IMG/VR virus record: IMGVR_UViG_3300032782_000001
Span: 372,001-436,000 of that record
Length of the DNA stretch: 64,000 nucleotides
Direction: 5' to 3' (one strand)
Part shown: positions 1-64,000 of the stretch, piece after piece
Position numbering within the stretch: the first letter of the stretch is position 1
How the letters are laid out: the number at the start of each line of letters is the position of its first letter
Position numbers and translations under genes: made by a program
Notes under the pieces: model-generated
What the model saw: the letters and a program-made list of their open reading frames with translations, nothing else
Database searches by the model: none
Told to the model about the DNA's origin: nothing

Positions 1-1359
1 CCCGATGAGACCACGGGCCCACTCCTTGTCGGTAATCGGAACATCATCCGTACCGGACTTTACGGAGGGGAGATTTCCAGTGGCAACAGCGGGAACAGGT
101 GGAGTAGAAGATCCGAAATTAATCTTTTTATCCAAGGACGTAAGATTCTCGTCAGAACTGAATTTGACTCCGTCAATTTCAAGAACTTTGGACTTGATTT
201 GAGGAATAGGTTTAGTCGCATCTTTCTGTTTAGCAGGAGGGGTAACAGGAAGAGGAAGAGCAGGAAGAGCAGGAGCAGGAGCAGGAGGAGCAGCTGTTAA
301 AGGTTCTGCAACAATAGAACTCGGTTCACGATTCTGAGTAGGCCGAAATGTCGGTCCGGTAGTTAACAGGGCTGCTTCGATATCAAATGCAGTTGGTTTA
401 TCAAGCTGGATCAGGACACGGACCAATTCAGACCAACCATGTAGTCGGTATTGGAAAAATCGAGTGGCTACAGGATACGTAGGTTTTGCTCCAATGTCAA
501 ATCGCATAGCACTAGAAATAGCGGAAACCATCTGATCCCGAATCCAAGATGGACTCTGCACTGCCACCAAAGAATCCAAAGATTCGAAGGCCTTCCTCGG
601 ATTTTGATCGATAAGAGATAAAATCCTGTCTATAGCCGAATAGTCATCGAATCGAAAAAACTCATTGGCGGAAGCTATGGTAATTGGGCCGCGCACGGAC
701 ATAGTGCTGAGAGCCCTAATGCAAGTCCGTGGGCATGAGTCCAACATGCGAACAACAATTTTCAAAGCTTCCGGATCAGCTTCCAGAGATTCTTGAGTAC
801 AAACTTGATGCAAACGTGCGAGAATTTCTTCGGGAAGAGGTGGGTGTACTGGATATTCCTCTACTCGAGATCGAATAGGAGCTTTGATTTTATGAGGCTC
901 TGTAGTACAGAGAATGACAGTAAGAAGCCTGTCTTCCATTGCTTTCAATAAAGCGTCTTGAGCTTGCGAAGTGAGCCGCTGCGCCTCATCAATTAAATAA
1001 ATGCGCCGACTTCCTTCATATTCAGTATCTCGGATCATCTCACGGATTTTATCTACTGTTCCTTGAGAAGCCGCATCAAGTTCCTCAACATCTTGAGATG
1101 TCTCTTGTAAGACGGATATACACGCATCACACTCCCCGCATGGTTCCCCGTCTGAAAGATCAGTACAAAGAATGGCTCTCGCAACAACGCGAGCCAATGA
1201 TGTTTTTCCGCAGCCTTTTGGGCCGCCAAACATCATAGATTGATCCGTTAGGGTCCCGTCTCGACTTCGAGTAAGAAGAAGTTGTACGATTCCCTGATTT
1301 CCGAGGACCTGGCTGAATTTCCTTGGCCTATATTTGAGGTCCAGAGGTGTTCCGCTCAC
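1..1359 (-). CDS. dnaX: DNA polymerase III gamma/tau-like clamp-loader ATPase (3' end runs off the window; absent from the ORF track)
   Basis: Manual translation from GTG at 1359: MSGTPLDLKYRPRKFSQVLGNQ..., Walker A GPKGCGKT, Zn cluster CTD...PCGECDAC, ELDAAS, Walker B IYLIDEAQRL, DALLKAMED, CTTEPHKI, then a Pro/Ala-rich linker. The frame is open to base 1. Confidence 0.9.
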   Translation of the reverse strand, partial: MSGTPLDLKYRPRKFSQVLGNQGIVQLLLTRSRDGTLTDQSMMFGGPKGCGKTSLARVVARAILCTDLSDGEPCGECDACISVLQETSQDVEELDAASQGTVDKIREMIRDTEYEGSRRIYLIDEAQRLTSQAQDALLKAMEDRLLTVILCTTEPHKIKAPIRSRVEEYPVHPPLPEEILARLHQVCTQESLEADPEALKIVVRMLDSCPRTCIRALSTMSVRGPITIASANEFFRFDDYSAIDRILSLIDQNPRKAFESLDSLVAVQSPSWIRDQMVSAISSAMRFDIGAKPTYPVATRFFQYRLHGWSELVRVLIQLDKPTAFDIEAALLTTGPTFRPTQNREPSSIVAEPLTAAPPAPAPALPALPLPVTPPAKQKDATKPIPQIKSKVLEIDGVKFSSDENLTSLDKKINFGSSTPPVPAVATGNLPSVKSGTDDVPITDKEWARGLIG

Positions 1360-1379
1360 GAAGAATATTACACTAGGAA

Positions 1380-2204
1380 TCAGAGAAGTCGGAATTTGTC
1401 TTTAATATCAGATACGAGAGTTGTGAACTTAGACGTTGCTGTAATACCAGGATGCCATGCTAAGTCCATTGCTGCAAGGTCATACTGAAAACGGATCTTG
1501 GATCCCGGGATAGGGGTTCCTGACCCATCTCGATCACGACCAATCAACCATAACGTATCTGCGATCGCAGATACAGCAGTGATGTCATGAGCCACGACAA
1601 AAATCGTGTTGCGTTCGTCCATTAACGCAACTTGAGAAATGAGATCGCAAGTCTTGTCCTTCATGAGAGGATCGAGACCCGTGAATGGCTCATCCATCAC
1701 AATGAAATGTTCACTACACAATAATTGTTGGATAATAGCGACGCGCTGCCGTTGACCACCTGAGAGTTGAGAAGGATACTCCGAAGCCTTCTCTGTGAGT
1801 CCAAACCGTTCCAGCATTTCCAAAGACCGATCTCGGGCCTTCCCATCCTGATCATGTTGTGAAGCTGCAACCAAAAGATTCCCTAGAACAGTTCGATGAC
1901 GGAGAAGCGGATAATTTTGAGCTACTACCCCAACCAACCCAGCTTCGACAAGAATACTTTTTCCATCACCATTATTGATGGTTACGCTTCCCGATGTGGG
2001 AGCTTGAAGACCAGACATGATTCGTGAAAGTTGGGTCTTCCCGATGCCAGAAGGCCCAAGGATGCCTACAATCTGCCCTTGTGTGCAGCCAGGCCGAACG
2101 ATATCTCGAACTTCGGCTTTGACATTTTGTAATATCTGCTTATCTCCGAATTTCAAGCAGATATCATTGACGGAGACCAAAACATCTTTGATTTCGTAAT
2201 CCAT
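1380..2204 (-). CDS. ABC transporter ATP-binding subunit (NitT/TauT-like)
   Basis: Walker A GPSGIGKT, signature LSGGQRQR, Walker B IVMDEPF, switch VVAHD. Confidence 0.93.
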   Translation of the reverse strand: MDYEIKDVLVSVNDICLKFGDKQILQNVKAEVRDIVRPGCTQGQIVGILGPSGIGKTQLSRIMSGLQAPTSGSVTINNGDGKSILVEAGLVGVVAQNYPLLRHRTVLGNLLVAASQHDQDGKARDRSLEMLERFGLTEKASEYPSQLSGGQRQRVAIIQQLLCSEHFIVMDEPFTGLDPLMKDKTCDLISQVALMDERNTIFVVAHDITAVSAIADTLWLIGRDRDGSGTPIPGSKIRFQYDLAAMDLAWHPGITATSKFTTLVSDIKDKFRLL

Positions 2205-2216
2205 TTGTATCTCAAT

Positions 2217-2996
2217 TCATTGACGTTCCCACGTCAGTTCAGAATATGGGCAAAGTATTCGTTTGAGCCAAGCAATGCCCCAGTCTTGGAAGATTCCGAC
2301 AGCCAGCACGGTGAGTTGGAGAGCAGCAATAGATGCCAGGTGAAAATGCTTATTCTGATTGAGGAGCATGGTTCCGATGCCGCCTTCGGATCTACTAATG
2401 CCTTCCACCATCGTTAGCATCATCCATCCCATTGCCGCATTCTGTCTGAGGACTTCGAGCGAATAATCAGCACGCCCAAGTATCACGACTTCTAGAATCG
2501 CCCGCCATTCACCCATACGGAGGGTTCGAGCATGGTCGAATTCTTCTCTCGGAATACTAGCAACGACTTCCGCCATTGAAGTCATGAAGAACGTGCTCAT
2601 CCCGAAGACGAGCAGAGACACTTTAAGCCAGTGGCCAGCACCGAACATAAGGGTGAACAGCACAACAAACCCGGTCATCCCGAAGAAACGGGCTTTAGAA
2701 AATGCGGCTACGATAGGCCGCATCGCGGGAAGAACCGTCAGATACGCCATGCCGATGGAGAGAACAGAAGATATGATGAGCGCTTGAAGATTTGTCATGA
2801 AGCTCGAGTAAAGCTCGTAGACGAGACCGTCGTTGCGAAACATCTCCACCCACGCGCTCGCTACTTGAGCCGGCCTCGGGATGAGCTCAGAAGGATAGAA
2901 ACTCCATACGAGCAAAGCGAGCCCGACTTGGAATAGAACGATGAACAGAATGACCCGACTCGATACGGGTCTATTTGGGCGGAACGCGTCAATCAT
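2217..2996 (-). CDS. ABC transporter permease (NitT/TauT-like)
   Basis: Several hydrophobic segments; EAA-like loop EEFDHARTLRMG; LTMVEGISRSEGGIG resembles the SsuC/TauC-type motif; adjacent to the ATPase. Confidence 0.85.
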   Translation of the reverse strand: MIDAFRPNRPVSSRVILFIVLFQVGLALLVWSFYPSELIPRPAQVASAWVEMFRNDGLVYELYSSFMTNLQALIISSVLSIGMAYLTVLPAMRPIVAAFSKARFFGMTGFVVLFTLMFGAGHWLKVSLLVFGMSTFFMTSMAEVVASIPREEFDHARTLRMGEWRAILEVVILGRADYSLEVLRQNAAMGWMMLTMVEGISRSEGGIGTMLLNQNKHFHLASIAALQLTVLAVGIFQDWGIAWLKRILCPYSELTWERQ

Positions 2997-4795
2997 CAGT
3001 TCGACGTGCCGAGAACGATGACCACGCGACGATTCTTCGAACGACCGTCTTCGTTTGCATTGGATGCCACCGGGTCATTCTGACCATGCGGGACAACAGT
3101 GAAGCGGGAATCCGGAAAATTCGTACTGGATTGCTTCTCGAGCCACACCTTGACGGCGTTAGCACGCGCCTGGGAGAGCTTCATATTGTTACCAGGATCT
3201 CCGGTGTTGTCAGTGTGACCATGGATCTCAATAGCGAGCTCGTCGGCCACAAGAAGACCGTTCTTAAGTTGCTGGAGCTGGACCTGAGCACTGGGATCGA
3301 ATGAAGCAGAGCCCGTTTGGAAATTGATGCTCCAATTCCTCTTCGACACAACTTTGGTAACGGGACCGCCGGTGAATTTCGGCATGTCTGCCGTGGCAAC
3401 AGCTGCCGTAGTGGAGATCTTTGGCTTAATAGCCTTCACGAACGAGAGATTCAGAATATCATCCACCTTAGGATAGTTCGGAACCAGCTTCGGATATTGC
3501 TGAACGACGATATCACCAAACACAGTGTACGTCGCTGCAAAAACATTCGCAGACCCCTCTGATAGACCAAAGAGTTCCTCGAGGTCAGCGTAATTGCTGG
3601 CATAGGAACCACCAAGATTCACCTGGACACCAGTCTTGTCCGCTTCTGTAGCGCCTTTGTAATATTTCTCCCAGTATGCCGCGTCCTTCTCTTTATAGAC
3701 CTCCGCAGAAATCTTGGCTGCATGAGAAAGAGCAGCCGGGAAGGACCTGACTTGATCACCACCTTCGCAAATAGCGGCCAGCATACCGATGATTTCATCC
3801 TTGTTGGCAGCATCCCACTTGCGGATGCCAATGATGGCTGACGGCATTTGACTCCGGTATTCCCTGGTCGAGACAATAGATACGAGTCCACCTTTGTTTT
3901 GGGCAACATTCACATCGCCGGGAGTCCAAGTAACAACGGCATTGACACAAACGTGTTTCTTCTCACCTGTGAGCTTGCCGTTTTGCACGACCTTGCGATC
4001 CTCACAGGCCCCAGTAATGTACTTCTGACCTGCTTCAATGAAGTCCGTAGCGTTGACCCAATTGAGTGCGTCTGGGTCCCACGTAGTTTCATCCGGGTTA
4101 TTCTTGATACCGTTGTCACCAGCCCACTTCATGGCGATATTCCAATCACCATCACGAATAACGCCGGCCACCAAGCCGCCAACTGATACTTTCGGGTGGT
4201 CCCTCCAGTCAGCAGGTCCCATGAATTTATCTTCTCCGCGAGAGTATCCGGTAGATCCAATAATTTCGGCTTGATACTCCTTGCCGATCTTGGAAAGCTC
4301 AGCATTGACGCCAGCAAGGAATGCTGCAGTCCCATCACCCATCAAAACGAGGAAATGAACCCCCTGCGTGGGTTGAGCATTGGATTTAAGTCCATTGGCA
4401 AAAGCCATGAGGCTGGCTGTCATCTTATTCGTATCATCTTCGCGGATAATGGATAAGTTCACCTTGTGCTGATCCATCAGCGAACCTTCGGTAGTGCTGG
4501 CACCACCATTGGCGAACAACATACCCATTTGCGAGTTCCAAGCCATGACTTGCATGCGGATCTCGGGAGCTGAAGACTTTGCCACCTTGGTGCCGGGCAG
4601 TTGGACAGGTGACGATGCCACGATCGTATTCGAACTGCCGACCTGAGGAAGGTCGGCAATTTTCGGGACCTCGGATTTAGTAGACGGAGGGCCGATCAGA
4701 CCGCGGTCTGCCGCGCATTTGAACCCGGCCACGAGACCGGCAAAGATGGAAGCTGCGAGGATGACGCGTGGCAGGGTCTTGATCTTGGTGGACAT
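2996..4795 (-). CDS. ABC substrate-binding protein fused to a C-terminal OmpA-like peptidoglycan-binding domain
   Basis: N-terminal TM/signal segment; central periplasmic-binding-protein-like region; C-terminal INFQTGSASF...IEIHGHTDNTGDPGNNMKLSQARANAVK...GRSKNRRV (OmpA-C motifs). Confidence 0.85.
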   Translation of the reverse strand: MSTKIKTLPRVILAASIFAGLVAGFKCAADRGLIGPPSTKSEVPKIADLPQVGSSNTIVASSPVQLPGTKVAKSSAPEIRMQVMAWNSQMGMLFANGGASTTEGSLMDQHKVNLSIIREDDTNKMTASLMAFANGLKSNAQPTQGVHFLVLMGDGTAAFLAGVNAELSKIGKEYQAEIIGSTGYSRGEDKFMGPADWRDHPKVSVGGLVAGVIRDGDWNIAMKWAGDNGIKNNPDETTWDPDALNWVNATDFIEAGQKYITGACEDRKVVQNGKLTGEKKHVCVNAVVTWTPGDVNVAQNKGGLVSIVSTREYRSQMPSAIIGIRKWDAANKDEIIGMLAAICEGGDQVRSFPAALSHAAKISAEVYKEKDAAYWEKYYKGATEADKTGVQVNLGGSYASNYADLEELFGLSEGSANVFAATYTVFGDIVVQQYPKLVPNYPKVDDILNLSFVKAIKPKISTTAAVATADMPKFTGGPVTKVVSKRNWSINFQTGSASFDPSAQVQLQQLKNGLLVADELAIEIHGHTDNTGDPGNNMKLSQARANAVKVWLEKQSSTNFPDSRFTVVPHGQNDPVASNANEDGRSKNRRVVIVLGTSN

Positions 4796-4823
4796 ATGGT
4801 CTCCGTATTGGTCTCCGTATTAT

Positions 4824-5864
4824 TTATCGCTTGGATTTCGGGGAGTCAAAGAGATCCGAAAAAGAACTAGCTTCTGCGGACTCAGCTTCAGATTCAGCTT
4901 GGATTTCTTGAGGGTCGGAAGTGGACTGGATACGAACCTTGTTCGAAGACTGTTCGGAAGGAGAGATCAAAAGCTTGTCAGCCTTCTTCTCCCATTCTTC
5001 GAACTGATCCAGAGCATCTTGCTCATACACTCCGTTCTCGAGATCCATAGTCTTAATGAATCCTTCGGACATATCCATGAAGAGTTCGATCTCTCCAATC
5101 TTCATGGCGTAGTCATCAGCCAAGTGTTCCATGGCTTGATCAAACATTGCGCGCTGATCACCTTCACCTTGAAGAATTTTCCGTGCTGAAGTGAAGGCCC
5201 CGTAACTCGCCTTAATGGCCGCACGCTCCTGCGTTTTGACTTCAATCTCACCTTCAATATCCTGAACCGTGAATTGTGAAACCTCATAATATTTCTTCAT
5301 CGCCTTCGACATAGCTTGCATCTTATTGTAAAGAGCCTGCAAGGTAATGTTGGACTTCTGAAGCCGTCCAGCTTGCCGTGACTGCAGGATAAAAGCAGGT
5401 TTCATATCCGCTTTATCATGAGCTTGCTTGGCGATTTGAAGAGAATGAAGTCGATTGGCTTCGTTCTTGTCGATGATCCCCTTGAGTTTAACCATTTGGC
5501 CATTGAGACTGGCCATAGATTTCCTCATATCGTCAAGGCGCTTGTTAAGATCTTCTGCATATCCCTTTAGGATACCGATAGGATCAATTTCAATGATCAA
5601 CCCCGTGATGAATCGCATCAAAGACTTCCAGCCGTAGGAAGCCAAGGTTCGAATGCGCTTGTCCGATACCAAGAACACCAAAAATGCGATTGCAGCTGCA
5701 AGAGCTGCAGCATGCAGCGTGTTTGTCAACAGGATGACGATGAAAGGAAGAGCGACGTAAAGCCCCCATCCGAGTGCTCCAAGTAAGAGAGCCAAGAAGA
5801 GAATACTGGTCTTGCCTTCGGGGCGTTGGAAGAATGTCTTATTCTCAGGAGTGGTCATGATCAC
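4824..5864 (-). CDS. Two-TM membrane protein with a long PspA/IM30-like coiled coil
   Basis: Two N-terminal hydrophobic helices, then EIDPIGILKGYAEDLNKRLDDMRKS (resembles the PspA N-terminal DP..L....DM pattern) and heptad-rich helices. Confidence 0.55.
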   Translation of the reverse strand: MIMTTPENKTFFQRPEGKTSILFLALLLGALGWGLYVALPFIVILLTNTLHAAALAAAIAFLVFLVSDKRIRTLASYGWKSLMRFITGLIIEIDPIGILKGYAEDLNKRLDDMRKSMASLNGQMVKLKGIIDKNEANRLHSLQIAKQAHDKADMKPAFILQSRQAGRLQKSNITLQALYNKMQAMSKAMKKYYEVSQFTVQDIEGEIEVKTQERAAIKASYGAFTSARKILQGEGDQRAMFDQAMEHLADDYAMKIGEIELFMDMSEGFIKTMDLENGVYEQDALDQFEEWEKKADKLLISPSEQSSNKVRIQSTSDPQEIQAESEAESAEASSFSDLFDSPKSKR

Positions 5865-6532
5865 ACCTTCCCGAAGGTGGCAAGTTTGTTCCGCCTATCA
5901 GTGAGTTGAGCATGGACAACTTGATACGCTGCCACGAATCCTTCCTTCACTGAAGTAATTTTCTGCTCATCAGCAGTCAGCGCGGCCGATTCTGCATCTC
6001 GTTGTTCCGACAAGCGCGAAATATCGGATTGAAGTTGCTGAATTTGCTCGTGTTTGGTTTTAATCTGAGTATCGAGTGACTCTATGGTCGCTTGACGACC
6101 ACCGACCTTGCGCTTGAGCTGCGCTTGAGTCTCGTCTTCGAATTCGCGGCCCTTCTGTTCGAGGATGCCGATGCATTTATCAAAATCACCAAGAAGAATT
6201 TCGACAGAATGGCCGTGTTTGGCCGCAAGCTTCATAGCGGCCTTCCAACGCGCCGATTCATCAGGAATCGAGTCTGCAAGAGTAGAAAGAGTGTCTTGAA
6301 GTTCCACATATCCGGGAGGAGCCGAAGACTCGATAGCAGCTTCAAGACGCTTCCGAGCTGCTCCATCATCAACAGAATGAATAATGGCGGGATGGGATTC
6401 TACATGTTGAGGCGCAGGAGTACCTGTCGGCGCTTCCGGATGTCCTTCCGGGACTTCTTCAACGAATGCTCCTTTGACAGAAGCCCAAATACTCTTTTTC
6501 TCACCCTTTCCAACAGGTTGGTCCATGTCCAT
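5861..6532 (-). CDS. Coiled-coil protein, first gene of the ABC/PspA-like operon
   Basis: Stop overlaps the next start (ATGA); heptad-rich C-terminal half; GAGGA RBS before the ATG. Confidence 0.7.
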   Translation of the reverse strand: MDMDQPVGKGEKKSIWASVKGAFVEEVPEGHPEAPTGTPAPQHVESHPAIIHSVDDGAARKRLEAAIESSAPPGYVELQDTLSTLADSIPDESARWKAAMKLAAKHGHSVEILLGDFDKCIGILEQKGREFEDETQAQLKRKVGGRQATIESLDTQIKTKHEQIQQLQSDISRLSEQRDAESAALTADEQKITSVKEGFVAAYQVVHAQLTDRRNKLATFGKV

Positions 6533-6589
6533 ATCCTCGATCGAACGTTTGCTCGTCCGAGGGACACATTACACCAACGTTCTCGGCAT

Positions 6590-6799
6590 TTACGTGTGCA
6601 TAATATTCCGAACCAGTGATAAATTGCAGTCGTCAATCAGATTGTGAAGTTTTTTGGAATGATTCCATGCCTGGTCAAATGTCTTATGAACAAGAACATA
6701 CCAAACCCATTGGTCGCCACAGTTGGGACACGAACAGAGGGTTCTAGTTTGAATAAGAACGAAAAACTCCCACTCGTGGGGTACTATTTTTGAAGGCAC
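6590..6799 (-). CDS. Small hypothetical protein with CSCPNC
   Basis: 69-aa ORF co-oriented with neighbours; Cys cluster. Confidence 0.35.
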   Translation of the reverse strand: MPSKIVPHEWEFFVLIQTRTLCSCPNCGDQWVWYVLVHKTFDQAWNHSKKLHNLIDDCNLSLVRNIMHT

Positions 6800-7281
6800 T
6801 TGGCAATCTCAACCAAACCTTCGTTCCACTGACCATTCCTCTCCGCCACTTCTGGGAATTCTTGTACTTCCGGGGGCCGGATACTCCACTTCATTTCTCC
6901 CGTCTTTTCGTCTTCTACGCCCACACATCGGGTCAAAAGATGATCAATGAGAGCAACCCGTTGATTCGGATTGAGGGGATTCCAAACATCAAGCGCAACT
7001 TCGAGAACGAAATCCGTTTGAACAAGGTGTTCAAACTTGCCGGACATCTTATAGACATTCCCGGCAACAGGATTTCCTCCGCGCTTGGAAGCTTTGCTAC
7101 GGCAAATATATCGGAATCTGGCATGAGCAAGCTCCGGATGGAATTTCGGAATAAGTTTGGAAGCAATCTGTTCTGCTGCTTCTGAATCACCAAACAGAAC
7201 TTTTTCCGGTACTTTCCGTTCCCGCTTGGAGCGGACTGCATCATTTTCATTCCCACTGTTCACGCTATTCACATGCGACAT
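6784..7281 (-). CDS. Putative phage metallopeptidase-like protein with a degenerate HExxH
   Basis: Start moved to ATG 7281 after GAGGG. DFVLEVALDVWNPLNPNQRVALIDHLLTRC and ...PPEVQEFPEVAERNG match the family pattern, whose usual HELxH reads HLLTR here. Confidence 0.6.
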   Translation of the reverse strand: MSHVNSVNSGNENDAVRSKRERKVPEKVLFGDSEAAEQIASKLIPKFHPELAHARFRYICRSKASKRGGNPVAGNVYKMSGKFEHLVQTDFVLEVALDVWNPLNPNQRVALIDHLLTRCVGVEDEKTGEMKWSIRPPEVQEFPEVAERNGQWNEGLVEIAKCLQK

Positions 7282-7288
7282 TTTTCCC

Positions 7289-8095
7289 TCACGCAGCAAG
7301 ACGGAACCGACGAGCAAATCCACTGTCTCCGACCTTTTTCCAAAGATCTCCCGGGTCCTTGTCTTTTGGACCAAGACACGGATATTTTACGTCGACCACA
7401 CTGTCGAAAAACGAACCATGGTGTTGAATAAAGTCACGGACACCTTTCCGTCCAGCTGAATCCATGTCTAAGCATAATACGACACGCTTCACGAACCTAC
7501 GTAAAAAACGTACTTGAGCGATGCTGGGGGAGCTCGTAGTAATCCCAATCACATTTGGAACTACAAGTCGTTCAATAATGAGATGGTCCCCAGGACCTTC
7601 TACGAGCCAAGCTTCTTTAGAAGACCAAATAGAACTAATACTGGAAGTAATTCCGAAGAAATAACCTTCTGGCCTACGTGAGACCATGAAACTGTCGTAA
7701 CTCTTCTCCGCGAGAGACCGAAGTTGGAAGCCAATGGCTGCTCCCGTGTAACTCGTCAGAGGGAATACAACATGATTCAAAATCCGGCGCCCTACAAACT
7801 GTTGCTTGGGAGCCCCATCTTCGACAATCTCCCATTTAGATGACCACCGTCGATATCGACAACTATCACACCACGCATGAGAAGAATCTCTATCGGAACA
7901 AATGGTTCCATGTCCAGGATTTTTGGACGGGTCTACATCAAATTCTCCGATGGTATACCCGAGACGATGCCTAGTCCATTGATCAGCACTAATTCCACGA
8001 CCTCGAAGATACTCTTGAGCTTCTTCACTTTGAAGAAGTCCTTGGTGGGACCAGTCAAGGAAATCGTCAACGAAGCTCAAGACAAAATAGGACAA
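7289..8095 (-). CDS. dnaG: DnaG-like DNA primase catalytic/TOPRIM domain without an N-terminal Zn-binding domain
   Basis: AQEYLRGRGIS...RLGY; VVFPLTSYTGAAIGFQLRSL; WLVEGPGD; LCLDMDSAGRKG (TOPRIM DxD); KDKDPGDL. Confidence 0.85.
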   Translation of the reverse strand: MSYFVLSFVDDFLDWSHQGLLQSEEAQEYLRGRGISADQWTRHRLGYTIGEFDVDPSKNPGHGTICSDRDSSHAWCDSCRYRRWSSKWEIVEDGAPKQQFVGRRILNHVVFPLTSYTGAAIGFQLRSLAEKSYDSFMVSRRPEGYFFGITSSISSIWSSKEAWLVEGPGDHLIIERLVVPNVIGITTSSPSIAQVRFLRRFVKRVVLCLDMDSAGRKGVRDFIQHHGSFFDSVVDVKYPCLGPKDKDPGDLWKKVGDSGFARRFRLAA

Positions 8096-8700
8096 AGCCC
8101 GATACCGGACTTAACGTTATGTAATAGGATACTCGTGTTGCCGCCCATGAACTGAGTATACATACCGACCATGTCAGGCCGCGAGAGGAACACGGGAAAA
8201 CTGACTTTGGAAGAAGTGATACGGCAACATTTTTTATATTTCAGGGTTGATTCTTTCAAACGAAACCATTTCCGAACAGTTGATTCCGACCAAGAATCAG
8301 GGACAAGGCAAACATGAGGTTGGGACTTCACACCACTCTGCCTCTGAACATAATCAAATGCAGCGGAAGCAGCATCCTTCCCTTGGAAAACATTTGGCCA
8401 TTTTTCTTCCATGGACAATTCTAGAGCTGCCGTCATCATGGGTCCAATAATGTCGTCCAGTCTATCTGGATCGTGTTCAAAAACCCCCGCCACAATCCCA
8501 CCACCCTGGAGAGGAACCAAGTTACCAAATTTTTGACCAGGTTTAGAAATCCAACGAATAGGGATGAATTTACCGCGACTAGTCGAAATAATAGCAGGCA
8601 GATGAGACTCTTTAGCAGGAGTCTCAATTACCGCTGGAATGGCAGAAACCCCTTTACGAGTTCGATGTAGATCGTGCTCGAGAATCTGCAAAAGAATCAC
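8077..8700 (-). CDS. Hypothetical protein
   Basis: 207-aa ORF packed in the replication operon. Confidence 0.6.
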   Translation of the reverse strand: MILLQILEHDLHRTRKGVSAIPAVIETPAKESHLPAIISTSRGKFIPIRWISKPGQKFGNLVPLQGGGIVAGVFEHDPDRLDDIIGPMMTAALELSMEEKWPNVFQGKDAASAAFDYVQRQSGVKSQPHVCLVPDSWSESTVRKWFRLKESTLKYKKCCRITSSKVSFPVFLSRPDMVGMYTQFMGGNTSILLHNVKSGIGLCPILS

Positions 8701-9278
8701 TAGACCTCGTTATCATCCCATAGGTTTTCCGGGAGTTCCGGCACGGGAGGGTCCTTTTCCATGGGAGCCGGACGATTTCGGATCCGAGAGAACCAGAGAC
8801 TCAAACGTTCCAAAATTGTCAAAGGATGGCTAGCAACGCGATCATCAAGAACCCATTGGAGAGCAGCAATATCACGGAAGTTATCATAGACATACTCATC
8901 GTCTTCGAGTTTTTCCATGAATTGTCGGCGAGCCTCTTCTTCGCCGACTTTGGCTTGGAAGTATTTGCAAGATTTAGCTATATCATCATTATCGCAAATA
9001 TCGCCACTCCAAGTAGATGGATTTTGTGAACCATACATACACAGACGAGTAGGAACCTGATCTTGGAGAACCACGAGCGTTACACTCTTGCGAGGAGAAC
9101 GCTCATATTCAATTTCAGGAACTCCGTTCCTTGAGTATTTCAAAGGAGAGAGGTTGGGCTGCTCGTGGTTATAAGTACAGTTACGGTGGCATCTCGCTTG
9201 AGATTCCTTTACGTGCTGCTTTGCATACCTGAGTCGAAGGTTCCGCAGCCGTCGGGAAATGGCTTCTTGAGACTTCAC
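8700..9278 (-). CDS. Hypothetical Cys-containing protein with a C-terminal hydrophobic patch
   Basis: 192-aa ORF in the operon; CHRNC and C...C...C...C residues. Confidence 0.6.
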   Translation of the reverse strand: MKSQEAISRRLRNLRLRYAKQHVKESQARCHRNCTYNHEQPNLSPLKYSRNGVPEIEYERSPRKSVTLVVLQDQVPTRLCMYGSQNPSTWSGDICDNDDIAKSCKYFQAKVGEEEARRQFMEKLEDDEYVYDNFRDIAALQWVLDDRVASHPLTILERLSLWFSRIRNRPAPMEKDPPVPELPENLWDDNEV

Positions 9279-9284
9279 CGAATC

Positions 9285-9923
9285 TCACCGTACGGTCTGA
9301 CGCCTGTGAAGACGTAAACTGTCCTCTTTACGAGCTTCGTAGGAAATGTGTGCGTGGTTGAGAAATTCGTCGTTGTGCGTCACCATAAGAATATTGACGC
9401 CCATTTCCTCTGCGAGTTGTCGCATGAAACTTCCGGCATACGGAACATAATGATTCGCAAGAGCATGCATCGATTCATCAAGGATGAGTAAATTGCCCAT
9501 CCCAGTACGAGCCATGATGGCTAAACGAAGAATGAGAGAAGCCACCAATACAGGGCCCCCACCGAAATTCGTAAGGGGATTGCCTTCTACATTGTCTTTA
9601 GTGCTTTCAATCGTAAATCTCATAGACAAGCGGTTATGCTTCATCTCTTGGCGAATGCGGAAGACAAGAGATTGATCATAAATCACGTGTGAAAGACCCG
9701 TCGTCACAAGTTGTGACATGGAGTCTACATTCTTACGAAGGGAATCTTCAAGCCACGATTTGAATACTTCCGAGCACTTCTGATCTAACTCAGCTTTATA
9801 TTTGAGATTATCAATTTCAGCTTCTTCATTTGAAATTTGAGTACGCAGAAGTTCTCTGTAAACAGAAAGTTTTTGAATTCCTTCCTTTACTTTCGCCATT
9901 CGTTCGATATCTGCGGAATTCAT
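9285..9923 (-). CDS. SbcC/Rad50-like ATPase, C-terminal half only
   Basis: Coiled coil, then signature-like NFGGG and Walker B LLILDESMHAL, plus ILMVTH. No Walker A. Confidence 0.75.
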   Translation of the reverse strand: MNSADIERMAKVKEGIQKLSVYRELLRTQISNEEAEIDNLKYKAELDQKCSEVFKSWLEDSLRKNVDSMSQLVTTGLSHVIYDQSLVFRIRQEMKHNRLSMRFTIESTKDNVEGNPLTNFGGGPVLVASLILRLAIMARTGMGNLLILDESMHALANHYVPYAGSFMRQLAEEMGVNILMVTHNDEFLNHAHISYEARKEDSLRLHRRQTVR

Positions 9924-11065
9924 TTACGTTCTTTCATACCTTGGAGGTAGTGATAAGCCCGCACCGGATCCCGATCCGGATGTTGAGAAAGTTCGAGAAT
10001 AGTTGGGGCATCTGGGTGTCCATATCGAATGGCGACTTCACCGCCCCCGATATATCTAATAATTGATGCCAAGAATCGAGCCGGAAAATCTCCCTGAATA
10101 CCGTCCCCTTCAATTATGGAGATAGGGATCTTGGAAAGCTCTTGATTCCCTGCTTGGAGTTCCAAATTGCCTTCTTTGCCGTCAACAGTGGATCGAGTAG
10201 TTCTAACGCTAACCCTCTGGGTGCCTTCCAGAGCCAGTAGAGCCCATTCTAAACTTTGGGCTAGCTTCTCTTGATCTGCAACCACCAATGTGCGAAATTT
10301 AGATCTATCAGTAACGGATAAAGGAGGCCGATTTCCGTTTACTTTGCTTAAAGCGAGGACCGATCCTGTACGCGGATCTTCCAAATAGAGACGCGCAGAA
10401 TCCTGAAAAATAGACACAGAATCACTACCACATTTCGCCAGGAATCCTTTGACGATTGGAACGTCATTACTTACCAGAGAAATATCGGATCGGAAAGTCG
10501 GTAGGAATGCAATTGAACCATAATAACGAGCGTTAGATATGGCGCATCCTTGATCCTTGTAAAAGTGGACCTGGTTTATGCGCATGTCCTCTTCAGTTTT
10601 GGTCTCACGGACCATAGCTGAGCATGAAACTTGTTTGAGTAGTAGATCAAAATCGGAAACACTAACTGATAAGCTATCACCGGCTACAGGCCGTGGAGGA
10701 ATTGGTGGCCTGCGAGAACTAGTGGAACGCTTCTTCAAAGTGGCTTGACGAATTTGCTCTGAATTGTGAGTATGAATGGATAGAGACTTATCATTCACAT
10801 TAATCGTCACGGAGTCCAAATCGGAATCGAAAAGAGCAGTCCGATCAACAGTGATGTAGAAATCATCCGAAATGTATCCGTCCGGAATCTTATCCAGAGG
10901 ATCTGCAAAAGTTTCCGCCCTAACAAACCTTCGTTTGTCAGCAGAAAATAAAATGAGTCGGTTGCTTGCGAACCTCAAACACAAGTCGTTTGTTTGAGGC
11001 TTCACGATTTTGGCAATCGCGAAACAACGACGTAAATCTTCTGGCGCAAACTTGAACTTCGGCAC
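9920..11065 (-). CDS. dnaN: DNA polymerase III beta-clamp-like protein
   Basis: 381 aa (beta-clamp size) with a three-lobed alpha/beta pattern (LILFSADKRRF, DLLLKQVSCSA...RINQVHF, LAQSLEWALLAL...GDFPARFLASIIRYI); context of DnaX, HolA and HolB. Confidence 0.6.
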   Translation of the reverse strand: MPKFKFAPEDLRRCFAIAKIVKPQTNDLCLRFASNRLILFSADKRRFVRAETFADPLDKIPDGYISDDFYITVDRTALFDSDLDSVTINVNDKSLSIHTHNSEQIRQATLKKRSTSSRRPPIPPRPVAGDSLSVSVSDFDLLLKQVSCSAMVRETKTEEDMRINQVHFYKDQGCAISNARYYGSIAFLPTFRSDISLVSNDVPIVKGFLAKCGSDSVSIFQDSARLYLEDPRTGSVLALSKVNGNRPPLSVTDRSKFRTLVVADQEKLAQSLEWALLALEGTQRVSVRTTRSTVDGKEGNLELQAGNQELSKIPISIIEGDGIQGDFPARFLASIIRYIGGGEVAIRYGHPDAPTILELSQHPDRDPVRAYHYLQGMKERK

Positions 11066-11066
11066 T

Positions 11067-11375
11067 TCAAGCCTTCTGAATTTCAGCCAGCATGGGTCGA
11101 ATAATCTTCTCGGCGGCTTCCAGCTCGGATCTATAGATCGTAAGCTTGGTACCGATCACTTCACTCATATGTCGGATGTCATCTTGGAGCTTGTCAGGTT
11201 CGAACCCCTCTTCCCGAGCCTGCTCCATATATGACTTGAGTGTTTGCTTACGCTCGGCTAACCGAGCTTCAATTTTATTCTTGTCTCGCTCGAGGCTGGT
11301 GCCTTTATCGGTAAGAGTCTTGTACAAGGCTTCGAGCTCGTCGATGCTCAACTCGGAGGGTGGACGTGTGTTCAT
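11067..11375 (-). CDS. Short coiled-coil protein
   Basis: 102 aa, heptad-rich, between the clamp and the nuclease. Confidence 0.65.
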   Translation of the reverse strand: MNTRPPSELSIDELEALYKTLTDKGTSLERDKNKIEARLAERKQTLKSYMEQAREEGFEPDKLQDDIRHMSEVIGTKLTIYRSELEAAEKIIRPMLAEIQKA

Positions 11376-11401
11376 ATGGCTAGAAGGATAGCATACACCC
11401 G

Positions 11402-12262
11402 TTACACCGGATCGAGATCGAAAATGGAACTTTCGATCCTGCTCCCACTTTCAACTTTCCGAGCTGCTACATGTTTACGCCCTTCTTCGCATCGATTCTG
11501 ATAATCACATCTTGAACATTCAGGACCAGTCTTTGGATCAAAAATTTTTAATTTGATCTTATTTGCTACTTCAAATGTCGTGTCGACATTTGCACGCATA
11601 GCATCAGCATCATACAATATCCATTGAATGGGTTCATCTGGGAATTTATAATGGAGGAATCCAAGCTTATCAGGTGCGACCCCGTATTTAATATAATAAA
11701 GTACAGAGTACCAAATCAGCTGCTCAGGGTCCACATACTTCTCTCTGTGTTTACTGCCTTTCCCGTCAATGATGGAAATGGGATTTTTAGTCCCATGGAT
11801 GAAATCAGCTTTCCCACCGAGTTTCAATGTAGACCCGTGTTTCGGGCTAGTGTAGATCAGTGTGAGGTCAACTTCGGATCTACTAGAATCGGTTAACAGC
11901 TTATGCTTCCTAATAACATCTAAGATTCTCGGTACCAGATTCCGCACTTCATCGACGGTTTTCAGGAATAGGTCCTTATACTCAGAAGTGTCAGCTTTTT
12001 CTTCCACGAAAATAGCTCGAGTAGCTGATTCAACGGAAGCAAGCGTCGTAGCTAGAACGTCTGGAGACATCCAAAACTGTCGGTTGTAAAACCATTCAAA
12101 GACTTTCCCCATAGACTTCCCAAACACAGTATCGTGAAGATTCCACTGCTGAGGGAGTCTCTGAATATATGAAAACATGTATTTACGTGGGCATGTCAAG
12201 TAGCACTTGCGACCTGAATAGCTCAGGTAAATATCATAATGGGGCCCGTTAGCCATGATCAA
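11402..12262 (-). CDS. PD-(D/E)XK RecB/Cas4-like nuclease
   Basis: LSYSGRKCYLTCPRKY, LGGKADFI, IIDGKGS, QLIWYSV, C-terminal CSRCDYQNRC. Confidence 0.85.
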   Translation of the reverse strand: MIMANGPHYDIYLSYSGRKCYLTCPRKYMFSYIQRLPQQWNLHDTVFGKSMGKVFEWFYNRQFWMSPDVLATTLASVESATRAIFVEEKADTSEYKDLFLKTVDEVRNLVPRILDVIRKHKLLTDSSRSEVDLTLIYTSPKHGSTLKLGGKADFIHGTKNPISIIDGKGSKHREKYVDPEQLIWYSVLYYIKYGVAPDKLGFLHYKFPDEPIQWILYDADAMRANVDTTFEVANKIKLKIFDPKTGPECSRCDYQNRCEEGRKHVAARKVESGSRIESSIFDLDPV

Positions 12263-12264
12263 CG

Positions 12265-13263
12265 CTACTCGTCGAGAGTCCCGGCCTCGGCGGCTTCGAG
12301 GATTTCTTCTATCCTAACTTTGACATCATCAGCCATGTTCGAATTCTTCAAATCTTCCAATCGGTTCCGGATACCGCCATCTTCAGGAGCTGAAGCTCCT
12401 GCTCGAAGCTGAACCAAGAAATCATTCAAAGACCTTCGCTCCGCATCCAATTGTTTCTTTTTCTCTAGGTCGAACACATTTAAAGCGTCCGCGTGCGGAA
12501 TGATGTGCTCTTCCACGTGGACTCCTCTGGAATCGCATTTAATAAGTGAAACTTTGGGTTTCCTCTCCATATTTTCAAAAGTCAGAGCGCCACGAGATAC
12601 TGCACCCAAATTCACGAATTTAATTCCAAGGTGTTCTTGAACGCCTTGATCTTTGTGATAATGGCCAAAGATATAAACATCAGGGCAACCATCGAATACC
12701 AAATCTCGATAATCAAAGATGTGCTCATGGAAGAAAGATTGGATCCGCTCTTCTGGAGCATAAGCAGCAAGAGCGTGGACGAATGCGATGGTGTAATCAG
12801 AGCCATCTTTCTTGCGGACAGAATCATGGAGGTGAGCTTCCTCCATACCGACCGTATATTCCACACCCACTACACGAACGCGAAGAGTGCCGGATTCAAA
12901 AGTTTCGTCTCGAAGTTGAGAGACAGCTCGAGACCGGAACAGGACGCCAAGAGGCTGCCTGGGGAGAGAATCCGGGTCATTACGGCTCATGTCATGGTTG
13001 CCCGCCACAGCAAAAGTGGGACACGAGCCTCCAGCATGAATTTTTGCAACGTGGCCTAACGTTGCCATTGTAGTCTTGTTTGCTTCTTTAACGTGGAAGA
13101 GATCCCCTCCACGTAGAACAGCATTGGCTTGGAAACGCCTGGCCATATCGGCTTGCCAAGCCAGCTTATCAAGGATTGCAGACCGATAATCGTCTTTCCG
13201 GAATCCCGGAGATAAATCGGCCAGATGTTCATCTGAGGAAGTGAGGAACCGGATTTCTGACAA
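12265..13263 (-). CDS. sbcD: SbcD/Mre11-like metallophosphoesterase
   Basis: DEHL, GGDLFH, AGNHD, FVH and FGHYH motifs. Start moved to TTG 13263 after GGAGG. Confidence 0.85.
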   Translation of the reverse strand: MSEIRFLTSSDEHLADLSPGFRKDDYRSAILDKLAWQADMARRFQANAVLRGGDLFHVKEANKTTMATLGHVAKIHAGGSCPTFAVAGNHDMSRNDPDSLPRQPLGVLFRSRAVSQLRDETFESGTLRVRVVGVEYTVGMEEAHLHDSVRKKDGSDYTIAFVHALAAYAPEERIQSFFHEHIFDYRDLVFDGCPDVYIFGHYHKDQGVQEHLGIKFVNLGAVSRGALTFENMERKPKVSLIKCDSRGVHVEEHIIPHADALNVFDLEKKKQLDAERRSLNDFLVQLRAGASAPEDGGIRNRLEDLKNSNMADDVKVRIEEILEAAEAGTLDE

Positions 13264-13282
13264 GATGACCTCCAGTAGGAGG

Positions 13283-13522
13283 TTACACCTCCATGATAAG
13301 GCGGACGTCAACGAGATCAGCTATTTCAGAACTGATCGGGACGCAGTCAGCCATGACACTCTTACACTTGTTGCAGACAAGCTCCCATCCGGAATGATAC
13401 TCTTTCATCCATTCCATGGATGCACCTAGTCCGCATATGCAAGTCCCGTTTACGATGATTCTGCCGTCTAAGAATCGATGAACGGAAGAATACGAACGAG
13501 GGAGTGCATTAAGCCGCGTCAT
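13283..13522 (-). CDS. Small Zn-ribbon-like protein
   Basis: ATG 13522 overlaps the recD stop; CIC...CNKC. Confidence 0.5.
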   Translation of the reverse strand: MTRLNALPRSYSSVHRFLDGRIIVNGTCICGLGASMEWMKEYHSGWELVCNKCKSVMADCVPISSEIADLVDVRLIMEV

Positions 13523-15743
13523 CACTCTTCGATTGAAGCTTTTGAAGTTCTTCAGAGATGAATGAGGAAAGCGCAGAATTCCGAACAGTTTCTCTATCAT
13601 TCGTGGTGGCAAACCTAAAAGCTCCCGGATCTCCGAAGATGAATACTTTCTTCTTCGCACGGGTAATCGCGGTGTAGATAAGATTTCGGTACAGCATTAC
13701 ACCGTACTTCATTGTCATGGGTAGAACAATATAGTCAAATTCCTGCCCTTGACACTTGTGCGCAGTACAGGCATATGCCACACGTAGAACATGACGAGCT
13801 TCTTCCACTTTAAAAGTGAAGATTTTGTCTACATATTTCGGAACGGTTGACTCAGAGTCAAACCAATCAAAAATTTTGACTTCAATTTCGTCATTCTTAA
13901 GAGAAATTCGCTGGACCTTTCCAACATCTCCATTGAAGACCATTCTATCATAATCATTCTTGATAATCATGACACGGTCTCCTTCATAGAGATCGGTCTC
14001 GCCATGACGAATCTTCGTAGTCTTGTCATATCCAGGGTTGAGGACTTCACGAAGTTCTAGATTCAGATTATTAACTCCTAAGATCCCGTCGTAGGTTGGA
14101 GCAATTACTTGGAAATTGGCATTCTTGGCCTTCATGTTGGAAGCCATGTCACAAATTTCCTCCATTACCCTGTCTTTATGATAGTGGAGGAATACAAATT
14201 CCGAATTTTGCTTGAAAGTCGTGTCCACGGGCTCACCACGAAGAATAGAATGAGCTACGGAGATAATGTCTGACTGCTTTTCTTGCCTGTAGATACGAGT
14301 TAATGACACGTGGGGGACAGATTCACAAGACATGAGATTGTTGAGAACATATCCAGGCCCAACAGATGGAAGTTGAGCTGAATCTCCAACCATGATGACA
14401 ATCGTGGAGGGAGATAAAGCAGATACTAGATGGAAGAAGGTAGCACCATCTACCATGCTCATTTCATCTACAATGACAGCATCTACGATGAACTTATTGC
14501 TGGAATCGAATTCCCATCCACCATCGCGCTTGAATCCCAACGCACGGTGAATGGTATATGCGGGTTTCCCAGTAACTTGGGAGAGTCGCTTAGCCGCGAT
14601 TCCAGTTGGAGACAATAAAGAATAGTTCAAATGAGCCTTCTCAAAAAGGTTGACGAAAGCCGAGATCAGAAGAGTTTTTCCTGTACCAGGATAACCGGAA
14701 ACTACGCAAAGACGCGAATCAGAAAGCAGCATGAAAGCCTGCCGCTGCTCTTCTGAGAGAACCAAGCCGCGACCCTTCTCGAAGGAAGAAAGGGTGTCTG
14801 CCAAATCTTTGAAAGGAAAAGGCTTCTGACTGGCAAATTCAGCCATACACTGGGCTGCAACCGATTCATGGTGCCAATTCCAAAATGGGTAAATGCGATC
14901 ATTGTCGCAAATTACGGCCTTGGACTCACGAAGTTGAGCTAAAGCCGTGTAGAATTCCGATTCAGATATATATTCACCATGAGAAAATGGCTGAAGTCCA
15001 TTGCGTCGGAACATTCGACGCGCGTGGTCAAGAATTTGGTCTGAACTTGCATACATGTGACCTTCTGATTGAGAAAGTTCGATCAGAGAATGTTGAACGA
15101 ATGCCTTAATACGCCGGGAATCATCTACCCCGATTCCAAGCTTGCGAGCAGCGATGTCGGCAGTTAAAAATCCGATTCCGGCGCAATCCGCGAGTCGATA
15201 CGGGTCTGACCGAGTAATATTCCTCGTATCAGTCCCGAATTTGGTATATACGGACTTAATTTGGGATGCAGTCAGTCCGAGTTCCGCCAAGAAAATAGCC
15301 ACAGTCCGGGTCTCGGAAGATTCTTTCCACTCCCGGATGATGGAATCAGCTTGAGGCTTCGTAAGAAAATCAAGAGATTGAATCGAATCAGCGTTAGTTT
15401 CGAGGACATGGAGAAGGTTGTCCCCATAAACTCCATAAAGTCGATTGGCTGTAACAGGACCAATCGTACGGACGTTGTTCATCAAGTAACTGACAATTCC
15501 AGCTTTCCCTTTTTCGGGAATGACTTCACATGAGGTGGCATTGAGCTGCCGACCATAAGTCGCATGCTCTTCGTATTTCCCAATAAATTTGGCCTTCAGA
15601 CCAACACTAAATGAGAAACCTGGGAAATTTCCTCGGACGGTTACTTCTGATTTCTTACCCTCCGGAATAGTCTTGAGGACATAATACCCATTCTCGCGCT
15701 TAGCGAAGAGGATACCACTGATCTTGCAGGTCAGTTCTTCCAT
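13509..15743 (-). CDS. recD: RecD2-like SF1B helicase
   Basis: N-terminal OB/HhH region (IGPVTANRL), Walker A GYPGTGKT, IVDEMSMVD, VGDSAQLPSVGPG, AYACTAHKCQGQE, LYTAITRAK. Confidence 0.93.
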   Translation of the reverse strand: MEELTCKISGILFAKRENGYYVLKTIPEGKKSEVTVRGNFPGFSFSVGLKAKFIGKYEEHATYGRQLNATSCEVIPEKGKAGIVSYLMNNVRTIGPVTANRLYGVYGDNLLHVLETNADSIQSLDFLTKPQADSIIREWKESSETRTVAIFLAELGLTASQIKSVYTKFGTDTRNITRSDPYRLADCAGIGFLTADIAARKLGIGVDDSRRIKAFVQHSLIELSQSEGHMYASSDQILDHARRMFRRNGLQPFSHGEYISESEFYTALAQLRESKAVICDNDRIYPFWNWHHESVAAQCMAEFASQKPFPFKDLADTLSSFEKGRGLVLSEEQRQAFMLLSDSRLCVVSGYPGTGKTLLISAFVNLFEKAHLNYSLLSPTGIAAKRLSQVTGKPAYTIHRALGFKRDGGWEFDSSNKFIVDAVIVDEMSMVDGATFFHLVSALSPSTIVIMVGDSAQLPSVGPGYVLNNLMSCESVPHVSLTRIYRQEKQSDIISVAHSILRGEPVDTTFKQNSEFVFLHYHKDRVMEEICDMASNMKAKNANFQVIAPTYDGILGVNNLNLELREVLNPGYDKTTKIRHGETDLYEGDRVMIIKNDYDRMVFNGDVGKVQRISLKNDEIEVKIFDWFDSESTVPKYVDKIFTFKVEEARHVLRVAYACTAHKCQGQEFDYIVLPMTMKYGVMLYRNLIYTAITRAKKKVFIFGDPGAFRFATTNDRETVRNSALSSFISEELQKLQSKSDDAA

Positions 15744-15802
15744 CTGTTACTGCCACGATCAATAGTACATCAAAAGCCCGCGAAATACAAGAAGGAAAGC
15801 TT

Positions 15803-16600
15803 TTACGAAATCCGAATCATATCATAGAATTCAGATTCGGTAATAATAGAAACCCCATATTTTTTGGCCTTCTGCATTTTGGAAGAGGTAAAGGATTGGT
15901 CCTCATTAGTAATGAGGTAAGTCAATCCAGATCCGACGGATTCTTTAACCGTCCCTCCAGCATTTAAAATATCTTTTTGTACTGCCTTACGTGGTTTAGA
16001 CGTGGCTCCCGTAATACAGAAAGATTTTCCGCTAAGAGGCCCGGAAATAGGTCGTTTCAAGTCTAGGACGGAAGCAAGGTCCAGAATTGCTTCTCTCCGT
16101 TCCTGGATTCCGGAGTATATTTGGCGAGCTGTTACTTCTCCTACGTTAGGGACTCGGAGCAAATCTTCAATCGAAGCTGAGAGGATCTTTTCTACAGTGT
16201 CCAACCCGGCCTGAACCATGTCAGTGGAAGTGGCGATACCCAAATTCTGAATATTGAGACCGGCCAACATGAGTTCAAGAGGAATAGACTTAGCCCGATG
16301 AAGAACTTCCCAACACTTCTGGGCTACTTTAACCCCAGAACAACATTCAGCCATGTCTTCAACATCCAGTCTGTACAGATCTGCAATGGAAGCGATGCGG
16401 GGATTATCCGGATCGGTCAAAGTATCAATGAAGGAATCTCCCCAGTGAAGTAAACCGAGTCGATTCACCCAAGCCTTGACCGAACCAGACAACCTGGACG
16501 GGCATCCTTTGGATCGACAATAGAGGAATTCTCCCTCTATCGTGGTTGGCCCAGCACAAGAAGGACAGGCATCAGGAATCTTGAAGAGCTCGGGCTCCAT
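15803..16600 (-). CDS. ligA: NAD-dependent DNA ligase, C-terminal part (Zn finger, HhH, BRCT)
   Basis: CPSC...YCRSKGCP Zn finger; IADLYRL; VPNVGEVTA HhH; BRCT GKSFCITG...GGTVKESV...LITNE...SSKMQKAKKYGV. Confidence 0.9.
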   Translation of the reverse strand: MEPELFKIPDACPSCAGPTTIEGEFLYCRSKGCPSRLSGSVKAWVNRLGLLHWGDSFIDTLTDPDNPRIASIADLYRLDVEDMAECCSGVKVAQKCWEVLHRAKSIPLELMLAGLNIQNLGIATSTDMVQAGLDTVEKILSASIEDLLRVPNVGEVTARQIYSGIQERREAILDLASVLDLKRPISGPLSGKSFCITGATSKPRKAVQKDILNAGGTVKESVGSGLTYLITNEDQSFTSSKMQKAKKYGVSIITESEFYDMIRIS

Positions 16601-16623
16601 GCCCGAGGTTACACGTAACAGAT

Positions 16624-17085
16624 TTAAGCCTGTTCTTGTTGCTCTTCAGCAGCCGGGGCAGGGGTCTCTTCTTCCACTTCAACGGGAACTTCGTAGACCT
16701 CTTCGGGCGCCGGGGGCGCCGGGGGTGCCCCGTGCTGCGGAGGACCGCCTTGAGGCGAACCATAGGCCATGTCGGATTCGGCCATCTGAAGCTTGCCGTC
16801 GTAGAATGCCTTAGAGAATTTCGAGAGTTCTTCGCCCAACGCCAGAACCTCTTCAGAAATCTTCTCGAGCTCTGAAAGCTCTCCACCAATGAAATCGCCC
16901 TGGAGGCGAGCCAGCTTGGCGTAAAGGACGTGAGTGTCCTTCAAGACGTCAGCAATGTAGGAGTTGACCCGTTGCCATTCAGCATCCCTATCCGTGGCTG
17001 CGGACCTAACGAGGTGCAGATTCCTGCGATCACGAAGCTCTTGGGCCACGCGATACGCCACAGTCGCAAAATTGGAAGCAGGCAT
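16624..17085 (-). CDS. Hypothetical coiled-coil protein with a Pro/Glu-rich tail, between the ligase halves
   Basis: Start moved to ATG 17085 after AGAGGA; 153 aa. Confidence 0.65.
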   Translation of the reverse strand: MPASNFATVAYRVAQELRDRRNLHLVRSAATDRDAEWQRVNSYIADVLKDTHVLYAKLARLQGDFIGGELSELEKISEEVLALGEELSKFSKAFYDGKLQMAESDMAYGSPQGGPPQHGAPPAPPAPEEVYEVPVEVEEETPAPAAEEQQEQA

Positions 17086-17153
17086 GCAGGTCCTCTTAGG
17101 AAGAGGCGCCACCAAAGGGCTATTTAGATATCGAACTAGTGTACCATAGGGGT

Positions 17154-18281
17154 ATGGACCGCAAAGAAGAATTGAAGAAACTAATCCAAGAAGCGCAAGA
17201 AGCTTACTACAATTTGGAACCCAAAGTATCGGACCAAGTTTATGACGCATGGGTTGATGAACTGACTCAGTTAGACCCCATTGCAACAGAAGTTACGGTC
17301 GTCGGGGCTCCGGTTCCACAGTTATCGGTCTGGGAGAAAGTTGCTCACGAGATCCCAATGGGGTCTCTCAATAAAGTTAATTCATTCGAAGAGTTCAAAG
17401 AGTGGGCTCAGAAAACCGGGGCGTCCACTTTGTTCATGACTCACAAAGTTGACGGGTCATCGATGGAATTAGTTTATAAGTCCGGCAAGCTTATCAGGTG
17501 CGTGACTAGAGGTGACGGCATCATCGGCGAAGATGTGACCGCCAATGTCATTCAAATCCCATCAGTGCCCAAACAATTAGAGGAACCGGTGGACGTCACT
17601 GTGCGCGGTGAAATTGTCATGTTCAAAAGCGTTTTCGAGAAAAAATATGCGGGAGTCTACGCCAACCCGCGCAATACCGCAGCAGCCAAGGTCCGCGAGA
17701 AGAAAGGAGGAGGAGAAACATGCCGAGATCTGGAATTTATAGCTTATTGGATGCAACTTGGAGACAATGCATTTCAACCGAAGACCGTGGTCTTCATGAT
17801 CGATTGGCTCGAAAGGCGGAAATTTAACATCCCAGAGTGCTCGGTCACAATCATCACCGAAATGGACCATATGTATCGACTTTATGAGTCCACTAAGAAA
17901 AATCGAGATTCAATCCCTTACGAAATCGATGGAATGGTGGTGTCTGTTAACAACCTCGATAGATTCGAAGAACTCGGGGAACTCAACATGCGTCCAAGAG
18001 GACAAATTGCGTGGAAATTTGACTCAGCGATGGGGATATCAAGGGTCATTGACATTAAATGGCAAGTTGGACTCACGGGACGAATTACTCCCGTCGCAAG
18101 CATTGAGCCTGTGAATATCGGTGGTGTAACAATTACAAGCGTCTCTCTCCATAACCTGACGTTATTCCGAGATCTTCGTCTCTCCCCCGGATCTCAAGTT
18201 CTCGTCTCCAGAAGAAATGACGTTATCCCATACATCGAAGCTAGGTTGGACGACAACAAAGCTGATGAGCTCAAGCAATGA
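17154..18281 (+). CDS. ligA: NAD-dependent DNA ligase, N-terminal part (Ia, adenylation, OB domains)
   Basis: YYNLEPKVSDQVYD, HEIPMGSLNK, KVDGSS (catalytic Lys), TRGDGIIGEDVT, VRGEI, NPRNTAA, YEIDGMVV, WQVGLTGRITPVA, RNDVIP; ends right after the OB domain. Confidence 0.93.
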   Translation: MDRKEELKKLIQEAQEAYYNLEPKVSDQVYDAWVDELTQLDPIATEVTVVGAPVPQLSVWEKVAHEIPMGSLNKVNSFEEFKEWAQKTGASTLFMTHKVDGSSMELVYKSGKLIRCVTRGDGIIGEDVTANVIQIPSVPKQLEEPVDVTVRGEIVMFKSVFEKKYAGVYANPRNTAAAKVREKKGGGETCRDLEFIAYWMQLGDNAFQPKTVVFMIDWLERRKFNIPECSVTIITEMDHMYRLYESTKKNRDSIPYEIDGMVVSVNNLDRFEELGELNMRPRGQIAWKFDSAMGISRVIDIKWQVGLTGRITPVASIEPVNIGGVTITSVSLHNLTLFRDLRLSPGSQVLVSRRNDVIPYIEARLDDNKADELKQ

Positions 18282-18499
18282 CACGACCTCGACATGAAGC
18301 AGCTAAGACTCGACTCAATCTGCAGATTCCAGACGGCTTCCGGGAAACACTAGAAAATGTTCGAAAGAAAACCGACGCGGCCTCCATAACAGAGGTAATC
18401 ATTAAAGCAGTTCGGGTATATGAAGCAATAAGTAAGTCCAACGCCAGGTTGATACTGAGGTATCCTGACGGAATGGAAAAAGAAGTTTGGGTGATCTAA
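18278..18499 (+). CDS. Ribbon-helix-helix-like DNA-binding protein
   Basis: RLNLQIPD...LENVRKKTDAASITEVIIKAV pattern; ATGA overlap with the ligase-N stop. Confidence 0.6.
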   Translation: MTRPRHEAAKTRLNLQIPDGFRETLENVRKKTDAASITEVIIKAVRVYEAISKSNARLILRYPDGMEKEVWVI

Positions 18500-19014
18500 A
18501 GTTCGTAAATACCAATATACGGTAAATTTCGATATCTCTCATCGAAATCCAATCCATACCCAACAACAAAATGATCTTCAATAGTGAATCCGAGATAATC
18601 GATCGGAACCTCAACCTTCTTACGAGAAGGTTTGTGTAAGAGTGCGCAAACTGCAATGCTGGACGGATTCCTTGCTTGAAGCACTGATAAAAGATAATGA
18701 ATCGTAAGTCCAGTATCGATAATATCTTCTACCAACAAAATGTGCCTGCCTTCTATCGGTTTCACCAAATCGGCAGTGATCCGGACTTCTCCGGAAGATG
18801 AGAGAGAATTTCCGTATGAACTGGCTGCTAGAAAATCGATGGTCATGCTGGGAGAATCGATGGCTCGGACCAAATCAGCCAGAAAGATGAAAGAACCTTT
18901 CAAGACACCAATTACAGTCAAAAGTTGGCCGTCATAACGTTTCCGGATTTCTTCCCCAAGAGTGGAGACTCGGAGAGAAATATCGCTAGCAGAGAGAAGT
19001 TCCTGCATAGTCAA
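18496..19014 (-). CDS. hpt: Hypoxanthine-guanine phosphoribosyltransferase
   Basis: IGVLKGSFIFLADL, SSYG, LLVEDIIDTGLT (PRPP loop), FVVGYGLD...YRNLPYI. Confidence 0.95.
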   Translation of the reverse strand: MTMQELLSASDISLRVSTLGEEIRKRYDGQLLTVIGVLKGSFIFLADLVRAIDSPSMTIDFLAASSYGNSLSSSGEVRITADLVKPIEGRHILLVEDIIDTGLTIHYLLSVLQARNPSSIAVCALLHKPSRKKVEVPIDYLGFTIEDHFVVGYGLDFDERYRNLPYIGIYEL

Positions 19015-19271
19015 CTCACTTTATTTCCTTGAGCGGCGGCCGTCATCTCTTCAATAGTTTGAAGAGATTCAAACGAAATCATTGTAATTCGAACTTTCTT
19101 ACCAAGCAATGTGGCTAGCGCCGCTTGTGGATCGAATCCTATGCCATCATCGTCCACTAATACCAAATGACCAGTTTTACCATCAAGGGTAACCGTTCCA
19201 TCACGGAGTACCCCCGCATCAAAGCCGTGTTGGAACCTGTCACCATCATTATCGTAATCGATTTCGGCCAT
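19011..19271 (-). CDS. Hypothetical acidic protein
   Basis: 86 aa; YGTA motif 8 nt upstream of the ATG. Confidence 0.6.
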   Translation of the reverse strand: MAEIDYDNDGDRFQHGFDAGVLRDGTVTLDGKTGHLVLVDDDGIGFDPQAALATLLGKKVRITMISFESLQTIEEMTAAAQGNKVS

Positions 19272-19318
19272 ATGTAACGGTACGCAGAAAATTCGGGAAG
19301 ACGAATGTATTAAGGGGA

Positions 19319-19768
19319 ATGAGCAAGGCCGCCGATCGAATCCCCTATCACCTTCGTCCCCAAGTCACCAGGCCGAGTGTTCTCGTCCTGCACGAGAAGC
19401 ATGGAAAACAATATTTCTATGTGCCTGATGAAGAAGCTTTGTTCAAAGCGGCACTAGAAGTCTTGAAAGCAAGAAATTGCGCTCATTATTATTACAAGCC
19501 AGAACATCCTAAAGACCCGGGCATTACGAAAGAACAAGTCGAAGCTTTGCCAGAAGTGATGAAGGCCGAAGGCAAGAAGAAGCTTTCCACATACGATCAG
19601 GAAATTCGGCAATATGAGGACTGCTTGAGAATGTATGAAACGATCCAAAAGACAATCGAGGAGGGAGATGGGAGGGCAGCTTGGCGTATTCTCCGAGATC
19701 GAAACGACGGGGAGTATGAGCGGGTTTCCCTCGAACCTGTACTCCAACCCGGTGATTACAAACGGTAA
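19319..19768 (+). CDS. Hypothetical protein
   Basis: 149 aa; ATGTAT 8 nt upstream of the ATG. Confidence 0.65.
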   Translation: MSKAADRIPYHLRPQVTRPSVLVLHEKHGKQYFYVPDEEALFKAALEVLKARNCAHYYYKPEHPKDPGITKEQVEALPEVMKAEGKKKLSTYDQEIRQYEDCLRMYETIQKTIEEGDGRAAWRILRDRNDGEYERVSLEPVLQPGDYKR

Positions 19769-20083
19769 TCAAACGGTTGTGTAATTACCGGGAATATATA
19801 TTCCACTCACATGATCTCGCATGGCTTCAGCATGCTTGCGCCCTTCTTCAAGAACTTCCATCATGTCGGCATGGAAAGCTGCTTCGTCGAAGGCAACGTT
19901 ATGCTCTCGCCAATGACGATTGCACATAGATCTGAACATGTCTTTCTCCGCATCCCCTGATGGGTTGCAAATAGGACAATGGTCAGATGGAGGCTCGAAT
20001 GGCAATTCGAGCTGCACGGGAAGCGTGTCGTATCGCTTCATGAGCATCCAGATGAAGATCCGCATTGCATGCACAAATAACAA
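19769..20083 (-). CDS. Hypothetical protein with CPIC...C..H
   Basis: Follows nrdJ; putative Zn ligands. Start uncertain. Confidence 0.4.
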   Translation of the reverse strand: MLFVHAMRIFIWMLMKRYDTLPVQLELPFEPPSDHCPICNPSGDAEKDMFRSMCNRHWREHNVAFDEAAFHADMMEVLEEGRKHAEAMRDHVSGIYIPGNYTTV

Positions 20084-22857
20084 GTCCCGTTACGCCTTGT
20101 CATGGCTCCGCAAGAACCACACGGCGGTGCATCCAGATCCATAAGAGAAGGCCTGGAAACAGATTCCGGAGAACTATCGGGAGGAGATGACGATGGAGAA
20201 TCTGCTCCATTCATCAATTTATGATCCAATCCGGAGTTAGATCCACCGAAGTAACGCACGTCCAAAAGTTTGAACAAATAGTCATAGAGACTATCCGCGA
20301 ACCTGATGTTAGGATTGCTAGTGAATCCGGCAGGTTCGAATTTCGTGTGCACAAAGCTGCGAATGAGCTTTTCGAGAGGAACTCCGTATTGGAGTGCAAT
20401 ACTCATGAGTTGGGTGAATCCATCGATGAGTCCACCCATTGTCGAACCGTTCTTGCCGAGTTTGAGAAACACTTCACCTAGAGTCCCATCAGGGTACTCA
20501 CCCATAATGATATAACCCTTGTGACCACTGATCTCAAATCGATGCCTGTGAGCAGTAATATCCTCCGGCATATGCTTGCGACGCGCGATAGACGCATCTG
20601 ATTGAATAGCCTTGTTCTCATCCTTCTTGGTCGCGAGTGGTTGAGAAAGCTTGCATCCGTCGCGATACAAGGCAACGCATTTCAGTCCGAGCTTCCAGCT
20701 CTCAAGATAAATGTCAGCGATCTCCTGGGTTGTAACACTCCTCGGAAGATTAACTGTCTTACTTTGAGCGCAAGTGATGAGTGGCTGGATGGCAGCCATC
20801 ATCTTAATGTGCGCCATCGGTGACAAATACCTCCCCGATGGTCCCGACGGCATTGCGCAGTCAAAGACTGGAAGATCCCTATCTTTCAGATGAGGAGCTC
20901 CTTCAATATGTCCCTTCTCTTCGAGATGAGCGCAGATGGATTCCACTTGATCGTCCGTATATCCGAGCCTGACTAATGCTTCGGGGACTACTTCGTTGAC
21001 GAGCTTCATGAAACCGCCGCCCACGAGAGATTTGTAAGAGATAAGAGAGAATGCCGGTTCAATACCAGTCGTGTCCATCCCCATAAGGAAGGAAATGGTG
21101 CCGAGAGGGGCTTGCAGGGTGGCCTGTGAAACGTAGAAGCCGTATTTCGAACCGAGATCCATGACGTCGTTCCAAGCCTTGTGACTGTGCGCAACCACTT
21201 CGGCCCCCAGAGGGTCAGAACGAAGACTCGGCCGACGCAAAATATCGGCATTTGCCACATTATGCATTGCCATGACATGCATCATAGAATCTCGGTTCTT
21301 CTCGAATTCTTCAAACGGACCAACACGAGCAGCCAACTGAGCTGCCGTCTTGTAGACAACAGCAGTCATGAGACTAGCAAGACGAGCCGCTACAGCTCGG
21401 CCTTCGTCGGAATCGTACGAATATCCGAGCTTCATGAGAAGAGCTCCGAGGTTCCCATAATTCGTACCGATAGGTCGAAGCTTGAGAGAATTCTGACGGA
21501 TCTTCTCAGTCGGATAATCGGCCTTATCCACAATCGCCATCTGAGCGGTGCTGAAGACTCGAACAGCTTGTTCGAACCTATTGTAGTTGAAAGCCAATAT
21601 CCCCCGATCTTGATCGAAGAATTTCGTCAGATTGATTGCACATAGATTGCAGGCAGTATCATCCACATGCAAGAATTCTGAGCATGGGTTGGAGGAATTG
21701 ATCCGACCAGATTCCGGAGTGGTGTGCCATCGGTTGATATGATCAGTGAATTGAACGCCCGGATCCCCACAAGTCCAAGCTGCTTCAGCAATTTCATTCC
21801 AGAGATCACGAGCCCGATAGGATTTGACAATGCGACCGGTTAGACGCTCGTGAGTGTCCCACATTCCATCCATTACGACGGCCCGCATGAACTCGTCAGG
21901 AATTGATACGGAATGATTGGCATTCTGATATGACACCCATTTATAAGCCGAATTGGGATCATCGTAAGCAGCGCTATAGCCGCATTTCTCGATGAGATCG
22001 TGAGCCCTGCGCTCCTCGATGGCTTTGCAGCGGATGAAACCAGGTCGGCCATCTTGAGTTTCAAGAATATCCGGGTGGTTCATATCGAGAACCACCATCT
22101 TAGCTGCATTGCGGGTGGAACCACCAGACTTCATTGCCTTAGCACCCTTGTCGTGCTCTTCCATCCAGCCAAGCGGTCCACAAACGTAAGCCCCCGAAGA
22201 GAGCTTCTCATAAGAGGAACGGATCTTAGACAGGTTGGCTCCTGAACCGGAACCGCCAGCAAAAATGACCTTTTCTGATTGAGAAAAGGCATTGATCGAT
22301 TCGAGGGTATCTTCAACCCCCGAGATGAAACATGCGGATGCCGCTTGCCGACGCCCAGGAACCCCTAAGTTAAACCAGACAGGAGAATTGAACGCACCGT
22401 ATTGATGCAATAGGGAATAAAGCAGTTCTTCTTCAAAGACTACTGCGTCTTGATCTGAATTGAAGAATCCTTGGTCATCCGCCCAAAGACGAAGAGTAGA
22501 AGCAACACGACTGAAAAGTTGTTTGACGGAGTTTTCTTTTACCCCATCAATGTAGCGGAAATACTTGCTGGCAACCACGTCGATAGTGTTCTGGTTCCAC
22601 CAATCGGGTACTTCCACGTCTCGTTGTTGGAATTTGATATCTCCATTCGGTCCGCGAATTTCGGCGGTGGCAGTCTTCCATTGAATCTCTTCAAACGGAT
22701 GAATACCTTCGCTAGTGAATACCCTTTCCCACTTTCCGGAGGCCAAAGCATCAGCGTTTTTCGGATCTCGGGCGAGTGCAATGACGTTGCTCCTGTATGG
22801 AGTCTCAATCGCCAGGGTTCCGTTAGCGGCGACGCTTACCATTCTGTGCCTCCTCAC
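20038..22857 (-). CDS. nrdJ: Class II (adenosylcobalamin-dependent) ribonucleotide reductase
   Basis: FNSPVWFN, ASACFI, GGSTRNAAKM, NSSNPCSEF (thiyl Cys), ACNLCAIN, APLGTISF, QSKTVN, YRDGCK, C-terminal TSCPD-like domain and CGSC...CMQCG ribbon. Confidence 0.95.
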   Translation of the reverse strand: MRRHRMVSVAANGTLAIETPYRSNVIALARDPKNADALASGKWERVFTSEGIHPFEEIQWKTATAEIRGPNGDIKFQQRDVEVPDWWNQNTIDVVASKYFRYIDGVKENSVKQLFSRVASTLRLWADDQGFFNSDQDAVVFEEELLYSLLHQYGAFNSPVWFNLGVPGRRQAASACFISGVEDTLESINAFSQSEKVIFAGGSGSGANLSKIRSSYEKLSSGAYVCGPLGWMEEHDKGAKAMKSGGSTRNAAKMVVLDMNHPDILETQDGRPGFIRCKAIEERRAHDLIEKCGYSAAYDDPNSAYKWVSYQNANHSVSIPDEFMRAVVMDGMWDTHERLTGRIVKSYRARDLWNEIAEAAWTCGDPGVQFTDHINRWHTTPESGRINSSNPCSEFLHVDDTACNLCAINLTKFFDQDRGILAFNYNRFEQAVRVFSTAQMAIVDKADYPTEKIRQNSLKLRPIGTNYGNLGALLMKLGYSYDSDEGRAVAARLASLMTAVVYKTAAQLAARVGPFEEFEKNRDSMMHVMAMHNVANADILRRPSLRSDPLGAEVVAHSHKAWNDVMDLGSKYGFYVSQATLQAPLGTISFLMGMDTTGIEPAFSLISYKSLVGGGFMKLVNEVVPEALVRLGYTDDQVESICAHLEEKGHIEGAPHLKDRDLPVFDCAMPSGPSGRYLSPMAHIKMMAAIQPLITCAQSKTVNLPRSVTTQEIADIYLESWKLGLKCVALYRDGCKLSQPLATKKDENKAIQSDASIARRKHMPEDITAHRHRFEISGHKGYIIMGEYPDGTLGEVFLKLGKNGSTMGGLIDGFTQLMSIALQYGVPLEKLIRSFVHTKFEPAGFTSNPNIRFADSLYDYLFKLLDVRYFGGSNSGLDHKLMNGADSPSSSPPDSSPESVSRPSLMDLDAPPCGSCGAMTRRNGTCYLCMQCGSSSGCS

Positions 22858-23737
22858 TCAAACGAACGATTTCAGATTCCAACCCGTATCGCGCAAGCGT
22901 GTTCCCACGTTTGTGCATGATGTCCAAATCACACAAAGTGTTAAGGCTGGACATCAAAGACGCAGAAGCCCATAAACCGAGTCGCGGGAGCACCATTTTC
23001 TTATATAGGAAAGGGTGGATGCCAAGACGCTCGGCGACGTCGGGAACCTTCCCGTCGACTAAAGTCTGCAATCTGATCTGTTGCACTACGTGACGCTGCA
23101 TGTAGGCCAGAATCCATCCAGTTTCGTCCCCGTTCTCTTGGAGCTTGTCGTGGAATGCCAGAGCCCGGATGGTTTGACCTTCGCATATGGCGTCAATGAT
23201 CTGCTTGGGGGTTAACTCGGCGGAGAAGCACATCACGAGACGTGCCTTCTCAGGCAGAACCGTGCCACCCTTAGGGGTTATTACCGAAAGTTTCCTGATC
23301 TCCGATGAGATCTTTCGCAGACCGTTTCCGCAATTCACAAAAAGCGCACCCGCTACCCGGCTTAGATCTATGTTGAGAGCCTCTCCTTCCTTCAAAATCC
23401 ACTTGATGACATCATTATTATCATCGAATGTCTTAAGTTTTGGAAAATTGTGAACTCGGCGTGCACGCGAATCAGATAAAATCTTCTTTCCAGCAGAAAC
23501 AGCAATGACAACATCATTACCAGTGGGTATGTAAGGAATTTCTGAGACATCCCATAAAATGAAGGAGCGCGTTCCTCCATCTACCGTGGTCATTTGTACC
23601 TCTTCGAGGTACTCGTTAAGTCCTTTCGGGAGAGTATACTCAGCGGTGTGAGATGTCAGAGAAGCATGAGCTTCTTCTCTGGCTGCGCGTTCTTTTAAAA
23701 ACTCTTCCTCACCATTAATTAGGATCAACGACGCCAC
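22823..23737 (-). CDS. holA: DNA polymerase III delta subunit-like
   Basis: LILINGEEEFLKER, WILKEGEAL, GNGLRKISSEIRKL, QIIDAI...AL pattern; adjacent to holB. Confidence 0.8.
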   Translation of the reverse strand: MASLILINGEEEFLKERAAREEAHASLTSHTAEYTLPKGLNEYLEEVQMTTVDGGTRSFILWDVSEIPYIPTGNDVVIAVSAGKKILSDSRARRVHNFPKLKTFDDNNDVIKWILKEGEALNIDLSRVAGALFVNCGNGLRKISSEIRKLSVITPKGGTVLPEKARLVMCFSAELTPKQIIDAICEGQTIRALAFHDKLQENGDETGWILAYMQRHVVQQIRLQTLVDGKVPDVAERLGIHPFLYKKMVLPRLGLWASASLMSSLNTLCDLDIMHKRGNTLARYGLESEIVRLSEEAQNGKRRR

Positions 23738-23758
23738 GGGAAAATGACATTACACCTA

Positions 23759-24586
23759 TCAGTGGTGTCGATTCAGACAGGCTCTATACCAATGAATTTC
23801 TGCATTCAAAGAAGGATTTTTAAACAAATCAGAGGCCAAGCGGAGGAAATTTCGCATCATTGAAACAACGCCAGAATTGGAACGAAGTTCCGAGACTGCA
23901 ACGGAAATAGTATGACAAATAGCATCTCGCTCTACGGAGCGACCACTCTTAAGAGATGAAATCAACTCGGGAACAGGAATTTGTACTGGGTCCACCTGAC
24001 CTAGCATAATTTGCACACACAACTTGCAGAAACTATGATATCGTTGATCATTCAAAAATAAACCGTAGAAACCCGGGCGACCTCTCGACATCATAATTGC
24101 GTTATCATCTAGCCTATGCACAGTAGACGCATATTCATGCATCTCGGACTCGCTCAAGGGAGTCCATCTAATGATGTTTTCCAATCGATTCTGAAGCGCT
24201 GGTAATAAACATCCTTCATCTTCAAGGACCAAGAACACTCGACAATGAGCTGGAGGTTCTTCTAATAGTTTTAATAGTGCATCTTGCGCAGGTTCTGTTA
24301 GGAAATCTGCGTTATCTACCAAGACCGCTTTGAAAGGACTAAATAGAGGACCAGATTGTAGAAATTCTCTGGCTTCCCGGATTCCATCTACAGTAGTTTC
24401 TGCAACTGACAAATCGGTTTCAGAAACCGCGTCAGAGAGCAACCGTGATAAGTAGAGGTATTTACCTACGTGTGATGGTCCGGAAAGGACGACGACCCTA
24501 GCCGGAGTCCGATGATTTACCAGGAGGGAGACTTCGTGCCTCGCTAGGGAATTGCCGTAAATCTCTGTCTTTTCCTGATCCTCCAC
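23759..24586 (-). CDS. holB: DNA polymerase III delta-prime subunit-like
   Basis: LSGPSHVGK, VLVDNADFLTEPAQDALLKLLEEPP, LLPALQNR. Confidence 0.88.
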   Translation of the reverse strand: MEDQEKTEIYGNSLARHEVSLLVNHRTPARVVVLSGPSHVGKYLYLSRLLSDAVSETDLSVAETTVDGIREAREFLQSGPLFSPFKAVLVDNADFLTEPAQDALLKLLEEPPAHCRVFLVLEDEGCLLPALQNRLENIIRWTPLSESEMHEYASTVHRLDDNAIMMSRGRPGFYGLFLNDQRYHSFCKLCVQIMLGQVDPVQIPVPELISSLKSGRSVERDAICHTISVAVSELRSNSGVVSMMRNFLRLASDLFKNPSLNAEIHWYRACLNRHH

Positions 24587-24707
24587 GGAAAACCTCTCGA
24601 ATTACCACTGTTACTTCGAAGATACATTTGCAGGGAAGACAGGTCATACGATTGACCTGACCTGTGGAATCCAAGGGACCACCACAATGAGGGCAAAAGA
24701 ATATCAC
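24498..24707 (-). CDS. Small Zn-ribbon protein
   Basis: CPHC...CLPC; the C-terminus overlaps the holB start. Confidence 0.45.
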   Translation of the reverse strand: MIFFCPHCGGPLDSTGQVNRMTCLPCKCIFEVTVVIREVFRGGSGKDRDLRQFPSEARSLPPGKSSDSG

Positions 24708-24708
24708 A

Positions 24709-24909
24709 TCAGCAAGCAGTAAAAGCTCCCCCTACAGGGACATTCCAACTGAATCCGCATTTGACGCATTTGTACATGACGTTATGTGCGCCGTCTTGAC
24801 TCAATTTGTAAACATTCCGACTATCACAGGCCTGACCGCGAGTGAGTTGATCAGTTCCTCGCTTGCATGCCACAAGGACGATAGGATGTTCTTCGTTTTG
24901 GTCATTCAT
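24709..24909 (-). CDS. Small Zn-ribbon protein
   Basis: C...C...YKCVKCGFSW; start at ATG 24909. Confidence 0.55.
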   Translation of the reverse strand: MNDQNEEHPIVLVACKRGTDQLTRGQACDSRNVYKLSQDGAHNVMYKCVKCGFSWNVPVGGAFTAC

Positions 24910-25249
24910 TGGGAATACCCCTTCCAGCAAACTCTACTGCAACACGTGCTCGAATGCGCGTTTCAGCTTGCATCAGAGTTTCTGAAGGAAACATTCTGAG
25001 CGTAGAAGTCTGAGCGATTTGTTTAATAATGTCAAAGTCCGACTTGACGATCGTCAGGGGTTCCTTCTTAAGTGGGGGAACCCATAGTTTTACAATTTCA
25101 GGCCCAGAAGCAGGAGAAGTTACCAGAACTTGAAGTTTCCCTAACATCAGGGAAATTATTACCGACGGGAAAGTTGTAACTGCAAATTCTTGGGTAGCAG
25201 GACGGATTCGGCGCCCAGCCGCAAAGCGGTCGCCAATAATCCCATCCAT
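24902..25249 (-). CDS. Hypothetical protein
   Basis: 115 aa, packed in the operon. Confidence 0.55.
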   Translation of the reverse strand: MDGIIGDRFAAGRRIRPATQEFAVTTFPSVIISLMLGKLQVLVTSPASGPEIVKLWVPPLKKEPLTIVKSDFDIIKQIAQTSTLRMFPSETLMQAETRIRARVAVEFAGRGIPNE

Positions 25250-25250
25250 A

Positions 25251-26522
25251 TCAGATCCAAGCGCGGAAGACTGAATCAGCGATCTTATGAATCACTGAAG
25301 CCGTTTGGCCCTGACCATCAGCCTCCTCAGCCCCGGCTCCACCACCCTTTTCTTCCTTGGCAAGCTCAGCTTCGAGGGTCTTACCCTCTTTCTTAAGCTC
25401 ACCTTCAAGTTTCTTGATGAGATTTTGGATCCTCGGCTCCCCGTCTTTCTTGTCCTTGCGAGCCTTGAGAATCGTGCGATAATCGCGACCGCGTTGATAG
25501 TCAATACCCTTTTGGGCCTTCGCCTTCTCGATTCCTCGAACCTCCTTCGGAGTGGTTCCAGAGAAGAACTCCTCCTTGAGAGCTTCGTAGTCACCTGGCG
25601 TCATATTGGTGTCGATGAATTTCCAGATTTCATTTAGAAGCTTCTTGCGAAGATCACCGAGATAAGCCGCCCACTTGAGGTTGACTTTGCCTTGAATCTT
25701 TTTCTCGTCTAGTCCAGGATTCTTCTTCTTAATCTCCGGGCCCCATTTGGCGTAGAAGTCATTCCAAACTTCAGGATAGTTCTCCCGAAGAAAAGACGAC
25801 TGGTTCATATTCTCTTTGATATCAGAACCGAACCCGCCAACGTTGTGCTCGAAAACCATATCGAACACAGCGCCGGTATCTTTGGACAACGAGGCTTTAA
25901 GATCAGGGAGATAGTCGTCGATGAGGTCGTAAAACTCCTTGAGCGCGGCCTGATCATCAAGGGCCTTTCCGAGCATCGTCTCATCGGATGTCGGCATGCG
26001 GGCCTCACCACCTTCGGCGCCGCCTCCTCCCTCAGGACGAGTCCCGAAGGCGTCATCAACCGACTTTTCTTTCTTCTTACGACGCTGAGTATCGATGGAT
26101 TTCGAGATTGATTTCGTACGTAAATTGGAATAGATCGCATCAAGTGCGTCTTGCCAATTATCGAAATCCTTGCTGAAGTCCCAAGGCTTCGCCCCATGCT
26201 CCTTGCCGCGTGGAACCCTGACTTTTTCTCCGGTCTCTTCGTCGACCTCGTCAACGAACTTGGTGCCGGTGGTCAGATAACTCAGGAAATCCTGAATCGT
26301 GTCCATCGCCCGTTGATCGTCGTTCTGGTTTTGACGGCGAGAGATGGCCATCATCTTGTGGCCGATTGACGCCGGCTGTACGTCAATATTCTGACCCGGG
26401 AATTGGTTTTTCAGGAGGTTAATGATCGCCCTCCCGAAGCCAGTCTCGACATCAGCATAGAGCTGGAACATAGCCAGGATCAGCCTGATCGAAGGCGCGA
26501 CTCGAGATACAAAGGGTCCCAT
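25251..26522 (-). CDS. Hypothetical protein with a sigma-70 region-2-like segment
   Basis: AMDTIQDFLSYL...WDF...IYSNLRTKSISKSIDTQRRKKKEKSVDD resembles the sigma-2 D..QD...N...D..RR...S.D pattern; Lys/Glu-rich tail. Confidence 0.4.
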   Translation of the reverse strand: MGPFVSRVAPSIRLILAMFQLYADVETGFGRAIINLLKNQFPGQNIDVQPASIGHKMMAISRRQNQNDDQRAMDTIQDFLSYLTTGTKFVDEVDEETGEKVRVPRGKEHGAKPWDFSKDFDNWQDALDAIYSNLRTKSISKSIDTQRRKKKEKSVDDAFGTRPEGGGGAEGGEARMPTSDETMLGKALDDQAALKEFYDLIDDYLPDLKASLSKDTGAVFDMVFEHNVGGFGSDIKENMNQSSFLRENYPEVWNDFYAKWGPEIKKKNPGLDEKKIQGKVNLKWAAYLGDLRKKLLNEIWKFIDTNMTPGDYEALKEEFFSGTTPKEVRGIEKAKAQKGIDYQRGRDYRTILKARKDKKDGEPRIQNLIKKLEGELKKEGKTLEAELAKEEKGGGAGAEEADGQGQTASVIHKIADSVFRAWI

Positions 26523-26548
26523 CGTGCCTTCGATCAGGCACTAAAGGG

Positions 26549-28192
26549 CTAGGTCGAGGAGCCGCCGCCTTGTCGGATGTCACGGATAACGCGCCGGTTG
26601 ATGGCCGCGTTCACCCTTTCCAAAGAGACCCCCAACTTCAGGCTGATCTCGTCGGCTTCCATGCCTGCATCGTACATGAAACACACAAGGTCGGTCCTTG
26701 CAGCAACACACGGACCAAAAGTTTCGTCACCAATGATTTGCTCTGGCGTACATCCGTGCTTGTCACAAACATCACGCATGGCCTGGTCGACGTCCACAAG
26801 AGCAAGACGCCTGGTGATCTCGTCCCTGTGAGCACGGAGTTTGGCCATTGCAGAAGCCCGTAAGCGATTCACCTTCTGCAATGGCTTACCGCTGATCCCT
26901 GCATAGTCCTTGGCACTCATCTCTCCGAGGTCGAGAGACCGAATGACGGCTTCCTCGTCAGGCGTCAATCCAGCAGACGCCATGACTGCTGCCAGATCCT
27001 TACGGATCTCGACCTGACTGAATTGATTTTGCGAACCGGGATCACGAAACACCCGTTGACGACCCGTAGGGTCGTCAACATCTTCAGATTCCCAAGCAAC
27101 AGTCTCAGAGTCTCCAATTTCCGGAGAGAGACCGTTATTGAAAACCATAGTGGGCATATCGTCGCCACGCGAGATACGCTTGAAACTGTTGACGACTTCA
27201 TGATCGATGATCAGTTCTGCGTACTTGAGAAGACCTGCATCGATACCCGGTGCCACCCCATTCGGACCAGGAGGTCGCATGATGTGAAGAGGAGTGAATG
27301 CCGCATCCCCGGTTGACCGGAGCATATTGGTCTTTTTCCAGCCACGAAGCATGGGCTTCAGCTGCCGGTCATTCCATCGAAGCCTCGCGACTTTATCACG
27401 AATGGAAGGATGATTCCAGCCTCCGGGCTTGCTCCTATCCAAAGCGAGAGAAATGCCACGATCCTTGAGAAGTTTCAGTCCGTGTTCACAAGCCGGACAT
27501 GCAACGATCACGTGGTTATTGTAATGGCTAGCACAATAACCACGGCTGAAATGACGCCGAGGACAAGCGTTGCCAGCAGCATCAACATATGAACACACCG
27601 GCCCGTGGGGCTTGGGGTCCTCCACAACCTTGATACATTCATGCTCAGTGAGCTCAGCAGGCTTCAACCGACCCTGCCTATACATGGATTCAAGGATCCC
27701 GTAGGAACCGGCGGGATATCCAAGGAGCCTGAGGACATCATCACTGCTGATCGTGTGTCCTTGAATGGAATAGTAATAACGGGCGTAGTCGAATTTGGCA
27801 AAATCCAAAATATCAGACACACGCCAAAGTGAATCCGGACAAGACCGGACGCACGTCTTGGCCTTCATGCAGTGCTTGTTCTGGCACAGCGTAGGGCCAA
27901 CGTTGACAGGCAACAACGAACCAATGAAGACAATCGAAGCTCCGCCAAGCATGCGTTGAGCTTGAGACCGATCCACGATCTCATGGCGAAGATGCTTGAA
28001 AAACCACCGACCAATGAAGTCTTTGGTCAGGAGGCGAACCCGCACGTCCTGCGCGGCATCGGGGATCCTCTCCTTATCACGCTTGAACTTGCGCGAGACC
28101 TTCGAGAGGATCCACGCATGCCACTGACTCAGAAATGACTGGTTCGTCGGGATCGCGACAGTCTGATATTGCATGTAGCCTCCACGCGGCAA
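26549..28192 (-). CDS. Sigma-factor-like protein with a large Cys-rich insert and a C-terminal DnaA domain-IV-like HTH
   Basis: N-terminal RIPDAAQDVRVRLL (sigma-2-like); LTPDEEAVIRSLDLGEMSAKDYAGISGKPLQKVNRLRASAMAKLR (sigma-4-like); VCDKHGCTPEQIIG...VAARTDLV...ISLKLGVSLERV. Confidence 0.55.
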   Translation of the reverse strand: MPRGGYMQYQTVAIPTNQSFLSQWHAWILSKVSRKFKRDKERIPDAAQDVRVRLLTKDFIGRWFFKHLRHEIVDRSQAQRMLGGASIVFIGSLLPVNVGPTLCQNKHCMKAKTCVRSCPDSLWRVSDILDFAKFDYARYYYSIQGHTISSDDVLRLLGYPAGSYGILESMYRQGRLKPAELTEHECIKVVEDPKPHGPVCSYVDAAGNACPRRHFSRGYCASHYNNHVIVACPACEHGLKLLKDRGISLALDRSKPGGWNHPSIRDKVARLRWNDRQLKPMLRGWKKTNMLRSTGDAAFTPLHIMRPPGPNGVAPGIDAGLLKYAELIIDHEVVNSFKRISRGDDMPTMVFNNGLSPEIGDSETVAWESEDVDDPTGRQRVFRDPGSQNQFSQVEIRKDLAAVMASAGLTPDEEAVIRSLDLGEMSAKDYAGISGKPLQKVNRLRASAMAKLRAHRDEITRRLALVDVDQAMRDVCDKHGCTPEQIIGDETFGPCVAARTDLVCFMYDAGMEADEISLKLGVSLERVNAAINRRVIRDIRQGGGSST

Positions 28193-28301
28193 TTGCCTTG
28201 CCTATCGGAGTAACTGCGGGATGTCCACATCGCCTGCGGACGAAGGAACCACTTTAACATGCCTTATTCTCTAAGTCAACTATTTCGTGATCGGCGATGG
28301 T

Positions 28302-29132
28302 TTAGCTGGAAGAGCCGACCACCGGGAGAAAAGCCGACGGATTGGGAAGGATTGGTGGAGCCGGCGCGAGCAGCTGCATGACTACGGCATCGGAAAACGG
28401 AACGGGGTGATCGGTGAGCCATGTGACGGCTTTCTCTACGCGAACCTTGGATGAATTTCGGCCTTCAAGACAATTGCCCGCGGTATAAGCCGACAATCTC
28501 TCAAGGACCGGTAGATTCCGGCACACGGTGAAAGAGCTCGAAGCCATCCGAAGTCCGGCGCGGAAGCAGTTGCGCCTATCCGAAATCAGATCTTCTCCAC
28601 TCCACCCCCGACTCGTGTCCTTAGTGAACTCGTACCCCTCCTTCGTGAGGGCAATACGCAAGTCAGTTTTGCCAGTTGCGGGGTTTGGTTTTCCGAGCTG
28701 AACTTGAACCATGCACCAAGAACGGCCTCCGTCCCCTCGAGCTTGAGGACCGAGGTTCAAATCTACGTCCTTGCGATAACCACTTTCGAACAGAGCGATA
28801 GATGCCAAGAGAGCCGCGGTGCGGGCTCGACCAAATTTTCCAGGAAAAAGAGGTTTCTCCTGGGGATCATAAGCCACAGCAATGATGGATTCCGCAATTT
28901 CTCCGTAACGAACGATTCCTTCGTCGTGAGTTTCTTTCGCGCCTGCAATGAAACTACGACCTGGCGGTGACCAAGACGCCATGCGATCCACCATCCACTG
29001 GCGAAGATCGGAAATGTCAGGTGAAGCACTTGCGGGTCGGCTAAAAAGCATCGCCACAAGAGCCAAGAAGCCGGCAAAAAGCCGCGCGCGATTCTTCTGC
29101 ATTGCAATCTCCTGTCGCTGCGAAAAAGTCAA
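28302..29132 (-). CDS. Secreted lysozyme-fold/lytic transglycosylase-like protein
   Basis: Signal peptide (FLALVAMLFSRPASA); LASIALFESGY (catalytic Glu-Ser), GDGGRSWCMVQ, LSAYTAG. Confidence 0.6.
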   Translation of the reverse strand: MTFSQRQEIAMQKNRARLFAGFLALVAMLFSRPASASPDISDLRQWMVDRMASWSPPGRSFIAGAKETHDEGIVRYGEIAESIIAVAYDPQEKPLFPGKFGRARTAALLASIALFESGYRKDVDLNLGPQARGDGGRSWCMVQVQLGKPNPATGKTDLRIALTKEGYEFTKDTSRGWSGEDLISDRRNCFRAGLRMASSSFTVCRNLPVLERLSAYTAGNCLEGRNSSKVRVEKAVTWLTDHPVPFSDAVVMQLLAPAPPILPNPSAFLPVVGSSS

Positions 29133-29270
29133 CTACGAGTCGACTTCCAATGGACGACGCCCACTCGAGGAGATGGAGAGACGCCGCTCGAATCCTATAC
29201 TTGTAAGTATAGGATCCTGTTGAGAAGTCATGCTTAAAGCATGATCAAGCTGCTTTGTCAACCGAACTAT

Positions 29271-29693
29271 TTACACATCACGTGTTGAACGTCGGGTTTT
29301 TCCTGACGGTTCTGGTGAACTTCGATGGTCCTCTACGGGACTTAATTCAAGATATTGAGAGAATCCCATTATTGATGATTTCTGAGTGGAATAAATGCAC
29401 TTCCTCCTCAAAACTTTGTAGGGCCCATCTATGGTCCGAACACGCTTCGGATCTTTGGGATTCCGAAGAGCCATTCTGAATTCGATTTCGGTACCTTCTG
29501 GGATCAGAGGCATGTCAGCTCTGAACTCAAAATGCACCGGAACATCGAGGAACACCAGAAAAGTTCTTACGAGACCTGATCCACACGCTTCTTCTAATGC
29601 CATTGCACTTTCTGAATCCGACTCCGCCGTTTCCACTGCTTGCTCCGCTGCTGGATGCTCACTACTTGTCGAAAGAACGAAGAAAAGGATCAA
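29271..29693 (-). CDS. Hypothetical protein
   Basis: 140-aa ORF; start uncertain. Confidence 0.45.
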   Translation of the reverse strand: MILFFVLSTSSEHPAAEQAVETAESDSESAMALEEACGSGLVRTFLVFLDVPVHFEFRADMPLIPEGTEIEFRMALRNPKDPKRVRTIDGPYKVLRRKCIYSTQKSSIMGFSQYLELSPVEDHRSSPEPSGKTRRSTRDV

Positions 29694-29990
29694 AAAGATC
29701 AGGAGAAAAGATGGAGGCTACGAGCTCAAGTCCCGGCTGCCATCTAAACAGCATTGGGTCTCTTCAAGCCGAGAGTCCCAAGGCCAAATTCCAGATCTGA
29801 TCTTCAGGTAAAAACCTCCGTCCGAAGAACGAGAAGAAGCTGGGTGGATCCGAAGATCCGGCTCTGAACCCAAACCGCCTCACGTAGGGAGATTCCATGG
29901 CAGTGTATCGTCATGTAATGCTCCCTCGGTCCTTCCATCGCGAAGCCCACCCTACAGTAGCCACGCCTCTTGTGATTCCGAAAGCATGAC

Positions 29991-30785
29991 GTGACTGCAA
30001 AGAATTCGAAAGCAAAAAGAACCGTTAGCGTAGCAGAGCGCGAGGAAGCGCTCAAGAAAGCCTTGGATGAGGCTACTCAACGCATGGCCACAGGCAAGAA
30101 GGAACGGGAGTATTTTCGACCCCTCTTGGAAGAATTGGTTCGCAATAATGCAATTCCTGTGGAGCTATTGCAGTTTGTTCCGGTTCGAGCCTCGGAAGCT
30201 GGTAAAACAAGGTTTGACCAGCTTTATGACGCGGCCATGTTGTTGGCATTCCCGGGGTATAGGAAGGAAACTCTTCAAAGGCTTTTAGCTCCTGGTGAAT
30301 CTGTAAAAACTGGCACGAAGATTTGGAGAGTGACATTTCCTGAGAAATTTGGTCTATCGCATGTGCTGATTCGAGCAGAATCTTTCCAAGAAGCTTTTGC
30401 TCTCGGCTGCGATTATGCTTGTCGAGTTTCATTACGAATGAACAAACGAATACCAGTCGATTTGACAGTCCGTGTCATGATTGTGACGGAAAGGGCTCTG
30501 CGCCGGAAACTCGATATGAGATGGGCGAATCGGGTACAAAGGCGTAAGCAACTTCAGCTCGAAGCTCGTATATATACTCCAAAAGAACTTGCTGGAGCCA
30601 GAATGGCTGCCATCGGACATCCGAAAGATCCGAAGAGAAGCTTGGCTAGATATGTAGAAGCAAAAGATCTGCAGAGTATTTTGAAATCAAAAGGACTCAC
30701 CAAGGTTTCGGCTGTTGAGGCAGAAATCCCGAAGAAAGAACTCGTCATTGATACCGGTCCAGGGATTCCAAAGATTCGTGGGTAA
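29991..30785 (+). CDS. Hypothetical basic protein upstream of purZ
   Basis: 264-aa ORF co-oriented with purZ. Confidence 0.65.
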   Translation: MTAKNSKAKRTVSVAEREEALKKALDEATQRMATGKKEREYFRPLLEELVRNNAIPVELLQFVPVRASEAGKTRFDQLYDAAMLLAFPGYRKETLQRLLAPGESVKTGTKIWRVTFPEKFGLSHVLIRAESFQEAFALGCDYACRVSLRMNKRIPVDLTVRVMIVTERALRRKLDMRWANRVQRRKQLQLEARIYTPKELAGARMAAIGHPKDPKRSLARYVEAKDLQSILKSKGLTKVSAVEAEIPKKELVIDTGPGIPKIRG

Positions 30786-30829
30786 CTGGCTCTTGTAATG
30801 TTCGTCCAGTCTGGAGGCGGAAGAGAAAA

Positions 30830-32017
30830 ATGCAAGATGGGAAGCTCAATATTCTGCTGGATTGCTTCTGGGGTTCTAGCGGAAAGGGCAAAACGTCCGC
30901 CTTCTTGGCGGATAGATTCAACGTCACTCACGTCTCCAGCTCCAACTTCCCGAATGCTGGTCACACCGCTCTGTTTGAAGACGGAACGAAGTTCGTTGCA
31001 AAAGCCATCCCGACGGCTGCCATCCTCAAGAAAGTGAAAGGAATGGGGATGGAATGCTGGATTACTCCTGGTTCTGGATTCTCATGGGGCCAACTTTGTA
31101 AGGAATGGAAAGAAGCTGGATATCCCGAAATTCGAATCCATGAGCGTGCGAGCATCGTTACAGACGATCACGCTAAGCGGGAACGTGAAGGTGCGGATTC
31201 AACCATGCATATTGCATCCACAATGCAAGGTTCGGCCGCAGCCATCGTAGATAAAATCCTTCGACGAGCTGACTGCAAACTCGCTTGGAATGATCATGAA
31301 GAAATGAAGAGGCAGTTTAGTCATCTCTTCGAAAGCAAGACAGCACGATCCTCAGATTCAATTTCTGTGATCCGGGCGGACGAATTCCGCAAGTGCGTCC
31401 AGGAAACTGTGATGACAAGGGGCCACATGTGGCTCCACGAGGGATCGCAAGGTTATGCTCTCTCTATCGATCACGGATCGCACTATCCACAATGCACTTC
31501 ACGTAATTGCACTGTGCAAGCGGCGCTCGATCACCTCGCAATGCCGCCACGATCTCTGGGAGATGTTTACCTCAATTTGAGGACGTTCCCCATTCGAGTT
31601 GGAAACGTTATGGGAGATGACGGGCAACAGAAGGGGTACTCCGGTGACTTCTATCCGGACTGTGAAGAAATGACTTGGGAACAGGTCGCTTCTGAATCTG
31701 GAATGCCTGCCGAAGAAGCCAAAGCGCTTGCTGAAAGAGAACGTACGACTGTGACCAAGCGTATCCGTCGCGTTTGTACTTTTTCGTTCATCGGACTCCG
31801 AGACGCAGTCGTGACCAATGGAGCCACGAAGCTCGTTCTCAATTTCGTCCAATATCTAGATTGGAATGATCATGGATTGCGCGGCGGAAAAGAAGCCTTC
31901 GAGAAGCTCTCCAAGAAGAGCAGGAAATTCATCGATAAAATCGAAGCCACCACCAATGTTCCTGTAGTCCTCATCGGAACCGGTGCGGCACACGAAGACA
32001 TGATCAGTCTGTTATAA
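30830..32017 (+). CDS. purZ: PurZ-type adenylosuccinate synthetase homologue (N6-succino-2-amino-dAMP synthetase candidate)
   Basis: WGSSGKGK (Ser in place of the PurA catalytic Asp of GDEGKGK), FPNAGHT, IASTMQG, HEGSQGY, YPQCTSRN, RTFPIRVGN, ERTTVTKRIRRV, LNFVQY in place of TKLD. Confidence 0.8.
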   Translation: MQDGKLNILLDCFWGSSGKGKTSAFLADRFNVTHVSSSNFPNAGHTALFEDGTKFVAKAIPTAAILKKVKGMGMECWITPGSGFSWGQLCKEWKEAGYPEIRIHERASIVTDDHAKREREGADSTMHIASTMQGSAAAIVDKILRRADCKLAWNDHEEMKRQFSHLFESKTARSSDSISVIRADEFRKCVQETVMTRGHMWLHEGSQGYALSIDHGSHYPQCTSRNCTVQAALDHLAMPPRSLGDVYLNLRTFPIRVGNVMGDDGQQKGYSGDFYPDCEEMTWEQVASESGMPAEEAKALAERERTTVTKRIRRVCTFSFIGLRDAVVTNGATKLVLNFVQYLDWNDHGLRGGKEAFEKLSKKSRKFIDKIEATTNVPVVLIGTGAAHEDMISLL

Positions 32018-32023
32018 TCTTTT

Positions 32024-32269
32024 GTGGTTGAAAATACGTCAGCGCTTGCGCACGTTCTGTGCGGAACTTGCGTCGGAGAATTCGAACGCCACTGCGGTTA
32101 TTTCGAATCTTCCAAGAGAAGAAGTTCAGTCCAGTCTCTCCAAAAATTCGAGACCGGGACCAGAGCATTCTGTTGTAATTGCGGACAGGATGACTGGGTA
32201 ATGGCAGTTTGCCGTTTAAAAACCAATAACGACATTTGTGATGGAAATCACATTGAAGTGGATTTGTGA
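32024..32269 (+). CDS. Small Cys-rich protein
   Basis: CGTC...HC...FCCNCG...VC...IC. Confidence 0.5.
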   Translation: MVENTSALAHVLCGTCVGEFERHCGYFESSKRRSSVQSLQKFETGTRAFCCNCGQDDWVMAVCRLKTNNDICDGNHIEVDL

Positions 32270-32523
32270 TTATGGAAGATAAACCTCGAATTTTCGGTGC
32301 AGGAGTTTTCACCGCAGCTGTAAGTATGAGAGGGATGACTCTTTATGTTGGAACACAAGAAATCCAGTTCGTTAAATCAATGAATTTGGAAGGAGACGCT
32401 GAGTCCGGCGTCATGAAACTGGAGATTTCATTCCCTCTGAGTCATGAACCGAAAGTAATGGAAGAAATTGAGCTGAATATGCGAGCAGCTCGGAAGCTTC
32501 CTTGGGTTGTAGTTAAACAATGA
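32266..32523 (+). CDS. Hypothetical protein
   Basis: 85 aa; GTGA overlap with the previous gene. Confidence 0.55.
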   Translation: MIMEDKPRIFGAGVFTAAVSMRGMTLYVGTQEIQFVKSMNLEGDAESGVMKLEISFPLSHEPKVMEEIELNMRAARKLPWVVVKQ

Positions 32524-33099
32524 TTAATTTGCCGATCGAGGCTCTTCTTTTCGCTTACGCTTCAAGTGTATACCGATTTGATCTGGATTGGAAATCATAT
32601 ATTCATAACATGATTTGAAATATCCCTGGACAGGATGTGCTGCATCCTTGCGCATCAAGGCTTCCAAGACCAACATTCCGGATTTAGTGTCAGACCAAAT
32701 CCAGTCTTCGTCAATAGGTACGCCCGGAGATTGTTGGCTCCATACGTTCCCATAAGGAAACATGAGTAAGATGTATTCCATTTTGCTCAAATGAGGCCGG
32801 GGAAGCGGAACATAGCTTTCCTGACGTTTGATTGATAAGAATATCCCAGGAGGCAACACCAGACCGTTTGGAGTATTGGAAACCCACCTTTTGATGCTCA
32901 TCCATTTGACTTCAGGAGTCTTAATGTGCATCCGCTTCCGGCATGTCAGTGAACAATTGTAAAGCGCTGATGGAGACAGGCCACATAGCCAAGGGCGAAA
33001 ATCTGCGGGCACGCCCGTAAATGAGTGCAAGGATTTAATAGAAGGAATCTGGATAGTCGAAATCCGCCGTTGTACAATCGTTTTCACGTTCGAATCCAT
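32524..33099 (-). CDS. Hypothetical protein
   Basis: 191-aa ORF. Confidence 0.55.
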   Translation of the reverse strand: MDSNVKTIVQRRISTIQIPSIKSLHSFTGVPADFRPWLCGLSPSALYNCSLTCRKRMHIKTPEVKWMSIKRWVSNTPNGLVLPPGIFLSIKRQESYVPLPRPHLSKMEYILLMFPYGNVWSQQSPGVPIDEDWIWSDTKSGMLVLEALMRKDAAHPVQGYFKSCYEYMISNPDQIGIHLKRKRKEEPRSAN

Positions 33100-33114
33100 A
33101 GATGAGGCTCCCTA

Positions 33115-34452
33115 ATGTCCGAACAACAGACCGAGATCTTCTGCCTTACGGACCATACGGGTGCTCCATTGAGCCCCGCGAAACAAGCGACTGTACTTGC
33201 GAAATATTCACGGTCTCCGGAGTCTGCCAAAGAACTCTTGGCCAAACTTTCGGCCGAAGAAGCGGATAAATTCCAGGAAAAGTGGGTTGTGAGTTATGGC
33301 CATAAGAGTGTGGCAGAACTCGCTACCGCGCCTGTATGCCTCGAGCGAATTTCTATCGTGGCATCCAAATTCTTCGAATCTTGGCAAAGGCCTGGATACT
33401 CGGAAAAGAGTACAAGGTACCAGGCTTTCTCTCGAGATTCCTTCGTCACGCCGCCTGGTGGCCCTGAGACCATGGCAAAATTCGCCGCCAGGTTCTACGA
33501 TGCATACGATCGTCTCAATGAGAGAATGACGGCACGATGCGCCAAACTCATGAATCTGCCAGAGTCCGACAGGACTGTGAAGGCTAGAGCGTTTGATAAC
33601 CTCAGGTACCTGTTGCCTGCTGGAACTGGAACGAACGTCGCTATTGTCGCCAACATGTGCGACTTGCGAGAAATGATCGTCAGGGCTCGGGGCCACAACA
33701 ATTCTGAATTCCGTCTCATCGGGGACAAAATCCACGATGCAGTAGGAGAAGTTGCCCCCACTTTAGTAAAACATACTGAACCGGATGCTTTCGAACCAGT
33801 CGTAAAAGGACTCGGGAACATTAGCCCGAAATTCAGTTTTGAAGCTCCGGATTGGTACGTGGACCTCCACAAGCCATTCTTGCTGCCCGATCCTGCGTTG
33901 ACTCAAAAGTCATTTGAATCGACAATCGCAGATCGGCACGGAATGAGTTGGTCAGCGTTCTGCAAGCACATGGACTCTCGCCCAGAACACCGACACGTAC
34001 CCAAAGTCTTCCGATCCATTCGGATCGCTTTTGACATTATGATGGACTACGGCGCATACCGAGATCTACAAAGGCATCGGCGTTGTGAGCAATATGCAGA
34101 GCCATTGTCTATTCACTACGGGTATTTAGTGCCAGATGACATTCTCGGATCCGATCTTGAGAATGAATATCGAGAAGCTATGGAGGCTATTTGGGCATAT
34201 GACGACGATTCTGTCGTTCACGACGCAGACTTTATGCAGTATATGATTCCCCTTGGCTATCTGCATAGGTCCGTATTTGATATGGACCTGGAGCAACTCT
34301 ACTATATTTCAGAACTCCGAACCAAGCCGCAAGGCCATATTTCGTATAGGCGAGTAGCTTACGAAATGTATCGGCTCGGTAAAGAGAGGTTCCCGCAAGC
34401 CATGCAGTGGTGTCGAGCTATTTTACCGGCTTCAATCGGGAAGCATACTTGA
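33115..34452 (+). CDS. thyX: FAD-dependent thymidylate synthase-like protein (tandem ThyX domains)
   Basis: SYGHKSVAELA, YSEKSTRY, ARAFDNLRYLLP, and second-domain YRDLQRHRR and ELRTKPQGHISYR. Confidence 0.8.
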   Translation: MSEQQTEIFCLTDHTGAPLSPAKQATVLAKYSRSPESAKELLAKLSAEEADKFQEKWVVSYGHKSVAELATAPVCLERISIVASKFFESWQRPGYSEKSTRYQAFSRDSFVTPPGGPETMAKFAARFYDAYDRLNERMTARCAKLMNLPESDRTVKARAFDNLRYLLPAGTGTNVAIVANMCDLREMIVRARGHNNSEFRLIGDKIHDAVGEVAPTLVKHTEPDAFEPVVKGLGNISPKFSFEAPDWYVDLHKPFLLPDPALTQKSFESTIADRHGMSWSAFCKHMDSRPEHRHVPKVFRSIRIAFDIMMDYGAYRDLQRHRRCEQYAEPLSIHYGYLVPDDILGSDLENEYREAMEAIWAYDDDSVVHDADFMQYMIPLGYLHRSVFDMDLEQLYYISELRTKPQGHISYRRVAYEMYRLGKERFPQAMQWCRAILPASIGKHT

Positions 34453-34769
34453 GTCTTGAGGCCGTATCGTTTGGTATGAAAGAGTTCCAAGCTCAACTTG
34501 CTAATACTGGCAAGGATATGGAAGAAGTCGTACAATTGATTATCGAGCTTTACGATCGATATGATCAGGTAAGATTCCCGTTCCAATTCAAGAGTAGAGA
34601 ACCCCAAGCAGAGTTGGAACAAGTTGGCGGATACAGGACGCCACCTCGGAGGGTACCTCTACCTAGACCCACTTTTATGGAACGTGCTCGCAAAGAAATA
34701 GTCATTACTGCTAATAGAATCACAGTTTTTATTTTGAATATTATGACACTTTGGATGTTTCAGCGGTGA
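34407..34769 (+). CDS. Hypothetical protein with a C-terminal hydrophobic segment
   Basis: ORF after thyX; start uncertain. Confidence 0.45.
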   Translation: MVSSYFTGFNREAYLSLEAVSFGMKEFQAQLANTGKDMEEVVQLIIELYDRYDQVRFPFQFKSREPQAELEQVGGYRTPPRRVPLPRPTFMERARKEIVITANRITVFILNIMTLWMFQR

Positions 34770-35101
34770 GATTTGGGATAAACCATGTCTTGATGGAAAG
34801 TCGTGGTTTCCCGTTCGTGCAGAATTGGCTGATGAAAAATCTTCGTGACTTTCCGATAAAGAGACCCTGAATCGGGATCGATAACGGGGACTTCCGCGAT
34901 AGTGATGCAAGGTCCATCTTTTTCGGCCCTTTCGGCCGATTCGACGGACAGTTTGATCTTATCGACAGGAACCCGTCCGTAACCACCGATTACGGAACAC
35001 AAAACTTTTTTGCCGCTACGCAGCGTAAGCGGACTTGCCCCTCGCTCCGGGCAGTTTACGGCTACGCGACATTTAGTACATTCGAGTTGTAGGACGTTCA
35101 T
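34760..35101 (-). CDS. Hypothetical protein with CxxC...C
   Basis: 113 aa. Confidence 0.55.
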   Translation of the reverse strand: MNVLQLECTKCRVAVNCPERGASPLTLRSGKKVLCSVIGGYGRVPVDKIKLSVESAERAEKDGPCITIAEVPVIDPDSGSLYRKVTKIFHQPILHERETTTFHQDMVYPKSHR

Positions 35102-35143
35102 TTACTAGACGTTACCGCGCTGAAACGTTTTTGAACGGGTTCT

Positions 35144-36028
35144 GTGAACATGAGCATCAGGCAATTCGTACCCCCGAAGTCTCTTAGTTCAATGAGGGAA
35201 ATCGGGAGGTCCATGAGTGATAAGGGATTCTTTGAAATTGACCTCGTGGAGGCCAATATTACATGGACGAATGCGTTCACACTGCAAAAATTGGGATTGA
35301 CTTCTGAACAGGTCAGAAGCATGACAATGTTTGATATCGTCCCTGTGGATCTCCATGATCCGATTCGGGACCATCTAGAAGATCACGCTTCAGGAAAACC
35401 AAAAAAATTCGCTATTTGGCCAGTTAAAACTTCCACTGGGAAAATTTCGTGGTGGTACATCTTTGACTCCAAAGTGGAATTTCCAATAAGCTGGTCATGT
35501 GCTGAATTCGTCCAGGAAACTGACGTGGATGGACCAGCTTATACTTTCATGCGCATCACTATGATGAACGCAAATAGTTATGGAACACTCCATAATCGCG
35601 TTCAAGAGTTGGATTCTTGGATCCATGATCAAGTTTCGCGTCTAGATGAAAAAGACGCTGATCACGACAAAGCTCTCTCGGAACTAAGTGAGAGAATGAA
35701 ACATGTTGTGAATGCTGCCACTCGTGCAGCTTCGACATCTCTCGAAGCTGCGTCAGCTGTTAAGGACTTAAAAGAGTCTCTGAAAGAGCAACTAGAAAAA
35801 CATGAAGAAGAAATCCTTAAATTAATTAGCACGGACGTTCATCACGACAGAAGGATGGAAGCGTTCGAGAAACACGTTAAAACTACTACAGACGTTGCAA
35901 TCAAGTCTATTACAACTCAAGCGGATAAAGCCGGAAAAGGACTTTCTCGGAAAGTCACGATTCCCGTATCCACAATTGCAGCGATTGCCACTATTATTCA
36001 GTGGCTGATTCAGCATTTCCTGAAATAG
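35144..36028 (+). CDS. PAS-domain protein with coiled coil and C-terminal TM anchor
   Basis: FFEIDLVEANITWTNAFTLQKLGLTSEQVRSMTMFDIVP (PAS-like); heptads; terminal VSTIAAIATIIQWLI. Confidence 0.65.
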   Translation: MNMSIRQFVPPKSLSSMREIGRSMSDKGFFEIDLVEANITWTNAFTLQKLGLTSEQVRSMTMFDIVPVDLHDPIRDHLEDHASGKPKKFAIWPVKTSTGKISWWYIFDSKVEFPISWSCAEFVQETDVDGPAYTFMRITMMNANSYGTLHNRVQELDSWIHDQVSRLDEKDADHDKALSELSERMKHVVNAATRAASTSLEAASAVKDLKESLKEQLEKHEEEILKLISTDVHHDRRMEAFEKHVKTTTDVAIKSITTQADKAGKGLSRKVTIPVSTIAAIATIIQWLIQHFLK

Positions 36029-36053
36029 TTCAATATCTTGCGTATCGCAAGAT

Positions 36054-36680
36054 ATGATCTACACTATCGGTCACAGCGTCCTTCCTAAAGAAGAATTCCT
36101 CCGACTCATCCGAGGAAAAGTGGATACTGTCATCGATGTTCGGTCTCATCCGAACTCCAAATGGCCACACTTTCGGAAGGAATCGTTGGAGAAATGGCTG
36201 CCTGAAGCAGGCATTGGATATGAATGGTGGCCTGAACTCGGTGGTTGGGACGCCAGGCACCTGCCTCTGGTTGAAACGTTTCCCGATGTGGACCTTGCTG
36301 CCTATGCCAAGGGCAAATTCCCGAAGCAACGTATTGCAAAAAACGCCGAGCCGCCAGCAGAGCAGCTTGCATTACTAAAGCCGCAATGGACTAATATCGG
36401 CCTACGTGATTACGCTTCTTTCACCAGCTTGGATGAATTTCTCGAAGGCGCAGACAGATTAATGGCGCGAGGAGAATCCGGTTCCGTTGGAATCATGTGT
36501 TGTGAGGTTCTGCCCTGGAAATGTCACAGGTCAATGATTTCGGACTATCTGGCATTTCGACAAGTGGACTCTGTTCACATGCAACCGAAGCCCAAGGCAC
36601 ATTCCCAAATGCTTGGGAATAGATTGGAACGCTATTCAGTCTCCATTTTGGAGGCTTGGAAAGCTTGGAAAGGCATTTAG
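36054..36680 (+). CDS. DUF488-family protein
   Basis: IYTIGHS, VIDVRSHP, LGG, IMCCEVLPWKCHRSMISDYL. Confidence 0.85.
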   Translation: MIYTIGHSVLPKEEFLRLIRGKVDTVIDVRSHPNSKWPHFRKESLEKWLPEAGIGYEWWPELGGWDARHLPLVETFPDVDLAAYAKGKFPKQRIAKNAEPPAEQLALLKPQWTNIGLRDYASFTSLDEFLEGADRLMARGESGSVGIMCCEVLPWKCHRSMISDYLAFRQVDSVHMQPKPKAHSQMLGNRLERYSVSILEAWKAWKGI

Positions 36681-36703
36681 TGTAACGTCGGAGCGGAGGC
36701 TCC

Positions 36704-37315
36704 ATGGACGTTTATCTCGTTAGTTCTCGAAGGCTCGATTGTGCACACCAGAATGTCTACGAGACGAAAGTCGTCTGTGGGAATTTGGAATCAGCCCGTC
36801 GGGCTGCTAAGAGTCTGTGTAGCGATCTCGACGGGTTATTCAACGAAACAGTTAAGAACGTCGAGTGGGAATATGACGTTGGAGGTGATCATCCGGTCAG
36901 AGTAACCAAGACGATGCTTAACGGTCATTGTGATCTCGGTATTGAAGAACTTTGCGCAATTTCTTCTCAGATCGCTTTGGAGCATGGGTGGAAGAATGAT
37001 TTCCCCACTCAGTCACTTTTAACTGTAACTGAAATTGCAGAAGCTGTTGAGGAATTCCGTGATCATCGGGGACTGAACGAGATCTGGTACAGCCACACCG
37101 TCAAGTCCAATAACGGAAAGACGAAGACTATTTCGGAAGTCTCGGCGGATACACCAGGAGCAAAACCCGAAGGTATCCCTGTAGAACTTGGAGATGCCAT
37201 TATTCGGATTTGTGATTGGTGTGGACAAAACGCCATTGATCTCCTGACTGCAATTCGCATCAAGGTCGAGTATAATCGGACCCGACCTTTCAGGCACGGG
37301 GGTAAGGCCATTTAG
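36704..37315 (+). CDS. MazG-like NTP pyrophosphohydrolase with an N-terminal extension
   Basis: LTVTEIAEAVEEFR...GIPVELGDAIIRICD...IKVEYNRTRPFRHGGK. Confidence 0.8.
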   Translation: MDVYLVSSRRLDCAHQNVYETKVVCGNLESARRAAKSLCSDLDGLFNETVKNVEWEYDVGGDHPVRVTKTMLNGHCDLGIEELCAISSQIALEHGWKNDFPTQSLLTVTEIAEAVEEFRDHRGLNEIWYSHTVKSNNGKTKTISEVSADTPGAKPEGIPVELGDAIIRICDWCGQNAIDLLTAIRIKVEYNRTRPFRHGGKAI

Positions 37316-37500
37316 TGAGTCTAACATTTTCTTCGTTAGAGGCGGAAATTCTCCATAGCTTGATCATGGGGATCAAGCGAATGGAGCGCCACAGCCCTGC
37401 AACCATTGGTGGCAGCGGATGGTGTACTCTTGAAATCGGATTCCGTGAAACTCGGATAAGAGCCCCGCAAGGGAATGATGACTCAAGAAAAAACTACTAA
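37315..37500 (+). CDS. Small hypothetical protein
   Basis: GTG start overlapping the previous stop; 61 aa. Confidence 0.4.
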   Translation: MSLTFSSLEAEILHSLIMGIKRMERHSPATIGGSGWCTLEIGFRETRIRAPQGNDDSRKNY

Positions 37501-37508
37501 ATCAAGGT

Positions 37509-37766
37509 GTGGATTGGTGGAGGATGGAAGTCATCTGGGGAAATGACGAGAATCACACCCTTCTCGGGATTATGGATCTTAGACGGACCCGTTACGAAGC
37601 GGGAGAACTGGACTCAATAATTCAAAAAATAAGTGCTTTGATGCGTGCGGAAGAGTTGAAAGAGATGGAACGAGTAGTTTCGCGACTCGTCCGTATGAAA
37701 GTCTCTGATGATGATATCAGAAGAACACTAAACGAAGCACTCGTTCGTGATGTAATGGACACATGA
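37509..37766 (+). CDS. Hypothetical protein ending in RDVMDT
   Basis: 85 aa; carries the shared C-terminal motif. Confidence 0.6.
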   Translation: MDWWRMEVIWGNDENHTLLGIMDLRRTRYEAGELDSIIQKISALMRAEELKEMERVVSRLVRMKVSDDDIRRTLNEALVRDVMDT

Positions 37767-38554
37767 CACTCCCGTTGAAATATCCGGAGTCCATGGTGGA
37801 TGAAAAGGAAAAATTCCTGTTTGCCATCCGATTTTCTCTGGAATTTCTGATGCGGGGATATTTAGCAAAAGTAGTCGTTGGGGAACCTGGAAAGGTTATT
37901 GAAGCTGTCCAGAAGATGGAACTTAATGATATCTGCAATTTGGCTCAGTTCTGCAAAGAAGCCCAATCTAATTCCGAAATAATGAAGGTCATCCAAAAAC
38001 GCATCCTGGAATCCAAAGATGGTTTCCACATTCGTAGGCTCGCCATCGTTCCGGGTGTGAATGTGGAGTATCTTCAGTCCGTCGATTTAGATAACTGGGA
38101 TGATAAATCGGGACGTTACAATTATTCAAACGTAGATTTTATTGTCAGTGCTTGGACTTACATCAGAGGACATAATTCTAAGAAACTCACAGAGTTCGTA
38201 GTTAAGCATGGCTATCCGAACACCATGTTCAATTTGTGCAGGGATGATCCGCAGGTAAATCGAATGGATGCCGCAAGATTCGTTGTGGCTAAGAAAGATC
38301 TTTACATTCTCCTTAAAATGGTCCAGGCGAGTATGATCAGTCTTCAAGAAGCAGAAGACCTAGTTGCTGAATCAGAAGACCCTGGTATTTGGTATTCCTT
38401 TGCCAAAAATTTTGAAGGGATAAACATTCCTCGACTAGAAAAATTAATGTTCGAGAAGGGACGAGATCCCTACAAATCTTGGTTCCGAGATTATATCCCG
38501 GGAGCCAATCTCATTCGAGACTGGCAAATTGTAGCAGAAGTGATGGAATCGTGA
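37763..38554 (+). CDS. Helical-repeat-like hypothetical protein ending in AEVMES
   Basis: 263 aa; carries the shared C-terminal motif. Confidence 0.7.
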   Translation: MTLPLKYPESMVDEKEKFLFAIRFSLEFLMRGYLAKVVVGEPGKVIEAVQKMELNDICNLAQFCKEAQSNSEIMKVIQKRILESKDGFHIRRLAIVPGVNVEYLQSVDLDNWDDKSGRYNYSNVDFIVSAWTYIRGHNSKKLTEFVVKHGYPNTMFNLCRDDPQVNRMDAARFVVAKKDLYILLKMVQASMISLQEAEDLVAESEDPGIWYSFAKNFEGINIPRLEKLMFEKGRDPYKSWFRDYIPGANLIRDWQIVAEVMES

Positions 38555-38836
38555 TTATTTACAAGTCGTCTCTAACTCACCACACGACTTGATCGACACC
38601 CAACAACTCGGCTTAATGGACAAGCCGTTATTTTGAACGTATTCACAATCTTTGCGACACGAATCAGGATCGCTGGGTGTTGATCCTTTTGCCTCAGGGC
38701 AACCAAGAACTTTCAGGTGATCGCAAGCTTCACCACAAGAAGCCGTGTCAGTGGGCTGTACGGGAACAAGGGGTGCTTCCGGAGCTGGACACCCATTGCA
38801 GCCCATAACAAGCAAAAGTAGTAGGAATCGCTTCAT
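38555..38836 (-). CDS. Small Cys-rich putative lipoprotein
   Basis: Start moved to ATG 38836 (ATGA overlap); MKRFLLLLLVMGC lipobox-like; seven further Cys plus CNGC. Confidence 0.65.
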   Translation of the reverse strand: MKRFLLLLLVMGCNGCPAPEAPLVPVQPTDTASCGEACDHLKVLGCPEAKGSTPSDPDSCRKDCEYVQNNGLSIKPSCWVSIKSCGELETTCK

Positions 38837-39714
38837 GATGCCAAGTCTCCTTGGAAGACAAGTCCGTTGGTCGGAACCCATGGGTCGTTCGCAAATCCGG
38901 ACACAAACCATCCGGGGTCGAGGAGAGCATAACCACCGTCACCCCAATCTGTACCCCAAGAATTACGAATCTTAATGTTGTTCCCAATTTTGCCCATTGC
39001 CATGATACAATGTTGGCCAATGACTTTCTCTGTGATGTTCCAAGGTTCTCCTTGAGGCGGAGGAATAACCTGGTTCCCTGAAGCTTTGTAGAAAGCTTCA
39101 GTCACTGGAATACCGAAACAGACCGGATGGCGACCGCCGATTGCACTTTGAATATCGGACAGCATTCCATCCGCAATGGAATCAATACGATAATATGAAT
39201 GGAGCTTATTGTTCAAAGCATACCAGGTAGCTTTGATATCAGGACGAACGTTGACTTTGTCAGGCGTATACGGCCACAAACTTTCAGGACAAATTCCAAA
39301 TACGTTCATGGCTTGGAAAGCCGCCTTGACTGACATTCCCTTGTCAAGGTTTGTGAGATTGTGGATCCCGTCCACCGTCATTATGGAACGACCATTGTAA
39401 TAAATTTGATTCCTGGAAATTTGAACTTGTGTCAATCCATCCAGTCCATTGCAAAGCTCAATTGCGTCGGCTGACGCGTTAGCCACGCAAGAACTTTCCC
39501 ACAATTGGTTGGAAACCTCCGTGCACCACTGTTGGAGATCTACATCACCAGCCGTAACGCTCAAAACTGGTAAAAGGTCTTTGGAAAAGATCTTATCACC
39601 GTCTGTGACGACGCTTGGCATGAATCCACCAATTTCGGTCCTTAAAATCATATCGGAATTCTCGATAAAAGCTTTTGACTGTGAAGATTCGAAACGTTTA
39701 TGCTGATATGACAT
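38833..39714 (-). CDS. Papain-like (C1) cysteine peptidase
   Basis: NQLWESSCVANA (Gln and catalytic Cys), GICPESLWPY, GQHCIMAMG (His), IRNSWGTDWGDGGY (Asn). Confidence 0.9.
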   Translation of the reverse strand: MSYQHKRFESSQSKAFIENSDMILRTEIGGFMPSVVTDGDKIFSKDLLPVLSVTAGDVDLQQWCTEVSNQLWESSCVANASADAIELCNGLDGLTQVQISRNQIYYNGRSIMTVDGIHNLTNLDKGMSVKAAFQAMNVFGICPESLWPYTPDKVNVRPDIKATWYALNNKLHSYYRIDSIADGMLSDIQSAIGGRHPVCFGIPVTEAFYKASGNQVIPPPQGEPWNITEKVIGQHCIMAMGKIGNNIKIRNSWGTDWGDGGYALLDPGWFVSGFANDPWVPTNGLVFQGDLAS

Positions 39715-40053
39715 GTGAGGATCGTGAAGATCGCTGCCGGATTAGCCGGCGTGAGCTACGGTGTTCTTTCAGCTTACGCTGATAGAACCGACTCACAGAA
39801 TGAATTCTTGCACCAGAAGCTTCAAAAGGAGCTAGAAGGACTCGGCTATTCTCCAGTGGAATCCATCGGAGAATGGGAAGGAGTACCGGAAAAATGCTGG
39901 GTCGTACCAAACATTAATATTTCTGAATTTGTGGAATTGGCTCGAAGATATGAACAAGAAGCCGTTATTGTGTGCGCCCGAGGAGGAAGGCCGAGAATTT
40001 TGAAAGTCGGAGGGGTACCGAAGCCTCCTGTTTCACGTCCTATGAGCGAATGA
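39715..40053 (+). CDS. DUF3293-like protein
   Basis: SAY...QNEFLHQKLQKEL...GEWEG..E...ELARRYEQEAVI pattern. Confidence 0.55.
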   Translation: MRIVKIAAGLAGVSYGVLSAYADRTDSQNEFLHQKLQKELEGLGYSPVESIGEWEGVPEKCWVVPNINISEFVELARRYEQEAVIVCARGGRPRILKVGGVPKPPVSRPMSE

Positions 40054-40063
40054 AGATTGAGTC

Positions 40064-40732
40064 ATGGGTTATTACTACCGCATGCGAGCCAGGGATGTAG
40101 ACAGCGCCTCTATCTTGTACAGGAGTTGGGTAGTACCCAATATGCCGGATTTCCAAGCCACTCTCTACACGGGACCCAAATCTGGCGGCAGCCCATTGGC
40201 GGATGTCACCGTAGCTGCAAAATGGAAGTCAGGAATCCCGGATAACCAAATTGCAAACTTCAGTCTTGTTGATTTTCTGTTCACCAATAGCGTGCCTTCG
40301 AATGGATCTGGTAATTTCACTGTAGGAAGTAAATTTACTCCCATCAGATCTTGTAAAGCTATCGGGGTTCGGTTTTATTGGGGAGCGGCCAATAAGGCAT
40401 TGAAAATTTCAATTTGGGATGTCGGAGCTGCGTCAAGAATGACTTTTGATGGGTTCGTAACGGGAGTGGCAGGAGTCTATAGAGTCCCGTTCACCAGTAT
40501 TCAAACTTTGACTCCGTTCAAGTCATACGCTGTCACTGTGTATCAAACAGATGGTGCTAATTACACTAATCAAACTAGTGTTGCCGCGGAGCCAGGATCT
40601 GAAACGACAATTGCGAGTCCATTATTTTTCTACACCAATTTCAAGTCCTTTATCGCTGGAGACGGGAACCCAACGAGCACAGCTGGCTCAGAGAGATACC
40701 CTGTAGAACCCTTACTGGTAGGAACTGGATGA
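40064..40732 (+). CDS. Beta-rich DUF4082-like protein (possible virion/receptor-binding), paralogue 1
   Basis: FTVGSKFTP...AIGVRFYW...LKISIWD, Thr/Ser/Gly-rich; paralogous to the next gene. Confidence 0.6.
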   Translation: MGYYYRMRARDVDSASILYRSWVVPNMPDFQATLYTGPKSGGSPLADVTVAAKWKSGIPDNQIANFSLVDFLFTNSVPSNGSGNFTVGSKFTPIRSCKAIGVRFYWGAANKALKISIWDVGAASRMTFDGFVTGVAGVYRVPFTSIQTLTPFKSYAVTVYQTDGANYTNQTSVAAEPGSETTIASPLFFYTNFKSFIAGDGNPTSTAGSERYPVEPLLVGTG

Positions 40733-41409
40733 CCATTTATTACAAAATGAGAGGTCGGGATGTGGATGCGCCATCCCTTACTTTCCGGTCATGGGTAGTC
40801 GCCAATATACCTGACTTGACTGGAGCACAGTATACAGGACCCAAGTCTGGCGGAAGTGCACTTGCGGATGTGTATATATCGAGCGTCAGAGACGATGGGG
40901 GTATTCAGACAGACACTGTCCCTGACTTTAGTCCCGTGAACTTCATGATGGCAAACAGTAACCCTGTTTCCAACTCATCATTAAATCAAGGAAGCGGCAC
41001 TGCCTTCCGAGTCACTAGAGCTTGTAGCTTGCTCGGTATTCGATTCTACTGGGCAGTTTCTTCTAAAACTGTCAAGCTTTCTCTTTGGAATTTGAACACA
41101 AGTGCCCGTGTAAATTCTATCACGGTGTTCGTTCCAACCGCGGGTCTATACTCCTTCTATTTCTCTTCCCCCATAAGCCTCACCCCATTTGTCCAATACT
41201 CAACCGTAGCGTGGGAGACTGACTCTGGCGCTTTCTACACAACGCAGACCAGCCTTCCAACTGTTCCGTCAGTTCCATTTTTCTCAGGTCCATACCTTAT
41301 TTGGACCAATTTCAAAATCTATGGGACTAATGATACGGTTCCGAATACAACAGCTGGCTCTGAAAATTATCCAACAGAGCCGATCATTATAGGGAACACT
41401 CAGCCATAG
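40729..41409 (+). CDS. Beta-rich DUF4082-like protein, paralogue 2
   Basis: YYKMRGRDVD...YTGPKSGGS...GIRFYW...TAGSENYPTEP, matching paralogue 1. Confidence 0.6.
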   Translation: MTIYYKMRGRDVDAPSLTFRSWVVANIPDLTGAQYTGPKSGGSALADVYISSVRDDGGIQTDTVPDFSPVNFMMANSNPVSNSSLNQGSGTAFRVTRACSLLGIRFYWAVSSKTVKLSLWNLNTSARVNSITVFVPTAGLYSFYFSSPISLTPFVQYSTVAWETDSGAFYTTQTSLPTVPSVPFFSGPYLIWTNFKIYGTNDTVPNTTAGSENYPTEPIIIGNTQP

Positions 41410-41976
41410 TCATCGGTGGAAACCGAATAAATCCACGATTTCATCCCATCCGACTACTCGACGAAGATGGGATTCTCGGCGATTATATGGAGTGTCCCAA
41501 AGCAATGCGTGGCCGTTAGGATGATGTAAACCCCATTTCTCCACGTTGTCCGGTTTATCATCGACTAGTCCATGGCCTGCGACCGCATATTTCCGGAAAC
41601 AGTGAATGATTTCGTCCTGACGAGCATTAAAATGATGAGATAACCATTCATTGCGTTCCTGCATCCATGTTTTACTAATATGGTGTGGAGTAGTAACAAA
41701 TAATATCTCCACATCTGGAATAGAGCGGAGCTTTTCTACGGCTTTTTGAGCCTCAGGAAAAGGCTTCAAAGAAGAAGCGAATCCGGGCTCCGCAATCCCG
41801 TTATTACAAGCGGCCTTCATTTCGGCAGTGGGAAGAACATCAGTCACATCCCAGGTAGTGAATGCACTCATTTCCAATCGGATTCCAAAGAGATCATTGA
41901 TGAGATCTCGGGCTGCCTCGTGGAAGTCACCTAAAACTCCATCGACATCCAACAAGAGACGCCTATGTAAACTCAT
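41410..41976 (-). CDS. HAD-family 5'(3')-deoxyribonucleotidase
   Basis: LLLDVDGVLGDF, FVTTP, RNEWLSHHF, LVDDKPDN, LLWDTPYNR; start at ATG 41976. Confidence 0.88.
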   Translation of the reverse strand: MSLHRRLLLDVDGVLGDFHEAARDLINDLFGIRLEMSAFTTWDVTDVLPTAEMKAACNNGIAEPGFASSLKPFPEAQKAVEKLRSIPDVEILFVTTPHHISKTWMQERNEWLSHHFNARQDEIIHCFRKYAVAGHGLVDDKPDNVEKWGLHHPNGHALLWDTPYNRRESHLRRVVGWDEIVDLFGFHR

Positions 41977-42491
41977 GACGACATTACGACTTCGACGCAG
42001 CAAGAGCGCCATAGTTCAACAAGATCTTCCAATTCCATGTCTTTGGCTGGACCAATCAGTGCGGTTCTGATCATTTCTACCCCTCTAGCATGCTCTTCAG
42101 ATCGACGCCTGGTTGCCCGTTTCTCGATGAGGACCATGGCTTTCCCATAAAGCCCATTGGTGGGTGCTTCTTGGATCGCTTTGTCAGAGCGTTCTCTGAT
42201 TTCCGCCAGAAGCTTATCCATGGCGGCTCTCACGGATTTGGGTTTCAGGACAAAACGTTTGAATCGAGGATTGTACTGATGAATGATCTTCAGTTCAAGC
42301 TCCCTATCTGAATAGGAACAAGATACCCATTTCATTTTCGGGAGTCCGACGTCCAAAAGAACGGATGTGTGATAGAATTGGGAAAGATCTTGATTCGCTT
42401 GAATGTTGTTCGGAGGAACAAAGCGTACGCGTGCTAAAATAATCTTCGTTTGGGATAGCTTCTGAATCAGGAATTCGGCAGTTTTTGCCAT
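41973..42491 (-). CDS. Hypothetical protein ending in EVVMSS
   Basis: 172 aa; ATGTAT 9 nt upstream; variant of the shared C-terminal motif. Confidence 0.65.
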   Translation of the reverse strand: MAKTAEFLIQKLSQTKIILARVRFVPPNNIQANQDLSQFYHTSVLLDVGLPKMKWVSCSYSDRELELKIIHQYNPRFKRFVLKPKSVRAAMDKLLAEIRERSDKAIQEAPTNGLYGKAMVLIEKRATRRRSEEHARGVEMIRTALIGPAKDMELEDLVELWRSCCVEVVMSS

Positions 42492-42527
42492 CTCAGATCA
42501 ATACATTCCTGGTACCGTGGAGATACG

Positions 42528-43640
42528 ATGATCACGATTCTGGACATAGGCTGGGGAACGTATAAACAATATGAAGGGCCCTTTTTCAGGGGGGTCATTC
42601 CTTATTCTCTCGGGGCCACATATACGGAAGATCAACGGACGATGGCAGTTATCACCGCCACGGAAGGTGGACATTACGATGCCATTAACATGTATGATAG
42701 ATGCATTCTTTCCTCTGGTCTGATTCAATGGTGTGAAGCTGGTCAATTTTCAGTTTCGGATATGCTTGGAGCCGTGGCAGAAATGGATTCTTCTGCATTG
42801 GCTCCTTTGACTCAGTATTTGACGAGTATTGGCTTGAGCTTCAAGAAGAATGACAAAGGCAGGTGGCGATTCTTCTTCCCCGACGCACGAGGGGAAGTAG
42901 ACAGGCTGGATGAACAACAACAACTCTTCCTGTTCAAGTCCAATGGACAGCAGGGGACTTGGGACGATTCTTCTAAAGAATATGCTAAAGGTTGGGCTGC
43001 TGCCGTCGCCAGCGTATTCCAAAGTACGATCGCTCAGCAAGCTCAAATCCGGTATACGATCCCAAGGCTCATGGGATTTGTCTTGCCTCAAGCAATGACT
43101 ACGCTATGGGGAACCGAATCTGGTACTCCTACTGGCCCAGGGGACTGGAGAGCTGCCGCTAGAGCCGCATATTTGTCGTTTGCTGCAAATAACCCGACTT
43201 ATGCAAACCAATCATTGCAGTCATACGTATCGGAAGCTGGAGCGGCGCAATGGAATTCAGATTGGGTTGTAGGTATGTTACAAGCTCTGACCTTTGATCC
43301 TGGAGTCATCATTTATCCCGCCAGATATGATGCCATCAGGCCCGTGATCGAGAAGCTCTACGGCGTAGATCTTCCTGATTTTGATCAAGAATTGAAGGAT
43401 TGGCATGATGGCAATGCCAATCGTGTTCCCGGTTATCCTCCGTCAGGAATGCATACGACGAAAGAAATTCAGCAAGCTCTCATCAAGCTCGGATTTGATA
43501 TTGGTCCAACGGGGGCTGACGGTCAGTATGGTCCAAAAACTAAGGATGCCGTTATGGTGTTTCAGAAACTCCACGGACTCAAGGCCGACGGTATTGTTGG
43601 GGTAAATACCTGCGCGGCCCTGTTCGCATTGTCGTCATGA
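42528..43640 (+). CDS. Putative endolysin: lysozyme-like N-terminus plus C-terminal peptidoglycan-binding domain
   Basis: ITATEGGHYDAINMYD...SSGLIQW; C-terminal IQQALIKLGFDIGPTGADGQYGPKTKDAVMVFQKLHGLKADGIVG (PG_binding_1). Confidence 0.75.
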   Translation: MITILDIGWGTYKQYEGPFFRGVIPYSLGATYTEDQRTMAVITATEGGHYDAINMYDRCILSSGLIQWCEAGQFSVSDMLGAVAEMDSSALAPLTQYLTSIGLSFKKNDKGRWRFFFPDARGEVDRLDEQQQLFLFKSNGQQGTWDDSSKEYAKGWAAAVASVFQSTIAQQAQIRYTIPRLMGFVLPQAMTTLWGTESGTPTGPGDWRAAARAAYLSFAANNPTYANQSLQSYVSEAGAAQWNSDWVVGMLQALTFDPGVIIYPARYDAIRPVIEKLYGVDLPDFDQELKDWHDGNANRVPGYPPSGMHTTKEIQQALIKLGFDIGPTGADGQYGPKTKDAVMVFQKLHGLKADGIVGVNTCAALFALSS

Positions 43641-43837
43641 GCAATTCACTGGATTCCAAGACCGTAAAAGAAATTCTGGAAGGACCAGACGACGAGCTTC
43701 TGCATGTGGTTCTAATCCTGTCCAAAGAGTCTCGGAAGCGAATGAACGCCAAAATGGCGGACCCGGAATACAGATCCAAACTCAGTGATGGTATGCAGAA
43801 GATTTTCGCTTCTAGAAATCCAGCTCCAAAGCTTTAA
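43637..43837 (+). CDS. Small hypothetical protein
   Basis: ATGA overlap with the endolysin stop. Confidence 0.5.
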   Translation: MSNSLDSKTVKEILEGPDDELLHVVLILSKESRKRMNAKMADPEYRSKLSDGMQKIFASRNPAPKL

Positions 43838-44336
43838 CGGGAGCAGTACGCTCAAATTCCTCTACGATTCTCTGTTCCAATATAGGACGCATAAAATTAG
43901 CAGCCTGATCCCATGCTTCAATAGTCTGTTGGAGACGGTCGGGTGATACTCCGTCCCAGTTTTCAAGCAATGCTTTTGTAGCTTCTAGCACATCGCGGAG
44001 AGTATCTGCCACATCCGGTGGCGGGATTCGTTCCCACTTCGGAGCGAGAAGCTCAAATCGGACCCAGTTCTTTTTCTCTGAACCGTCGTAAGGCTCATGC
44101 CAGTATTGGAGATTGGCTTCTGCCGGTTCCCCATTTTGTTTCAACGTAGGATTGATGCGGACCAATCCAGAAATACGAACAAAATCACCGATTTTGAGTT
44201 TGGATCCGGGTTCAATCTCAAAGTTGTATGCTTGATTAAGCATAGCACATTCGACCGTAACCACCCATCGGGTCTGGCCTTCCGTCAGGAACCGTACTCG
44301 ACCTTCACGGGGGGCTACACTGAATGTTTCAAGCAT
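43812..44336 (-). CDS. Hypothetical protein
   Basis: 174 aa; ATGTAT 9 nt upstream. Confidence 0.6.
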   Translation of the reverse strand: MLETFSVAPREGRVRFLTEGQTRWVVTVECAMLNQAYNFEIEPGSKLKIGDFVRISGLVRINPTLKQNGEPAEANLQYWHEPYDGSEKKNWVRFELLAPKWERIPPPDVADTLRDVLEATKALLENWDGVSPDRLQQTIEAWDQAANFMRPILEQRIVEEFERTAPVKALELDF

Positions 44337-44448
44337 GTGTCAAGAATACATCGGAGTCATATTAGATCCAGCCCAAATCGGGTCCGCCTTAATAATACAA
44401 AGATCTCATGACCAAATCTGGTCGCATTCTATTGTCGAATATTATTAG

Positions 44449-44688
44449 ATGGAATGCCATATTTTGTGGAGTCCGGAGCCAGGAGTCTGCAGCTCATGCG
44501 GACGCAGGTCATCCCAAGTCCGTAGGTTCACTACTGGGACCACACATGAAATGTATTGCTTTCCTTGTTGGAACGGGGCACAAGAATCGTGTCTCGTGAG
44601 TAGTCTGGATTGGGAAGAAAACGAGAACGTGATCTTCCGAATCGGAGGAATAGAGCGTGGAACCGCACAAGGAGCTGTCTGCCATTGA
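44449..44688 (+). CDS. Small Cys-rich protein
   Basis: CSSC...YCFPC; overlaps the next gene. Confidence 0.4.
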   Translation: MECHILWSPEPGVCSSCGRRSSQVRRFTTGTTHEMYCFPCWNGAQESCLVSSLDWEENENVIFRIGGIERGTAQGAVCH

Positions 44689-45355
44689 GAAGTTCCGACC
44701 GGATCTGAAAAGCGGTCCACACGCTTATTTTTCCAAAGCTTTAGAATTCGCTCGAGCGAATTATTCTGAACAGATGGAGGAAATTGCCTCCGTCCAATTC
44801 CAAAAAGTTTCTCAGGAATATTTCTTCAGAGAGTATATCTGGGTAGTCCACGCAACAGGATTCTCGGCTAAGGCTGTCGGCAAATTCATGCCCAAGCTAA
44901 TTCAAGCATACGGTCCATGGAATTGTCTTCCAGATCTTCCGTTCCCCCAAGCCTTCGAACGAGTGAAGATTGTCTGCAATAATCCACAGAAATCTAAGGC
45001 TATTTATGCAATGGCCAAACTCATGTGCGACGAAATGTTCCGTAAAGATGGAACCGCAGTTCCATGGGAGGAATTCCGAAGAAACCGGCTTTCTTCACCT
45101 GAATTATTGGCGAAACTTCCCTATGTGGGGAAAGTGACATGTTTCCACCTCGGCAGGAACATCGGGTTATTGGAATGTGTGAAGCCTGATCTTCATCTCA
45201 TTCGAATGGCAGAATATTGGGGCTTCAAGAATTGTGAAGAGATGTGTCGCGCGGTCAGGCCAGAAGGAATGCCACTCGGGATCGTGGACCTTGTTTTTTG
45301 GTACGCAGCGTCTACGTTTGGAACTTTGGAAGTAAGGAAGGATGGCCAGCGCTAA
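44657..45355 (+). CDS. Helix-hairpin-helix DNA glycosylase-like protein
   Basis: LAKLPYVGKVTCFHLGRNIG...VKPDLHLIR...VDLVFW (HhH-GPD-like). Confidence 0.6.
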   Translation: MEPHKELSAIEKFRPDLKSGPHAYFSKALEFARANYSEQMEEIASVQFQKVSQEYFFREYIWVVHATGFSAKAVGKFMPKLIQAYGPWNCLPDLPFPQAFERVKIVCNNPQKSKAIYAMAKLMCDEMFRKDGTAVPWEEFRRNRLSSPELLAKLPYVGKVTCFHLGRNIGLLECVKPDLHLIRMAEYWGFKNCEEMCRAVRPEGMPLGIVDLVFWYAASTFGTLEVRKDGQR

Positions 45356-45783
45356 CTATCCATGACTTCATAGATAGGCCACAGATTAATAATTAAATCT
45401 GCCGCATCTTCAGAGCTGATATCCCTGAAATTCGGATACTCTATCCGGAAATTTGGTTGAGCTTTGTCATAAATTTGGGTTTTAATTTGCTCTGGCTTCC
45501 CGATAGGATCGGGAAGCGATAGGTGAATCCCCCAAATTTGCTTCCATTCTAAATGACAGATTTCGAATTCAAATGTGAGTTCGAGCCCGCCTAGAAGACA
45601 AATGGCTTCGTCATTATTATTTTTCTCTCCTTTAAGAAAAACTCTGGATGAAATCCAATCCCACCGTTCCTTCACAATCTTGCCAGCCAAAAGTCGGATT
45701 TCAGGGTCCAATTCGCTAATATCGATCACTGGTTCTCCATTATTCAGGACTCCATCACTTCCCAGATAATATTCATCGGACAT
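45352..45783 (-). CDS. Hypothetical protein ending in YEVMDS
   Basis: Shared C-terminal motif; start uncertain. Confidence 0.6.
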   Translation of the reverse strand: MSDEYYLGSDGVLNNGEPVIDISELDPEIRLLAGKIVKERWDWISSRVFLKGEKNNNDEAICLLGGLELTFEFEICHLEWKQIWGIHLSLPDPIGKPEQIKTQIYDKAQPNFRIEYPNFRDISSEDAADLIINLWPIYEVMDS

Positions 45784-45986
45784 TCTTCAGGCTCATCCCC
45801 CACCGGAACAGTGGAGTCACACCATTCACAATGACCCAAACCGTTAGCTTGACGTAAAACACGATGGCCTTTCCCAAAAGCAATCTCATCCAATTTCTTG
45901 AAAATAAGTTCGTCTTCAGCCGATTTAATTTGTTCTCGCGCAGATATAACTGCCGCAGAATGTATAGGCAAAGGTTGACGTGCCAT
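45744..45986 (-). CDS. Hypothetical protein ending in WEVMES
   Basis: 80 aa; CEWC...C; shared C-terminal motif. Confidence 0.55.
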   Translation of the reverse strand: MARQPLPIHSAAVISAREQIKSAEDELIFKKLDEIAFGKGHRVLRQANGLGHCEWCDSTVPVGDEPEECPMNIIWEVMES

Positions 45987-46957
45987 GCGAGACTGTACGG
46001 TCGGTCGTGCGTCACCACATCTTCTGTTTCAGTGGGTACTCGGGCGTCGGCAAAGATGAATGCGCCGGGCATCTCGTTCGAACGAGACAGGCAATTCACA
46101 CTGGGCTTGCAGACCCTGCCAAACGCCATATGGCAGATCTCTACGGATTCACCAAAGAACAGCTCTTCGGACCGAGTCATTTTCGCAATGCAGGCGATCC
46201 GAGATATCCGAAGAATGTTATTCGAAATCTCGGATTCCAATACTTTGATGGTCAAGTAGAGTTGCGAGATGTTGTAGGAGAACTTCGTGATGGCAAACGC
46301 TATATCATCGTAGAAACAAGAAATCTCCCTGGAACAGAACCAGTTCCAGGGAAGCCAGGTTGGCCGGCTGTTCCGCGGCAACCTCTCCAACTCGGGAAAG
46401 CTCGATACTTCATCGAAAACGATCATCCGAATTTCTTCTTGTCGCCTCGTGAGGCGCTGCAACTCTACTGCAATCTCATGAACGATCTCTATCTCGATTC
46501 ATGGATTCGCAAGGGTATTGAAGTTCATCAACAACTTGCCGAAATCCATCAGCAAGATGGAAAGGAAGTCTTCATGCGTCATAGTTACGATCGCATGATG
46601 GGCGTAATCGTGAATGACGTGCGGGAAGGTACCAATTGGAAAACGTCAGATGGGAACTTCTTTACATGCTTTTCTGATTTCCGCCACCGACACGAAATCT
46701 CCCTCGTCAGAGCGTTCAAAGCTGAGTATACTCCAGTCGTGATTCGCGTGAAGCACCCGAAGATTACAATGCCCCCATACGATCATCGTTCAGAGACGGA
46801 ACAAGCTAGTATTCCGGATTCTGCATTCGACTTCGTCATCGATAATGACGGGAGTCTCCAAGAGCTCTACACAAAGGTCGAGAAGATCGTAGAAACGGTC
46901 ATTGCATCTGACGGTTGGAGGCTTCGAGGGCGGAGCTTATATGAGGAGGCCTCGTGA
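45980..46957 (+). CDS. Deoxynucleoside monophosphate kinase-like
   Basis: FSGYSGVGKD, GLADPAK, PREALQ, SDFRHRHE, HRSE, FDFVIDNDGSLQELY. Confidence 0.85.
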   Translation: MPCETVRSVVRHHIFCFSGYSGVGKDECAGHLVRTRQAIHTGLADPAKRHMADLYGFTKEQLFGPSHFRNAGDPRYPKNVIRNLGFQYFDGQVELRDVVGELRDGKRYIIVETRNLPGTEPVPGKPGWPAVPRQPLQLGKARYFIENDHPNFFLSPREALQLYCNLMNDLYLDSWIRKGIEVHQQLAEIHQQDGKEVFMRHSYDRMMGVIVNDVREGTNWKTSDGNFFTCFSDFRHRHEISLVRAFKAEYTPVVIRVKHPKITMPPYDHRSETEQASIPDSAFDFVIDNDGSLQELYTKVEKIVETVIASDGWRLRGRSLYEEAS

Positions 46958-48000
46958 CGATTGATATTGAGAAACTCAAGGCAGTCACCGACATTTATTG
47001 CCATGCATCATGCCCGGACGGCCTATCATCGGCAATGCTTTGTGCAGCAGCATTTTCAATGCTCGGGAGCAAGCCGAAGATTTGGTTCATCCAGTATGGA
47101 ACCGAGAAGATGCTGAAGATGGAGGCCAGACCAAACCAGCTCTTCGTCGACATCACGCCTCCTCTCGAGCGATGGGAAGAATGGAAGGAACACTCACCCA
47201 TTGTTCTTGACCATCACAAGACTGCTCGGAAGGCCACGGAAGGACTCGGAGGCATTTACGGGACCGAGACCCAATCCGGAGCTTCACTGGCTTACGAACA
47301 TGTCTTTGAACCATTGTTCAAAGACGACTTTAGTGAGAGTGAGTACGCTGATTGGAAAAACCTCGCCGAGCTCGCACCCATTCGGGATACCTGGCAAGAT
47401 TCACATGAGCGCTGGGTTGAAGCTACTGGAATGGCTCACGCGCTCATGCAGAATAACCCTTATGAACTCGTGGATGCGGCCCGTGAAGGGAAAGTAGACT
47501 TCCAAGAGCTCTTCAAGCAGGCGAAGCGCGAAGGAGATCGGATTGATTTCAAGGCCAGAAAATTGGCCGAAAACGCTTATTTCGATCAGATCCAGTGTCT
47601 CGGAGTGAATTACCTTCTCGGGGTATTTAATTGCACTGAGAAGCTCATCTCGGATGCTGCGAACACGCTCCTAAGGCATGGGTGCGACATCGCTGTTGCC
47701 TATTTCATGCTTTGTGAAGACGGAGGTCCGAAGATTTCAATCTCCATCCGAACCAATGGAGAGATTTCAGCAGAAATCTTAGCCGCTCATAACAAGGGCG
47801 GAGGACATGACAAAGCTGCGGGCTTCAGGATTGACGATGGTCTGAATGCCTCAGTCAAGTCAATTGTTCAAGTCATCAAGCAGTCTGTCTGGAATACTAA
47901 AACCCAAAGTGTGAAGCCTGATGACGGACGAGAGCGTAAAACCAAAGACATGGTTTTGCAATCTTTGCAAGAGGCTAAGCCAGGTAAGAAACGGAGCTAA
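46954..48000 (+). CDS. DHH/DHHA1 phosphoesterase
   Basis: YCHASCPDG, FVDIT, VLDHHKT, SGASLAY, ISIR, GGGHDKAAG. Confidence 0.88.
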   Translation: MTIDIEKLKAVTDIYCHASCPDGLSSAMLCAAAFSMLGSKPKIWFIQYGTEKMLKMEARPNQLFVDITPPLERWEEWKEHSPIVLDHHKTARKATEGLGGIYGTETQSGASLAYEHVFEPLFKDDFSESEYADWKNLAELAPIRDTWQDSHERWVEATGMAHALMQNNPYELVDAAREGKVDFQELFKQAKREGDRIDFKARKLAENAYFDQIQCLGVNYLLGVFNCTEKLISDAANTLLRHGCDIAVAYFMLCEDGGPKISISIRTNGEISAEILAAHNKGGGHDKAAGFRIDDGLNASVKSIVQVIKQSVWNTKTQSVKPDDGRERKTKDMVLQSLQEAKPGKKRS

Positions 48001-48023
48001 GCCTCTTGTCGCCCGGTTAGGCG

Positions 48024-48935
48024 ATGCGCCGCCATACGAGTGCCGTAGTCACGCCTGACGACATTCGACAGTATGTCAAAGGTAAGAATAAGAGCATCCG
48101 TGTAACGGATGATAAGGATGGGGCTGTCAACGTCGAGTCAGCTCAATTCGATTTTAGTTTCAAACCCAAAAATTTCAAATGGCACGTCCGAATCGAAGCA
48201 ACGGACGATCCTTCTGACGCAGACGAAAAAGTCACGCCCGATCCGGTGAAATTCATCGCCGGGTTCCTTGGGGCTGGTGTTCCAGGCGGTGAACATTTCG
48301 AGAAAATGTCTGCGGGTCCAGATGAATTTTCCGGACTCCTCAGGCATCTAGCCTCTCGGGTGGAATCTGGTTCTCTTGGGCCCAGGAAGCTTAGCGCCAT
48401 GCTAAGGCGTGCCGCTGTCATCCCTAATATCAACCTTCTCCGTCGCATCGTGGCAGCTGTAGCCAGGACAGCGGCCGGTCAAGAGACTTCTCTTGCGGAA
48501 GTCAAAAAGTTACAAGAGGAGATGAAAAATAAGGGTTGGAAAGTCAAAGAGACTGAGACTGACGCTGGACTGCCTGAACTTACTGTCGATGTCTCCGGAA
48601 TCTACGAGGCCAAAATCCGAGCTGAAAGCATCTCTTACGCCTATGAGATGAAGACTCTTGGATTCCCCGAATTCGACGAAAAGGGCGACACGGAAGACCC
48701 TATTTCAACGATTCGAGCATATGCCAAGAGGGACGATATAAGTACGGCTTTGGACGAAAAGAAAAAGAGAGAAGAACTGGAAACCGGAAGGACCGAACCT
48801 GCCCCCGGCACCGTTCCCTCCCACGGTCTACCAGCTCTCCAACCTCAGAAAACGATCAAGGACGAAGAGCTAGGAGACACCGCCCGTCCTGAACCAATCC
48901 GGACCGACAAGACCGCCCCCGCTAAGCGTAAGTGA
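48024..48935 (+). CDS. Hypothetical protein with an internal duplication
   Basis: DEKVTPDPVKFI versus DEKGDTEDPISTI end two similar halves; central LRHLASRVES helix. Confidence 0.65.
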   Translation: MRRHTSAVVTPDDIRQYVKGKNKSIRVTDDKDGAVNVESAQFDFSFKPKNFKWHVRIEATDDPSDADEKVTPDPVKFIAGFLGAGVPGGEHFEKMSAGPDEFSGLLRHLASRVESGSLGPRKLSAMLRRAAVIPNINLLRRIVAAVARTAAGQETSLAEVKKLQEEMKNKGWKVKETETDAGLPELTVDVSGIYEAKIRAESISYAYEMKTLGFPEFDEKGDTEDPISTIRAYAKRDDISTALDEKKKREELETGRTEPAPGTVPSHGLPALQPQKTIKDEELGDTARPEPIRTDKTAPAKRK

Positions 48936-48960
48936 TTCCTACCATCACGTACATGATTAT

Positions 48961-49347
48961 ATGAACTGGGAAAACCAGGCAAGGTCCCATGTCGAGTCCG
49001 GACTACTTGAAATCCATCTCAAGCCCGAAGAATCTTACGAGCTTTGCCAGGTTATTCAGACCCGGATCCGTCAAATCTCCCATCGTGATATTCCGCAGGA
49101 AATCGATTTCCGATTGGTTTCCACACTTGCACGATTCGGTTGCAGTTTGACTAGGTCCAATTCTTTGCAGGATTTGTCCTACGAAGATGTTACTGAGTTA
49201 CTCAAACTGTTTTGGAGCCCCAAAATTCGGGAAGTAGAAAAAGAACTCCAATTCGCCCTTGCGGTATTTGTTTTGAGGCAAACCGGTCCTATTGACCCCG
49301 TATGGCAAGATCAGATTTCGAAAGAAATGATTGACATTCTCGGTTAG
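48961..49347 (+). CDS. Hypothetical protein
   Basis: 128 aa; ACGTAC 8 nt upstream of the ATG. Confidence 0.6.
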   Translation: MNWENQARSHVESGLLEIHLKPEESYELCQVIQTRIRQISHRDIPQEIDFRLVSTLARFGCSLTRSNSLQDLSYEDVTELLKLFWSPKIREVEKELQFALAVFVLRQTGPIDPVWQDQISKEMIDILG

Positions 49348-49628
49348 CTTTCCATCACATCCACAATGATCACCATCTCTGGAATGAGAGAATCCAGAGG
49401 AAACCAATATTTTTCCCAGCCGATGGCAAACGATGAGTGAATTTTGAGGAGAACGAAACTCGGATCGGTCTCCGTTATTTCCCAAGAGAAATGTTCGATT
49501 TGAAGCAATAACTTCATCTCATACAGAGTTCTCTCAATAAGTTGGCCTGTCAGTGGATTCTTCCACCCTCCTAGCCCGCCAACATTTGCACTAGCGAGTG
49601 ATTTGAAAAGGGCGGTTTCAGTGCTCAT
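49344..49628 (-). CDS. Hypothetical protein ending in VDVMES
   Basis: 94 aa; shared C-terminal motif. Confidence 0.6.
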   Translation of the reverse strand: MSTETALFKSLASANVGGLGGWKNPLTGQLIERTLYEMKLLLQIEHFSWEITETDPSFVLLKIHSSFAIGWEKYWFPLDSLIPEMVIIVDVMES

Positions 49629-49906
49629 GATTCCATGACTTCAATTACGGGAATCATGTGAGGACGAAGTTCAGCCAAACCGAACTTCCCCGTTTCGGTA
49701 GTGGACTCCGCAAAACCCCACGTCCAGTGGATTTCCACATAGCCTTCGCCTGCCAGCTCACTAACATTCTTCCAACTGGTTATGGTATTGACTGACTTCA
49801 TGACAGTCAAAATAGTTGTCACACGTTCTACGGCATCGCGCCAAGGAGAAGATCCAACATCACATCGAGCAAGATGGATCTTCATTTGGATGGATGTCAC
49901 AATCAA
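49625..49906 (-). CDS. Hypothetical protein ending in IEVMES
   Basis: 93 aa; shared C-terminal motif; ATGA overlap with the next gene. Confidence 0.6.
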   Translation of the reverse strand: MIVTSIQMKIHLARCDVGSSPWRDAVERVTTILTVMKSVNTITSWKNVSELAGEGYVEIHWTWGFAESTTETGKFGLAELRPHMIPVIEVMES

Positions 49907-49937
49907 GACAATACACCCATTAAACTGACGAATCAGG

Positions 49938-50336
49938 CTATTTCGCCAATATTCTAACTATCGTCCCAAATAGTGTTTCGAAATTAATGGGCTTTGCGAG
50001 CCGCTCATCTGGAAGTATTGGAGTTAGATTGCGAGCAGAAGACGAAATTTTGATGGTTTTCTCATTGGCTGCCGTCATTAAAATGATCGGAATATTGCAC
50101 ATTTCTGACTGACGGATTCCAGCCAAAAAGGCCATTCCATCCATTCTTGGCATCATTACGTCAAGAAGAATAAGGTCCGGCTTCGGACCGGGTGCATAAA
50201 GAAGATTAAATGCTTCAATTCCATCCGCCGCTTCAGATGTCACATAGCTATGCTCGTTCAAAGCCATGCAAATAGTTTCCCTCAGATCCGTGTCATCTTC
50301 CACTACAAGGATCCGGATTTTTTCCATTTGGTCCAT
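49938..50336 (-). CDS. Stand-alone response-regulator receiver (CheY-like)
   Basis: ILVVEDD, PDLILLDVMMPRMDG (phospho-Asp), IILMTA, LAKP. Confidence 0.93.
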   Translation of the reverse strand: MDQMEKIRILVVEDDTDLRETICMALNEHSYVTSEAADGIEAFNLLYAPGPKPDLILLDVMMPRMDGMAFLAGIRQSEMCNIPIILMTAANEKTIKISSSARNLTPILPDERLAKPINFETLFGTIVRILAK

Positions 50337-50426
50337 CCCATGTTGAATTACACAAATGCAAAATTTTTACAAATAACTTGAAACTGTGACTATGTCTAGG
50401 ACGCTGAGTGTGTGAACAAGTAATCG

Positions 50427-51239
50427 TTATACCTGTCGACAAAAAACGTCGGCGAATGCTACGAAATTAGGGGATCCGGCAGGTGGCACAGCAAAAGTAA
50501 CATGCGTGAATGCTTGCCGGAATCCCGGCTCAGAAAGAATGTCCCGGAAAATGCCTGCAACGACTTCCGGATCATTACCGAAAACACCGCACCCCCAGGC
50601 GCCGAGAACCGCTACGCCTGATTGAAGTGCCATCGCTGTCAAGACATGACGTGCTCGTTTACGGAAGACTTTCACTACTTGTGTACAGGCAGACGGCGGA
50701 AGTGCACTTGCATTAGGCGCAGGACATGTGACGACCGACAGAAAATACGGACGGTCAACCGTCTGATAGTCAGACGTACGGAAGAACGGAACAGACGGAG
50801 AAACCGCCAGCGCGTCCGAATAAAGAGGACTATTCGTCGCCCGATGTGACTCGTAAAGCTGTGGCACCGTTTCAAGACAAGAGAAAAGAACGGACTGACG
50901 ACAAAGATCTTCTTCCTGCGCCTTGGCACCTCGGAGGAAACCACCACCCGGATGCTTTCCTGAAGCAAAATTCAGAAGACACGGCTCTTCACCGAGATGA
51001 GAAAGCCTAAAACCGGCGTCTGAAGAAGTTTCCGACGTCACCTCGACGAAAAGCCTGGAACAACGAACCGGAATCTCTTGAGTAGAAAGAGTATCCGGAA
51101 AATGAACAATAGTGCCCTGGATCGCTTGTCGAACTTCCGCCTCAATGAGAACGGGGCCGCGCGGTCCGAGATATCGACCAGACGTGGCAACTTCGACGTT
51201 CTCTTGGGCAATCTTGATGTAATTCACCCAGCACCCCAA
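50427..51239 (-). CDS. Bacterial-type poly(ADP-ribose) glycohydrolase (TIGR02452/DUF2263-like macrodomain)
   Basis: LNFASGKHPGGGFLRGAKAQEEDLCRQS, VVTCPAPN, VLGAWGCGVFGNDP. Confidence 0.9.
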   Translation of the reverse strand: MGCWVNYIKIAQENVEVATSGRYLGPRGPVLIEAEVRQAIQGTIVHFPDTLSTQEIPVRCSRLFVEVTSETSSDAGFRLSHLGEEPCLLNFASGKHPGGGFLRGAKAQEEDLCRQSVLFSCLETVPQLYESHRATNSPLYSDALAVSPSVPFFRTSDYQTVDRPYFLSVVTCPAPNASALPPSACTQVVKVFRKRARHVLTAMALQSGVAVLGAWGCGVFGNDPEVVAGIFRDILSEPGFRQAFTHVTFAVPPAGSPNFVAFADVFCRQV

Positions 51240-51401
51240 TTCTTACACGGCCATTGCTCTGAATTCACGAACCAAGGAGCGAAATCATTCCACTCCAAAA
51301 CCAAATCAATGGCCGCAATAGCCTCCCGAAACTTGGTCAAACGTTGCTGTTGCTCCGGCGTCATTTCATTCCAAGAAGGAGCGTGGGGAAACTGAGAAAG
51401 G

Positions 51402-51686
51402 TCAAGATGAGCCGGAGCCGTTTGAACATCCTGGTGCGAGCCGGCGCTTTCGCCTTTCACGCTCCCGGTTCCTACGTTGTTCCATTGACTCTTCGGTGTG
51501 AGTTGTGCCGAGGGTGGGCGGGCAACGGTGACAACGACGTACCGAACTTTCCTTGTTCGGCGACTGACGCTCCACCTCATGGCCGCACTCAAGTACGTCG
51601 TAAAACCGCCCGTCCTTCTCGACATTGCCTTTGACCTCACGACTTGGAGCCCTCCATCCGCCGGTATGGACAGGACTTCTTGACAT
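51402..51686 (-). CDS. Small Cys/His protein
   Basis: YDVLECGHEV...RRCHRCPP. Confidence 0.5.
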   Translation of the reverse strand: MSRSPVHTGGWRAPSREVKGNVEKDGRFYDVLECGHEVERQSPNKESSVRRCHRCPPTLGTTHTEESMEQRRNRERERRKRRLAPGCSNGSGSS

Positions 51687-51718
51687 GGAAAAAATGATAC
51701 ATCAAGGGTGCCGCAAAA

Positions 51719-52102
51719 TTATGACATCATGACCCGCCAAACCGTCAAAAGACTTTCCCCCTCCGGATACCCACGAATTCGAGCCTCCAAAATTTCCCGA
51801 AGCCTGCCCGCTTCAACTTCAAACTCATCGACGGAAAGATGACGCGAAGCGACGCTCATGCCGGGCTCGTGGAACGGGAAAATAAAAGGCGTTCCGGCCG
51901 TCTCAATGGCCCGCGGGAGTGCCGCCATCATTTCCAAATCTTCCAAGACGTAGAAATAGTAAAGAAGATGGCCCTCTGCTTCCGCACGCTGGCGTAGCTC
52001 CCGAAACGGAACGACGAGCGCTGAAATTAATTTCTTCCTGCCCTCATCTGTCGCCATGCTGTGACGAATTAGCGCCTCCTTGGCCGACCTCTCCAACCTC
52101 AT
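51719..52102 (-). CDS. Hypothetical protein ending in WRVMMS
   Basis: 127 aa; variant of the shared C-terminal motif. Confidence 0.6.
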   Translation of the reverse strand: MRLERSAKEALIRHSMATDEGRKKLISALVVPFRELRQRAEAEGHLLYYFYVLEDLEMMAALPRAIETAGTPFIFPFHEPGMSVASRHLSVDEFEVEAGRLREILEARIRGYPEGESLLTVWRVMMS

Positions 52103-52344
52103 GGCTTCGCCTGATTTCGAGGATCAGCCTCACAAAGATGCGCCGCCTTCGTCCCACAAACCGCACAGGTGACATCTACCTGGCAACGCTTGTGGTGGCC
52201 CTCCCAAAACCACGTGAAGACGAGCCAGGCTAAAATTAGGAGGTCCGCCACCAACGCCAAAACGGCGACCAACAACGTAGGTTCCATTCCAAATTCTACG
52301 CCGAAGGACCCAAGGAACCGAGAAAAATCGCTTCCCCGTCCCAA
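52099..52344 (-). CDS. Small membrane protein
   Basis: LLVAVLALVADLLILAWLVFTWFW TM segment; C-terminal C...CAVC...C. Confidence 0.55.
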   Translation of the reverse strand: MGRGSDFSRFLGSFGVEFGMEPTLLVAVLALVADLLILAWLVFTWFWEGHHKRCQVDVTCAVCGTKAAHLCEADPRNQAKP

Positions 52345-52350
52345 AAAGAT

Positions 52351-52899
52351 TTAATCGAATGCCTTCTGGACCGCCGGATCCAATACCCGCGCTCCCCAAA
52401 CATCGGCCAACACGATCTTGGCCCTGATCGATAACCCTAATAAAACGGAACAATCTTCACACGGCAGACAATCATTGTCATCCCGGTGCGACGCCGCCCG
52501 ATGTTCTCGATAAGCCCTGTCCGCCACCTCATACCAAGCAAACACACCCGCTGACAACCGCTCCACTATCCGAATATGACCGGAACCACCCTCGCAAACA
52601 GACACCCTCTGAGGATCTCGATTCGCCAAATGCTCCCACGCCGCCGCCAATCCATCTTCTACTGCATCACATTCGACCGATACACCCCCGACAGGCGACG
52701 ACACATAGACCCCGAACCACATATCAGCCCCAACATCAGCATCCGCCTGAAAATCGAACGCCAACGAAAGAACAATAGCCGTCGTTAAATCCTCCATCAC
52801 CTTCAACCCCATCCGACGAAATATCCGAAGCCGGCGCTCCTCCGCCTCCCGAACACCATCCACCCGACAAGTGCAAACCATTGGAAGACTTTCTGACAT
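52351..52899 (-). CDS. Hypothetical protein
   Basis: 182 aa. Confidence 0.5.
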   Translation of the reverse strand: MSESLPMVCTCRVDGVREAEERRLRIFRRMGLKVMEDLTTAIVLSLAFDFQADADVGADMWFGVYVSSPVGGVSVECDAVEDGLAAAWEHLANRDPQRVSVCEGGSGHIRIVERLSAGVFAWYEVADRAYREHRAASHRDDNDCLPCEDCSVLLGLSIRAKIVLADVWGARVLDPAVQKAFD

Positions 52900-53189
52900 A
52901 AGCTAACCTGAAAACCCACGAGCACGGAAATCGCAATCCCCGATGTGGTCCTTCTCCCGACAACATTTGTAAAACCCGCGAGTCTTGGGACACTCGCGAG
53001 CTTTAGAATCCTCTTGATACGGCCAAGGATCAAAAGTTATCGAATGCCAAAACTTTCCCCAAAAACTCATGTGGAATATTACAATCTGAATTTCTTGAGA
53101 AACGATTATCGGAACGCCACGTTCTCCACAGCATATCTAAAGGACCCGGAAAACTCCAGTAAATTGATTCCTCTCCCCAAAGGAAGGCT

Positions 53190-53492
53190 TTAGAGAGGAG
53201 TTCTCTCGAGCTTCATGCAGGCAGAATCATCCACTAACTGGACCTTCATGCCTGCAGGAGCTATCGCAACCCAACCCGGATAAACGTGCTCAGAAATGAG
53301 CACATCCGCTCCCCACAAAGTCCCGCGAATACCCAAGTCCAAATGCTCCTTGTGCGTGGTCCGGTCAAATTGGTCTGGGGGAAGATTATCAATATCTGAT
53401 TGATGCATGAACAAAGTCCCCACCCTCAATCGCTGAGATTCCATCCACGCAAATTTGTCCGCCAACAAATGAAGTAGGTCGGTTCCAGTCAT
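53190..53492 (-). CDS. Hypothetical protein
   Basis: 100 aa; GTLWGADVLISEHVYPG segment. Confidence 0.55.
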   Translation of the reverse strand: MTGTDLLHLLADKFAWMESQRLRVGTLFMHQSDIDNLPPDQFDRTTHKEHLDLGIRGTLWGADVLISEHVYPGWVAIAPAGMKVQLVDDSACMKLERTPL

Positions 53493-53511
53493 GGAACTAC
53501 TTTACCTATAT

Positions 53512-54927
53512 CTAAAGCCTATCTTCTGCAAAAACGTATCCACGCTCTCCGAATTTCACTCGCATGACTTCCATGATCCATGCTTTCCGGAAATTCCGGA
53601 AAGAAGCAAACTCTCGAAGTCTCCTAAATTCAGTCATAAGTACGTTATCTGCGATCCTGTGAACTTCCACCAAATGCCCATCAATGTAAGAGACGGTCCT
53701 TTCTGAAGTGGGGAATACAAAAGAACAATTCGCACAGATGCGATCACCAGATCGCATCACCAGACCGCAACTTGGACACATCTTCGTAGACGCAGATGCA
53801 ATGAGACCGCGTCCAACGAACAAATCATAAGATCTGACATGATCGGGTAAACCATGACGCAGAGCATTTCCGGAGTGATCGAGGATCACAGGAGGAGCCG
53901 GAATGCTGGCTGAAACATACTCCGGACGCATGCATCGACATGCCTGCTGCATATAGAGAGTTCGGGACAAAGTCGGTCGAGCTAAGATTACACATTTCAA
54001 TTCCGGACAATCCCATCCTTCGGAGAGCACCAAACAATTGGAAAGAACTTTGATATCACCTCTCAAGAACGATTCGAAGAATTTCCGCCTGGTCTCATCA
54101 GGAGTATCACTGTCAATATGTTCTGCAGTGACATCCGCACCTCGAAACGCTCGGACGATAGACTTGGAGTGTTCGACCCCCACCGCGAAACAGATGGTTG
54201 GACGACCGAAAGCGTGAGTTCGATAATGAGATATAATGTCTCCAACCAAATCAATGTCGTTCATGATCGCGTTTAACTGTGTCTCATCATAGTCCCCTCG
54301 AACGACTTTCAACCTGGCAAGGGCGGAGAGATTAGCGTATGGACGCGTAAACACACGCGGCCTCACTAAGTATCCATATTGAATTAATCTGGTAACTTCC
54401 TCACCGACAATGATTTCATCGAAGTCATTCCCGAGACCTTGTCCATCATAACGCCATGGAGTCCCCGTGAGTCCGAGAATTTTGGCTTCCGGATAAGCCG
54501 AGATGACTCGACGAGTGGATGCGTTGGGAGCTCGATGAGCCTCATCGACAATGATAATGTCGAAATGAGCGAATGCTTCATCCTCCATTTGGTTCAAAAA
54601 AGTATGGAGGGAACTAACCTGGATGGGTGCTCCGGGCTTGTTGGAAAAGGCTTTGTCGTCGCCAGAAGGGTTGGCCATAACGAGCCCGATGTCGTTCGGA
54701 TCGATCCCCTCTTGGACGAATTTCTGTAATGCTTGCCTTACGAGCTCCCGCCGATGAGCCAAAAATAAAATACGGAGACCAGCCGCAGCTGCGCGCTGCG
54801 AAACCAAAATAGCTACAAACGTCTTGCCGGCTCCCATATGCAAGACATACAGGATGCGCCGCACTCGCGTCCAAGCATCAAAGATCCGACGGACAGATGA
54901 GTCCTGATAATATCGGGCCTTATTCAT
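53512..54927 (-). CDS. SF2 DEAD/DEAH-like helicase with a C-terminal Zn ribbon
   Basis: Start moved to ATG 54927. MGAGKT, LAHRRELVRQ, IIVDEAHR, LGLTGTP, VLSEGWDCP, QQACRCMRP, CPSC...CANC. Confidence 0.9.
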   Translation of the reverse strand: MNKARYYQDSSVRRIFDAWTRVRRILYVLHMGAGKTFVAILVSQRAAAAGLRILFLAHRRELVRQALQKFVQEGIDPNDIGLVMANPSGDDKAFSNKPGAPIQVSSLHTFLNQMEDEAFAHFDIIIVDEAHRAPNASTRRVISAYPEAKILGLTGTPWRYDGQGLGNDFDEIIVGEEVTRLIQYGYLVRPRVFTRPYANLSALARLKVVRGDYDETQLNAIMNDIDLVGDIISHYRTHAFGRPTICFAVGVEHSKSIVRAFRGADVTAEHIDSDTPDETRRKFFESFLRGDIKVLSNCLVLSEGWDCPELKCVILARPTLSRTLYMQQACRCMRPEYVSASIPAPPVILDHSGNALRHGLPDHVRSYDLFVGRGLIASASTKMCPSCGLVMRSGDRICANCSFVFPTSERTVSYIDGHLVEVHRIADNVLMTEFRRLREFASFRNFRKAWIMEVMRVKFGERGYVFAEDRL

Positions 54928-56455
54928 CGCCAACCCATGGGCAAACGTACGTCCGATTGCCTTCGATCTTCCAACCTGGGAGAGGATTGATTTTGAAGTG
55001 GAAGAACTGAGAAGCGCTAATCTTCTTCCATGAATTTGACTTCGCGTGTTTCCCGCATGTGGGAATATAGAGGCGAGCTTTGGACCAAAACATTGTCGCA
55101 TGATTGGAACACTTGACGCATTTCCAAATGACGACAGTGACTTCCTTGTCATTGGACTCTTGGACTACAGCCTTTCGTCCTTTGTGGTTACCGGCTAAGA
55201 CCAATACGATATCACCAGGTTCCAAAGCAAATTGCGGAAAGCTGCTGTACGCTTCTCGCATGATCGCAGATGACTTTTCGTAGTCATTGCGTTTAATCAA
55301 TGATTCCAGAGACGAACGACGCTGCTTCGCCAGCTTCGCGACAGCCCGATGGATCAGTTTAATGTCGCGAACATGCTCGGCGAGTTTCTTGCGATTGACC
55401 GCCATTTCTTCATGGCGCCGTTTCGCTTCTTGTTCCCGTCGTTCCCGTTTCTCTTGAAGAGCCCGATTTCGCTTATCCTTCCGAAGTTTTTCTGCTTCCA
55501 GCTTCTCCTGATGTTTCTTAGTTGCTTCTTCAGCCCTTTGCCGGCCGGAATTGTGCCAATCTTCCCAGGCTTCTTGGAGACCTTTTTCGAAGTCGCTAAT
55601 GAATAGCTCGGGTCGATGCCCCCAATTTGGGATCCGACCGCCCGGGATGGAGGCGTACAAATTCAACAGTCTATTTTTCTTGGAGGAATTGCGAATGAAT
55701 TGGAGGCTATACACTAAATGTTGACGTACGCGTTCTGCAGATCCTCCTTCACCTTGAGTGGCTTCAGACTTAATCGGCGGACATTTATTCAACGACCGCC
55801 CAGCCTCCGCGTATGTCATCGGCTCTCCGAAGAACCCGAAACATGCGAGCAGGCAATACCACTGCCGTGTAGTAAGAAGCTTCAAGACGCCGCGAATAGT
55901 GTTAATGGTGCGGAGAACATCTTTCGGGTGAACATCTAGAGAATGTTCATTTCCGCAATCTACTACACGGCAATGATATGACAAATTATCGTGAACGAAT
56001 GGAAGCTTCTTGTTGGCAATTTCTGGCCAAATTTCTTCCGGGATTTGACCGAGACCTTCAGCAAGCCGCTTGGCGGAGGCCTTCCAATCACCTCGCTTGT
56101 CATCCCATGGACTTTCACGACCGTGTTCATAAGAAGAGATAACGTCGTTCGGTAGTTCGGTTAGTCGAGAGACGGATGTGATACTGTCGTGCCCTAAACT
56201 ATTGCGCAATTGGAAAATGCGATTGCGTTTATGAGATGACTTGGAAGGCGGTTCTCCTCGGATTTTGAGAGGATGGATAGCAACCGATGTGTCCATCCCC
56301 GATTCCACTCGACGTACGAACCTGTCGGCTGACACTCCGAAGATGAATTCGACGTCTTCGGCCGTCATCTTCTCGCCAAACACTTCCCAATTGCGAGTGT
56401 TAAGCGTTCGATCGCAGCCGATTGGCTCTTCGGACGGCTTGTCCTCGGAGTTCAT
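54920..56455 (-). CDS. Multidomain regulator: XRE-like HTH, sigma-4-like HTH, coiled coil, KOW-like and Cys/His motifs
   Basis: SITSVSRLTELPNDVISSYEHG; LTTRQWYCLLACFG...MTYAEAGRSL...SAERVRQ; LEPGDIVLVLAGNHKGRKAVV; CVKC...CGKH. Confidence 0.6.
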   Translation of the reverse strand: MNSEDKPSEEPIGCDRTLNTRNWEVFGEKMTAEDVEFIFGVSADRFVRRVESGMDTSVAIHPLKIRGEPPSKSSHKRNRIFQLRNSLGHDSITSVSRLTELPNDVISSYEHGRESPWDDKRGDWKASAKRLAEGLGQIPEEIWPEIANKKLPFVHDNLSYHCRVVDCGNEHSLDVHPKDVLRTINTIRGVLKLLTTRQWYCLLACFGFFGEPMTYAEAGRSLNKCPPIKSEATQGEGGSAERVRQHLVYSLQFIRNSSKKNRLLNLYASIPGGRIPNWGHRPELFISDFEKGLQEAWEDWHNSGRQRAEEATKKHQEKLEAEKLRKDKRNRALQEKRERREQEAKRRHEEMAVNRKKLAEHVRDIKLIHRAVAKLAKQRRSSLESLIKRNDYEKSSAIMREAYSSFPQFALEPGDIVLVLAGNHKGRKAVVQESNDKEVTVVIWKCVKCSNHATMFWSKARLYIPTCGKHAKSNSWKKISASQFFHFKINPLPGWKIEGNRTYVCPWVGDE

Positions 56456-56555
56456 TCAACCAAGTACACCCCCGATTGGAGAATTTAGGACTCCATGACA
56501 GATCGCACGCGCATAAACTACGAACCGGAAGCCTTCATCGGCTGTACCTTGCCAC

Positions 56556-57275
56556 ATGGAAACCTTCCGAGGTCGCCCATTGACCGAGACTGAAATTCAA
56601 TGGCGAACCGAAGGCCGATGCATTGGATGCGGAGCTCCCGCCCGGAAAGTCAAAATGAAAGACGGGACCATTCGCCCTGATATGGAATGCAAAGATTGCT
56701 ACGGATCCAGGAATTCATACCCTTCCGGAGGCAATTCATTCCGTGAGTTCGGTGCTTCTCGAGCATCTGTTGGACATGAATATCGATCCCGGCTTGGTTA
56801 CTCTTCCCGAGCCGGCGGAGCCCCACGACAACCCGGAGAAGAAACTGCCACCCAGAAAACCGAAGTTTGGTTGTCTACCCCGGAGCCCAAACTCCTTCCC
56901 TCACCAGAACCGCCCTTCCAAATCACCCCCTCCAGGGTAAAAATCGTGCATATGCGGTGGTCTGGAATGTCTATCGCCGACATCGCACATGAACTTCGTC
57001 TATGGGTGCCAAACGTCCGACATGTTCTTCAGAAACTTCGAGCCTCTAAAAGTACCATCCCAGACTGGGCCCAAGACTGGTTAAGGCAGGAAGTTTATAG
57101 CCGAGATCAACCCGACCATCTGACCCGCAAACATGAAGAAACCCTTCAACACACCATCTCCCAACTTCTCAGCCGCGGCATCCCAAAAGTAGTCATCCTG
57201 GAAACCCTCGGACTCCATTCGGAACGCGACGCGTCCCTCATGGAACCCTGCGGTTGCTTCTCCGACCAAACATAA
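56556..57275 (+). CDS. Zn-finger plus HTH protein
   Basis: CIGC...CKDC; IVHMRWSGMSIADIAHELRLWVPNVRHVLQKL. Confidence 0.65.
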   Translation: METFRGRPLTETEIQWRTEGRCIGCGAPARKVKMKDGTIRPDMECKDCYGSRNSYPSGGNSFREFGASRASVGHEYRSRLGYSSRAGGAPRQPGEETATQKTEVWLSTPEPKLLPSPEPPFQITPSRVKIVHMRWSGMSIADIAHELRLWVPNVRHVLQKLRASKSTIPDWAQDWLRQEVYSRDQPDHLTRKHEETLQHTISQLLSRGIPKVVILETLGLHSERDASLMEPCGCFSDQT

Positions 57276-57431
57276 GATCGTTCAATTACCCCGAACGACG
57301 TTCCGAACCAGGCACTACCCCCTAGAAAAGGGATCGTCCACGCAAAAATCGAACGAATACTTTGAAGCGCTCAGGGACCCAATTTTCCCTGTGCATGAAC
57401 TTCCCCATCCAAAAAGATTTACCTCGTCACT

Positions 57432-57498
57432 CCCTCCCCCTCTCCCCTATCCCATACCCTCCCACCCCCATACTACTCCCCCTATCCCTATTTATCCC
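57432..57498. repeat. Pyrimidine/C-run low-complexity tract (G-runs on the minus strand)
   Basis: ccctccccctctcccctatcccataccctcccacccccatactactccccctatccctatttatccc: at least 10 runs of 3 or more C. Confidence 0.85.
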
Positions 57499-57842
57499 TA
57501 CTGGGTGGCCATGGGGGCGAGGGCCCGCATCTCCGGGATGTCGTAGTAGCAGACCGGCCCGTAGCAGTTCGGGGGCGTCGGCGCGGGGCGCCAGCTCCGG
57601 GCCGCGGCGGGCCTTTCCGCGCGCTTGGCGGTCGTCGGGCGGGTCTCGGGCCGCGGGAAGATCGGAGACGCTCCCGGGGCCACGTAGACGGCCGGAGCGA
57701 CCGGTTCGGGCTTCGGCGCTTCCTGGACGGGGGTCGGATCGGGCTGGCGCGTCCCGTAGATGCGCAGTTCGCCTTGGAAGAGCGAGGGGCCGAAGGCGTA
57801 GGCGGCGAGGCCGAGGACCAGCAGGACGAGGAACGTCTTCAT
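57498..57842 (-). CDS. Small secreted or membrane-anchored Pro/Ala-rich protein
   Basis: MKTFLVLLVLGLAAYAFG signal/TM; promoter motif 8 nt upstream. Confidence 0.75.
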   Translation of the reverse strand: MKTFLVLLVLGLAAYAFGPSLFQGELRIYGTRQPDPTPVQEAPKPEPVAPAVYVAPGASPIFPRPETRPTTAKRAERPAAARSWRPAPTPPNCYGPVCYYDIPEMRALAPMATQ

Positions 57843-57894
57843 ATCTCCGGATACGGCGGACGGGGCCGGACTTGTCGCCCGGCCCCGCGGCCCG

Positions 57895-58155
57895 TCACTC
57901 GGGCAGAACGGCCAGGGCGGCGCGGAAGAGGGCCGGGCGGCCGGTCATGAAGACCCAGGGCGCCCCGTCTTCCTCGTCGCCTTGACGGAACAGGGCGACG
58001 CAGGAGTTGCCCCGGGCGACGAGGCCAACCGCGTTCCCCTTGAGGTCAGGGCCGGCGTGCCCCTGGTTGACGTTGATCTTGGGGTCACCCGAGACCTTCA
58101 CTTGGTACTCGCGACCCGAGAACACGAACGAACCCTCGAAGGACCATTTGCTCAT
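57895..58155 (-). CDS. Small early-type hypothetical protein
   Basis: ATG 58155, 8 nt after the promoter motif; 86 aa. Confidence 0.7.
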   Translation of the reverse strand: MSKWSFEGSFVFSGREYQVKVSGDPKINVNQGHAGPDLKGNAVGLVARGNSCVALFRQGDEEDGAPWVFMTGRPALFRAALAVLPE

Positions 58156-58207
58156 GGGTTGCAATACGGCGAGGGCCGCCAGGTTTCCCCAGCGGCCCTC
58201 GGTCCGT

Positions 58208-58435
58208 CTAGCAGCGCTCCATGCGGCGCGCCCACCGCTCGTAGTCCTCGACCTGCTCCTCCGTCATCTTGGGGACGAGAGGAGTCCGGGAGCCAGACTC
58301 GTCCTCGTACTCGAGCGTGTCGCCGTGCGAGGCCATGTTCGGGCTGACGCATTGCCCGATGGGTGCGTGCTTGACGAGCCGGGTCAGGGGCTTGGCCGTG
58401 CGGTCTGCGTCGAGACGTGCCTTCTTCGTGTCCAT
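58208..58435 (-). CDS. Small hypothetical protein, paralogue of 60439-60627
   Basis: GGAGGTG RBS plus promoter motif; KARLDADRTAKP...VKHAPIGQCV...LEYEDE. Confidence 0.75.
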   Translation of the reverse strand: MDTKKARLDADRTAKPLTRLVKHAPIGQCVSPNMASHGDTLEYEDESGSRTPLVPKMTEEQVEDYERWARRMERC

Positions 58436-58506
58436 CGTCGTCACCTCCGACCTGGAATACGACAAGAGGGACCGGACTTGCGCCCGGTCCCCTGGGTCCT
58501 GGTGGG

Positions 58507-58725
58507 CTATTCGCCCTTGGCCGCTTTCCTTCCTGCTTCGGTGACCCTGATGTTGCCTTCCGCGTCCTCTTCGAGCATGCCGCGGCGCAGCAATGCTTCG
58601 TGCGTCACGATGTTCTGGTGGTGCGTCGGGCGTCGCATGCCGATCTTGGTCTTTTGACCCTTGTTGCTGTCTTCGACCCCGACGCACCATTTGAGATCTT
58701 CGAGCATCCGCTGGCTGAGCTTCAT
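58507..58725 (-). CDS. Small winged-helix-like hypothetical protein
   Basis: RBS plus promoter motif; EALLRRGMLE...IRVTEAGRKA. Confidence 0.7.
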   Translation of the reverse strand: MKLSQRMLEDLKWCVGVEDSNKGQKTKIGMRRPTHHQNIVTHEALLRRGMLEEDAEGNIRVTEAGRKAAKGE

Positions 58726-58774
58726 CCCGTCACCTCCGGGGCAGAATACGCCCCGGAGCGCGGAATTTGCGGCT

Positions 58775-59011
58775 TTAGGGCACTTCCATCCGGACGGTGA
58801 TTTGGTCGTCCTTCCCTTCCCATCCGTCCGGGTGCGCGTCGTAGAAGCCATCCCGGACTTCGAGGTTGCCCACGAGGACGCCCGACTCGTCCTGCTCGGT
58901 GTGGAATTCCCCGACCGCCGTATGCCACGCCACGATGTTCTTAGCGCGTCGGATCGCTTCGTCCGACGTCATGGTGTCCGGCTTCTCGATCCCGATGAAG
59001 ACCATTTCCAT
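58775..59011 (-). CDS. Small hypothetical protein
   Basis: RBS plus promoter motif; 78 aa. Confidence 0.7.
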   Translation of the reverse strand: MEMVFIGIEKPDTMTSDEAIRRAKNIVAWHTAVGEFHTEQDESGVLVGNLEVRDGFYDAHPDGWEGKDDQITVRMEVP

Positions 59012-59062
59012 CTCGTCACCTCCAGCCAGGAATACGGCCGGAGGTGCGAGATTTACAGGCCT

Positions 59063-59278
59063 TCAGGCTGCGAACCGGGTTGCTTCCTCGGCGAAGACCG
59101 AGAGAACGTCGGCCGCTTCCTCGAGTTCGGTCTCGAGGAAATCGACCTGTGCCTGGTTGTATTCCAAGTCCTCGTAGTCGGTGTAGCCCTCCGCGTCCGT
59201 GGACGCTGCGTGAGCCGCCTCGTACGCATCCCCGATGGCCATTCCGAGCAGCGAATCCCTGGCGATCACCTTCTCCAT
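59063..59278 (-). CDS. Small acidic hypothetical protein
   Basis: RBS plus promoter motif; ATG 59278. Confidence 0.7.
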   Translation of the reverse strand: MEKVIARDSLLGMAIGDAYEAAHAASTDAEGYTDYEDLEYNQAQVDFLETELEEAADVLSVFAEEATRFAA

Positions 59279-59364
59279 TGTCGTCACCTCCGACCAGGAA
59301 TACGACGGAGAACGCAGGATTTACAAGTCTGAAGCGGCGCGCGGCGGATTTCTGCTCTGCCCGG

Positions 59365-59436
59365 AGGATCCGGCGGGATTCGAACCCGCGACCATGGGGT
59401 TAAAAGCCCCTAGCTCTACCCCTGAGCTACGGATCC
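59365..59436 (-). tRNA. tRNA-Lys (anticodon UUU)
   Basis: Cloverleaf: acceptor GGATCCG/CGGATCC, D arm GCTC-AGGGGTA-GAGC, anticodon loop CT-TTT-AA, T arm GCGGG-TTCGAAT-CCCGC. One A-A mismatch at the top of the anticodon stem; no encoded CCA. Confidence 0.93.
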
Positions 59437-59438
59437 AA

Positions 59439-59454
59439 TGTTTCACGTGAAAAC
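59439..59454. promoter_or_regulatory. parS-like site
   Basis: TGTTTCACGTGAAAAC versus consensus TGTTTCACGTGAAACA (14/16); intergenic. Confidence 0.5.
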
Positions 59455-59457
59455 ATC

Positions 59458-59487
59458 GGGACGGCGGGTGTAGTGACCCGCCGTCCC
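59458..59487. terminator. 12-bp GC hairpin after the 59499-59684 gene
   Basis: gggacggcgggt-gtagtg-acccgccgtccc. Confidence 0.55.
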
Positions 59488-59498
59488 TTGGGGTTGTG

Positions 59499-59684
59499 TC
59501 AGCCCACGCCGTAGACCGCCATGTGCTCGATCCACGGATGGACGCGGACCCCACGCTTGGTCGGGGGCGGCGGTTCCGTGGCCCATGCCGCGTACGCCTT
59601 GCAGTCTTCGCACTCCCCGCAAGGCTCCGGCTCGCCCGTGCAGACCTTGGAATCCTCGACCGGCGCATTGAACCTCGTGTTCAT
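59499..59684 (-). CDS. Small Cys-containing protein
   Basis: RBS plus promoter motif; C...PCGECEDC. Confidence 0.7.
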   Translation of the reverse strand: MNTRFNAPVEDSKVCTGEPEPCGECEDCKAYAAWATEPPPPTKRGVRVHPWIEHMAVYGVG

Positions 59685-59726
59685 CGTCATCACCTCCGAC
59701 CATGAATACGGCCGGAGGCGACGGAT

Positions 59727-59999
59727 TTACACCTCGCGGATTTGGTCTCGCGCCTCGCGCTTGTGGAACTGGCGACGCACCTTGCCCACCAGCTGCTTGA
59801 CGCGGTGCGTCGACCGACCACCAGTAGCGGCAGTGCTGTAGCGGTCGAGGTGGCCGTCGCGGAAGGTCGCGCAGATCTCCGAGCCGAAGTGGCCGGCTTG
59901 GAAGCGTTGACCGATCGTCATCTTCGGATGGTTGCGCGACGGCTCCGAGAGCCACTTCGTGTACCGCATCGTGGGAACCTTGCGCGTCGTCCTTGCCAT
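59727..59999 (-). CDS. Small basic hypothetical protein
   Basis: RBS plus promoter motif; ATG 59999. Confidence 0.7.
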   Translation of the reverse strand: MARTTRKVPTMRYTKWLSEPSRNHPKMTIGQRFQAGHFGSEICATFRDGHLDRYSTAATGGRSTHRVKQLVGKVRRQFHKREARDQIREV

Positions 60000-60004
60000 C
60001 TCGA

Positions 60005-60193
60005 TCACCTCCGTTTCTGAGTACGCGACCGAGAGTTGGACTTGCAACTCCAAAACACCGTCAAGTACGGGCCGACGTACGAGCGGTCTGACTTCAGGAG
60101 CTTGTTGCCCATCTTCTCGAGAAAGGCGTCAATCTCCTCGTCCGAGTCGAAGCGCTTGCTGTGCTCGTAGTCCACCCCATCCAACATTGGCAT
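60005..60193 (-). CDS. Small hypothetical protein
   Basis: RBS plus promoter motif; ATG 60193. Confidence 0.6.
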   Translation of the reverse strand: MPMLDGVDYEHSKRFDSDEEIDAFLEKMGNKLLKSDRSYVGPYLTVFWSCKSNSRSRTQKRR

Positions 60194-60255
60194 GTTGTCA
60201 CCTCCAATTTGGAATACGACGGAGAAGGCCGGACTTGCGCCCGGCCCTTGCCCGA

Positions 60256-60390
60256 TCAGCCCACAGGCCCGCGCACCTCGCAGGCGAGCCAGACCAGACC
60301 GTGCCAGACCCCCTGGCGCCGGAAGTACGCGATCCAGCCCCCGAACTCCTCCGAAACGAGCCGCGGCAACCGCACGAGACGAGAAACCAT
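60256..60390 (-). CDS. 44-aa microprotein (below the ORF-track cutoff)
   Basis: GGAGGTG RBS plus promoter motif; MVSRLVRLPRLVSEEFGGWIAYFRRQGVWHGLVWLACEVRGPVG. Confidence 0.65.
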   Translation of the reverse strand: MVSRLVRLPRLVSEEFGGWIAYFRRQGVWHGLVWLACEVRGPVG

Positions 60391-60438
60391 GTCCGCCACC
60401 TCCGGCCGAGGATACGACCGGAGGTGGCGGATTTGCGG

Positions 60439-60627
60439 TCAGGTGAGCTTGGTGCGGAGCCCGTCCTCGTCCTCGTACTCGAGGTCCGTGAGGTGCGTGT
60501 GCGGTCCGACGCACTGGCCGACGGGCACGTGCTTGACGATTCGCGTCTTCGGCTTGGCGGTCTTGTCCGCGTCGAGACGGGCCTTCTGGCAGAGCGTGTC
60601 GTAGTCGTCCAAGAGCTTCGTGTTCAT
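60439..60627 (-). CDS. Small hypothetical protein, paralogue of 58208-58435
   Basis: RBS plus promoter motif; KARLDADKTAKP...VKHVPVGQCV...LEYEDE. Confidence 0.75.
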   Translation of the reverse strand: MNTKLLDDYDTLCQKARLDADKTAKPKTRIVKHVPVGQCVGPHTHLTDLEYEDEDGLRTKLT

Positions 60628-60689
60628 CGAATCACCTCCGACTGAGAGTACGGCGGAGAGGGCCGGACTTGCGCCCGGCCCCCGGCCCT

Positions 60690-60929
60690 TCAGGGCGCCT
60701 CGACCATCAGGTCCAGAAACGCCTGGCCATCCGGCGTAAGCGCTTCGGCGTCCACGAAGCCCACAGCCGTCTGCCGGGTCCGCAAGTCGGCCGTCTGTCC
60801 CTCGGCCGTCTCGCCCACGGTGAGGCGGTCCGAGAAGAGGCCGGCCTGCGTCCCATCCGCCCAACAGACCGCGATCGTCAGGCCCAGGCCCAGGCTGTCC
60901 GCGAACACCGCCTTGTTCGTCAATTTCAT
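60690..60929 (-). CDS. Small hypothetical protein
   Basis: RBS plus promoter motif; ends ALTPDGQAFL (wHTH-like). Confidence 0.7.
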   Translation of the reverse strand: MKLTNKAVFADSLGLGLTIAVCWADGTQAGLFSDRLTVGETAEGQTADLRTRQTAVGFVDAEALTPDGQAFLDLMVEAP

Positions 60930-61024
60930 CGTCGTCACCTCCGACCAGGAATACGGCAGGACGGGCGGGATTTACACGACGCGGGCCGGGTTGTAAATCC
61001 CCCGGCCCGCGTCGTATTCGGATC

Positions 61025-61375
61025 TCAGTGGCAGCGGAGCGTAACCGTCCGGCTGCCCCACGCGCCCTGGCCGCTGCCGGGCTTCGCGTTCCAGAGCGCA
61101 CCGACCTCTCGGGTCTCGCCGTCGTTGCAGGGGGCCGCTTGCACGTGGACCGCCTTGGGCGCGGGGCGCGGCTTGGACGCCACGATCGTGATCGGGATCT
61201 CGAGGGGCGCGGGCTCGTCGTGGGCCTTCTCGGGCGCCGGTGCGGGCTTGGGCGCCTCCTGCGTGGCCACGGGCGCCGCCTTGGCCGTGGGCTCCACGAA
61301 CGTGCTTCCGAGCCAGACGCTCGCGGCCGCCGCCAGGATCCACGCGCCGATCGTCGCCATCGTCTTCTTCGTCAT
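61025..61375 (-). CDS. Small secreted or membrane-anchored Pro/Ala-rich protein
   Basis: RBS plus promoter motif; TM IGAWILAAAASVWLG; PA-rich linker; C-terminal C...C domain. Confidence 0.7.
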   Translation of the reverse strand: MTKKTMATIGAWILAAAASVWLGSTFVEPTAKAAPVATQEAPKPAPAPEKAHDEPAPLEIPITIVASKPRPAPKAVHVQAAPCNDGETREVGALWNAKPGSGQGAWGSRTVTLRCH

Positions 61376-61555
61376 GATCATCACCTCCATCCCCCGATAC
61401 GACGACGAGCCGCAGACTTCCGAACCCGGCAGGCCTATGCAAATTGTTGCAAGTTGGAAGTATTGGAGGACGGAGGGGGCTTGCGTGTCTCGTTCCAATT
61501 GCAAGACATGACGATGCCCAGACTCCGTAAATTGGAGCCCGGGCATCGTATGCGT

Positions 61556-61738
61556 TCAGCGGCAGCCGCGTGCGTTGAACCGCGGGTCTCGCTCGTGGTT
61601 CTTCTGCCACGTGGTGGGCCGCTTGGCTCCTGCGTCGCGCGGCGCGCTGGCGAGGAGCCTTTCGTAGAAGCCGGGCTCCTTGTCGTGGCAGCCTTCGGGC
61701 GGCGAGCATCGCAACGTGTCGGGTTCTTGGTCGTCCAT
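61556..61738 (-). CDS. Small hypothetical protein
   Basis: RBS plus promoter motif; ATG 61738; 60 aa. Confidence 0.55.
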   Translation of the reverse strand: MDDQEPDTLRCSPPEGCHDKEPGFYERLLASAPRDAGAKRPTTWQKNHERDPRFNARGCR

Positions 61739-61846
61739 CGCGTCACCTCCGCCCACGCATACGACGACGAGCCGCAGACTTCCGAACCCGGCAGCGGGCC
61801 GCAAATTGTGCTGTGGGTGCCGTATCACTGGTTGGAGGTGACGACA

Positions 61847-62374
61847 ATGAACCAGGACATCGACACGCAGGTTTCGGATTCTCTCTTCGGCGCGGCTCTC
61901 GTTCAGGCGGTTCTCGCGGAGCCCGAGACCACGGAGCCCTGCCCCGCGACGGCCCGCTCGGCCAAGCCCGCGGAAATCCAGCCCGCCACGGCGTACTCCA
62001 AGTCGGAGGTGACGACGATGAACCAGAACAGCTACCCGTTCCGCAGCAAGGCCCAGATCGCAGCAGCTCTCGCCGAAAGCGCGCCCTTCCGCCTCGAGTG
62101 CCTCGGCATCCTGTTCGATCGCCAGACGGCGTACGAACAGAGCTCCGAGACCACGCTCAACCGCAACCGCCAGGGCTTCATGAGCTCGCACGCCGTCCAC
62201 GGCTGCCGCATCGCCAAGAAGATGCGGGCCGGCGAGGAGCTCACCGCCGAGGATCTCGATCGCGTCGCGACGATCGTGCCGCGCTACACCCGCCAGCTCG
62301 CCGAGCACTTCCGCCACGAGGCGGTTGCGGCGAACCCGGCCCTCAAGGCGGCGGCCGCAGTCTTCGGGGTCTGA
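61847..62374 (+). CDS. Hypothetical protein with a second in-frame start at 62018
   Basis: Two promoter-plus-GGAGGTG cassettes give ATG 61847 and ATG 62018 in the same frame; both begin MNQ. Confidence 0.7.
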   Translation: MNQDIDTQVSDSLFGAALVQAVLAEPETTEPCPATARSAKPAEIQPATAYSKSEVTTMNQNSYPFRSKAQIAAALAESAPFRLECLGILFDRQTAYEQSSETTLNRNRQGFMSSHAVHGCRIAKKMRAGEELTAEDLDRVATIVPRYTRQLAEHFRHEAVAANPALKAAAAVFGV

Positions 62375-62420
62375 GATCGGACCAGGGGGGCGCGTAACCG
62401 GAAGGCCGGTACGCGCCCGG

Positions 62421-62470
62421 CCAACAGCCAAAGCACGATTCCAATATTGGAATCGTGCTTTGGCTGTTGG
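62421..62470. repeat. Perfect 50-bp palindrome (no loop)
   Basis: ccaacagccaaagcacgattccaat|attggaatcgtgctttggctgttgg. Confidence 0.95.
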
Positions 62471-62542
62471 ATTTCTGTCTCTTCGGTTTTCGTCGTCTCG
62501 TAGATCCGTCGGTCCGCGGCGTATCCCAGATCGGAGGTGACG

Positions 62543-62815
62543 ATGACGACGATCGAAAGCGCCGTTTACAAGCCGTTGGAGCAGGACGAGCAGCCGGGCA
62601 TGCCGACCTTCCGCGTGAAGGGTGTGTACGATGGGGCTCCGTTCGAAGGGGAACTGTCCGTCGAGGTCGACGGACGGGACATCGAGTGGAAGGGAACGCC
62701 TGACCCGGACGGCCCGGATTGGAACTCCGGGATGTGTGCTGCCATCATCGAGGAGCTCTGGAGTCTTCCCGCTTGGGAAGACGCCCGGTCGGAGCACGGC
62801 GAGTACATGGGCTGA
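62543..62815 (+). CDS. Small acidic hypothetical protein
   Basis: RBS plus promoter motif; ATG 62543. Confidence 0.7.
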   Translation: MTTIESAVYKPLEQDEQPGMPTFRVKGVYDGAPFEGELSVEVDGRDIEWKGTPDPDGPDWNSGMCAAIIEELWSLPAWEDARSEHGEYMG

Positions 62816-62860
62816 ACAGACATGCCGGAGGGATCTGAATGATCCCTCCGGCATGTCTGT
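62816..62860. repeat. 20-bp perfect inverted repeat with a 5-nt loop
   Basis: acagacatgccggagggatc-tgaat-gatccctccggcatgtctgt. Confidence 0.95.
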
Positions 62861-62983
62861 ATTGGGGGATCTGTAAGTTTCTCCATACCTACGTGTATAT
62901 TTACACGTTGCCTCCGGCCGTGGACGCACGGGTGACGAGTGGCGGAGCTGCCTGAAGCCGGATAAAGGGGACAGCCGCTCTTT

Positions 62984-63020
62984 ATCTATGGCAGGGATCA
63001 CGGCGATCCCTGCCATAGAT
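62984..63020. repeat. 16-bp perfect inverted repeat with a 5-nt loop
   Basis: atctatggcagggatc-acggc-gatccctgccatagat. Confidence 0.95.
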
Positions 63021-63041
63021 CTTTGGTAAAATCCTTAGGTC

Positions 63042-63368
63042 ATGACGCCGAGCCAGGTTGCCCAGTCCCTCCGCCACATCGCTTCCAAGATCGACAACTC
63101 CAAGTTGCCCGACCGGACTTTGGTCGCGCGCGACCTGCGCGGTTTGCTCACGCAGATTGCGCAGGAGCAAGAGGAGTGCGGCATGGGTGGGGTTGCCCAA
63201 CAGCAGCAGGGTCAGCAGGAGCAGCAGGCTCTTCCGAAGTCCGGCGTCGGCCAGCAGATGCTCATGGAGGCCATCAGCGAGCTTCAGGACGCTGCGAAGT
63301 CCGGCGACCACAGCAAGTTCGAGAAGGCTCTCGCCAAGGTCAACGGCGCCAAGGCGAAGGCTGGCTGA
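63042..63368 (+). CDS. Hypothetical Gln-rich helical protein
   Basis: 108 aa; LRHIASKIDN helix; QQQQGQQEQQ; flanked by related hairpins. Confidence 0.7.
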   Translation: MTPSQVAQSLRHIASKIDNSKLPDRTLVARDLRGLLTQIAQEQEECGMGGVAQQQQGQQEQQALPKSGVGQQMLMEAISELQDAAKSGDHSKFEKALAKVNGAKAKAG

Positions 63369-63420
63369 AATATCTGGCAGGGATGAAAGAAAACCCTGCC
63401 GGATACTCGGGCGTCGCGGT

Positions 63421-63531
63421 TTACGATCCGTAGTACCAGAGCGGGATGCGCTTGTAGACGCCAGGTCCCTGGATGACGTACCAGGGCTTGTTGTTGATGA
63501 TCTGCACTTCCCCATTGATCTTGTTCGGCAT
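63421..63531 (-). CDS. 36-aa microprotein (below the ORF-track cutoff)
   Basis: GGAGGTG RBS plus promoter motif; MPNKINGEVQIINNKPWYVIQGPGVYKRIPLWYYGS. Confidence 0.65.
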   Translation of the reverse strand: MPNKINGEVQIINNKPWYVIQGPGVYKRIPLWYYGS

Positions 63532-63679
63532 CGCGTCACCTCCACTGTTCGGGTACGCGGCGAATCCGTCGATCTATGGCAGTATTCAGTTTGATCTATG
63601 CCAGATAGTCGTCAAGCCGGCCAGGAACCCATTCCCAGTCGGCTTGACGGTGGCGACGACGCCAACTCTTTTAACGATT

Positions 63680-63758
63680 GCTGATAGGCGGGAGTCGAAC
63701 CCGCCGCCGCGTACCACCTGACCGGTTTCTCGCCGACGAAAGCGTTACTCCCTGTCAG
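63680..63758 (-). ncRNA. tRNA-like element (T arm plus possible acceptor stem; no canonical D or anticodon arm)
   Basis: GCGGG-TTCGACT-CCCGC T arm, followed by CTATCAG that can pair with upstream CTGACAG (6/7). Confidence 0.4.
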
Positions 63759-64000
63759 GTTCGTCAGTTACGCGACCCGAAGCCCCGGATCGTGCTATTG
63801 CGCGCGGTAGTGGTCCAGACTGCGGCCTCTTGGGTTGTCTTCCCTTGGTGAGGCGCCGCGTGTCTCTTGCACTGCCGCGCTAAGTTTTTACGTCGACTAG
63901 AGGAAGATCTCGCGGAGCTCAGACAAGACCTTCTTGCGATCCTTCGACGAGAGCTCCTTCCGCGTACCTGTTGTTCTCTTCGTAGACTTCGACCACGGAC

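What the first reader, a model, noticed from the sequence alone, without database searches (positions are those of the whole stretch)
26549..28192. Sigma-like factor with a roughly 300-aa Cys/His-rich insert and a DnaA domain-IV-like tail
Seen: a sigma-2-like N-terminus, an insert with CQNKHC...C...C, C...C...CASH and CPAC, a sigma-4-like HTH, and then a module resembling the DnaA C-terminal DNA-binding domain. I do not recognise this architecture as a named family. Inference: a candidate for reading the YGTA / A(A/G)(A/G)T-N14-CGTA promoters, perhaps linking transcription to origin binding.
Basis: partly seen in the sequence, partly recalled or inferred. Interest (0 to 1): 0.6.

Follow-up and report, generated by a model that had tools for sequence, protein, structure and literature searches.

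The report
Four-module sigma factor of huge phages
A 541-residue protein conserved in huge phages (up to about 440 kb) is a sigma-type transcription initiation factor. It has a 245-residue zinc-binding module built into its promoter-melting domain and an extra DnaA-like DNA-binding domain at its end. The architecture is real and apparently undescribed, but which promoters it reads is still unproven.

Summary
The ORF is real (window 26549-28174, minus strand; true start is the ATG at 28174, 541 aa). It lies in a complete 436-kb phage genome from a wetland metagenome.

[quoted passage not shown] It is inserted inside sigma-2, at the position of the ECF "specificity loop L3".
- Only one Cys/His set (H184, C186, C232, C235) is conserved in the family. 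The other two clusters are variable add-ons.
- The tail lacks the DnaA sequence signature and is missing from about 10% of family members.

The insert is found nowhere outside this family (37 clusters among 1.84 billion representatives). The gene is a core member of a conserved replication-gene block in all 18 related viral contigs.

It is clade-wide in the looser form GTAAAT-N14-YGTA.

Assigning that motif to this sigma is only circumstantial, because two or three other phage sigmas compete for it. The origin-binding idea has no support.

The parts
26549..28174 (-). Gene for the sigma-like protein. 541 aa from the ATG at 28174; the stop codon is 26549-26551. Residue numbers in this report count from the TTG at 28192, so M7 is the real start.
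27983..28159 (-). Sigma-2, N-terminal half (aa 12-70; helices equivalent to regions 2.1-2.2). Near-invariant D45 and invariant Q48, R53, R62-W63-F64.
   Evidence: Structure matches span aa ~10-70 plus 318-345. Invariant columns. The weak hhalign register to the phage's own sigma-2 protein is not significant.
27242..27982 (-). Family-specific insert of about 245 aa (aa 71-317) at the position of the ECF specificity loop L3. It is a compact module of two weakly Xis/MerR-like winged-helix units (aa 70-136 and 145-290) plus zinc knuckles.
   Evidence: Folds alone with pLDDT 91.0 and pTM 0.80. Best PDB match is only Z 5.4. The profile finds only this family among 1.84 billion representatives.
27488..27643 (-). 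Conserved putative zinc site H184, C186 ... C232, C235. It encloses the variable nested knuckle C200, C210, H214, C220, H223.
   Evidence: Conservation frequencies over 107 sequences. Metal binding is inferred, not tested.
27158..27241 (-). Sigma-2, C-terminal helix (aa 318-345; regions 2.3/2.4 equivalent). Conserved GIDAGLLKYA..I.NEV.N.FK.
   Evidence: The hhalign register to s221 region 2.3/2.4 is not significant.
27041..27157 (-). Sigma-2 to sigma-4 linker (aa 346-384). Low confidence in the model, acidic, and no sigma-3 domain.
   Evidence: pLDDT 51-78 in this stretch
26813..27040 (-). Sigma-4 domain (aa 385-460)
26564..26797 (-). DnaA domain-IV-like helical DNA-binding domain (aa 466-543). 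Invariant G493 and R499; near-invariant V496, A498, R533.
   Evidence: Absent from about 10 of 119 relatives.
28188..28202 (-). Conserved leader hairpin (GGCAA-loop-TTGCC in this phage), ending 4 nt before the SD GGAGG (28179-28183).
   Evidence: 16-locus alignment: 7 pairs, 5 with compensatory changes, 95.5% paired, 0 of 500 shuffles reach this. No Rfam match.
28251..28279 (-). Candidate sigma-70-type promoter for the gene, with extended -10 (TTGACT-17-TGtTAAAGT). Relatives have TGGTAnnnT in a similar place.
   Evidence: By count alone it is not above chance (4 found, 3.6 expected).
57851..64000 (.). Array of expression cassettes: CGyAARTYC-N12-CGTAT, ~8 nt, GGAGGTGA, ~6 nt, ATG. There are 12 exact sites in the window. 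It is part of a set confined to both genome ends, and is a candidate regulon of a phage sigma.

Best explanation
What it is: an ECF-like (group 4-type, no sigma-3) sigma factor encoded by a huge phage that has no detectable RNA polymerase of its own. It redirects the host core polymerase to phage promoters.

Shown:
- The two-domain sigma core, with sigma-2 split into aa 12-70 plus the helix 318-345, and sigma-4 at aa 385-460.
- A compact 245-aa module grown out of the sigma-2 loop. In ECF sigmas this loop (L3) forms the pocket for the flipped -10 nucleotide.
- One conserved His/Cys3 set in that module.
- An accessory C-terminal domain with the DnaA domain-IV fold.

Inferred:
- The gene is first transcribed from a sigma-70-type extended -10 promoter and is translationally tuned by a conserved leader hairpin next to its SD.
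- The protein binds core polymerase through sigma-2 and sigma-4.
- The L3 module sits at the upstream edge of the -10 element and contacts spacer or non-template DNA, or a partner protein.
- The tail adds a further DNA contact near or upstream of the -35 box, or acts as a regulatory lid.

Its best candidate targets are the clade-wide GTAAAT-N14-YGTA promoters, including this phage's terminal CGyAARTYC-N12-CGTAT cassettes. I put that sub-claim at only about 0.4.
For: Fold and sequence:
- Model pLDDT 90.6.
- Many sigma-2, sigma-4 and whole-sigma structural matches.
- Sigma70_r4 in 26 of 40 relatives and TIGR02937 at 28.9 bits.
- Atlas feature neighbours are all sigma-70/ECF clusters.
- Public pipelines call relatives sigma-24 or sigma-70 family.
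- The linker is about 40 aa with no sigma-3, as in ECFs (PMC8103513).

Insert:
- It lies between the two sigma-2 pieces, where L3 lies (L3 defined in bioRxiv 10.1101/381020).
- It folds on its own.

Genome context:
- No Rpb2-type polymerase in the genome.
- The family is full-length conserved, with at least 199 members.
- The gene is syntenic in all 18 viral loci.

Promoters:
- The promoter class is real and ECF-like, with a CGT-type -10.
- It is enriched in G000, G001, G002 and G009, and weakly in G003 and G004.
- It lies upstream of this gene, and of no other sigma gene, in 3 of 4 genomes.
Against: - Sigma-2 is invisible to sequence methods. Its best structural Z of 7.4 is in the range the tool warns can be a common helical arrangement.
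- Binding to RNA polymerase is not shown. The complex test gave no verdict.
- A 245-aa module in L3 could abolish, rather than modify, -10 recognition.
- The motif is absent from the region upstream of this gene in the phage's own genome.
- Other conserved phage sigmas could read the motif.
- No conserved third DNA element was found upstream of the -35 box for the tail to read.
Confidence: 0.7

Rival explanations
1. It is a sigma factor, but the GTAAAT-N14-YGTA / CGTAT cassette promoters are read by another factor. Candidates are the compact s221 (sigma-2 type, possibly together with s323, sigma-4 type, as a gp55/gp33-like pair), the sigma-70-like s402, or a host sigma. This protein would then serve a different, still unidentified and probably small promoter set.
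For: - s221 and s323 are shared by all four complete genomes and are more conserved (60-69% identity) than this protein (38-49%).
- The exact cassette motif is nearly absent from relatives that carry this sigma.
- Motif density does not track the presence of the sigma or its tail: G003 and G004 are low, and the tail-less genomes are low to moderate.
- The cassettes drive non-structural accessory genes at the genome ends, which could be early genes read by host enzyme.
Against: - The motif is not sigma-70-like. Its -10 is of the CGT/YGTA type typical of ECF-like sigmas.
- It is found upstream of this gene and not upstream of s221, s323 or s402 in G001, G003 and G004.
Confidence: 0.45
2. It couples transcription to replication. 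The DnaA-IV-like tail would tether a sigma-polymerase complex to the phage origin so that a transcript primes or opens the origin, as in transcriptional activation of the lambda or T4 origins.
For: - DnaA-IV fold of the tail.
- Invariant placement in a replication and nucleotide-metabolism block next to pol III delta and delta-prime genes.
- In this genome the block abuts a strand switch and a local GC-skew minimum.
- No canonical DnaA C-terminal domain elsewhere in the genome.
Against: - The tail does not reach the Bac_DnaA_C model. Only 13 of 96 relatives show weak hits.
- About 10% of family members lack the tail altogether.
- In G003 and G004 the gene is about 50 kb from the skew minimum.
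- No repeated box array was noticed near the gene.
Confidence: 0.1
3. The C-terminal domain and/or the insert are regulatory rather than DNA-reading. They would act as an intramolecular anti-sigma-like lid or a redox/zinc sensor that controls activity, like the fused C-terminal extensions of ECF41/42 or the Cys-rich extension of CorE2 (ECF238).
For: - No co-transcribed anti-sigma-like gene was recognised among the conserved neighbours.
- There is a conserved His/Cys3 site.
- Fused regulatory extensions are a known ECF theme (PMC7826278, PMC3426412).
- Tail-less members exist, so the core works without the tail.
Against: - The tail's fold is a DNA-binding HTH, with an invariant arginine (R499) at the start of a helix.
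- The insert's sub-units resemble DNA-binding winged helices, although weakly.
Confidence: 0.2
4. It is not a sigma factor at all. It would be a multi-HTH DNA-binding regulator or structural DNA-binding protein that merely reuses sigma-like helical domains and never joins RNA polymerase.
For: - Sigma-2 is supported by structure only, at moderate Z.
- RNAP binding is untested (one search gave no verdict).
- The protein has up to four HTH-like units.
Against: - The order sigma-2, short linker, sigma-4 is retained in one chain.
- Whole-sigma structures match across both domains (8x6g_H, 4xln_F, 9m98_F).
- D45 (near-invariant) and Q48 (invariant) sit where region 2.2 core-binding residues lie. This placement is from my own knowledge of sigma-70 and was not tested.
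- The phage lacks its own polymerase and needs sigmas.
Confidence: 0.1

Closest known systems
ECF (group 4) sigma factors, e.g. E. coli sigma-E, M. tuberculosis SigL/SigH, S. coelicolor SigR
   Same: - Sigma-2 plus sigma-4 joined by a linker under 50 aa, with no sigma-3.
- Best structural matches.
- The candidate promoters have a CGT/YGTA-type -10.
- Possible autoregulation.
   Different: - 541 aa instead of about 190.
- The roughly 10-residue specificity loop L3 is replaced by a 245-aa folded module.
- An extra DNA-binding domain follows sigma-4.
- Sigma-2 is not detectable by sequence.
- No recognisable anti-sigma partner.
ECF sigmas with fused extensions (ECF41/42 SnoaL or TPR extensions; ECF238 CorE2/SigZ Cys-rich extension; ECF52 zinc-finger fusions)
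   Same: Extra domains or Cys-rich segments fused to an ECF core, with extensions at the C-terminus.
   Different: Known extensions are regulatory, lie outside the core, and are not DnaA-IV-like. I found none with a large domain inside sigma-2 (PMC7826278, PMC8999054 listing, PMC3426412).
Sigma-70 non-conserved region (sigma-NCR) of primary sigmas
   Same: A large lineage-specific insertion within the N-terminal half of a sigma factor that leaves the sigma-2 fold intact.
   Different: Sigma-NCR lies between regions 1.2 and 2.1 (my own knowledge). Here the insertion lies between 2.2 and 2.3, at the -10 specificity loop. It also carries a zinc site and winged-helix-like units.
DnaA domain IV (Bac_DnaA_C, PF08299; PDB 1j1v, 3pvp)
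   Same: Same helical fold over about 78 residues (Z 10.6-10.9, rmsd 2.4-2.5), with an invariant Arg at the start of the helix that follows the loop.
   Different: - No AAA+ domain.
- The Pfam model is not reached.
- By my recollection of E. coli numbering, the DnaA signature (D433-H434-T435, H439) is not kept, so a DnaA box is unlikely to be the target.
- It is fused after sigma-4.
Phage sigma systems: T4 gp55/gp33, SPO1 gp28 and gp33/34, jumbo-phage 'group 2' sigmas
   Same: Phage-encoded sigmas that retarget host polymerase in a temporal cascade. T4 late transcription is coupled to replication proteins, and gp55 appears among the sigma-2 structural matches (7d7d_F Z 6.6).
   Different: Those are minimal or RpoD-like sigmas (PMC7824862). 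None is described with an L3 insert or a DnaA-like tail.
Excisionase / MerR-type winged HTH (HTH_17, Xis, RdfS, BldC) and the TniQ C-terminal domain
   Same: The two sub-units of the insert give their best, thematically consistent matches here.
   Different: Scores are weak (Z 3-5.4, TM 0.29 or less). There is no sequence-family hit, and the second unit is interrupted by the zinc element.

Membership tests
Sigma-70 family, ECF-like (group 4) | Sigma-4 domain (region 4 HTH) | tested here: met
   - PF04545 at 23.7 bits, against a cutoff of 24.1, for this protein. Over threshold or E<0.01 in 26 of 40 relatives.
- Structure: 5fgm Z 9.1 rmsd 2.0; 6dv9_F Z 9.6.
Sigma-70 family, ECF-like (group 4) | Sigma-2 domain (regions 2.1-2.4) | tested here: inconclusive
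   - Not found by Pfam or NCBIfam, nor by a profile search against PDB sequences.
- Found by structure as a split domain (2o7g_B Z 7.4 rmsd 2.0; 1h3l, 2mao, 1sig; whole sigmas Z 9-10).
- hhalign to the phage's own sigma-2 protein gives the right register but is not significant.
Sigma-70 family, ECF-like (group 4) | Only sigma-2 and sigma-4, linker under 50 residues, no sigma-3 | tested here: met
   The linker is aa 346-384 and no sigma-3 match was found. The criterion is from PMC8103513.
Sigma-70 family, ECF-like (group 4) | Binds core RNA polymerase (beta-prime clamp helices, beta flap) | not testable with these tools
   Complex prediction with E. coli beta-prime 230-345 returned 'no answer'. 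This needs biochemistry.
Sigma-70 family, ECF-like (group 4) | Cognate promoters of the AAC(-35)/CGT(-10) type, with positive autoregulation | tested here: inconclusive
   - A GTAAAT-N14-YGTA class exists.
- It precedes this gene in G001, G003 and G004 but not in G000.
- The reader of the motif is not identified.
Sigma-70 family, ECF-like (group 4) | Co-transcribed anti-sigma factor | tested here: not met
   The conserved neighbours (140, 276, 423 and 115 aa) have no Pfam, PHROG or NCBIfam match and no recognised anti-sigma domain. This feature is no longer required by the current ECF definition (PMC8103513).
DnaA (chromosomal replication initiator), domain IV | Domain IV fold | tested here: met
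   - 1j1v_A Z 10.9 and 3pvp_A Z 10.6, 78 aligned, rmsd 2.4-2.5.
- Foldseek TM by target 0.65-0.67.
- Atlas structural neighbours carry PF08299.
DnaA (chromosomal replication initiator), domain IV | Bac_DnaA_C sequence signature | tested here: not met
   No PF08299 hit for this protein at E<=10 or in the genome at E<=1. Only 13 of 96 relatives' tails give weak hits, best E 5e-5, alongside generic HTH families.
DnaA (chromosomal replication initiator), domain IV | AAA+ domain III and N-terminal domains | tested here: not met
   Absent. The rest of the protein is sigma-like.
Excisionase/MerR winged HTH (HTH_17) | Fold and family profile match for the insert sub-units | tested here: inconclusive
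   - VIA Z 3-5.4.
- Foldseek found nothing at E<2.9.
- Atlas TM 0.29 or less.
- No Pfam hit.
Zinc ribbon / zinc knuckle | Four conserved Cys/His ligands | tested here: met
   H184 99%; C186, C232 and C235 100% of 107 sequences. Geometry and metal content could not be measured here.

The most novel reading that the evidence does not exclude
A sigma factor with up to four DNA-reading heads: sigma-2, sigma-4, a winged-helix/zinc module grown out of the -10 specificity loop, and a DnaA-type domain. It would recognise an extended, multipartite promoter and, through the DnaA-like head and its fixed place among replication genes, fire transcription at the phage origin. That would make one protein both the promoter-specificity factor and the replication-licensing factor of a clade of huge phages.
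Probability: 0.1. Interest if true: 0.85.

Novelty: new variant of a known kind. Interest (0 to 1): 0.6.

Why it matters
- **A new place for a sigma insertion.** Sigma factors are among the best-studied transcription proteins, and ECF sigmas are prized as minimal, orthogonal parts. I could find no described case of a folded 245-aa module implanted exactly in loop L3, the loop that selects the flipped -10 base, nor of a DnaA-type domain after sigma-4. If the insert contacts DNA, it would show a new way to extend promoter recognition. If it does not, it would show that L3 tolerates a whole domain.
- **A handle on huge-phage gene regulation.** The gene is a syntenic core gene of a clade of 200-440 kb phages known only from metagenomes. 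It gives a concrete entry point to their otherwise unknown gene-expression programme.
- **Testable pairs.** This phage's stereotyped promoter-SD cassettes give ready-made sigma-promoter pairs that can be tested directly in vitro.

Tried and rejected
- **Known phages.** tblastn of the protein against 50,697 phage records found no match. The family is not in cultured or deposited phages.
- **RNAP binding.** Complex prediction of aa 7-350 with E. coli beta-prime 230-345 scored 0.58, but one control scored 0.41. The verdict was 'no answer', so it is not evidence either way.
- **Sigma-2 by sequence.** A profile of the N-terminal block against PDB sequences found nothing relevant. hhalign against the phage's own sigma-2 proteins gave the right register but was not significant.
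- **Insert fold.** Foldseek against PDB found nothing below E 2.9. VIA gave best Z 5.4. Atlas gave TM 0.29 or less. The insert profile against PDB sequences found nothing.
- **Tail by sequence.** The tail profile against PDB sequences found only a designed 'CAP repeat' and generic HTHs, not DnaA.
- **Third promoter element.** None was found upstream of the -35 box in 51 aligned sites.
- **Exact cassette pattern in relatives.** It is near control levels, so the exact motif does not travel with the sigma. The looser motif does.
- **Tail against motif.** The correlation using three tail-less genomes is inconclusive. Those records are 47-72% complete, and tail-bearing G003 and G004 are equally poor in sites.
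- **Origin by GC skew.** There is only a local minimum in this genome, and the signal is not consistent in relatives.
- **Z-DNA idea.** The neighbour is PurZ-like but below cutoff. There is no MazG and only a sub-threshold HD ORF.
- **Expression data.** Only two wetland DNA runs hold the sequence and there are no RNA runs.
- **Leader in Rfam.** No match.
Full report
**Setting**

The window is the last 64 kb of a complete virus record of 436,316 bp with direct terminal repeats (window = C1:372001-436000). The sequence is held by two wetland metagenome runs.

The genome carries 48 tRNA genes and a tmRNA. It also has a class II ribonucleotide reductase, pol III delta- and delta-prime-like genes, a ThyX and a PurA/PurZ-like gene. 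No Rpb2-type RNA polymerase subunit was detected. It is therefore a huge phage that must use the host polymerase.

**The observation**

The ORF at 26549-28192 (-) is open for 547 codons from a TTG. The ATG six codons later (28174) is preceded by GGAGG at a 4-nt distance. It agrees with the 541-aa database copy and with the N-termini of relatives, so the gene is 26549-28174.

The word-index search found at least 199 homologues. The best 120 are 38-61% identical, mostly over more than 94% of the length. Many lie on contigs of 200-440 kb.

**Domains**

Sequence methods see only sigma-4:
- PF04545 at aa 407-454, 23.7 bits against a cutoff of 24.1.
- TIGR02937 at 28.9 bits.
- 26 of 40 relatives hit Sigma70_r4.

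An AlphaFold model built on 107 family sequences is confident (pLDDT 90.6). An exhaustive structural comparison gives three sets of matches:

| Region | Residues | Matches |
|---|---|---|
| DnaA domain IV-like | 466-543 | 1j1v_A Z 10.9, rmsd 2.5, 78 of 94 residues; 3pvp_A Z 10.6; 1l8q; 8btg |
| Sigma-4 | 384-460 | 5fgm Z 9.1, rmsd 2.0; 6dv9_F Z 9.6 |
| Sigma-2 | ~10 to ~340 | 2o7g_B Z 7.4, rmsd 2.0, 69 aligned; 1h3l_B; 2mao; 1sig; T4 gp55 in 7d7d_F |

The sigma-2 matches align only 69-87 residues across that range, namely the N-terminal helices plus the long helix 318-345. Whole sigma factors match across both domains (8x6g_H Z 10.3; 4xln_F Z 9.2). Foldseek gives the same picture. The atlas search independently returns sigma-70/ECF clusters by language-model features and Bac_DnaA_C clusters by structure.

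**Where the insert sits**

Sigma-2 is split, so the Cys/His region (aa ~71-317) is an insertion within sigma-2. It lies between the region 2.2 helix (RWFFKHL) and the region 2.3/2.4 helix (GLLKYA..I.NEV.N.FK).

A profile comparison with the phage's own small sigma-2 protein (s221) aligns aa 30-60 with s221 54-84, and aa 323-344 with s221 97-118. This is the right order and register, but it is not significant (E 0.016 and 0.15). The two pieces are 12 residues apart in s221 and about 260 apart here.

In ECF sigmas this loop is the "specificity loop L3" (sigma-E residues 63-72). It forms the pocket for the flipped -10 master nucleotide, and its exchange swaps -10 specificity (PMC8103513; bioRxiv 10.1101/381020). 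The module therefore emerges from the part of sigma that touches the -10 element. That placement is shown by the model. What the module does there is inferred.

**The insert itself**

- It folds on its own (pLDDT 91.0, pTM 0.80).
- It has no convincing structural relative. The best hit is Z 5.4 (TniQ C-terminal domain). Then come Xis, RdfS, BldC, MerR and small-terminase HTHs at Z 3-4.7, for two sub-units at aa 70-136 and 145-290.
- Foldseek finds nothing. Atlas rows with TM 0.29 or less again lean to MerR/HTH_17.
- A profile of the insert, run against all 1.84 billion representatives, finds only 37 clusters. All are members or fragments of this same family, with the insert at the same position.
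- Conservation of the three Cys/His clusters is very uneven. H184, C186, C232 and C235 are present in 99-100% of 107 sequences. The nested C200/C210/H214/C220/H223 knuckle is in about 40-47%. The first C103-C118 cluster is in 14-21%.

I infer one structural zinc site with optional extra knuckles.

**The tail**

By sequence the tail is a generic three-helix HTH. Bac_DnaA_C is hit weakly by 13 of 96 relatives (best E 5e-5), alongside HTH_23 and sigma-4 models. It is not hit by this protein.

G493 and R499 are invariant, and V496, A498 and R533 nearly so. About 10 of 119 family members stop right after sigma-4, and one has a different tail. The tail is therefore an accessory module on an invariant core of sigma-2 with its insert plus sigma-4.

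**Genomic context**

In all 18 related IMG/VR loci the gene lies in the same block, in this order:
- a PurA/PurZ-like gene and a 264-aa gene on the other strand;
- a 140-aa gene;
- a 276-aa gene;
- this gene;
- a 423-aa gene;
- a 115-aa gene;
- pol III delta-prime-like;
- pol III delta-like.

The unnamed neighbours have no family match.

**Promoters**

An unbiased spaced-dyad search of upstream regions gave AAAT-N14-CGTA as the top signal (12 observed, 2.1 expected). The refined pattern AARTYC-N12-CGTAY occurs 51 times in the genome, against 0 for the reversed control.

The aligned sites form a stereotyped cassette: CGyAARTYC, 12 nt, CGTAT, about 8 nt, GGAGGTGA, about 6 nt, ATG. Some spacer positions are semi-conserved, and there is no conserved element further upstream.

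The sites are confined to the two GC-rich ends of the genome, 0-52 kb and 429.8-436.3 kb. The latter corresponds to window 57.85-64 kb. They drive non-structural genes such as a MoxR-like ATPase, a VWA/metallopeptidase protein and a DNA ligase.

The exact pattern is almost absent from relatives. The looser GTAAAT-N14-YGTA is enriched in several of them:

| Genome | Observed | Control |
|---|---|---|
| G000 | 21 | 3 |
| G001 | 31 | 2 |
| G002 | 26 | 2 |
| G009 | 14 | 0 |
| G003 | 7 | 1 |
| G004 | 6 | 0 |

**Who reads the promoters**

The four complete genomes share three sigma-like genes:
- s221: Sigma70_r2 only.
- s323: two sigma-4-type HTH hits only.
- This one.

Each genome also has a full but poorly conserved sigma-70-like gene (s402 in G000). 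Presence and absence therefore cannot assign the motif.

One specific pointer exists. A GTAAAy-N14-nGTA element lies 65-69 nt upstream of this gene in G001, G003 and G004, though not in G000. It is not found upstream of s221, s323 or s402, apart from one weak, distant hit at -180 before G001's s221. That fits ECF-style autoregulation but also fits a cascade. Comparing tail-less and tail-bearing genomes was inconclusive. I put the assignment at about 0.4.

**Expression of the gene**

In this phage the 110-bp gap upstream holds a sigma-70-type promoter candidate with an extended -10 (TTGACT-17-TGtTAAAGT, 28279-28251). Relatives show TGGTAnnnT motifs upstream of all three conserved sigma genes. 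This suggests early transcription by a sigma-70-type holoenzyme.

Immediately before the SD there is a conserved hairpin:
- 7 pairs, 5 of them with compensatory changes.
- 95.5% of cells paired, against 81% in shuffles (0 of 500 reach this).
- Covariation score 0.508 against 0.216.

It has no Rfam match. It is a candidate translational control element.

**Origin hypothesis**

The block abuts a strand switch and a local skew minimum in this genome. In G003 and G004 the gene is about 50 kb from the skew minimum. Together with the missing DnaA signature and the tail-less members, nothing supports origin binding beyond the fold and the neighbourhood.

**Prior knowledge**

Public pipelines already label relatives "sigma24 family" or "sigma-70 family". 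Reviews of jumbo-phage transcription describe only minimal and RpoD-like sigmas (PMC7824862). The ECF re-classification explicitly left phage sigmas out, and lists only N- or C-terminal extensions and Cys-rich linkers (PMC7826278). Searches for a DnaA-IV and sigma combination found nothing.

**Verdict**

This is a genuine, conserved, phage-specific variant of the ECF-like sigma factor with an unprecedented domain layout. Its function as a sigma is likely, at about 0.7. Its target promoters, and the roles of the two extra modules, remain open.

Noticed in passing
window 28188-28202 (-), with SD 28179-28183 and ATG 28174: A conserved stem-loop lies immediately 5' of the SD of the sigma gene in 16 related loci. 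The stem sequence changes but pairing is kept (5 of 7 pairs compensatory; 0 of 500 shuffles reach the observed pairing). There is no Rfam family for it. It is a candidate translational control element. The TTG that mechanical ORF calling takes as the start lies in its 3' arm.
   Followed up: yes
window 57851-64000 (genome 429.8-436.3 kb) and genome 0-52 kb: The GC-rich genome ends (58-66% GC against about 47%) are packed with small genes. Each has the same promoter-like box, a perfect GGAGGTGA SD and an ATG at fixed distances. There are 51 exact sites in the genome against 0 in the control. The larger ORFs include a MoxR-like ATPase, a VWA/metallopeptidase protein and a DNA ligase.
   Followed up: yes
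window 58457-58479, 60214-60236, 60648-60670 (-) and similar: In several cassettes the -35-like box (GCAAGT) sits in the loop of a GC-rich hairpin (for example GGGCCGG-GCGCAAGT-CCGGCCC), with a GNRA-like GCAA at the tip. A terminator-like hairpin of the upstream cassette may double as the -35 element, or the box may also act at the RNA level.
   Followed up: no
window 30830-32017 (+): The PurA-like gene scores best against the PurZ model (NF038379, 198 bits, full-length, below the 300-bit cutoff) and above all PurA models. It is 56-75% identical in all relatives. This hints at 2-aminoadenine (Z) DNA, which would bear on promoter recognition. However, there is no MazG-like gene and only one sub-threshold HD-domain ORF (genome 168.9 kb).
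   Followed up: partly
genome C1:175734-176399 (-) and C1:369397-370362 (-), outside the window: Two further sigma-like genes are conserved in all four complete genomes. One has only sigma-2 (221 aa) and one has only sigma-4-type HTHs (321 aa, two hits). They could act as a split sigma, analogous to T4 gp55/gp33.
   Followed up: partly
upstream of the s547, s221 and s323 genes in G001, G003, G004 and loci L009, L010, L014: A recurrent TGGTAnnnT motif (extended -10-like) lies about 100-130 nt upstream of the conserved sigma genes. In this window the counterpart is TGtTAAAGT (28251-28259). This suggests the sigma genes form an early class read by a sigma-70-type holoenzyme.
   Followed up: partly
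window 54920-56455 (-): A 511-aa ORF combines a KOW motif (aa 413-443) with a weak sigma-4-like HTH (aa 191-223). It could be a NusG/Spt5-like or other transcription-elongation factor rather than a sigma.
   Followed up: partly
window 25251-26522 (-), 24902-25249 (-), 28302-29132 (-), 29271-29693 (-), 29991-30785 (+): Five genes flank the sigma gene in nearly all relatives and have no Pfam, PHROG or NCBIfam match. The 276-aa one has a signal-peptide-like N-terminus. The 423-aa one is Lys/Glu-rich. One of them could be the missing regulator of the sigma.
   Followed up: partly
genome 97-141 kb (outside the window); window 59363-59436 (-): The phage carries 48 tRNA genes, two of them read as tRNA-SeC by ARAGORN, and a tmRNA in one cluster. 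A lone tRNA-Lys(UUU) sits among the terminal cassettes in the window.
   Followed up: no
window 20038-22857 (-): The class II (B12-dependent) ribonucleotide reductase has a C-terminal TSCPD domain and overlaps the end of the delta-like gene. It is not conserved at this position in the 18 related loci, within the 6-kb flanks examined.
   Followed up: no

What the first reader, a model, noticed from the sequence alone, without database searches (positions are those of the whole stretch)
30830..32017. PurZ-type enzyme: candidate 2-aminoadenine (Z) genome in a jumbo-type phage with a Pol III-like replisome
Seen: three substitutions relative to PurA. GSSGKGK replaces GDEGKGK (catalytic Asp13 to Ser). 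ERTTVTKR has Thr at the E. coli Gly298 position. LNFVQY replaces the GTP-specifying TKLD. Known (from recall of the S-2L and PhiVC8-type work): these changes mark PurZ, which uses dGMP and (d)ATP to start dZTP synthesis. Arg303 is retained here, whereas some PurZ have Leu. Inference: this phage may replace A with Z wholly or partly, using a polymerase class and host range not typical of described Z phages.
Basis: partly seen in the sequence, partly recalled or inferred. Interest (0 to 1): 0.92.

Follow-up and report, generated by a model that had tools for sequence, protein, structure and literature searches.

The report
PurZ-type enzyme in a huge phage
A gene that databases label as an ordinary adenine-synthesis enzyme in a 436-kb phage genome is really the PurZ type that starts synthesis of 2-aminoadenine (Z), so a whole group of giant phages may build Z into their DNA, with helper genes arranged differently from those of the small Z phages known so far.

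Summary
ORF 30830-32017(+) encodes a 395-aa adenylosuccinate-synthetase homolog with GSSGKGK, TTVT and NFVQY at the stated positions.

It is PurZ, not PurA or PurZ0:
- All cellular PurA sequences compared have Asp, G[AT][TV]T and T[KGC][LV]D at these three sites.
- The dGMP and ATP contact residues of the S-2L and phiVC8 PurZ crystal structures are conserved.
- A maximum-likelihood tree places the protein inside the ATP-type PurZ radiation, outside PurZ0 and archaeal and bacterial PurA.

It represents a large lineage, mostly unnamed or labelled "adenylosuccinate synthase" in public data. Seventeen of the 80 IMG/VR loci fetched lie on contigs of at least 200 kb.

The canonical datZ/mazZ/dpoZ cluster lies beside purZ in 27-30 of 40 more distant loci, almost all on contigs under 70 kb. 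It is absent from all 24 contigs of at least 150 kb.

This window instead carries a MazZ homolog 4.7 kb downstream, plus HGPRT, NrdJ, tandem ThyX, an NT5C nucleotidase, a dNMP kinase and a DHH phosphoesterase. In relatives, purZ is directly followed by dUTPase-like or YfbR/HD-type genes.

Z in the virion DNA, a dATP-clearing enzyme and the polymerase remain unverified. No polymerase gene was found in about 83 kb examined.

The parts
30830..32017 (+). purZ-type gene: predicted N6-succino-2-amino-2'-deoxyadenylate synthase (dGMP + Asp + ATP/dATP)
   Evidence: Has Ser at the Asp13 site, the TTVT loop and the NF.QY adenine pocket. Lies inside the PurZ radiation in the tree. AF2 model pLDDT 96.3; best Foldseek match is 6FM1, phiVC8 PurZ.
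36704..37315 (+). MazG-type all-alpha NTP pyrophosphatase, homolog of MazZ, with a ~95-aa N-terminal extension and a ~30-aa insert
   Evidence: PHROG 3301 'pyrophosphatase' E 1.3e-26. hhalign against the MazZ family: probability 98.7%, E 3.9e-16. Detection is reciprocal between the two HMMs. It keeps the E..E..EE and E..D metal ligands and an Asp at the position of S-2L D60. The same gene lies near purZ in relative L174, and in L175/L176 among the same neighbour genes, though their fetched stretches hold no purZ.
33115..34452 (+). 445-aa tandem (two-domain) ThyX-type thymidylate synthase, conserved next to purZ
   Evidence: Pfam Thy1 E 2.4e-32 with 2 stretches. PHROG 36506. Present beside purZ in 15 related loci.
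29991..30785 (+). conserved 264-aa ORF directly upstream of purZ on the same strand; function unknown
   Evidence: Present in 15 related loci with 39 invariant columns. No family hit. AF2 pLDDT 67.6 and no fold match.
32524..33099 (-). conserved 191-aa ORF between purZ and thyX; function unknown
   Evidence: Present in 15 related loci. No family hit.
41410..42012 (-). NT5C-family 5'-deoxyribonucleotidase; candidate dNMP-clearing enzyme (inferred)
   Evidence: Pfam NT5C E 1.9e-21. PHROG 2643. Present in relatives L174-L176 and in 3 IMG/VR loci.
45980..46957 (+). T4 gp1-like deoxynucleoside monophosphate kinase
   Evidence: Pfam DNMK E 5.7e-08, 33.1 bits against a cutoff of 27.1. PHROG 139 E 4.3e-22. 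Within 10 kb of purZ in 13 related loci.
46954..48000 (+). DHH/DHHA1 phosphoesterase, overlapping the end of the kinase gene by 4 nt
   Evidence: Pfam DHHA1 E 1.5e-08. PHROG 4771 E 1.6e-21.
20038..22857 (-). class II (B12-dependent) ribonucleotide reductase NrdJ
   Evidence: NF005122, 1099.8 bits against a cutoff of 859.
18496..19014 (-). hypoxanthine(-guanine) phosphoribosyltransferase
   Evidence: TIGR01203, 211.5 bits against a cutoff of 150. Pfam Pribosyltran E 1.7e-24.
22823..24586 (-). two bacterial-type clamp-loader subunit genes (delta-like 22823-23737, delta-prime-like 23759-24586)
   Evidence: Precomputed Pfam hits DNA_pol3_delta_C (weak) and DNA_pol3_delta2. Conserved next to purZ in 13 related loci.

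Best explanation
The ORF encodes a PurZ-type enzyme. It is an adenylosuccinate-synthetase homolog that condenses dGMP with aspartate, using ATP or dATP instead of GTP, to give N6-succino-2-amino-2'-deoxyadenylate. Adenylosuccinate lyase, a (d)NMP kinase and a nucleoside-diphosphate kinase then convert this to dZTP, and the phage DNA contains 2-aminoadenine in place of at least part of its adenine.

Shown: membership in the PurZ lineage, conservation of the substrate-contact residues, and conservation of the gene in a large lineage of phages, many on contigs of 150-445 kb.

Inferred supply side: HGPRT and NrdJ raise the guanine deoxynucleotide pool. The MazZ homolog at 36704-37315 turns dGTP (and possibly dATP) into the monophosphate. 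The phage dNMP kinase may phosphorylate dZMP.

Inferred exclusion side: PurZ itself may consume dATP, as S-2L PurZ does. The MazG-type enzyme together with the NT5C nucleotidase may drain dATP and dAMP, or a DatZ-like gene lies in the roughly 350 kb of the genome that I could not read.
For: Family assignment:
- NCBIfam PurZ is the best model (198 bits), ahead of archaeal-type PurA (167) and purA (122).
- PDB phmmer ranks phiVC8 PurZ (1e-32) and S-2L PurZ (1.8e-30) above archaeal PurA (2.2e-23), PurZ0 7VF6 (7.8e-14) and E. coli PurA (2.8e-12).

Residues:
- Of the S-2L PurZ ligand-contact residues listed in PMC8342488, these are identical here: S16, N42-T46, S130-T131, R145, Q207, C222-T223, R256-V257, T306-T309, R313, N338, F339 and Q341. 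Y21 is conservatively replaced by W14 (backbone contact). The loop insertion after the conserved Val is also present.
- Seven of the 12 residues I mapped from those that a restriction-resistance screen of dZ DNA ranked or discussed as separating PurZ from PurA (bioRxiv 10.1101/2025.10.22.683976) are identical: S14, T262, F295, Y298, W252, Y244 and P233 in VpPurZ numbering.

Phylogeny:
- Careful IQ-TREE gives bacterial PurA | archaeal PurA (100/96) | PurZ0 (100/100) | PurZ radiation (98/85, 100/98), with the window lineage inside the last group (99/91) (quick tree of 85 rows).

Conservation and linkage:
- More than 100 protein clusters at 63-77% identity. Seventeen IMG/VR loci lie on contigs of at least 200 kb.
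- Functional linkage within the lineage: a MazZ homolog near purZ here and in relative L174, and in the same gene neighbourhood in L175/L176. dUTPase-family genes lie immediately downstream in L017, L018, L120, L127 and L134. A YfbR/HD-type hydrolase lies immediately downstream in L107 and L108. These are the same enzyme classes as MazZ, DutZ and DatZ of proven Z phages (PMC12884076).
Against: - No DatZ, DUF550, DutZ, DmtZ or DpoZ homolog is in the 64-kb window or in about 19 kb further along the contig.
- None lies within 10 kb of purZ in any of 24 contigs of at least 150 kb.
- The score is below NCBIfam's PurZ cutoff (198 against 300).
- Identity to characterised PurZ is only 28-36%.
- The fold does not separate PurZ from archaeal PurA.
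- P336 of S-2L, which stacks on adenine, is Ala here.
- Arg is retained at the E. coli R303 position, which in PurA touches the 2'-OH of IMP. The same Arg also occurs in the PurZ-type proteins of phages BCSR129 and ZP6.
- There are no biochemical or DNA-composition data.
Confidence: 0.68

Rival explanations
1. The enzyme is a true PurZ, but the phage DNA is only partly or conditionally substituted, or dZ nucleotides and dATP consumption serve mainly to perturb host pools, because no dedicated dATP-clearing system exists in these huge phages.
For: DatZ and DpoZ are absent near purZ in all 24 contigs of at least 150 kb, and absent from about 83 kb of this genome. The literature states that complete replacement needs both dZTP synthesis and dATP degradation (PMC8342488; PMC12697855, discussion).
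Against: About 350 kb of the genome is unread. Relatives in the same PurZ lineage carry HD-type or dUTPase-type hydrolases directly after purZ. This genome has a MazZ homolog and an NT5C nucleotidase. S-2L PurZ itself uses dATP as phosphate donor (PMC8342488).
Confidence: 0.2
2. The protein acts on a different purine nucleotide (for example GMP, dIMP or dXMP), so its product is not a precursor of Z-DNA.
For: Identity to characterised PurZ is only 28-36%. Arg is retained at the PurA R303 position. The loop after V257 is longer than in S-2L or phiVC8 PurZ.
Against: The base-pocket residues (S16, N42, A43, T131, Q207, V257) and the TTVT loop are those of dGMP-bound PurZ. V257 is invariant and an insertion follows it, as in S-2L where this disfavours a 2'-OH (PMC8342488). 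The genomic linkage is to dNTP and dNMP enzymes, not to ribonucleotide enzymes.
Confidence: 0.08
3. It is an ordinary PurA-type auxiliary metabolic gene that boosts AMP synthesis, as public annotations say ('adenylosuccinate synthase').
For: The Pfam family is PF00709. Of the homologs that carry a name, JGI and NCBI call them adenylosuccinate synthase or synthetase.
Against: The catalytic Asp13 is Ser, whereas Asp13 is conserved in 99% of PurA (PMC12884076). The guanine-specifying Asp333 is Gln. All 14 cellular PurA sequences compared keep both residues. The tree excludes the protein from PurA with 100/100 support.
Confidence: 0.02

Closest known systems
PurZ (DgsS) of Vibrio phage phiVC8 (PDB 6FM1, 6FKO) and PurZ of cyanophage S-2L (PDB 7ODX)
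   Same: Same fold (Foldseek E 2.6e-29, TMt 0.86). Ser at the Asp13 site, the TTVT loop, the N-F-x-[QN]-Y adenine pocket, and the conserved Val followed by a loop insertion. Same branch of the tree.
   Different: Only 27-31% identity. A longer insert (residues ~258-303). A C-terminal ~50 residues that resemble archaeal PurA. Ala instead of the stacking Pro336. The gene is not embedded in a datZ-mazZ-purZ-dpoZ cluster. The genome is about ten times larger.
Z-cluster of small siphoviruses and podoviruses (purZ with mazZ/DUF550, datZ, dpoZ), e.g. Burkholderia phage BCSR129, the best GenBank phage match at 36%
   Same: purZ plus a MazG-type pyrophosphatase homologous to MazZ.
   Different: In BCSR129, mazZ and datZ follow purZ directly. 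Here the MazZ homolog is 4.7 kb away. No datZ or dpoZ was found. The neighbours are thyX, NrdJ, clamp-loader genes, a dNMP kinase and NT5C.
PurZ0 of Arthrobacter, Gordonia and Streptomyces phages (PDB 7VF6), with DutZ and DmtZ
   Same: Ser at the Asp13 site and the TTVT loop. Relatives of the window gene (Sorangium, L120, L134) are followed by a dUTPase-family gene, as PurZ0 is by dutZ.
   Different: PurZ0 keeps a GTP-type [TS]M.D motif, while the window protein has NFVQY. PurZ0 is a separate clade with 100/100 support. PDB phmmer E is 7.8e-14, against 1e-32 for PurZ.
Archaeal PurA (Pyrococcus horikoshii, PDB 5K7X, 2D7U)
   Same: Short-form architecture. The C-terminal region aligns (residues 291-392). 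TM-scores are as high as for PurZ.
   Different: Archaeal PurA has GDEGKGK, GTVT and T[GC][LV]D, and forms a separate clade (100/96).

Membership tests
PurZ (ATP-dependent 2-aminodeoxyadenylosuccinate synthase) | Adenylosuccinate-synthetase homology and fold | tested here: met
   Pfam PF00709 E 1.7e-31. AF2 pLDDT 96.3. Foldseek top hits are PurZ and PurA at E 1e-28 to 1e-29.
PurZ (ATP-dependent 2-aminodeoxyadenylosuccinate synthase) | [quoted passage not shown] | tested here: met
   S16. Ser in 40 of 40 lineage representatives that have a residue at this site, and Asp in all 10 cellular PurA tallied.
PurZ (ATP-dependent 2-aminodeoxyadenylosuccinate synthase) | Thr at VpPurZ T262 / S-2L T273 (E. 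coli Gly298) in a TTVT loop tip | tested here: met
   T306-T307-V308-T309. Thr in 42 of 42 lineage sequences, Gly in cellular PurA.
PurZ (ATP-dependent 2-aminodeoxyadenylosuccinate synthase) | Loss of the (N/T)KxD guanine motif and gain of the adenine pocket N-F-x-[QN]-Y (VpPurZ F295, N297, Y298; S-2L N305, F306, Q308) | tested here: met
   N338, F339, Q341, Y342. The stacking Pro336 is Ala386 here.
PurZ (ATP-dependent 2-aminodeoxyadenylosuccinate synthase) | Conserved Val (S-2L V241) followed by a loop insertion that disfavours a ribose 2'-OH | tested here: inconclusive
   V257 is invariant and an even longer insertion follows it. The geometry relative to a bound nucleotide was not modelled.
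PurZ (ATP-dependent 2-aminodeoxyadenylosuccinate synthase) | Phylogenetic placement with characterised PurZ, apart from PurZ0 and PurA | tested here: met
   Careful IQ-TREE, 52 rows: the PurZ radiation has support 98/85 and 100/98 and holds S-2L, phiVC8-like and Acinetobacter phage PurZ as well as the window lineage. A quick tree of 85 rows agrees.
PurZ (ATP-dependent 2-aminodeoxyadenylosuccinate synthase) | Score above the curated NCBIfam NF038379 cutoff | tested here: not met
   198 bits against a cutoff of 300. It is still the best-scoring model. This threshold belongs to one curated model and is not a biochemical criterion, but it would explain why pipelines name the gene PurA.
PurZ (ATP-dependent 2-aminodeoxyadenylosuccinate synthase) | Activity: dGMP + Asp + ATP/dATP gives dSMP | not testable with these tools
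   Needs an enzyme assay.
Z-genome system (ZTGC DNA) | dGTP/dATP pyrophosphatase that supplies dGMP (MazZ, DUF550 or DutZ) | tested here: met
   ORF 36704-37315 is homologous to MazZ (hhalign 98.7%; PHROG 3301). Its substrate specificity is untested.
Z-genome system (ZTGC DNA) | dATP or dAMP removal enzyme (DatZ HD hydrolase, DutZ with DmtZ) | tested here: not met
   None in the window plus about 19 kb. About 350 kb of the genome was not readable, so absence from the genome is not shown. Relatives L107 and L108 have a YfbR/HD-type gene directly after purZ.
Z-genome system (ZTGC DNA) | Z-selective polymerase DpoZ (PolA); known not to be universal, since S-2L uses a PrimPol | tested here: not met
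   No DpoZ homolog in the window or within 10 kb of purZ in any contig of at least 150 kb.
Z-genome system (ZTGC DNA) | 2-aminoadenine present in virion DNA | not testable with these tools
   Sequencing reads Z as A. Needs LC-MS, restriction resistance or raw-signal analysis.
PurA (adenylosuccinate synthetase, IMP + GTP) | Asp13 general base and the (N/T)KxD guanine-binding Asp333 | tested here: not met
   S16 and Q341 at those positions.
PurZ0 (GTP-dependent) | Retained guanine-pocket Asp ([TS]M.D) and membership of the PurZ0 clade | tested here: not met
   NFVQY instead. PurZ0 is a separate clade with 100/100 support.

The most novel reading that the evidence does not exclude
A whole lineage of phages, including many of about 150-450 kb, has genomes largely or fully substituted with 2-aminoadenine. 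They would make it with a dispersed, non-canonical enzyme set: a PurZ of a distinct sublineage; a MazZ homolog with an extra N-terminal domain; an NT5C-type nucleotidase or another so far unrecognised enzyme in place of DatZ; and their own dNMP kinase, HGPRT and NrdJ. They would replicate it with a clamp-loader-based, non-PolA replisome. This would be the first case of Z-DNA in huge phages.
Probability: 0.3. Interest if true: 0.85.

Novelty: new variant of a known kind. Interest (0 to 1): 0.65.

Why it matters
Z-DNA phages described so far fall into seven groups (PMC12884076). All 176 PurZ-family matches among 50,697 GenBank phage records were below 60% identity to this protein, and only one listed record (168 kb, 26.5% identity) exceeded 100 kb.

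If this lineage is functional, three things follow:
- 2-aminoadenine chemistry extends to the largest known phages.
- Z-DNA can then be replicated without DpoZ and perhaps without DatZ.
- These genomes offer new candidate enzymes for controlling dATP and dZTP pools, which are useful for engineering ZTGC DNA.

There is also an annotation gap. The curated PurZ model's cutoff misses the lineage, and the homologs that carry a name are called adenylosuccinate synthase or synthetase, never PurZ. Surveys of Z phages that rely on that model or on the datZ/mazZ neighbourhood would overlook them.

I found no paper in the searchable library that links PurZ or 2-aminoadenine with jumbo or huge phages.

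Tried and rejected
- Megablast of 24 kb around the gene against GenBank phages found no match.
It was repeated with 8 sequences.
- phmmer with S-2L, Vibrio phage H1 and BCSR129 DatZ, MazZ, DpoZ and two other cluster proteins against all window ORFs gave no hit. Only an iterated HMM found the MazZ homolog.
- Pfam and NCBIfam do not recognise the MazG-like ORF, and PDB sequence search found nothing for it.
- Profile comparison of seven conserved unknown neighbours (g29991, g32524, g35144, g28302, g25251, g48024, g32266) with the DatZ, MazZ and two other Z-cluster families was all negative.
- The structure prediction of g29991 was low-confidence (pLDDT 67.6) and had no fold match.
- Walking about 19 kb beyond the left edge of the window found FEN, a sigma factor and large unknown, probably structural, proteins. 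There was no polymerase and no nucleotide enzyme.
- Conserved neighbours of the second huge-phage subclade (41-45% identity) gave only Rad50-like and AP-endonuclease hits.
- The YfbR/HD-type protein of L108 has no close relative on any purZ-bearing huge contig.
- Fold comparison cannot tell PurZ from archaeal PurA.
- The PurA-type auxiliary-gene reading and the PurZ0 reading were rejected on residues and on the tree.
- A prophage or host junction as the cause of the GC jump at 56 kb was rejected, because two independent assemblies carry the same sequence.
Full report
**The observation.** ORF 30830-32017(+) is a 395-aa open reading frame with an ATG start and a GGAGG 13 nt upstream. It contains WGSSGKGK, ERTTVTKRIRR and LNFVQY. 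In alignments with E. coli PurA (mature numbering), S16 aligns with Asp13, T306 with Gly298, R311 with Arg303, and N338-F339-V340-Q341 with T330-K331-L332-D333. Homology to adenylosuccinate synthetases is beyond chance: Pfam E 1.7e-31, and PHROG 1211 (annotated as the PurZ family) E 5e-54.

**Which member of the superfamily.**
- The best NCBIfam model is PurZ (198 bits), ahead of archaeal-type PurA (167) and bacterial purA (122). The score is below PurZ's curated cutoff of 300.
- Against PDB sequences the order is phiVC8 PurZ (1e-32), S-2L PurZ (1.8e-30), Pyrococcus PurA (2.2e-23), PurZ0 7VF6 (7.8e-14), then E. coli PurA (2.8e-12).
- I aligned 158 sequences. These included characterised or annotated PurZ (Vibrio phage H1, which is phiVC8-like; S-2L; Alteromonas ZP6; Acinetobacter DMU1), PurZ0 (Arthrobacter Aledel, Gordonia Archimedes, Streptomyces Galactica), E. 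coli PurA, and archaeal and bacterial PurA recovered from GTDB genomes.
- The three motif states co-vary without exception. All 14 cellular PurA have GD.GK, G[AT][TV]T and T[KGC][LV]D. PurZ0 has GSEAKG, TTVT and [TS]M.D. Known PurZ and the window lineage have GS[STC]GKG, TTVT and NF..Y.
- Most ligand-contact residues described for the S-2L PurZ crystal structure (PMC8342488) are identical in the window protein: S16, N42-A43-G44-H45-T46, S130-T131, R145, Q207, C222-T223, R256-V257, T306-T309, R313, N338, F339 and Q341. Y21 is conservatively replaced by W14. The loop insertion after the conserved Val, which in S-2L pushes that Val toward C2', is also present. The exceptions are G130 (Ala here), Y203 (Gln), R244 (Val) and P336 (Ala).
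- A restriction-enzyme enrichment study of dZ DNA ranked or discussed residues that separate PurZ from PurA (bioRxiv 10.1101/2025.10.22.683976). I mapped 12 of them, and seven are identical here: S14, T262, F295, Y298, W252, Y244 and P233 in VpPurZ numbering.
- A careful maximum-likelihood tree of 52 rows reproduces the published topology: bacterial PurA | archaeal PurA (100/96) | PurZ0 (100/100) | PurZ radiation (98/85 and 100/98). The window protein sits in an 18-row lineage (99/91) inside the PurZ radiation. A quick tree of 85 rows agrees.
- An AlphaFold model from 73 sequences is confident (pLDDT 96.3). Its best Foldseek match is phiVC8 PurZ 6FM1 (E 2.6e-29), but Pyrococcus PurA matches almost as well. 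The fold alone therefore does not discriminate.

**Where the gene sits.**
- The exact protein is encoded on a 436,316-bp JGI contig, which IMG/VR lists as UViG_3300032782_000001, on a 337,333-bp ENA contig, and on a 73-kb Logan contig. The window covers roughly the last 64 kb of the JGI contig.
- The protein collection holds 2,829 homologs. More than 100 clusters share 63-77% identity, several of them on contigs of 200-445 kb. Most carry no name; those that do are called 'adenylosuccinate synthase' or 'synthetase'.
- Of the 80 best IMG/VR loci, 24 lie on contigs of at least 150 kb and 17 on contigs of at least 200 kb.
- GenBank phage records hold nothing closer than 36% identity.
- In the closest relatives the neighbourhood is syntenic: NrdJ, clamp-loader delta and delta-prime, a sigma-like gene, g29991, purZ, g32524, tandem thyX, g35144, then a dNMP kinase and a DHH phosphoesterase.

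**Accessory enzymes.**
- I built iterated HMMs for DatZ, MazZ, DpoZ and two other Z-cluster families from S-2L, Vibrio phage H1 and Burkholderia phage BCSR129.
- Within 10 kb of purZ, DatZ, MazZ and DpoZ are found in 30, 27 and 27 of the 40 loci whose PurZ is at most 40% identical to the window's; 39 of these 40 are on contigs under 70 kb. They are found in 0, 1 and 0 of the 40 loci with at least 41% identity, and in 0, 1 and 0 of the 24 contigs of at least 150 kb.
- The single MazZ hit is the window's own ORF 36704-37315. It matches PHROG 3301 'pyrophosphatase' (E 1.3e-26). Its family aligns with the MazZ family at hhalign probability 98.7%, E 3.9e-16, and detection is reciprocal.
- This ORF keeps the acidic metal ligands and an Asp at the position of S-2L D60, the residue that reads guanine's 2-amino group (PMC8342488). 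It also has a ~95-aa N-terminal extension and a ~30-aa insert.
- The same gene lies 3.9 kb downstream of purZ in the closest relative, L174. In L175 and L176 it sits among the same neighbour genes (DUF488, C1 peptidase, NT5C, dNMP kinase, DHH), although the fetched stretches of those two contigs contain no purZ.
- The window also encodes HGPRT (TIGR01203, 211 bits), class II RNR, an NT5C 5'-deoxynucleotidase, a T4 gp1-like dNMP kinase, and a DHH phosphoesterase.
- Elsewhere in the same PurZ lineage, purZ is directly followed by a dUTPase-family gene, which in L134 also carries a DUF1599 'nucleotide modification associated' domain. This is seen in the Sorangium So ce131 and Chondromyces apiculatus chromosomes and in viral contigs L120, L127 and L134.
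- In L107 and L108, purZ is directly followed by a YfbR/HD-type hydrolase with the H..HD..E..D..D pattern.
- These are the enzyme classes that serve as DutZ and DatZ in proven Z phages (PMC12884076). The recurrent linkage supports a Z-pathway role for the lineage.

**What is missing.**
- No DatZ-type or other recognisable dATP-clearing enzyme, and no DNA polymerase of any family, is present in the window or in the ~19 kb further left that I could read by walking.
- The 'Pol III-like replisome' rests only on bacterial-type clamp-loader subunits, a Toprim primase-like gene, a RecD2-type helicase, an NAD ligase and a FEN.
- The host is unknown. Close relatives are binned with Lentisphaeria and Methylobacter MAGs, which is weak evidence.

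**Most likely mechanism.**
- Shown: the gene is a member of the ATP-type PurZ lineage with an intact active site, conserved across many huge-phage genomes.
- Inferred: HGPRT and NrdJ feed guanine deoxynucleotides. The MazZ homolog yields dGMP. PurZ makes dSMP. Host PurB, a kinase (host Gmk or the phage dNMP kinase) and Ndk give dZTP.
- Inferred: dATP is lowered by PurZ's own use of dATP (shown for S-2L only), by the pyrophosphatase together with the NT5C nucleotidase, or by an enzyme elsewhere in the genome. There is a precedent for an NT5C-fold nucleotidase excluding a canonical nucleotide: the dTMP phosphatase of the jumbo phage PBS1 (PMC12697855).
- I put 0.68 on the enzyme being a functional PurZ that puts Z into the DNA. 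Full replacement is less certain, at about 0.3-0.4.

**Novelty.** The enzyme family and pathway are known. What is new is a large, overlooked PurZ lineage that includes many huge phages, and a locus architecture without the canonical datZ-mazZ-dpoZ neighbourhood. Searches of the paper library for PurZ, 2-aminoadenine or diaminopurine together with jumbo, huge or mega phages found no report of this. I rate it a new variant of a known kind, with interest 0.65.

Noticed in passing
window 56000-64000 (repeat units 58429-62549): GC rises from about 0.48 to 0.58-0.66. At least 9 copies of a ~54-nt intergenic unit precede a string of 60-115-aa ORFs, with 3-4 inverted copies for the divergent genes after about 61.8 kb. 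Read in the gene direction, each unit is [TC]G[TC]AA[AG]TCC, ~16 nt, CGTATTC, ~6 nt, GGAGGTGAC, ~7 nt, ATG. This looks like a reiterated promoter plus a strong Shine-Dalgarno sequence. The same sequence is present in the JGI and ENA assemblies, so it is not a chimera.
   Followed up: partly
window 59363-59436 (-) and 62421-62470: A tRNA-Lys(UUU) gene sits inside the high-GC small-ORF block. A perfect 50-bp palindrome (25 + 25 nt, no spacer) lies at 62421-62470 (I17).
   Followed up: no
homologs P0121, P0122, P0123, P0129, P0134, P0139, P0143, P0144, P0149, P0151: PurZ-lineage proteins of 747-1197 aa carry one or two inserts of 330-415 aa. Several junctions are intein-like (Cys at the start, HN followed by C, T or S at the end), for example at NAGH|T and before CTSR. 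These are probably inteins sitting in catalytic motifs.
   Followed up: partly
L017 8001-9871 (Sorangium sp. So ce131 chromosome, near 9.77 Mb); L018 (Chondromyces apiculatus DSM 436): Myxobacterial chromosomes carry a PurZ-type gene (46-47% identity, GSSGK[AG]K / TTVT / NF..Y) at host-like GC (0.685). A 253-aa dUTPase-family gene overlaps its end by 4 nt. None of the 9 other flanking ORFs has a Pfam hit. It could be a prophage remnant or a cellular use of the pathway.
   Followed up: partly
window 33115-34452 (+): The ThyX is 445 aa long with two Thy1-like halves. The N-terminal half has WQR where RHR is expected, and the C-terminal half keeps QRHRR. It is conserved next to purZ in 15 related loci.
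   Followed up: partly
window 36000-42500: None of the 41 related IMG/VR loci with at least 40% PurZ identity has, within 10 kb of purZ, a homolog of this block's DUF488 gene, MazG-like gene, 263-aa ORF, papain-like C1 peptidase or two DUF4082-like ORFs; NT5C appears in only 3. In 13 of those loci the dNMP kinase lies within 10 kb of purZ. Most of the block does recur in L174-L176, so it looks like a variable insertion.
   Followed up: partly
window 50427-51239 (-) and 49938-50336 (-); L175/L176 2152-2535: A microbial PARG-like (macro-domain-type) gene lies next to a single-domain response-regulator gene. Relatives also carry a ribosomal protein L7/L12-like gene beside the PARG-like gene.
   Followed up: no
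window 30830-32017; NCBIfam NF038379: The curated PurZ model scores this lineage at 198 bits against a cutoff of 300. The homologs that carry a name in JGI or NCBI are called adenylosuccinate synthase or synthetase, never PurZ.
   Followed up: yes
L013 283-1626 (Flavobacterium phage MaF61, 167.8 kb): A 447-aa 'adenosuccinate synthetase' lies between the scaffold and terminase genes. It also has the PurZ signature (FGSSGKGK, TTLT, NFVNY), with a large insert and a very long branch in the tree.
   Followed up: no

What the first reader, a model, noticed from the sequence alone, without database searches (positions are those of the whole stretch)
57851..63575. Nineteen promoter cassettes with an invariant 14-nt spacer, one per small gene
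Seen: A(A/G)(A/G)T (once AAAC)-N14-CGTA(T/C), typically then 8-9 nt, GGAGGTG and a start codon. Upstream variants are TGTAAAT, CGCAAAT, GCAAGT, GGAAGT, TAGAT and GGAAAC. The motif predicts two microproteins the ORF track missed (60256-60390, 63421-63531). Known: ECF sigma promoters have an AA(C)-type -35 and a CGT(A) -10. Inference: a monocistronic gene-cassette array run by an ECF-like host or phage sigma rather than the housekeeping sigma. The conserved cassette heads may also serve as recombination points for shuffling genes.
Basis: partly seen in the sequence, partly recalled or inferred. Interest (0 to 1): 0.8.

Follow-up and report, generated by a model that had tools for sequence, protein, structure and literature searches.

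The report
Huge-phage ECF-type promoter cassettes
The repeats are real, standardised promoter-plus-ribosome-site cassettes placed before almost every gene in a GC-rich 53-kb arm of a 436-kb uncultivated wetland phage, probably read by the phage's own ECF-like sigma factor; this is a new variant of the promoter/terminator cassettes known from T4-type phages.

Summary
ARRT-N14-CGTAY occurs 24 times in the window against 2.3 expected, 19 of them in 57851-63575, plus one GGAAAC variant. These belong to about 60 cassettes that span genome 429.8 kb through the ends to about 46 kb of a complete 436,316-bp phage. The same cassette is clustered in one arm of at least five related huge phages.

The consensus is CGyAARTyC-N11-CGTAYyc-N6-GGAGGTGA-N4-5-ATG. 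Position +13 from the C of CGTA is the first G of the Shine-Dalgarno sequence in 108 of 130 cassettes. It is the A of an ATG in 12 of 22 cassettes that lack a Shine-Dalgarno sequence. This points to a transcription start at about +13.

Divergent gene pairs have nothing but two cassettes between them, and the arm holds no sigma-70-type promoter. The motif is ECF-like: AA in the -35, CGTA in the -10, and a 14-bp spacer.

The phage encodes a 221-aa ECF-like sigma outside the window. It is 51-62% identical in five relatives whose cassettes were read, and it sits behind a sigma-70-type promoter. It is the best candidate reader, but this is unproven.

Strong hairpins over the -35 or the -10/SD occur in about half of the cassettes. 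The closest known system is the PeSL cassette of T4-type phages. I rate this a new variant of a known kind.

The parts
57840..57875 (-). Cassette, leaderless type: GACAAGT-N14-CGTAT, ATG at +13; gene 57842..57498 (114 aa)
58153..58188 (-). Cassette, leaderless type, GGAAAC variant: ATG at +13; gene 58155..57895 (86 aa)
   Evidence: the Logan gene caller calls this 86-aa ORF
58433..58481 (-). Cassette (GCAAGT, -35 in the GCAA loop of a terminator-like hairpin); gene 58435..58208 (75 aa)
58723..58770 (-). Cassette (GCAAAT) with a spacer/SD hairpin; gene 58725..58507 (72 aa)
59009..59056 (-). Cassette (GTAAAT) with a spacer/SD hairpin, -32.5 kcal/mol; gene 59011..58775 (78 aa)
59276..59324 (-). 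Cassette (GTAAAT); gene 59278..59063 (71 aa)
59363..59436 (-). tRNA-Lys(UUU) inside the array, with no cassette of its own; it lies after terminator-like hairpin 59458-59487
59682..59730 (-). Cassette (GTAAAT) with a spacer/SD hairpin, -28.9 kcal/mol; gene 59690 or 59684..59499 (63 or 61 aa)
59997..60045 (-). Cassette (GCAAGT); gene 59999..59727 (90 aa)
60191..60238 (-). Cassette (GCAAGT in a hairpin loop); gene 60193..60005 (62 aa). The X2 variant has an in-frame 102-nt deletion at 60069-60170
60388..60436 (-). Cassette (GCAAAT) with a 17-bp spacer/SD hairpin, -38.6 kcal/mol, and compensatory SD variant GGAGGTGG/CCACCTCC; micro-ORF 60390..60256 (44 aa)
60625..60672 (-). Cassette (GCAAGT in a hairpin loop); gene 60627..60439 (62 aa), a paralogue of 58435..58208
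60927..60975 (-). Cassette (GTAAAT) placed directly after a 17-bp terminator hairpin (60975-61017); gene 60929..60690 (79 aa)
60993..61017 (+). Orphan motif match with no SD and no credible ORF; it is the mirror image of the palindromic hairpin
   Evidence: (I22)
61373..61421 (-). Cassette (GGAAGT); gene 61381 or 61375..61025 (118 or 116 aa). Part of the 85-nt duplicated block D8
61527..61551 (+). Orphan cassette (GTAAAT-N14-CGTAT) with no SD or ORF; it points antisense into gene 61738..61556
61736..61783 (-). Cassette (GGAAGT), back to back with the next one; gene 61738..61556 (60 aa)
61801..61849 (+). Cassette (GCAAAT), divergent partner; ORF 61847..62374 (175 aa)
61972..62020 (+). Duplicated cassette head in frame inside the 175-aa ORF; internal start 62018..62374 (118 aa, a multi-copy family)
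62421..62470 (.). Perfect 25-bp palindrome, terminator-like in both directions
   Evidence: I15
62500..62545 (+). Cassette (GTAGAT); gene 62543..62815 (90 aa), followed by the 20-bp palindrome 62816-62860
   Evidence: I23
63529..63577 (-). Cassette (ATAGAT); micro-ORF 63531..63421 (36 aa)

Best explanation
Each repeat is a compact promoter-plus-translation-start cassette.

A bipartite, ECF-type promoter starts transcription about 13 nt after the C of CGTA. Its -35 is G-N-A-A-R-T at about -33..-28, its spacer is an invariant 14 bp, and its -10 is CGTAY at about -13..-9.
- In most cassettes the start is the first G of a perfect Shine-Dalgarno sequence (GGAGGTGA), followed 4-5 nt later by the ATG. 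The 5' leader is therefore only 12-13 nt.
- In a minority the start is the ATG itself, giving a leaderless mRNA.

The window holds 20 of about 60 such cassettes. They head almost every gene of a 53-kb GC-rich arm of a complete 436-kb phage from a wetland metagenome. The arm carries small ORFan genes plus conserved AAA ATPase, DUF2201, BRCT and DNA ligase genes.

The most likely reader (inferred, about 0.45) is host core RNA polymerase carrying the phage's own 221-aa ECF-like sigma (genome 175734-176399). That gene sits behind a sigma-70-type promoter, which would give a two-step cascade.

GC-rich hairpins occur in about half of the cassettes. One type encloses the -35. The other pairs an anti-SD in the spacer with the SD. 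They probably stop read-through from the upstream cassette or silence its translation.

The repeated heads also give short homologies at which genes can be swapped, as shown for PeSLs of T4-type phages.

Shown: the motif, its excess over chance, its geometry, its conservation among relatives, the hairpins, and the sigma-like fold. Inferred: the transcription start, the identity of the sigma, the timing, and the role of the hairpins.
For: - Excess over chance: 24 matches against 2.3 expected. Matches are confined to one arm: 64 against 17 in the remaining 384 kb.
- Logo with two conserved blocks, a fixed 14-nt spacer, and nothing conserved upstream of -21.
- The same cassette is clustered in one arm of G001 (30 sites), G003 (18), G004 (13) and another metagenomic relative. 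The reversed-pattern control gave 0.
- A variant, GGAAGT-N13-CGT(C/T), stands before the orthologous AAA ATPase in G011.
- Position +13 is the first G of GGAG in 108 of 130 SD-type cassettes. It is the ATG in 12 of 22 cassettes without an SD, across six phages.
- Divergent pairs 61763(-)/61821(+) and genome 1611(-)/1724(+) hold only the two cassettes.
- The arm has no sigma-70-like sites.
- No RNAP beta or T7-type polymerase was found in the phage (the T7-type search had no working control).
- The 221-aa protein reaches Pfam Sigma70_r2 above its cut-off and hits TIGR02937 (33.2 bits, below that model's 42.9-bit cut-off). Its model matches sigmaE, sigmaE region 2 bound to -10 DNA, and the SigE N-terminal domain.
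- It is 58-62% identical in G001-G003 and 51% in G011. A sigma-2 block of 28 residues (SAHDPRKSSFGHY.Y..ANNVCIN.V) is nearly invariant; 24 positions are identical in 11 of the 12 sequences.
- It is preceded by TTGnnn-N17/18-TAnAnT in all four complete phages.
- ECF promoters: AAC in the -35, CGT in the -10, CGTA for sigmaW, spacers of 14-17 bp (PMC5758882).
- Hairpins: native -13.6 kcal/mol against -11.8 +/- 0.3 with swapped arms. Single examples have z of -4.5 to -7.5, with compensatory SD/anti-SD changes.
Against: - No transcript 5' ends are available; no RNA run could be listed.
- The -35 ends in A/G-T, not the canonical AAC. The spacing is at the short end of the ECF range.
- The sigma assignment is circumstantial. 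Two other conserved sigma-4-containing proteins (323 aa and 547 aa) and an RpoD-like sigma are also present in the relatives searched.
- Sigma region 2 is identical in G011, although its -10 differs after CGT.
- The sigma gene is not autoregulated by the cassette, unlike most ECF sigmas.
- The host-like codon usage and perfect SD of the arm (GC3 0.78 against 0.48) would also fit immediate-early expression by a pre-existing host factor.
- More than half of the cassettes lack a strong hairpin, so the insulation role cannot be general.
Confidence: 0.75

Rival explanations
1. The cassettes are promoters, but a host alternative (ECF-type) sigma or another pre-existing host factor reads them. The arm would then be the immediate-early, host-takeover region, and the phage ECF-like sigma would serve a different (later) gene class.
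For: - The arm's codon usage matches a high-GC host (GC3 0.78-0.85 against 0.48 for the rest).
- The Shine-Dalgarno sites are perfect, and the genes are small ORFans, as in early host-takeover modules.
- The motif is ECF-like (PMC5758882).
- The phage sigma gene is not preceded by its supposed own motif.
Against: - The motif is kept in relatives whose arms differ by 10-20% in GC (45-56% in G003, 60-66% in G000). This suggests different hosts, while the phage sigma is conserved.
- ECF sigmas are normally held inactive by anti-sigmas, which is a poor basis for early phage expression (general knowledge).
- The full cassette is not clustered in any of 185,579 bacterial species genomes; there were 14 scattered single hits. 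This test is weak, because it required the SD.
Confidence: 0.2
2. The repeats act at the RNA level. They would be inter-cistronic stem-loops with conserved loops (GNAA.., CGUAUYC) in long polycistronic transcripts, serving as processing sites or translational operators for a phage RNA-binding protein rather than as promoters.
For: - Both conserved blocks often lie in hairpin loops. Eleven sites have the -35 in a loop and 13 have the -10 in a loop.
- There are compensatory changes between the anti-SD and the SD.
- Processing at +13 could also create 5'-AUG ends.
Against: - 29 of 53 cassettes have no strong hairpin.
- Covariation in a fixed register is weak outside one pair.
- Divergent gene pairs have no other sequence that could hold a promoter.
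- The arm has no sigma-70-type promoter to make the long transcripts.
- There was no Rfam match.
- The block positions (-33..-28 and -13..-9 relative to +13) are those of a sigma-dependent promoter.
Confidence: 0.07
3. The conserved blocks are operators for a phage DNA-binding regulator that acts on some other, weak promoter. A candidate regulator is the conserved 323-aa protein with two sigma-region-4 HTH domains.
For: - There are two conserved blocks about two helical turns apart.
- A two-HTH protein is conserved at 65-75% identity in the five relatives searched.
Against: - No other promoter-like signal is present in the roughly 50-nt intergenic spaces.
- The two blocks are unlike each other.
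- The fixed +13 relation to the SD or ATG fits a start site.
Confidence: 0.05

Closest known systems
PeSLs (promoter-early stem-loops) of T4-type phages (Arbiol et al. 2010, PMC2839356; Comeau et al. 2014, PMC4122927)
   Same: - About 50 short intergenic cassettes per genome, concentrated in hyperplastic regions and mostly before ORFans.
- Each holds a strong promoter, a stem-loop that may lie over the -35, between the boxes or over the -10, then the SD and the start codon.
- The stem-loops attenuate upstream transcription.
- The repeats act as exchange points for genes.
   Different: - The PeSL promoter is the host sigma-70 consensus with an AT-rich upstream region. Here the promoter is ECF-type (GNAART-N14-CGTAY) in GC-rich DNA, with no sigma-70 features.
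- The phages are unrelated 360-436-kb huge phages.
- The start is inferred to lie at the SD or ATG itself.
- Recombination and mini-circles are not shown here.
ECF sigma promoters, e.g. B. subtilis sigmaW (TGAAAC-N16-CGTA) and sigmaV (GCAAAC ... CGTC) (PMC5758882)
   Same: - A conserved AA in a G-N-A-A -35 element.
- A CGT(A) -10 element.
- A short spacer within the reported 14-17 bp range.
- Close adherence to the consensus.
   Different: - The -35 ends in (A/G)T instead of C.
- The spacer is at the short extreme.
- The regulon is a phage genome arm, not a stress regulon.
- The candidate sigma is very diverged: it has no PDB sequence hit and is not autoregulated.
Phage-encoded diverged sigma with its own promoter class: phiEco32 gp36 (AATGTA centred at -11.5; PMC12276001). 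From my own knowledge, SPO1 gp28 and T4 gp55 are similar cases.
   Same: - A small, distant sigma homologue made from a host-type promoter redirects host core polymerase to a phage-specific consensus.
- The -10 shares GTA.
- The gp79-dependent RNAP open-complex structure that holds gp36 (9m7y, chain F; I infer that this chain is gp36) is among the fold hits.
   Different: - gp36 promoters are mainly a -10-type element. Here a -35 element is as strongly conserved.
- No sequence similarity to gp36 was shown, and the fold hit is weak (E 0.39).
Promoter-inside-hairpin translational control of T4 genes e, 49 and I-TevI, and fold-back inhibition of IS10 transposase (from my own knowledge, not checked here)
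   Same: Read-through transcripts can fold an upstream arm onto the SD. Transcripts started at the gene's own promoter lack that arm and are translatable.
   Different: Here the arrangement is built into about a quarter of a standard cassette family, and the upstream promoters are of the same class. It is untested.
SPO1 host-takeover module (from my own knowledge)
   Same: A cluster of small genes, each with a very strong promoter and a near-perfect SD.
   Different: The SPO1 promoters are host sigmaA type. Timing in the present phage is unknown.

Membership tests
ECF-type (group 4 sigma) promoter | -35 element with a conserved AAC | tested here: inconclusive
   AA is invariant by selection, and the flanking C-G and y-C are conserved. 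The third base is A/G followed by T. True AAC occurs once in the window (58183-58188).
ECF-type (group 4 sigma) promoter | -10 element with a CGT core | tested here: met
   CGTA(T/C) is present in G000-G004 and CGT(C/T) in G011. CGTA is the sigmaW-type -10 (PMC5758882).
ECF-type (group 4 sigma) promoter | Spacer of 14-17 bp with close adherence to the consensus | tested here: met
   An invariant 14 nt lies between GNAART and CGTA.
ECF-type (group 4 sigma) promoter | Transcription by an ECF sigma holoenzyme starting a few nt downstream of the -10 | not testable with these tools
   There is only indirect evidence: the SD or the ATG is fixed at +13. No RNA runs could be listed.
Sigma-70 family, ECF-like (the 221-aa protein, genome 175734-176399) | Sigma region 2 domain | tested here: met
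   Pfam PF04542 gave 29.8 bits against a cut-off of 24. TIGR02937 gave 33.2 bits, E 3.7e-8, below that model's 42.9-bit cut-off. Fold hits include sigmaE region 2 (2map, 4lup) and the SigE N-terminal domain 8b3z, with TM by target of 0.47-0.62.
Sigma-70 family, ECF-like (the 221-aa protein, genome 175734-176399) | Sigma region 4 HTH domain | tested here: inconclusive
   No Pfam region 4 hit. The model has a C-terminal four-helix domain (residues 150-220). Full-length alignments to sigmaE 1or7 cover 171 columns at low TM. A motif VSTKTVRDMRNQIK resembles ECF region 4.2 by eye.
Sigma-70 family, ECF-like (the 221-aa protein, genome 175734-176399) | No regions 1.1 and 3; size about 170-220 aa | tested here: met
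   The protein is 221 aa with no region 3 or region 1 hits.
PeSL-type composite promoter/terminator cassette | Repeated intergenic unit of promoter + stem-loop + SD + start codon, concentrated before ORFans in a variable region | tested here: met
   Searches show the unit. The window's cassette genes and the uncassetted gene 63042-63368 (18 proteins in all) have no Pfam hit, and few have homologues in the relatives.
PeSL-type composite promoter/terminator cassette | The promoter is a strong host sigma-70 consensus with an AT-rich upstream region | tested here: not met
   No sigma-70-like site occurs in 57000-64000 or in the arm. Nothing is conserved upstream of -21.
PeSL-type composite promoter/terminator cassette | Recombination between cassettes causing gene gain, loss or replacement (mini-circles) | tested here: inconclusive
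   There is a head duplication in frame at 61972-62020 and a duplicated 85-nt block D8. In the second sample X2, homology breaks at head 58431 and depth is zero over 58042-58423, 59570-59760 and 62435-62625. X2 coverage is only 5x and comes from contigs.

The most novel reading that the evidence does not exclude
A clade of uncultivated 360-440-kb phages carries a self-contained, orthogonal expression system. A phage ECF-like sigma, switched on from a host-type promoter, would fire about 60 standardised cassettes whose transcripts begin exactly at the Shine-Dalgarno sequence or at the AUG. The arm is written in the host's codon dialect while the rest of the genome relies on the phage's own 48 tRNAs. 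The cassettes would double as terminators, read-through silencers and recombination modules that keep a hypervariable pool of small takeover genes turning over.
Probability: 0.35. Interest if true: 0.65.

Novelty: new variant of a known kind. Interest (0 to 1): 0.5.

Why it matters
- It gives a concrete, testable promoter consensus and a candidate cognate sigma for a widespread but uncultivated clade of huge phages, whose gene regulation is unknown.
- It defines their probable early/middle regulon, including dozens of ORFan and micro-protein genes that ordinary ORF tracks can miss.
- It extends the PeSL idea of regulatory cassettes as units of gene shuffling beyond T4-type phages and beyond sigma-70 promoters.
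- A sigma plus a very uniform promoter/RBS part could also be useful as an orthogonal expression part, as other ECF sigmas have been.

Tried and rejected
- **RNA evidence:** two run searches found only two DNA runs from wetland metagenomes and no RNA run, so start sites could not be mapped.
- **Other promoter classes in the rest of the genome:** k-mer enrichment upstream of crude ORF calls gave nothing convincing. Sigma-70-like sites are not enriched genome-wide (35 against about 70 in shuffles).
- **Reading the cassette as a sigma-70 promoter** (TATyCn as the -10, CGyAAA as the -35 at 17 bp): rejected, because the T at -7 is not conserved and the -35 matches 2 of 6 positions.
- **Phage RNA polymerase:** no RNAP beta or T7-type polymerase was found. 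The T7 search had no positive control.
- **Host identification:** the RpoD-like sigma is about 44% identical to RpoD of many phyla. The multi-copy 118-aa family has only unnamed metagenomic relatives. The host remains unknown.
- **Sigma by presence or absence:** this failed, because all candidate factors are conserved in all the relatives checked.
- **More distant relatives found through the sigma** were fragments, mostly without the arm.
- **Window ORF 26549 as a sigma:** only a region-4-like HTH was found (PDB profile E 0.0014 to FliA region 4), with no similarity to the ECF-like sigma family. ORF 25251 had no hits.
- **The 'joints' reported for run X1** come from paralogous contigs with short flanks and were not taken as recombination.

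Full report
**Where the window lies.** The window is bases 372001-436000 of a single 436,316-bp virus record with a 128-bp terminal overlap. It is classed as complete and comes from a wetland metagenome. The genome is about 50% GC overall, but the last 7 kb of the window rise to 58-73%. This GC-rich stretch continues across the ends of the record to about 46 kb. The phage carries 48 tRNA genes and a tmRNA gene, so it is a 'huge phage'.

**The observation.** ARRT-N14-CGTAY occurs 24 times in the window against 2.32 +/- 1.53 in dinucleotide shuffles (none of 100 reached more than 6). Nineteen of the matches lie in 57851-63575.
- Sixteen of the 20 sites continue with exactly 8 nt, GGAGGTG, and a start codon at +23 to +26 from the C of CGTA.
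- Two have the ATG itself at +13.
- Two are orphans.

Genome-wide, 44 sites match the strict form (with GGAGGTG) and 64 match the loose form. All lie between 429.8 kb and 45 kb through the ends. The other 384 kb hold 17 loose matches, which is about the chance rate.

**Anatomy.** A logo of 53 sites gives C-G-y-A-A-R-T-y-C-g-n-C, 7 variable nt, G-n-C-G-T-A-T-y-c, 5 variable nt, y-GGAGGTGAcg, then ATG. Nothing is conserved upstream of -21. Orientation always matches the downstream ORF.

Every predicted ORF in the window's part has GC3 of 0.78-0.94 with GC2 well below it. This is the periodicity of real coding sequence and includes the two micro-ORFs (44 aa and 36 aa, GC3 0.84). The JGI and Logan gene callers independently call these micro-ORFs and the 86-aa leaderless ORF.

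**Evidence that the cassettes are promoters, and where transcription starts.**
- Divergent gene pairs (starts at 61738 and 61847; genome 1585 and 1744) are separated by about 110-160 nt that consist of two back-to-back cassettes and nothing else.
- The scan for sigma-70-type promoters finds none in 57000-64000 (0.8 expected), and my stricter scan finds none in the whole arm.
- Over six phages, GGAG begins at +13 in 108 of 130 SD-type cassettes. Among 22 cassettes without an SD, an ATG opening an ORF of at least 40 aa sits at exactly +13 in 12, at +12 in one, and at +14 in three. One of these +13 ATGs, in an independent metagenomic relative, coincides with a gene start called by the public pipeline.

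A position that is either the first base of the SD or the A of the AUG is what one expects of a transcription start. With +13 as +1, CGTAY lies at -13..-9 and GNAART at -33..-28. This is inference; no RNA run could be listed.

**Conservation.** The exact pattern retrieved other huge phages from IMG/VR. With one mismatch allowed, the record G001 (393 kb) has 30 sites within 325-370 kb, apart from one outlier at 115 kb. G003 (427 kb) has 18 within 179-226 kb. The fragment G004 has 13 and G002 has 6. The reversed pattern gave 0 everywhere.

Lineage variants keep CGTA(T/C) and c-G-N-A at fixed distance but loosen the rest of the -35. In the more distant G011 the orthologous genes carry GGAAGT-N13-CGT(C/T).

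The arms are homologous. An AAA_5 ATPase, a DUF2201 VWA/metallopeptidase protein and an ATP-dependent DNA ligase are cassette-driven in G000 and 43-62% identical in G001-G004. A BRCT protein (38-59% identical) and a DUF6011 protein are likewise cassette-driven but were each found in only three of the four. The window's cassette genes and the uncassetted gene 63042-63368 (18 proteins in all) have no Pfam hit and few homologues. One 118-123-aa family is present in two or three copies per phage in G000, G001, G003 and G004 (one copy in G002) and in more than 130 metagenomic clusters. In one relative a cassette heads an operon of overlapping small genes, so 'one per gene' is not universal.

**Which polymerase and sigma.** No RNAP beta or T7-type polymerase was detected, so host core polymerase is assumed. 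The motif is ECF-like. ECF promoters share AAC in the -35 and, for sigmaX/W/M, CGT in the -10. CGTA is the sigmaW form, sigmaV uses GCAAAC/CGTC, and spacers range from 14 to 17 bp (PMC5758882).

The phage encodes several sigma-related proteins:
- An RpoD-like sigma of 402 aa, whose region 4.2 reads SRERIRQ as in E. coli. It should read TTGACA-type -35 boxes.
- A 221-aa protein with a region 2 above the Pfam cut-off and a TIGR02937 (ECF superfamily) hit below that model's cut-off. Its AlphaFold model (pLDDT 73) matches sigmaE, sigmaE region 2 bound to -10 DNA, the SigE N-terminal domain and sigma-28.

The 221-aa protein is 58-62% identical in G001-G003 and 51% in G011. Its sigma-2 block of 28 residues is nearly invariant. 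In all four complete phages the gene is preceded by TTGnnn-N17/18-TAnAnT. This suggests a cascade from a primary-type sigma to the ECF-like sigma to the cassettes.

This assignment is circumstantial.
- A host ECF sigma cannot be excluded.
- Against a host factor, the motif is kept in relatives whose arms differ by 10-20% GC, and the full cassette is not clustered in any of 185,579 bacterial species genomes.

**Hairpins.** The segment from spacer through CGTAT to the SD folds at -13.6 kcal/mol on average, against -11.8 +/- 0.34 when 5' arms are swapped among sites and -10.2 +/- 0.32 when they are shuffled.
- Thirteen of 53 sites have a strong hairpin (-18 kcal/mol or lower). In the longest, a 10-17-bp stem pairs an anti-SD (TCACCTCC) in the spacer with the SD, and CGTAT lies in the loop. 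Compensatory pairs occur (GGAGGCGA/TCGCCTCC, GGAGGTGG/CCACCTCC).
- Eleven other sites have a strong hairpin whose loop is the -35, typically a GCAA tetraloop, followed by a U-rich stretch that includes the -10.
- No site has both.
- Covariation in a fixed register is otherwise weak, and 29 sites have neither hairpin. The structure is therefore an option, not the core of the element.

If transcription starts at +13, the 5' arm is absent from a cassette's own mRNA but present in read-through from upstream. The hairpins would then terminate read-through or silence its translation. This is inferred.

**Comparison with known systems.** The closest system is the PeSL of T4-type phages. About 50 intergenic cassettes per genome each hold a strong early promoter, a stem-loop in one of several positions relative to the boxes, and the SD and start codon. 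They sit mostly before ORFans in hyperplastic regions and were shown to terminate, to promote and to mediate gene exchange (PMC2839356, PMC4122927).

The present cassettes share all of this except the promoter type, which is ECF-like rather than sigma-70, and the phage lineage. Recombination is only hinted at here:
- A head plus its first codons is duplicated in frame inside ORF 61847-62374.
- An 85-nt divergent-promoter block is duplicated, with one partner decayed to AGTAT.
- In a second wetland sample, 97-99% identical contigs stop matching at head 58431, and depth is zero over three parts of the stretch (58042-58423, 59570-59760, 62435-62625). Coverage there is only 5x.

A precedent for a small, diverged phage sigma with its own consensus is phiEco32 gp36 (AATGTA at -11.5; PMC12276001).

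**Verdict.** The feature is real, highly non-random and conserved. It is best explained as an ECF-type promoter/RBS cassette family that runs one arm of a huge phage. It is a new variant of a known kind. The sigma assignment, the timing and the roles of the hairpins need experiments.

Noticed in passing
window 57200-64000 versus the rest; genome 429-436 kb and 0-47 kb: There are two codon regimes in one phage. Cassette genes have GC3 of 0.78 (0.85 in the window's part), with AAA at 6 and TTA at 0 per 1000 codons. The other 247 long genes have GC3 of 0.48, with AAA at 25 per 1000. The arms of the relatives G001, G003 and G004 also have stretches richer in GC than the sequence next to them within the fetched regions.
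   Followed up: partly
window 59363-59436 (-) and genome 11591-11667 (-): The only two tRNA genes inside the GC-rich arm are Lys(UUU) and Leu(UAA). They read A/U-ending codons that the arm's own genes hardly use. The other 45 tRNA genes found by ARAGORN (two of them called tRNA-SeC) lie at 97-139 kb, and a tmRNA gene lies at 141 kb. Neither arm tRNA has a cassette upstream.
   Followed up: partly
window 63680-63760 (-): A tRNA-like remnant: GGCGGGAGTCGAACCCGC matches the T-arm region of the tRNA-Lys at 94% (repeat D17). ARAGORN and Rfam call no gene here.
   Followed up: no
genome about 176400-176520 (-); L059 (G001) upstream of the sigma gene: The sigma-70-type promoter of the ECF-like sigma gene is followed or overlapped by palindromes with TCTAC...GTAGA half-sites. 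In G000 this is a 17-bp inverted repeat. In G001 there are two 15-16-bp palindromes. They look like operators for a repressor of the sigma gene.
   Followed up: no
window 61527-61551 (+) and 61440-61480 (+): An orphan cassette with no SD or ORF points antisense into gene 61738..61556. Nearby lies a decayed copy of a + strand cassette (GCAAATTGT...AGTAT) inside the duplicated 85-nt block.
   Followed up: partly
window 62984-63015, 63370-63401, 63572-63603: There are three copies of a roughly 32-nt repeat (ATCTATGGCAGGGATC...), partly palindromic, flanking gene 63042-63368. That gene has no cassette. The -35 variants 'TAGAT' overlap these repeats.
   Followed up: no
window 62018-62374 (+); genome 1744-2115 (+): A 118-123-aa family of unknown function has two or three copies per phage in G000, G001, G003 and G004 (one in G002). 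It has 139 clusters in public metagenomes, on contigs of up to 439 kb, and no Pfam domain.
   Followed up: partly
genome 369397-370368 (-); window 26549-28192 (-); window 54923-56455 (-): There are three further proteins with sigma-region-4-like HTH domains. One is 323 aa with two such domains and is 65-75% identical in the relatives. One is 547 aa and 39-65% identical. One is 511 aa and also has a KOW motif. Their roles in transcription are unknown.
   Followed up: partly
L089-L091 (G011, 40-100 kb): A more distant relative uses a variant cassette, GGAAGT-N13-CGT(C/T). It often has a longer leader holding a GTGGGCG...CGCCC hairpin before the SD.
   Followed up: partly
L092-L094 (G010, about 141.2-141.6, 149.1-149.5, 157.1-157.3 and 177.6-177.9 kb): There are long runs of a 15-nt period (CAGGTTCGCCCCGGA-like). 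They are probably pentapeptide-repeat protein genes, in several copies.
   Followed up: no
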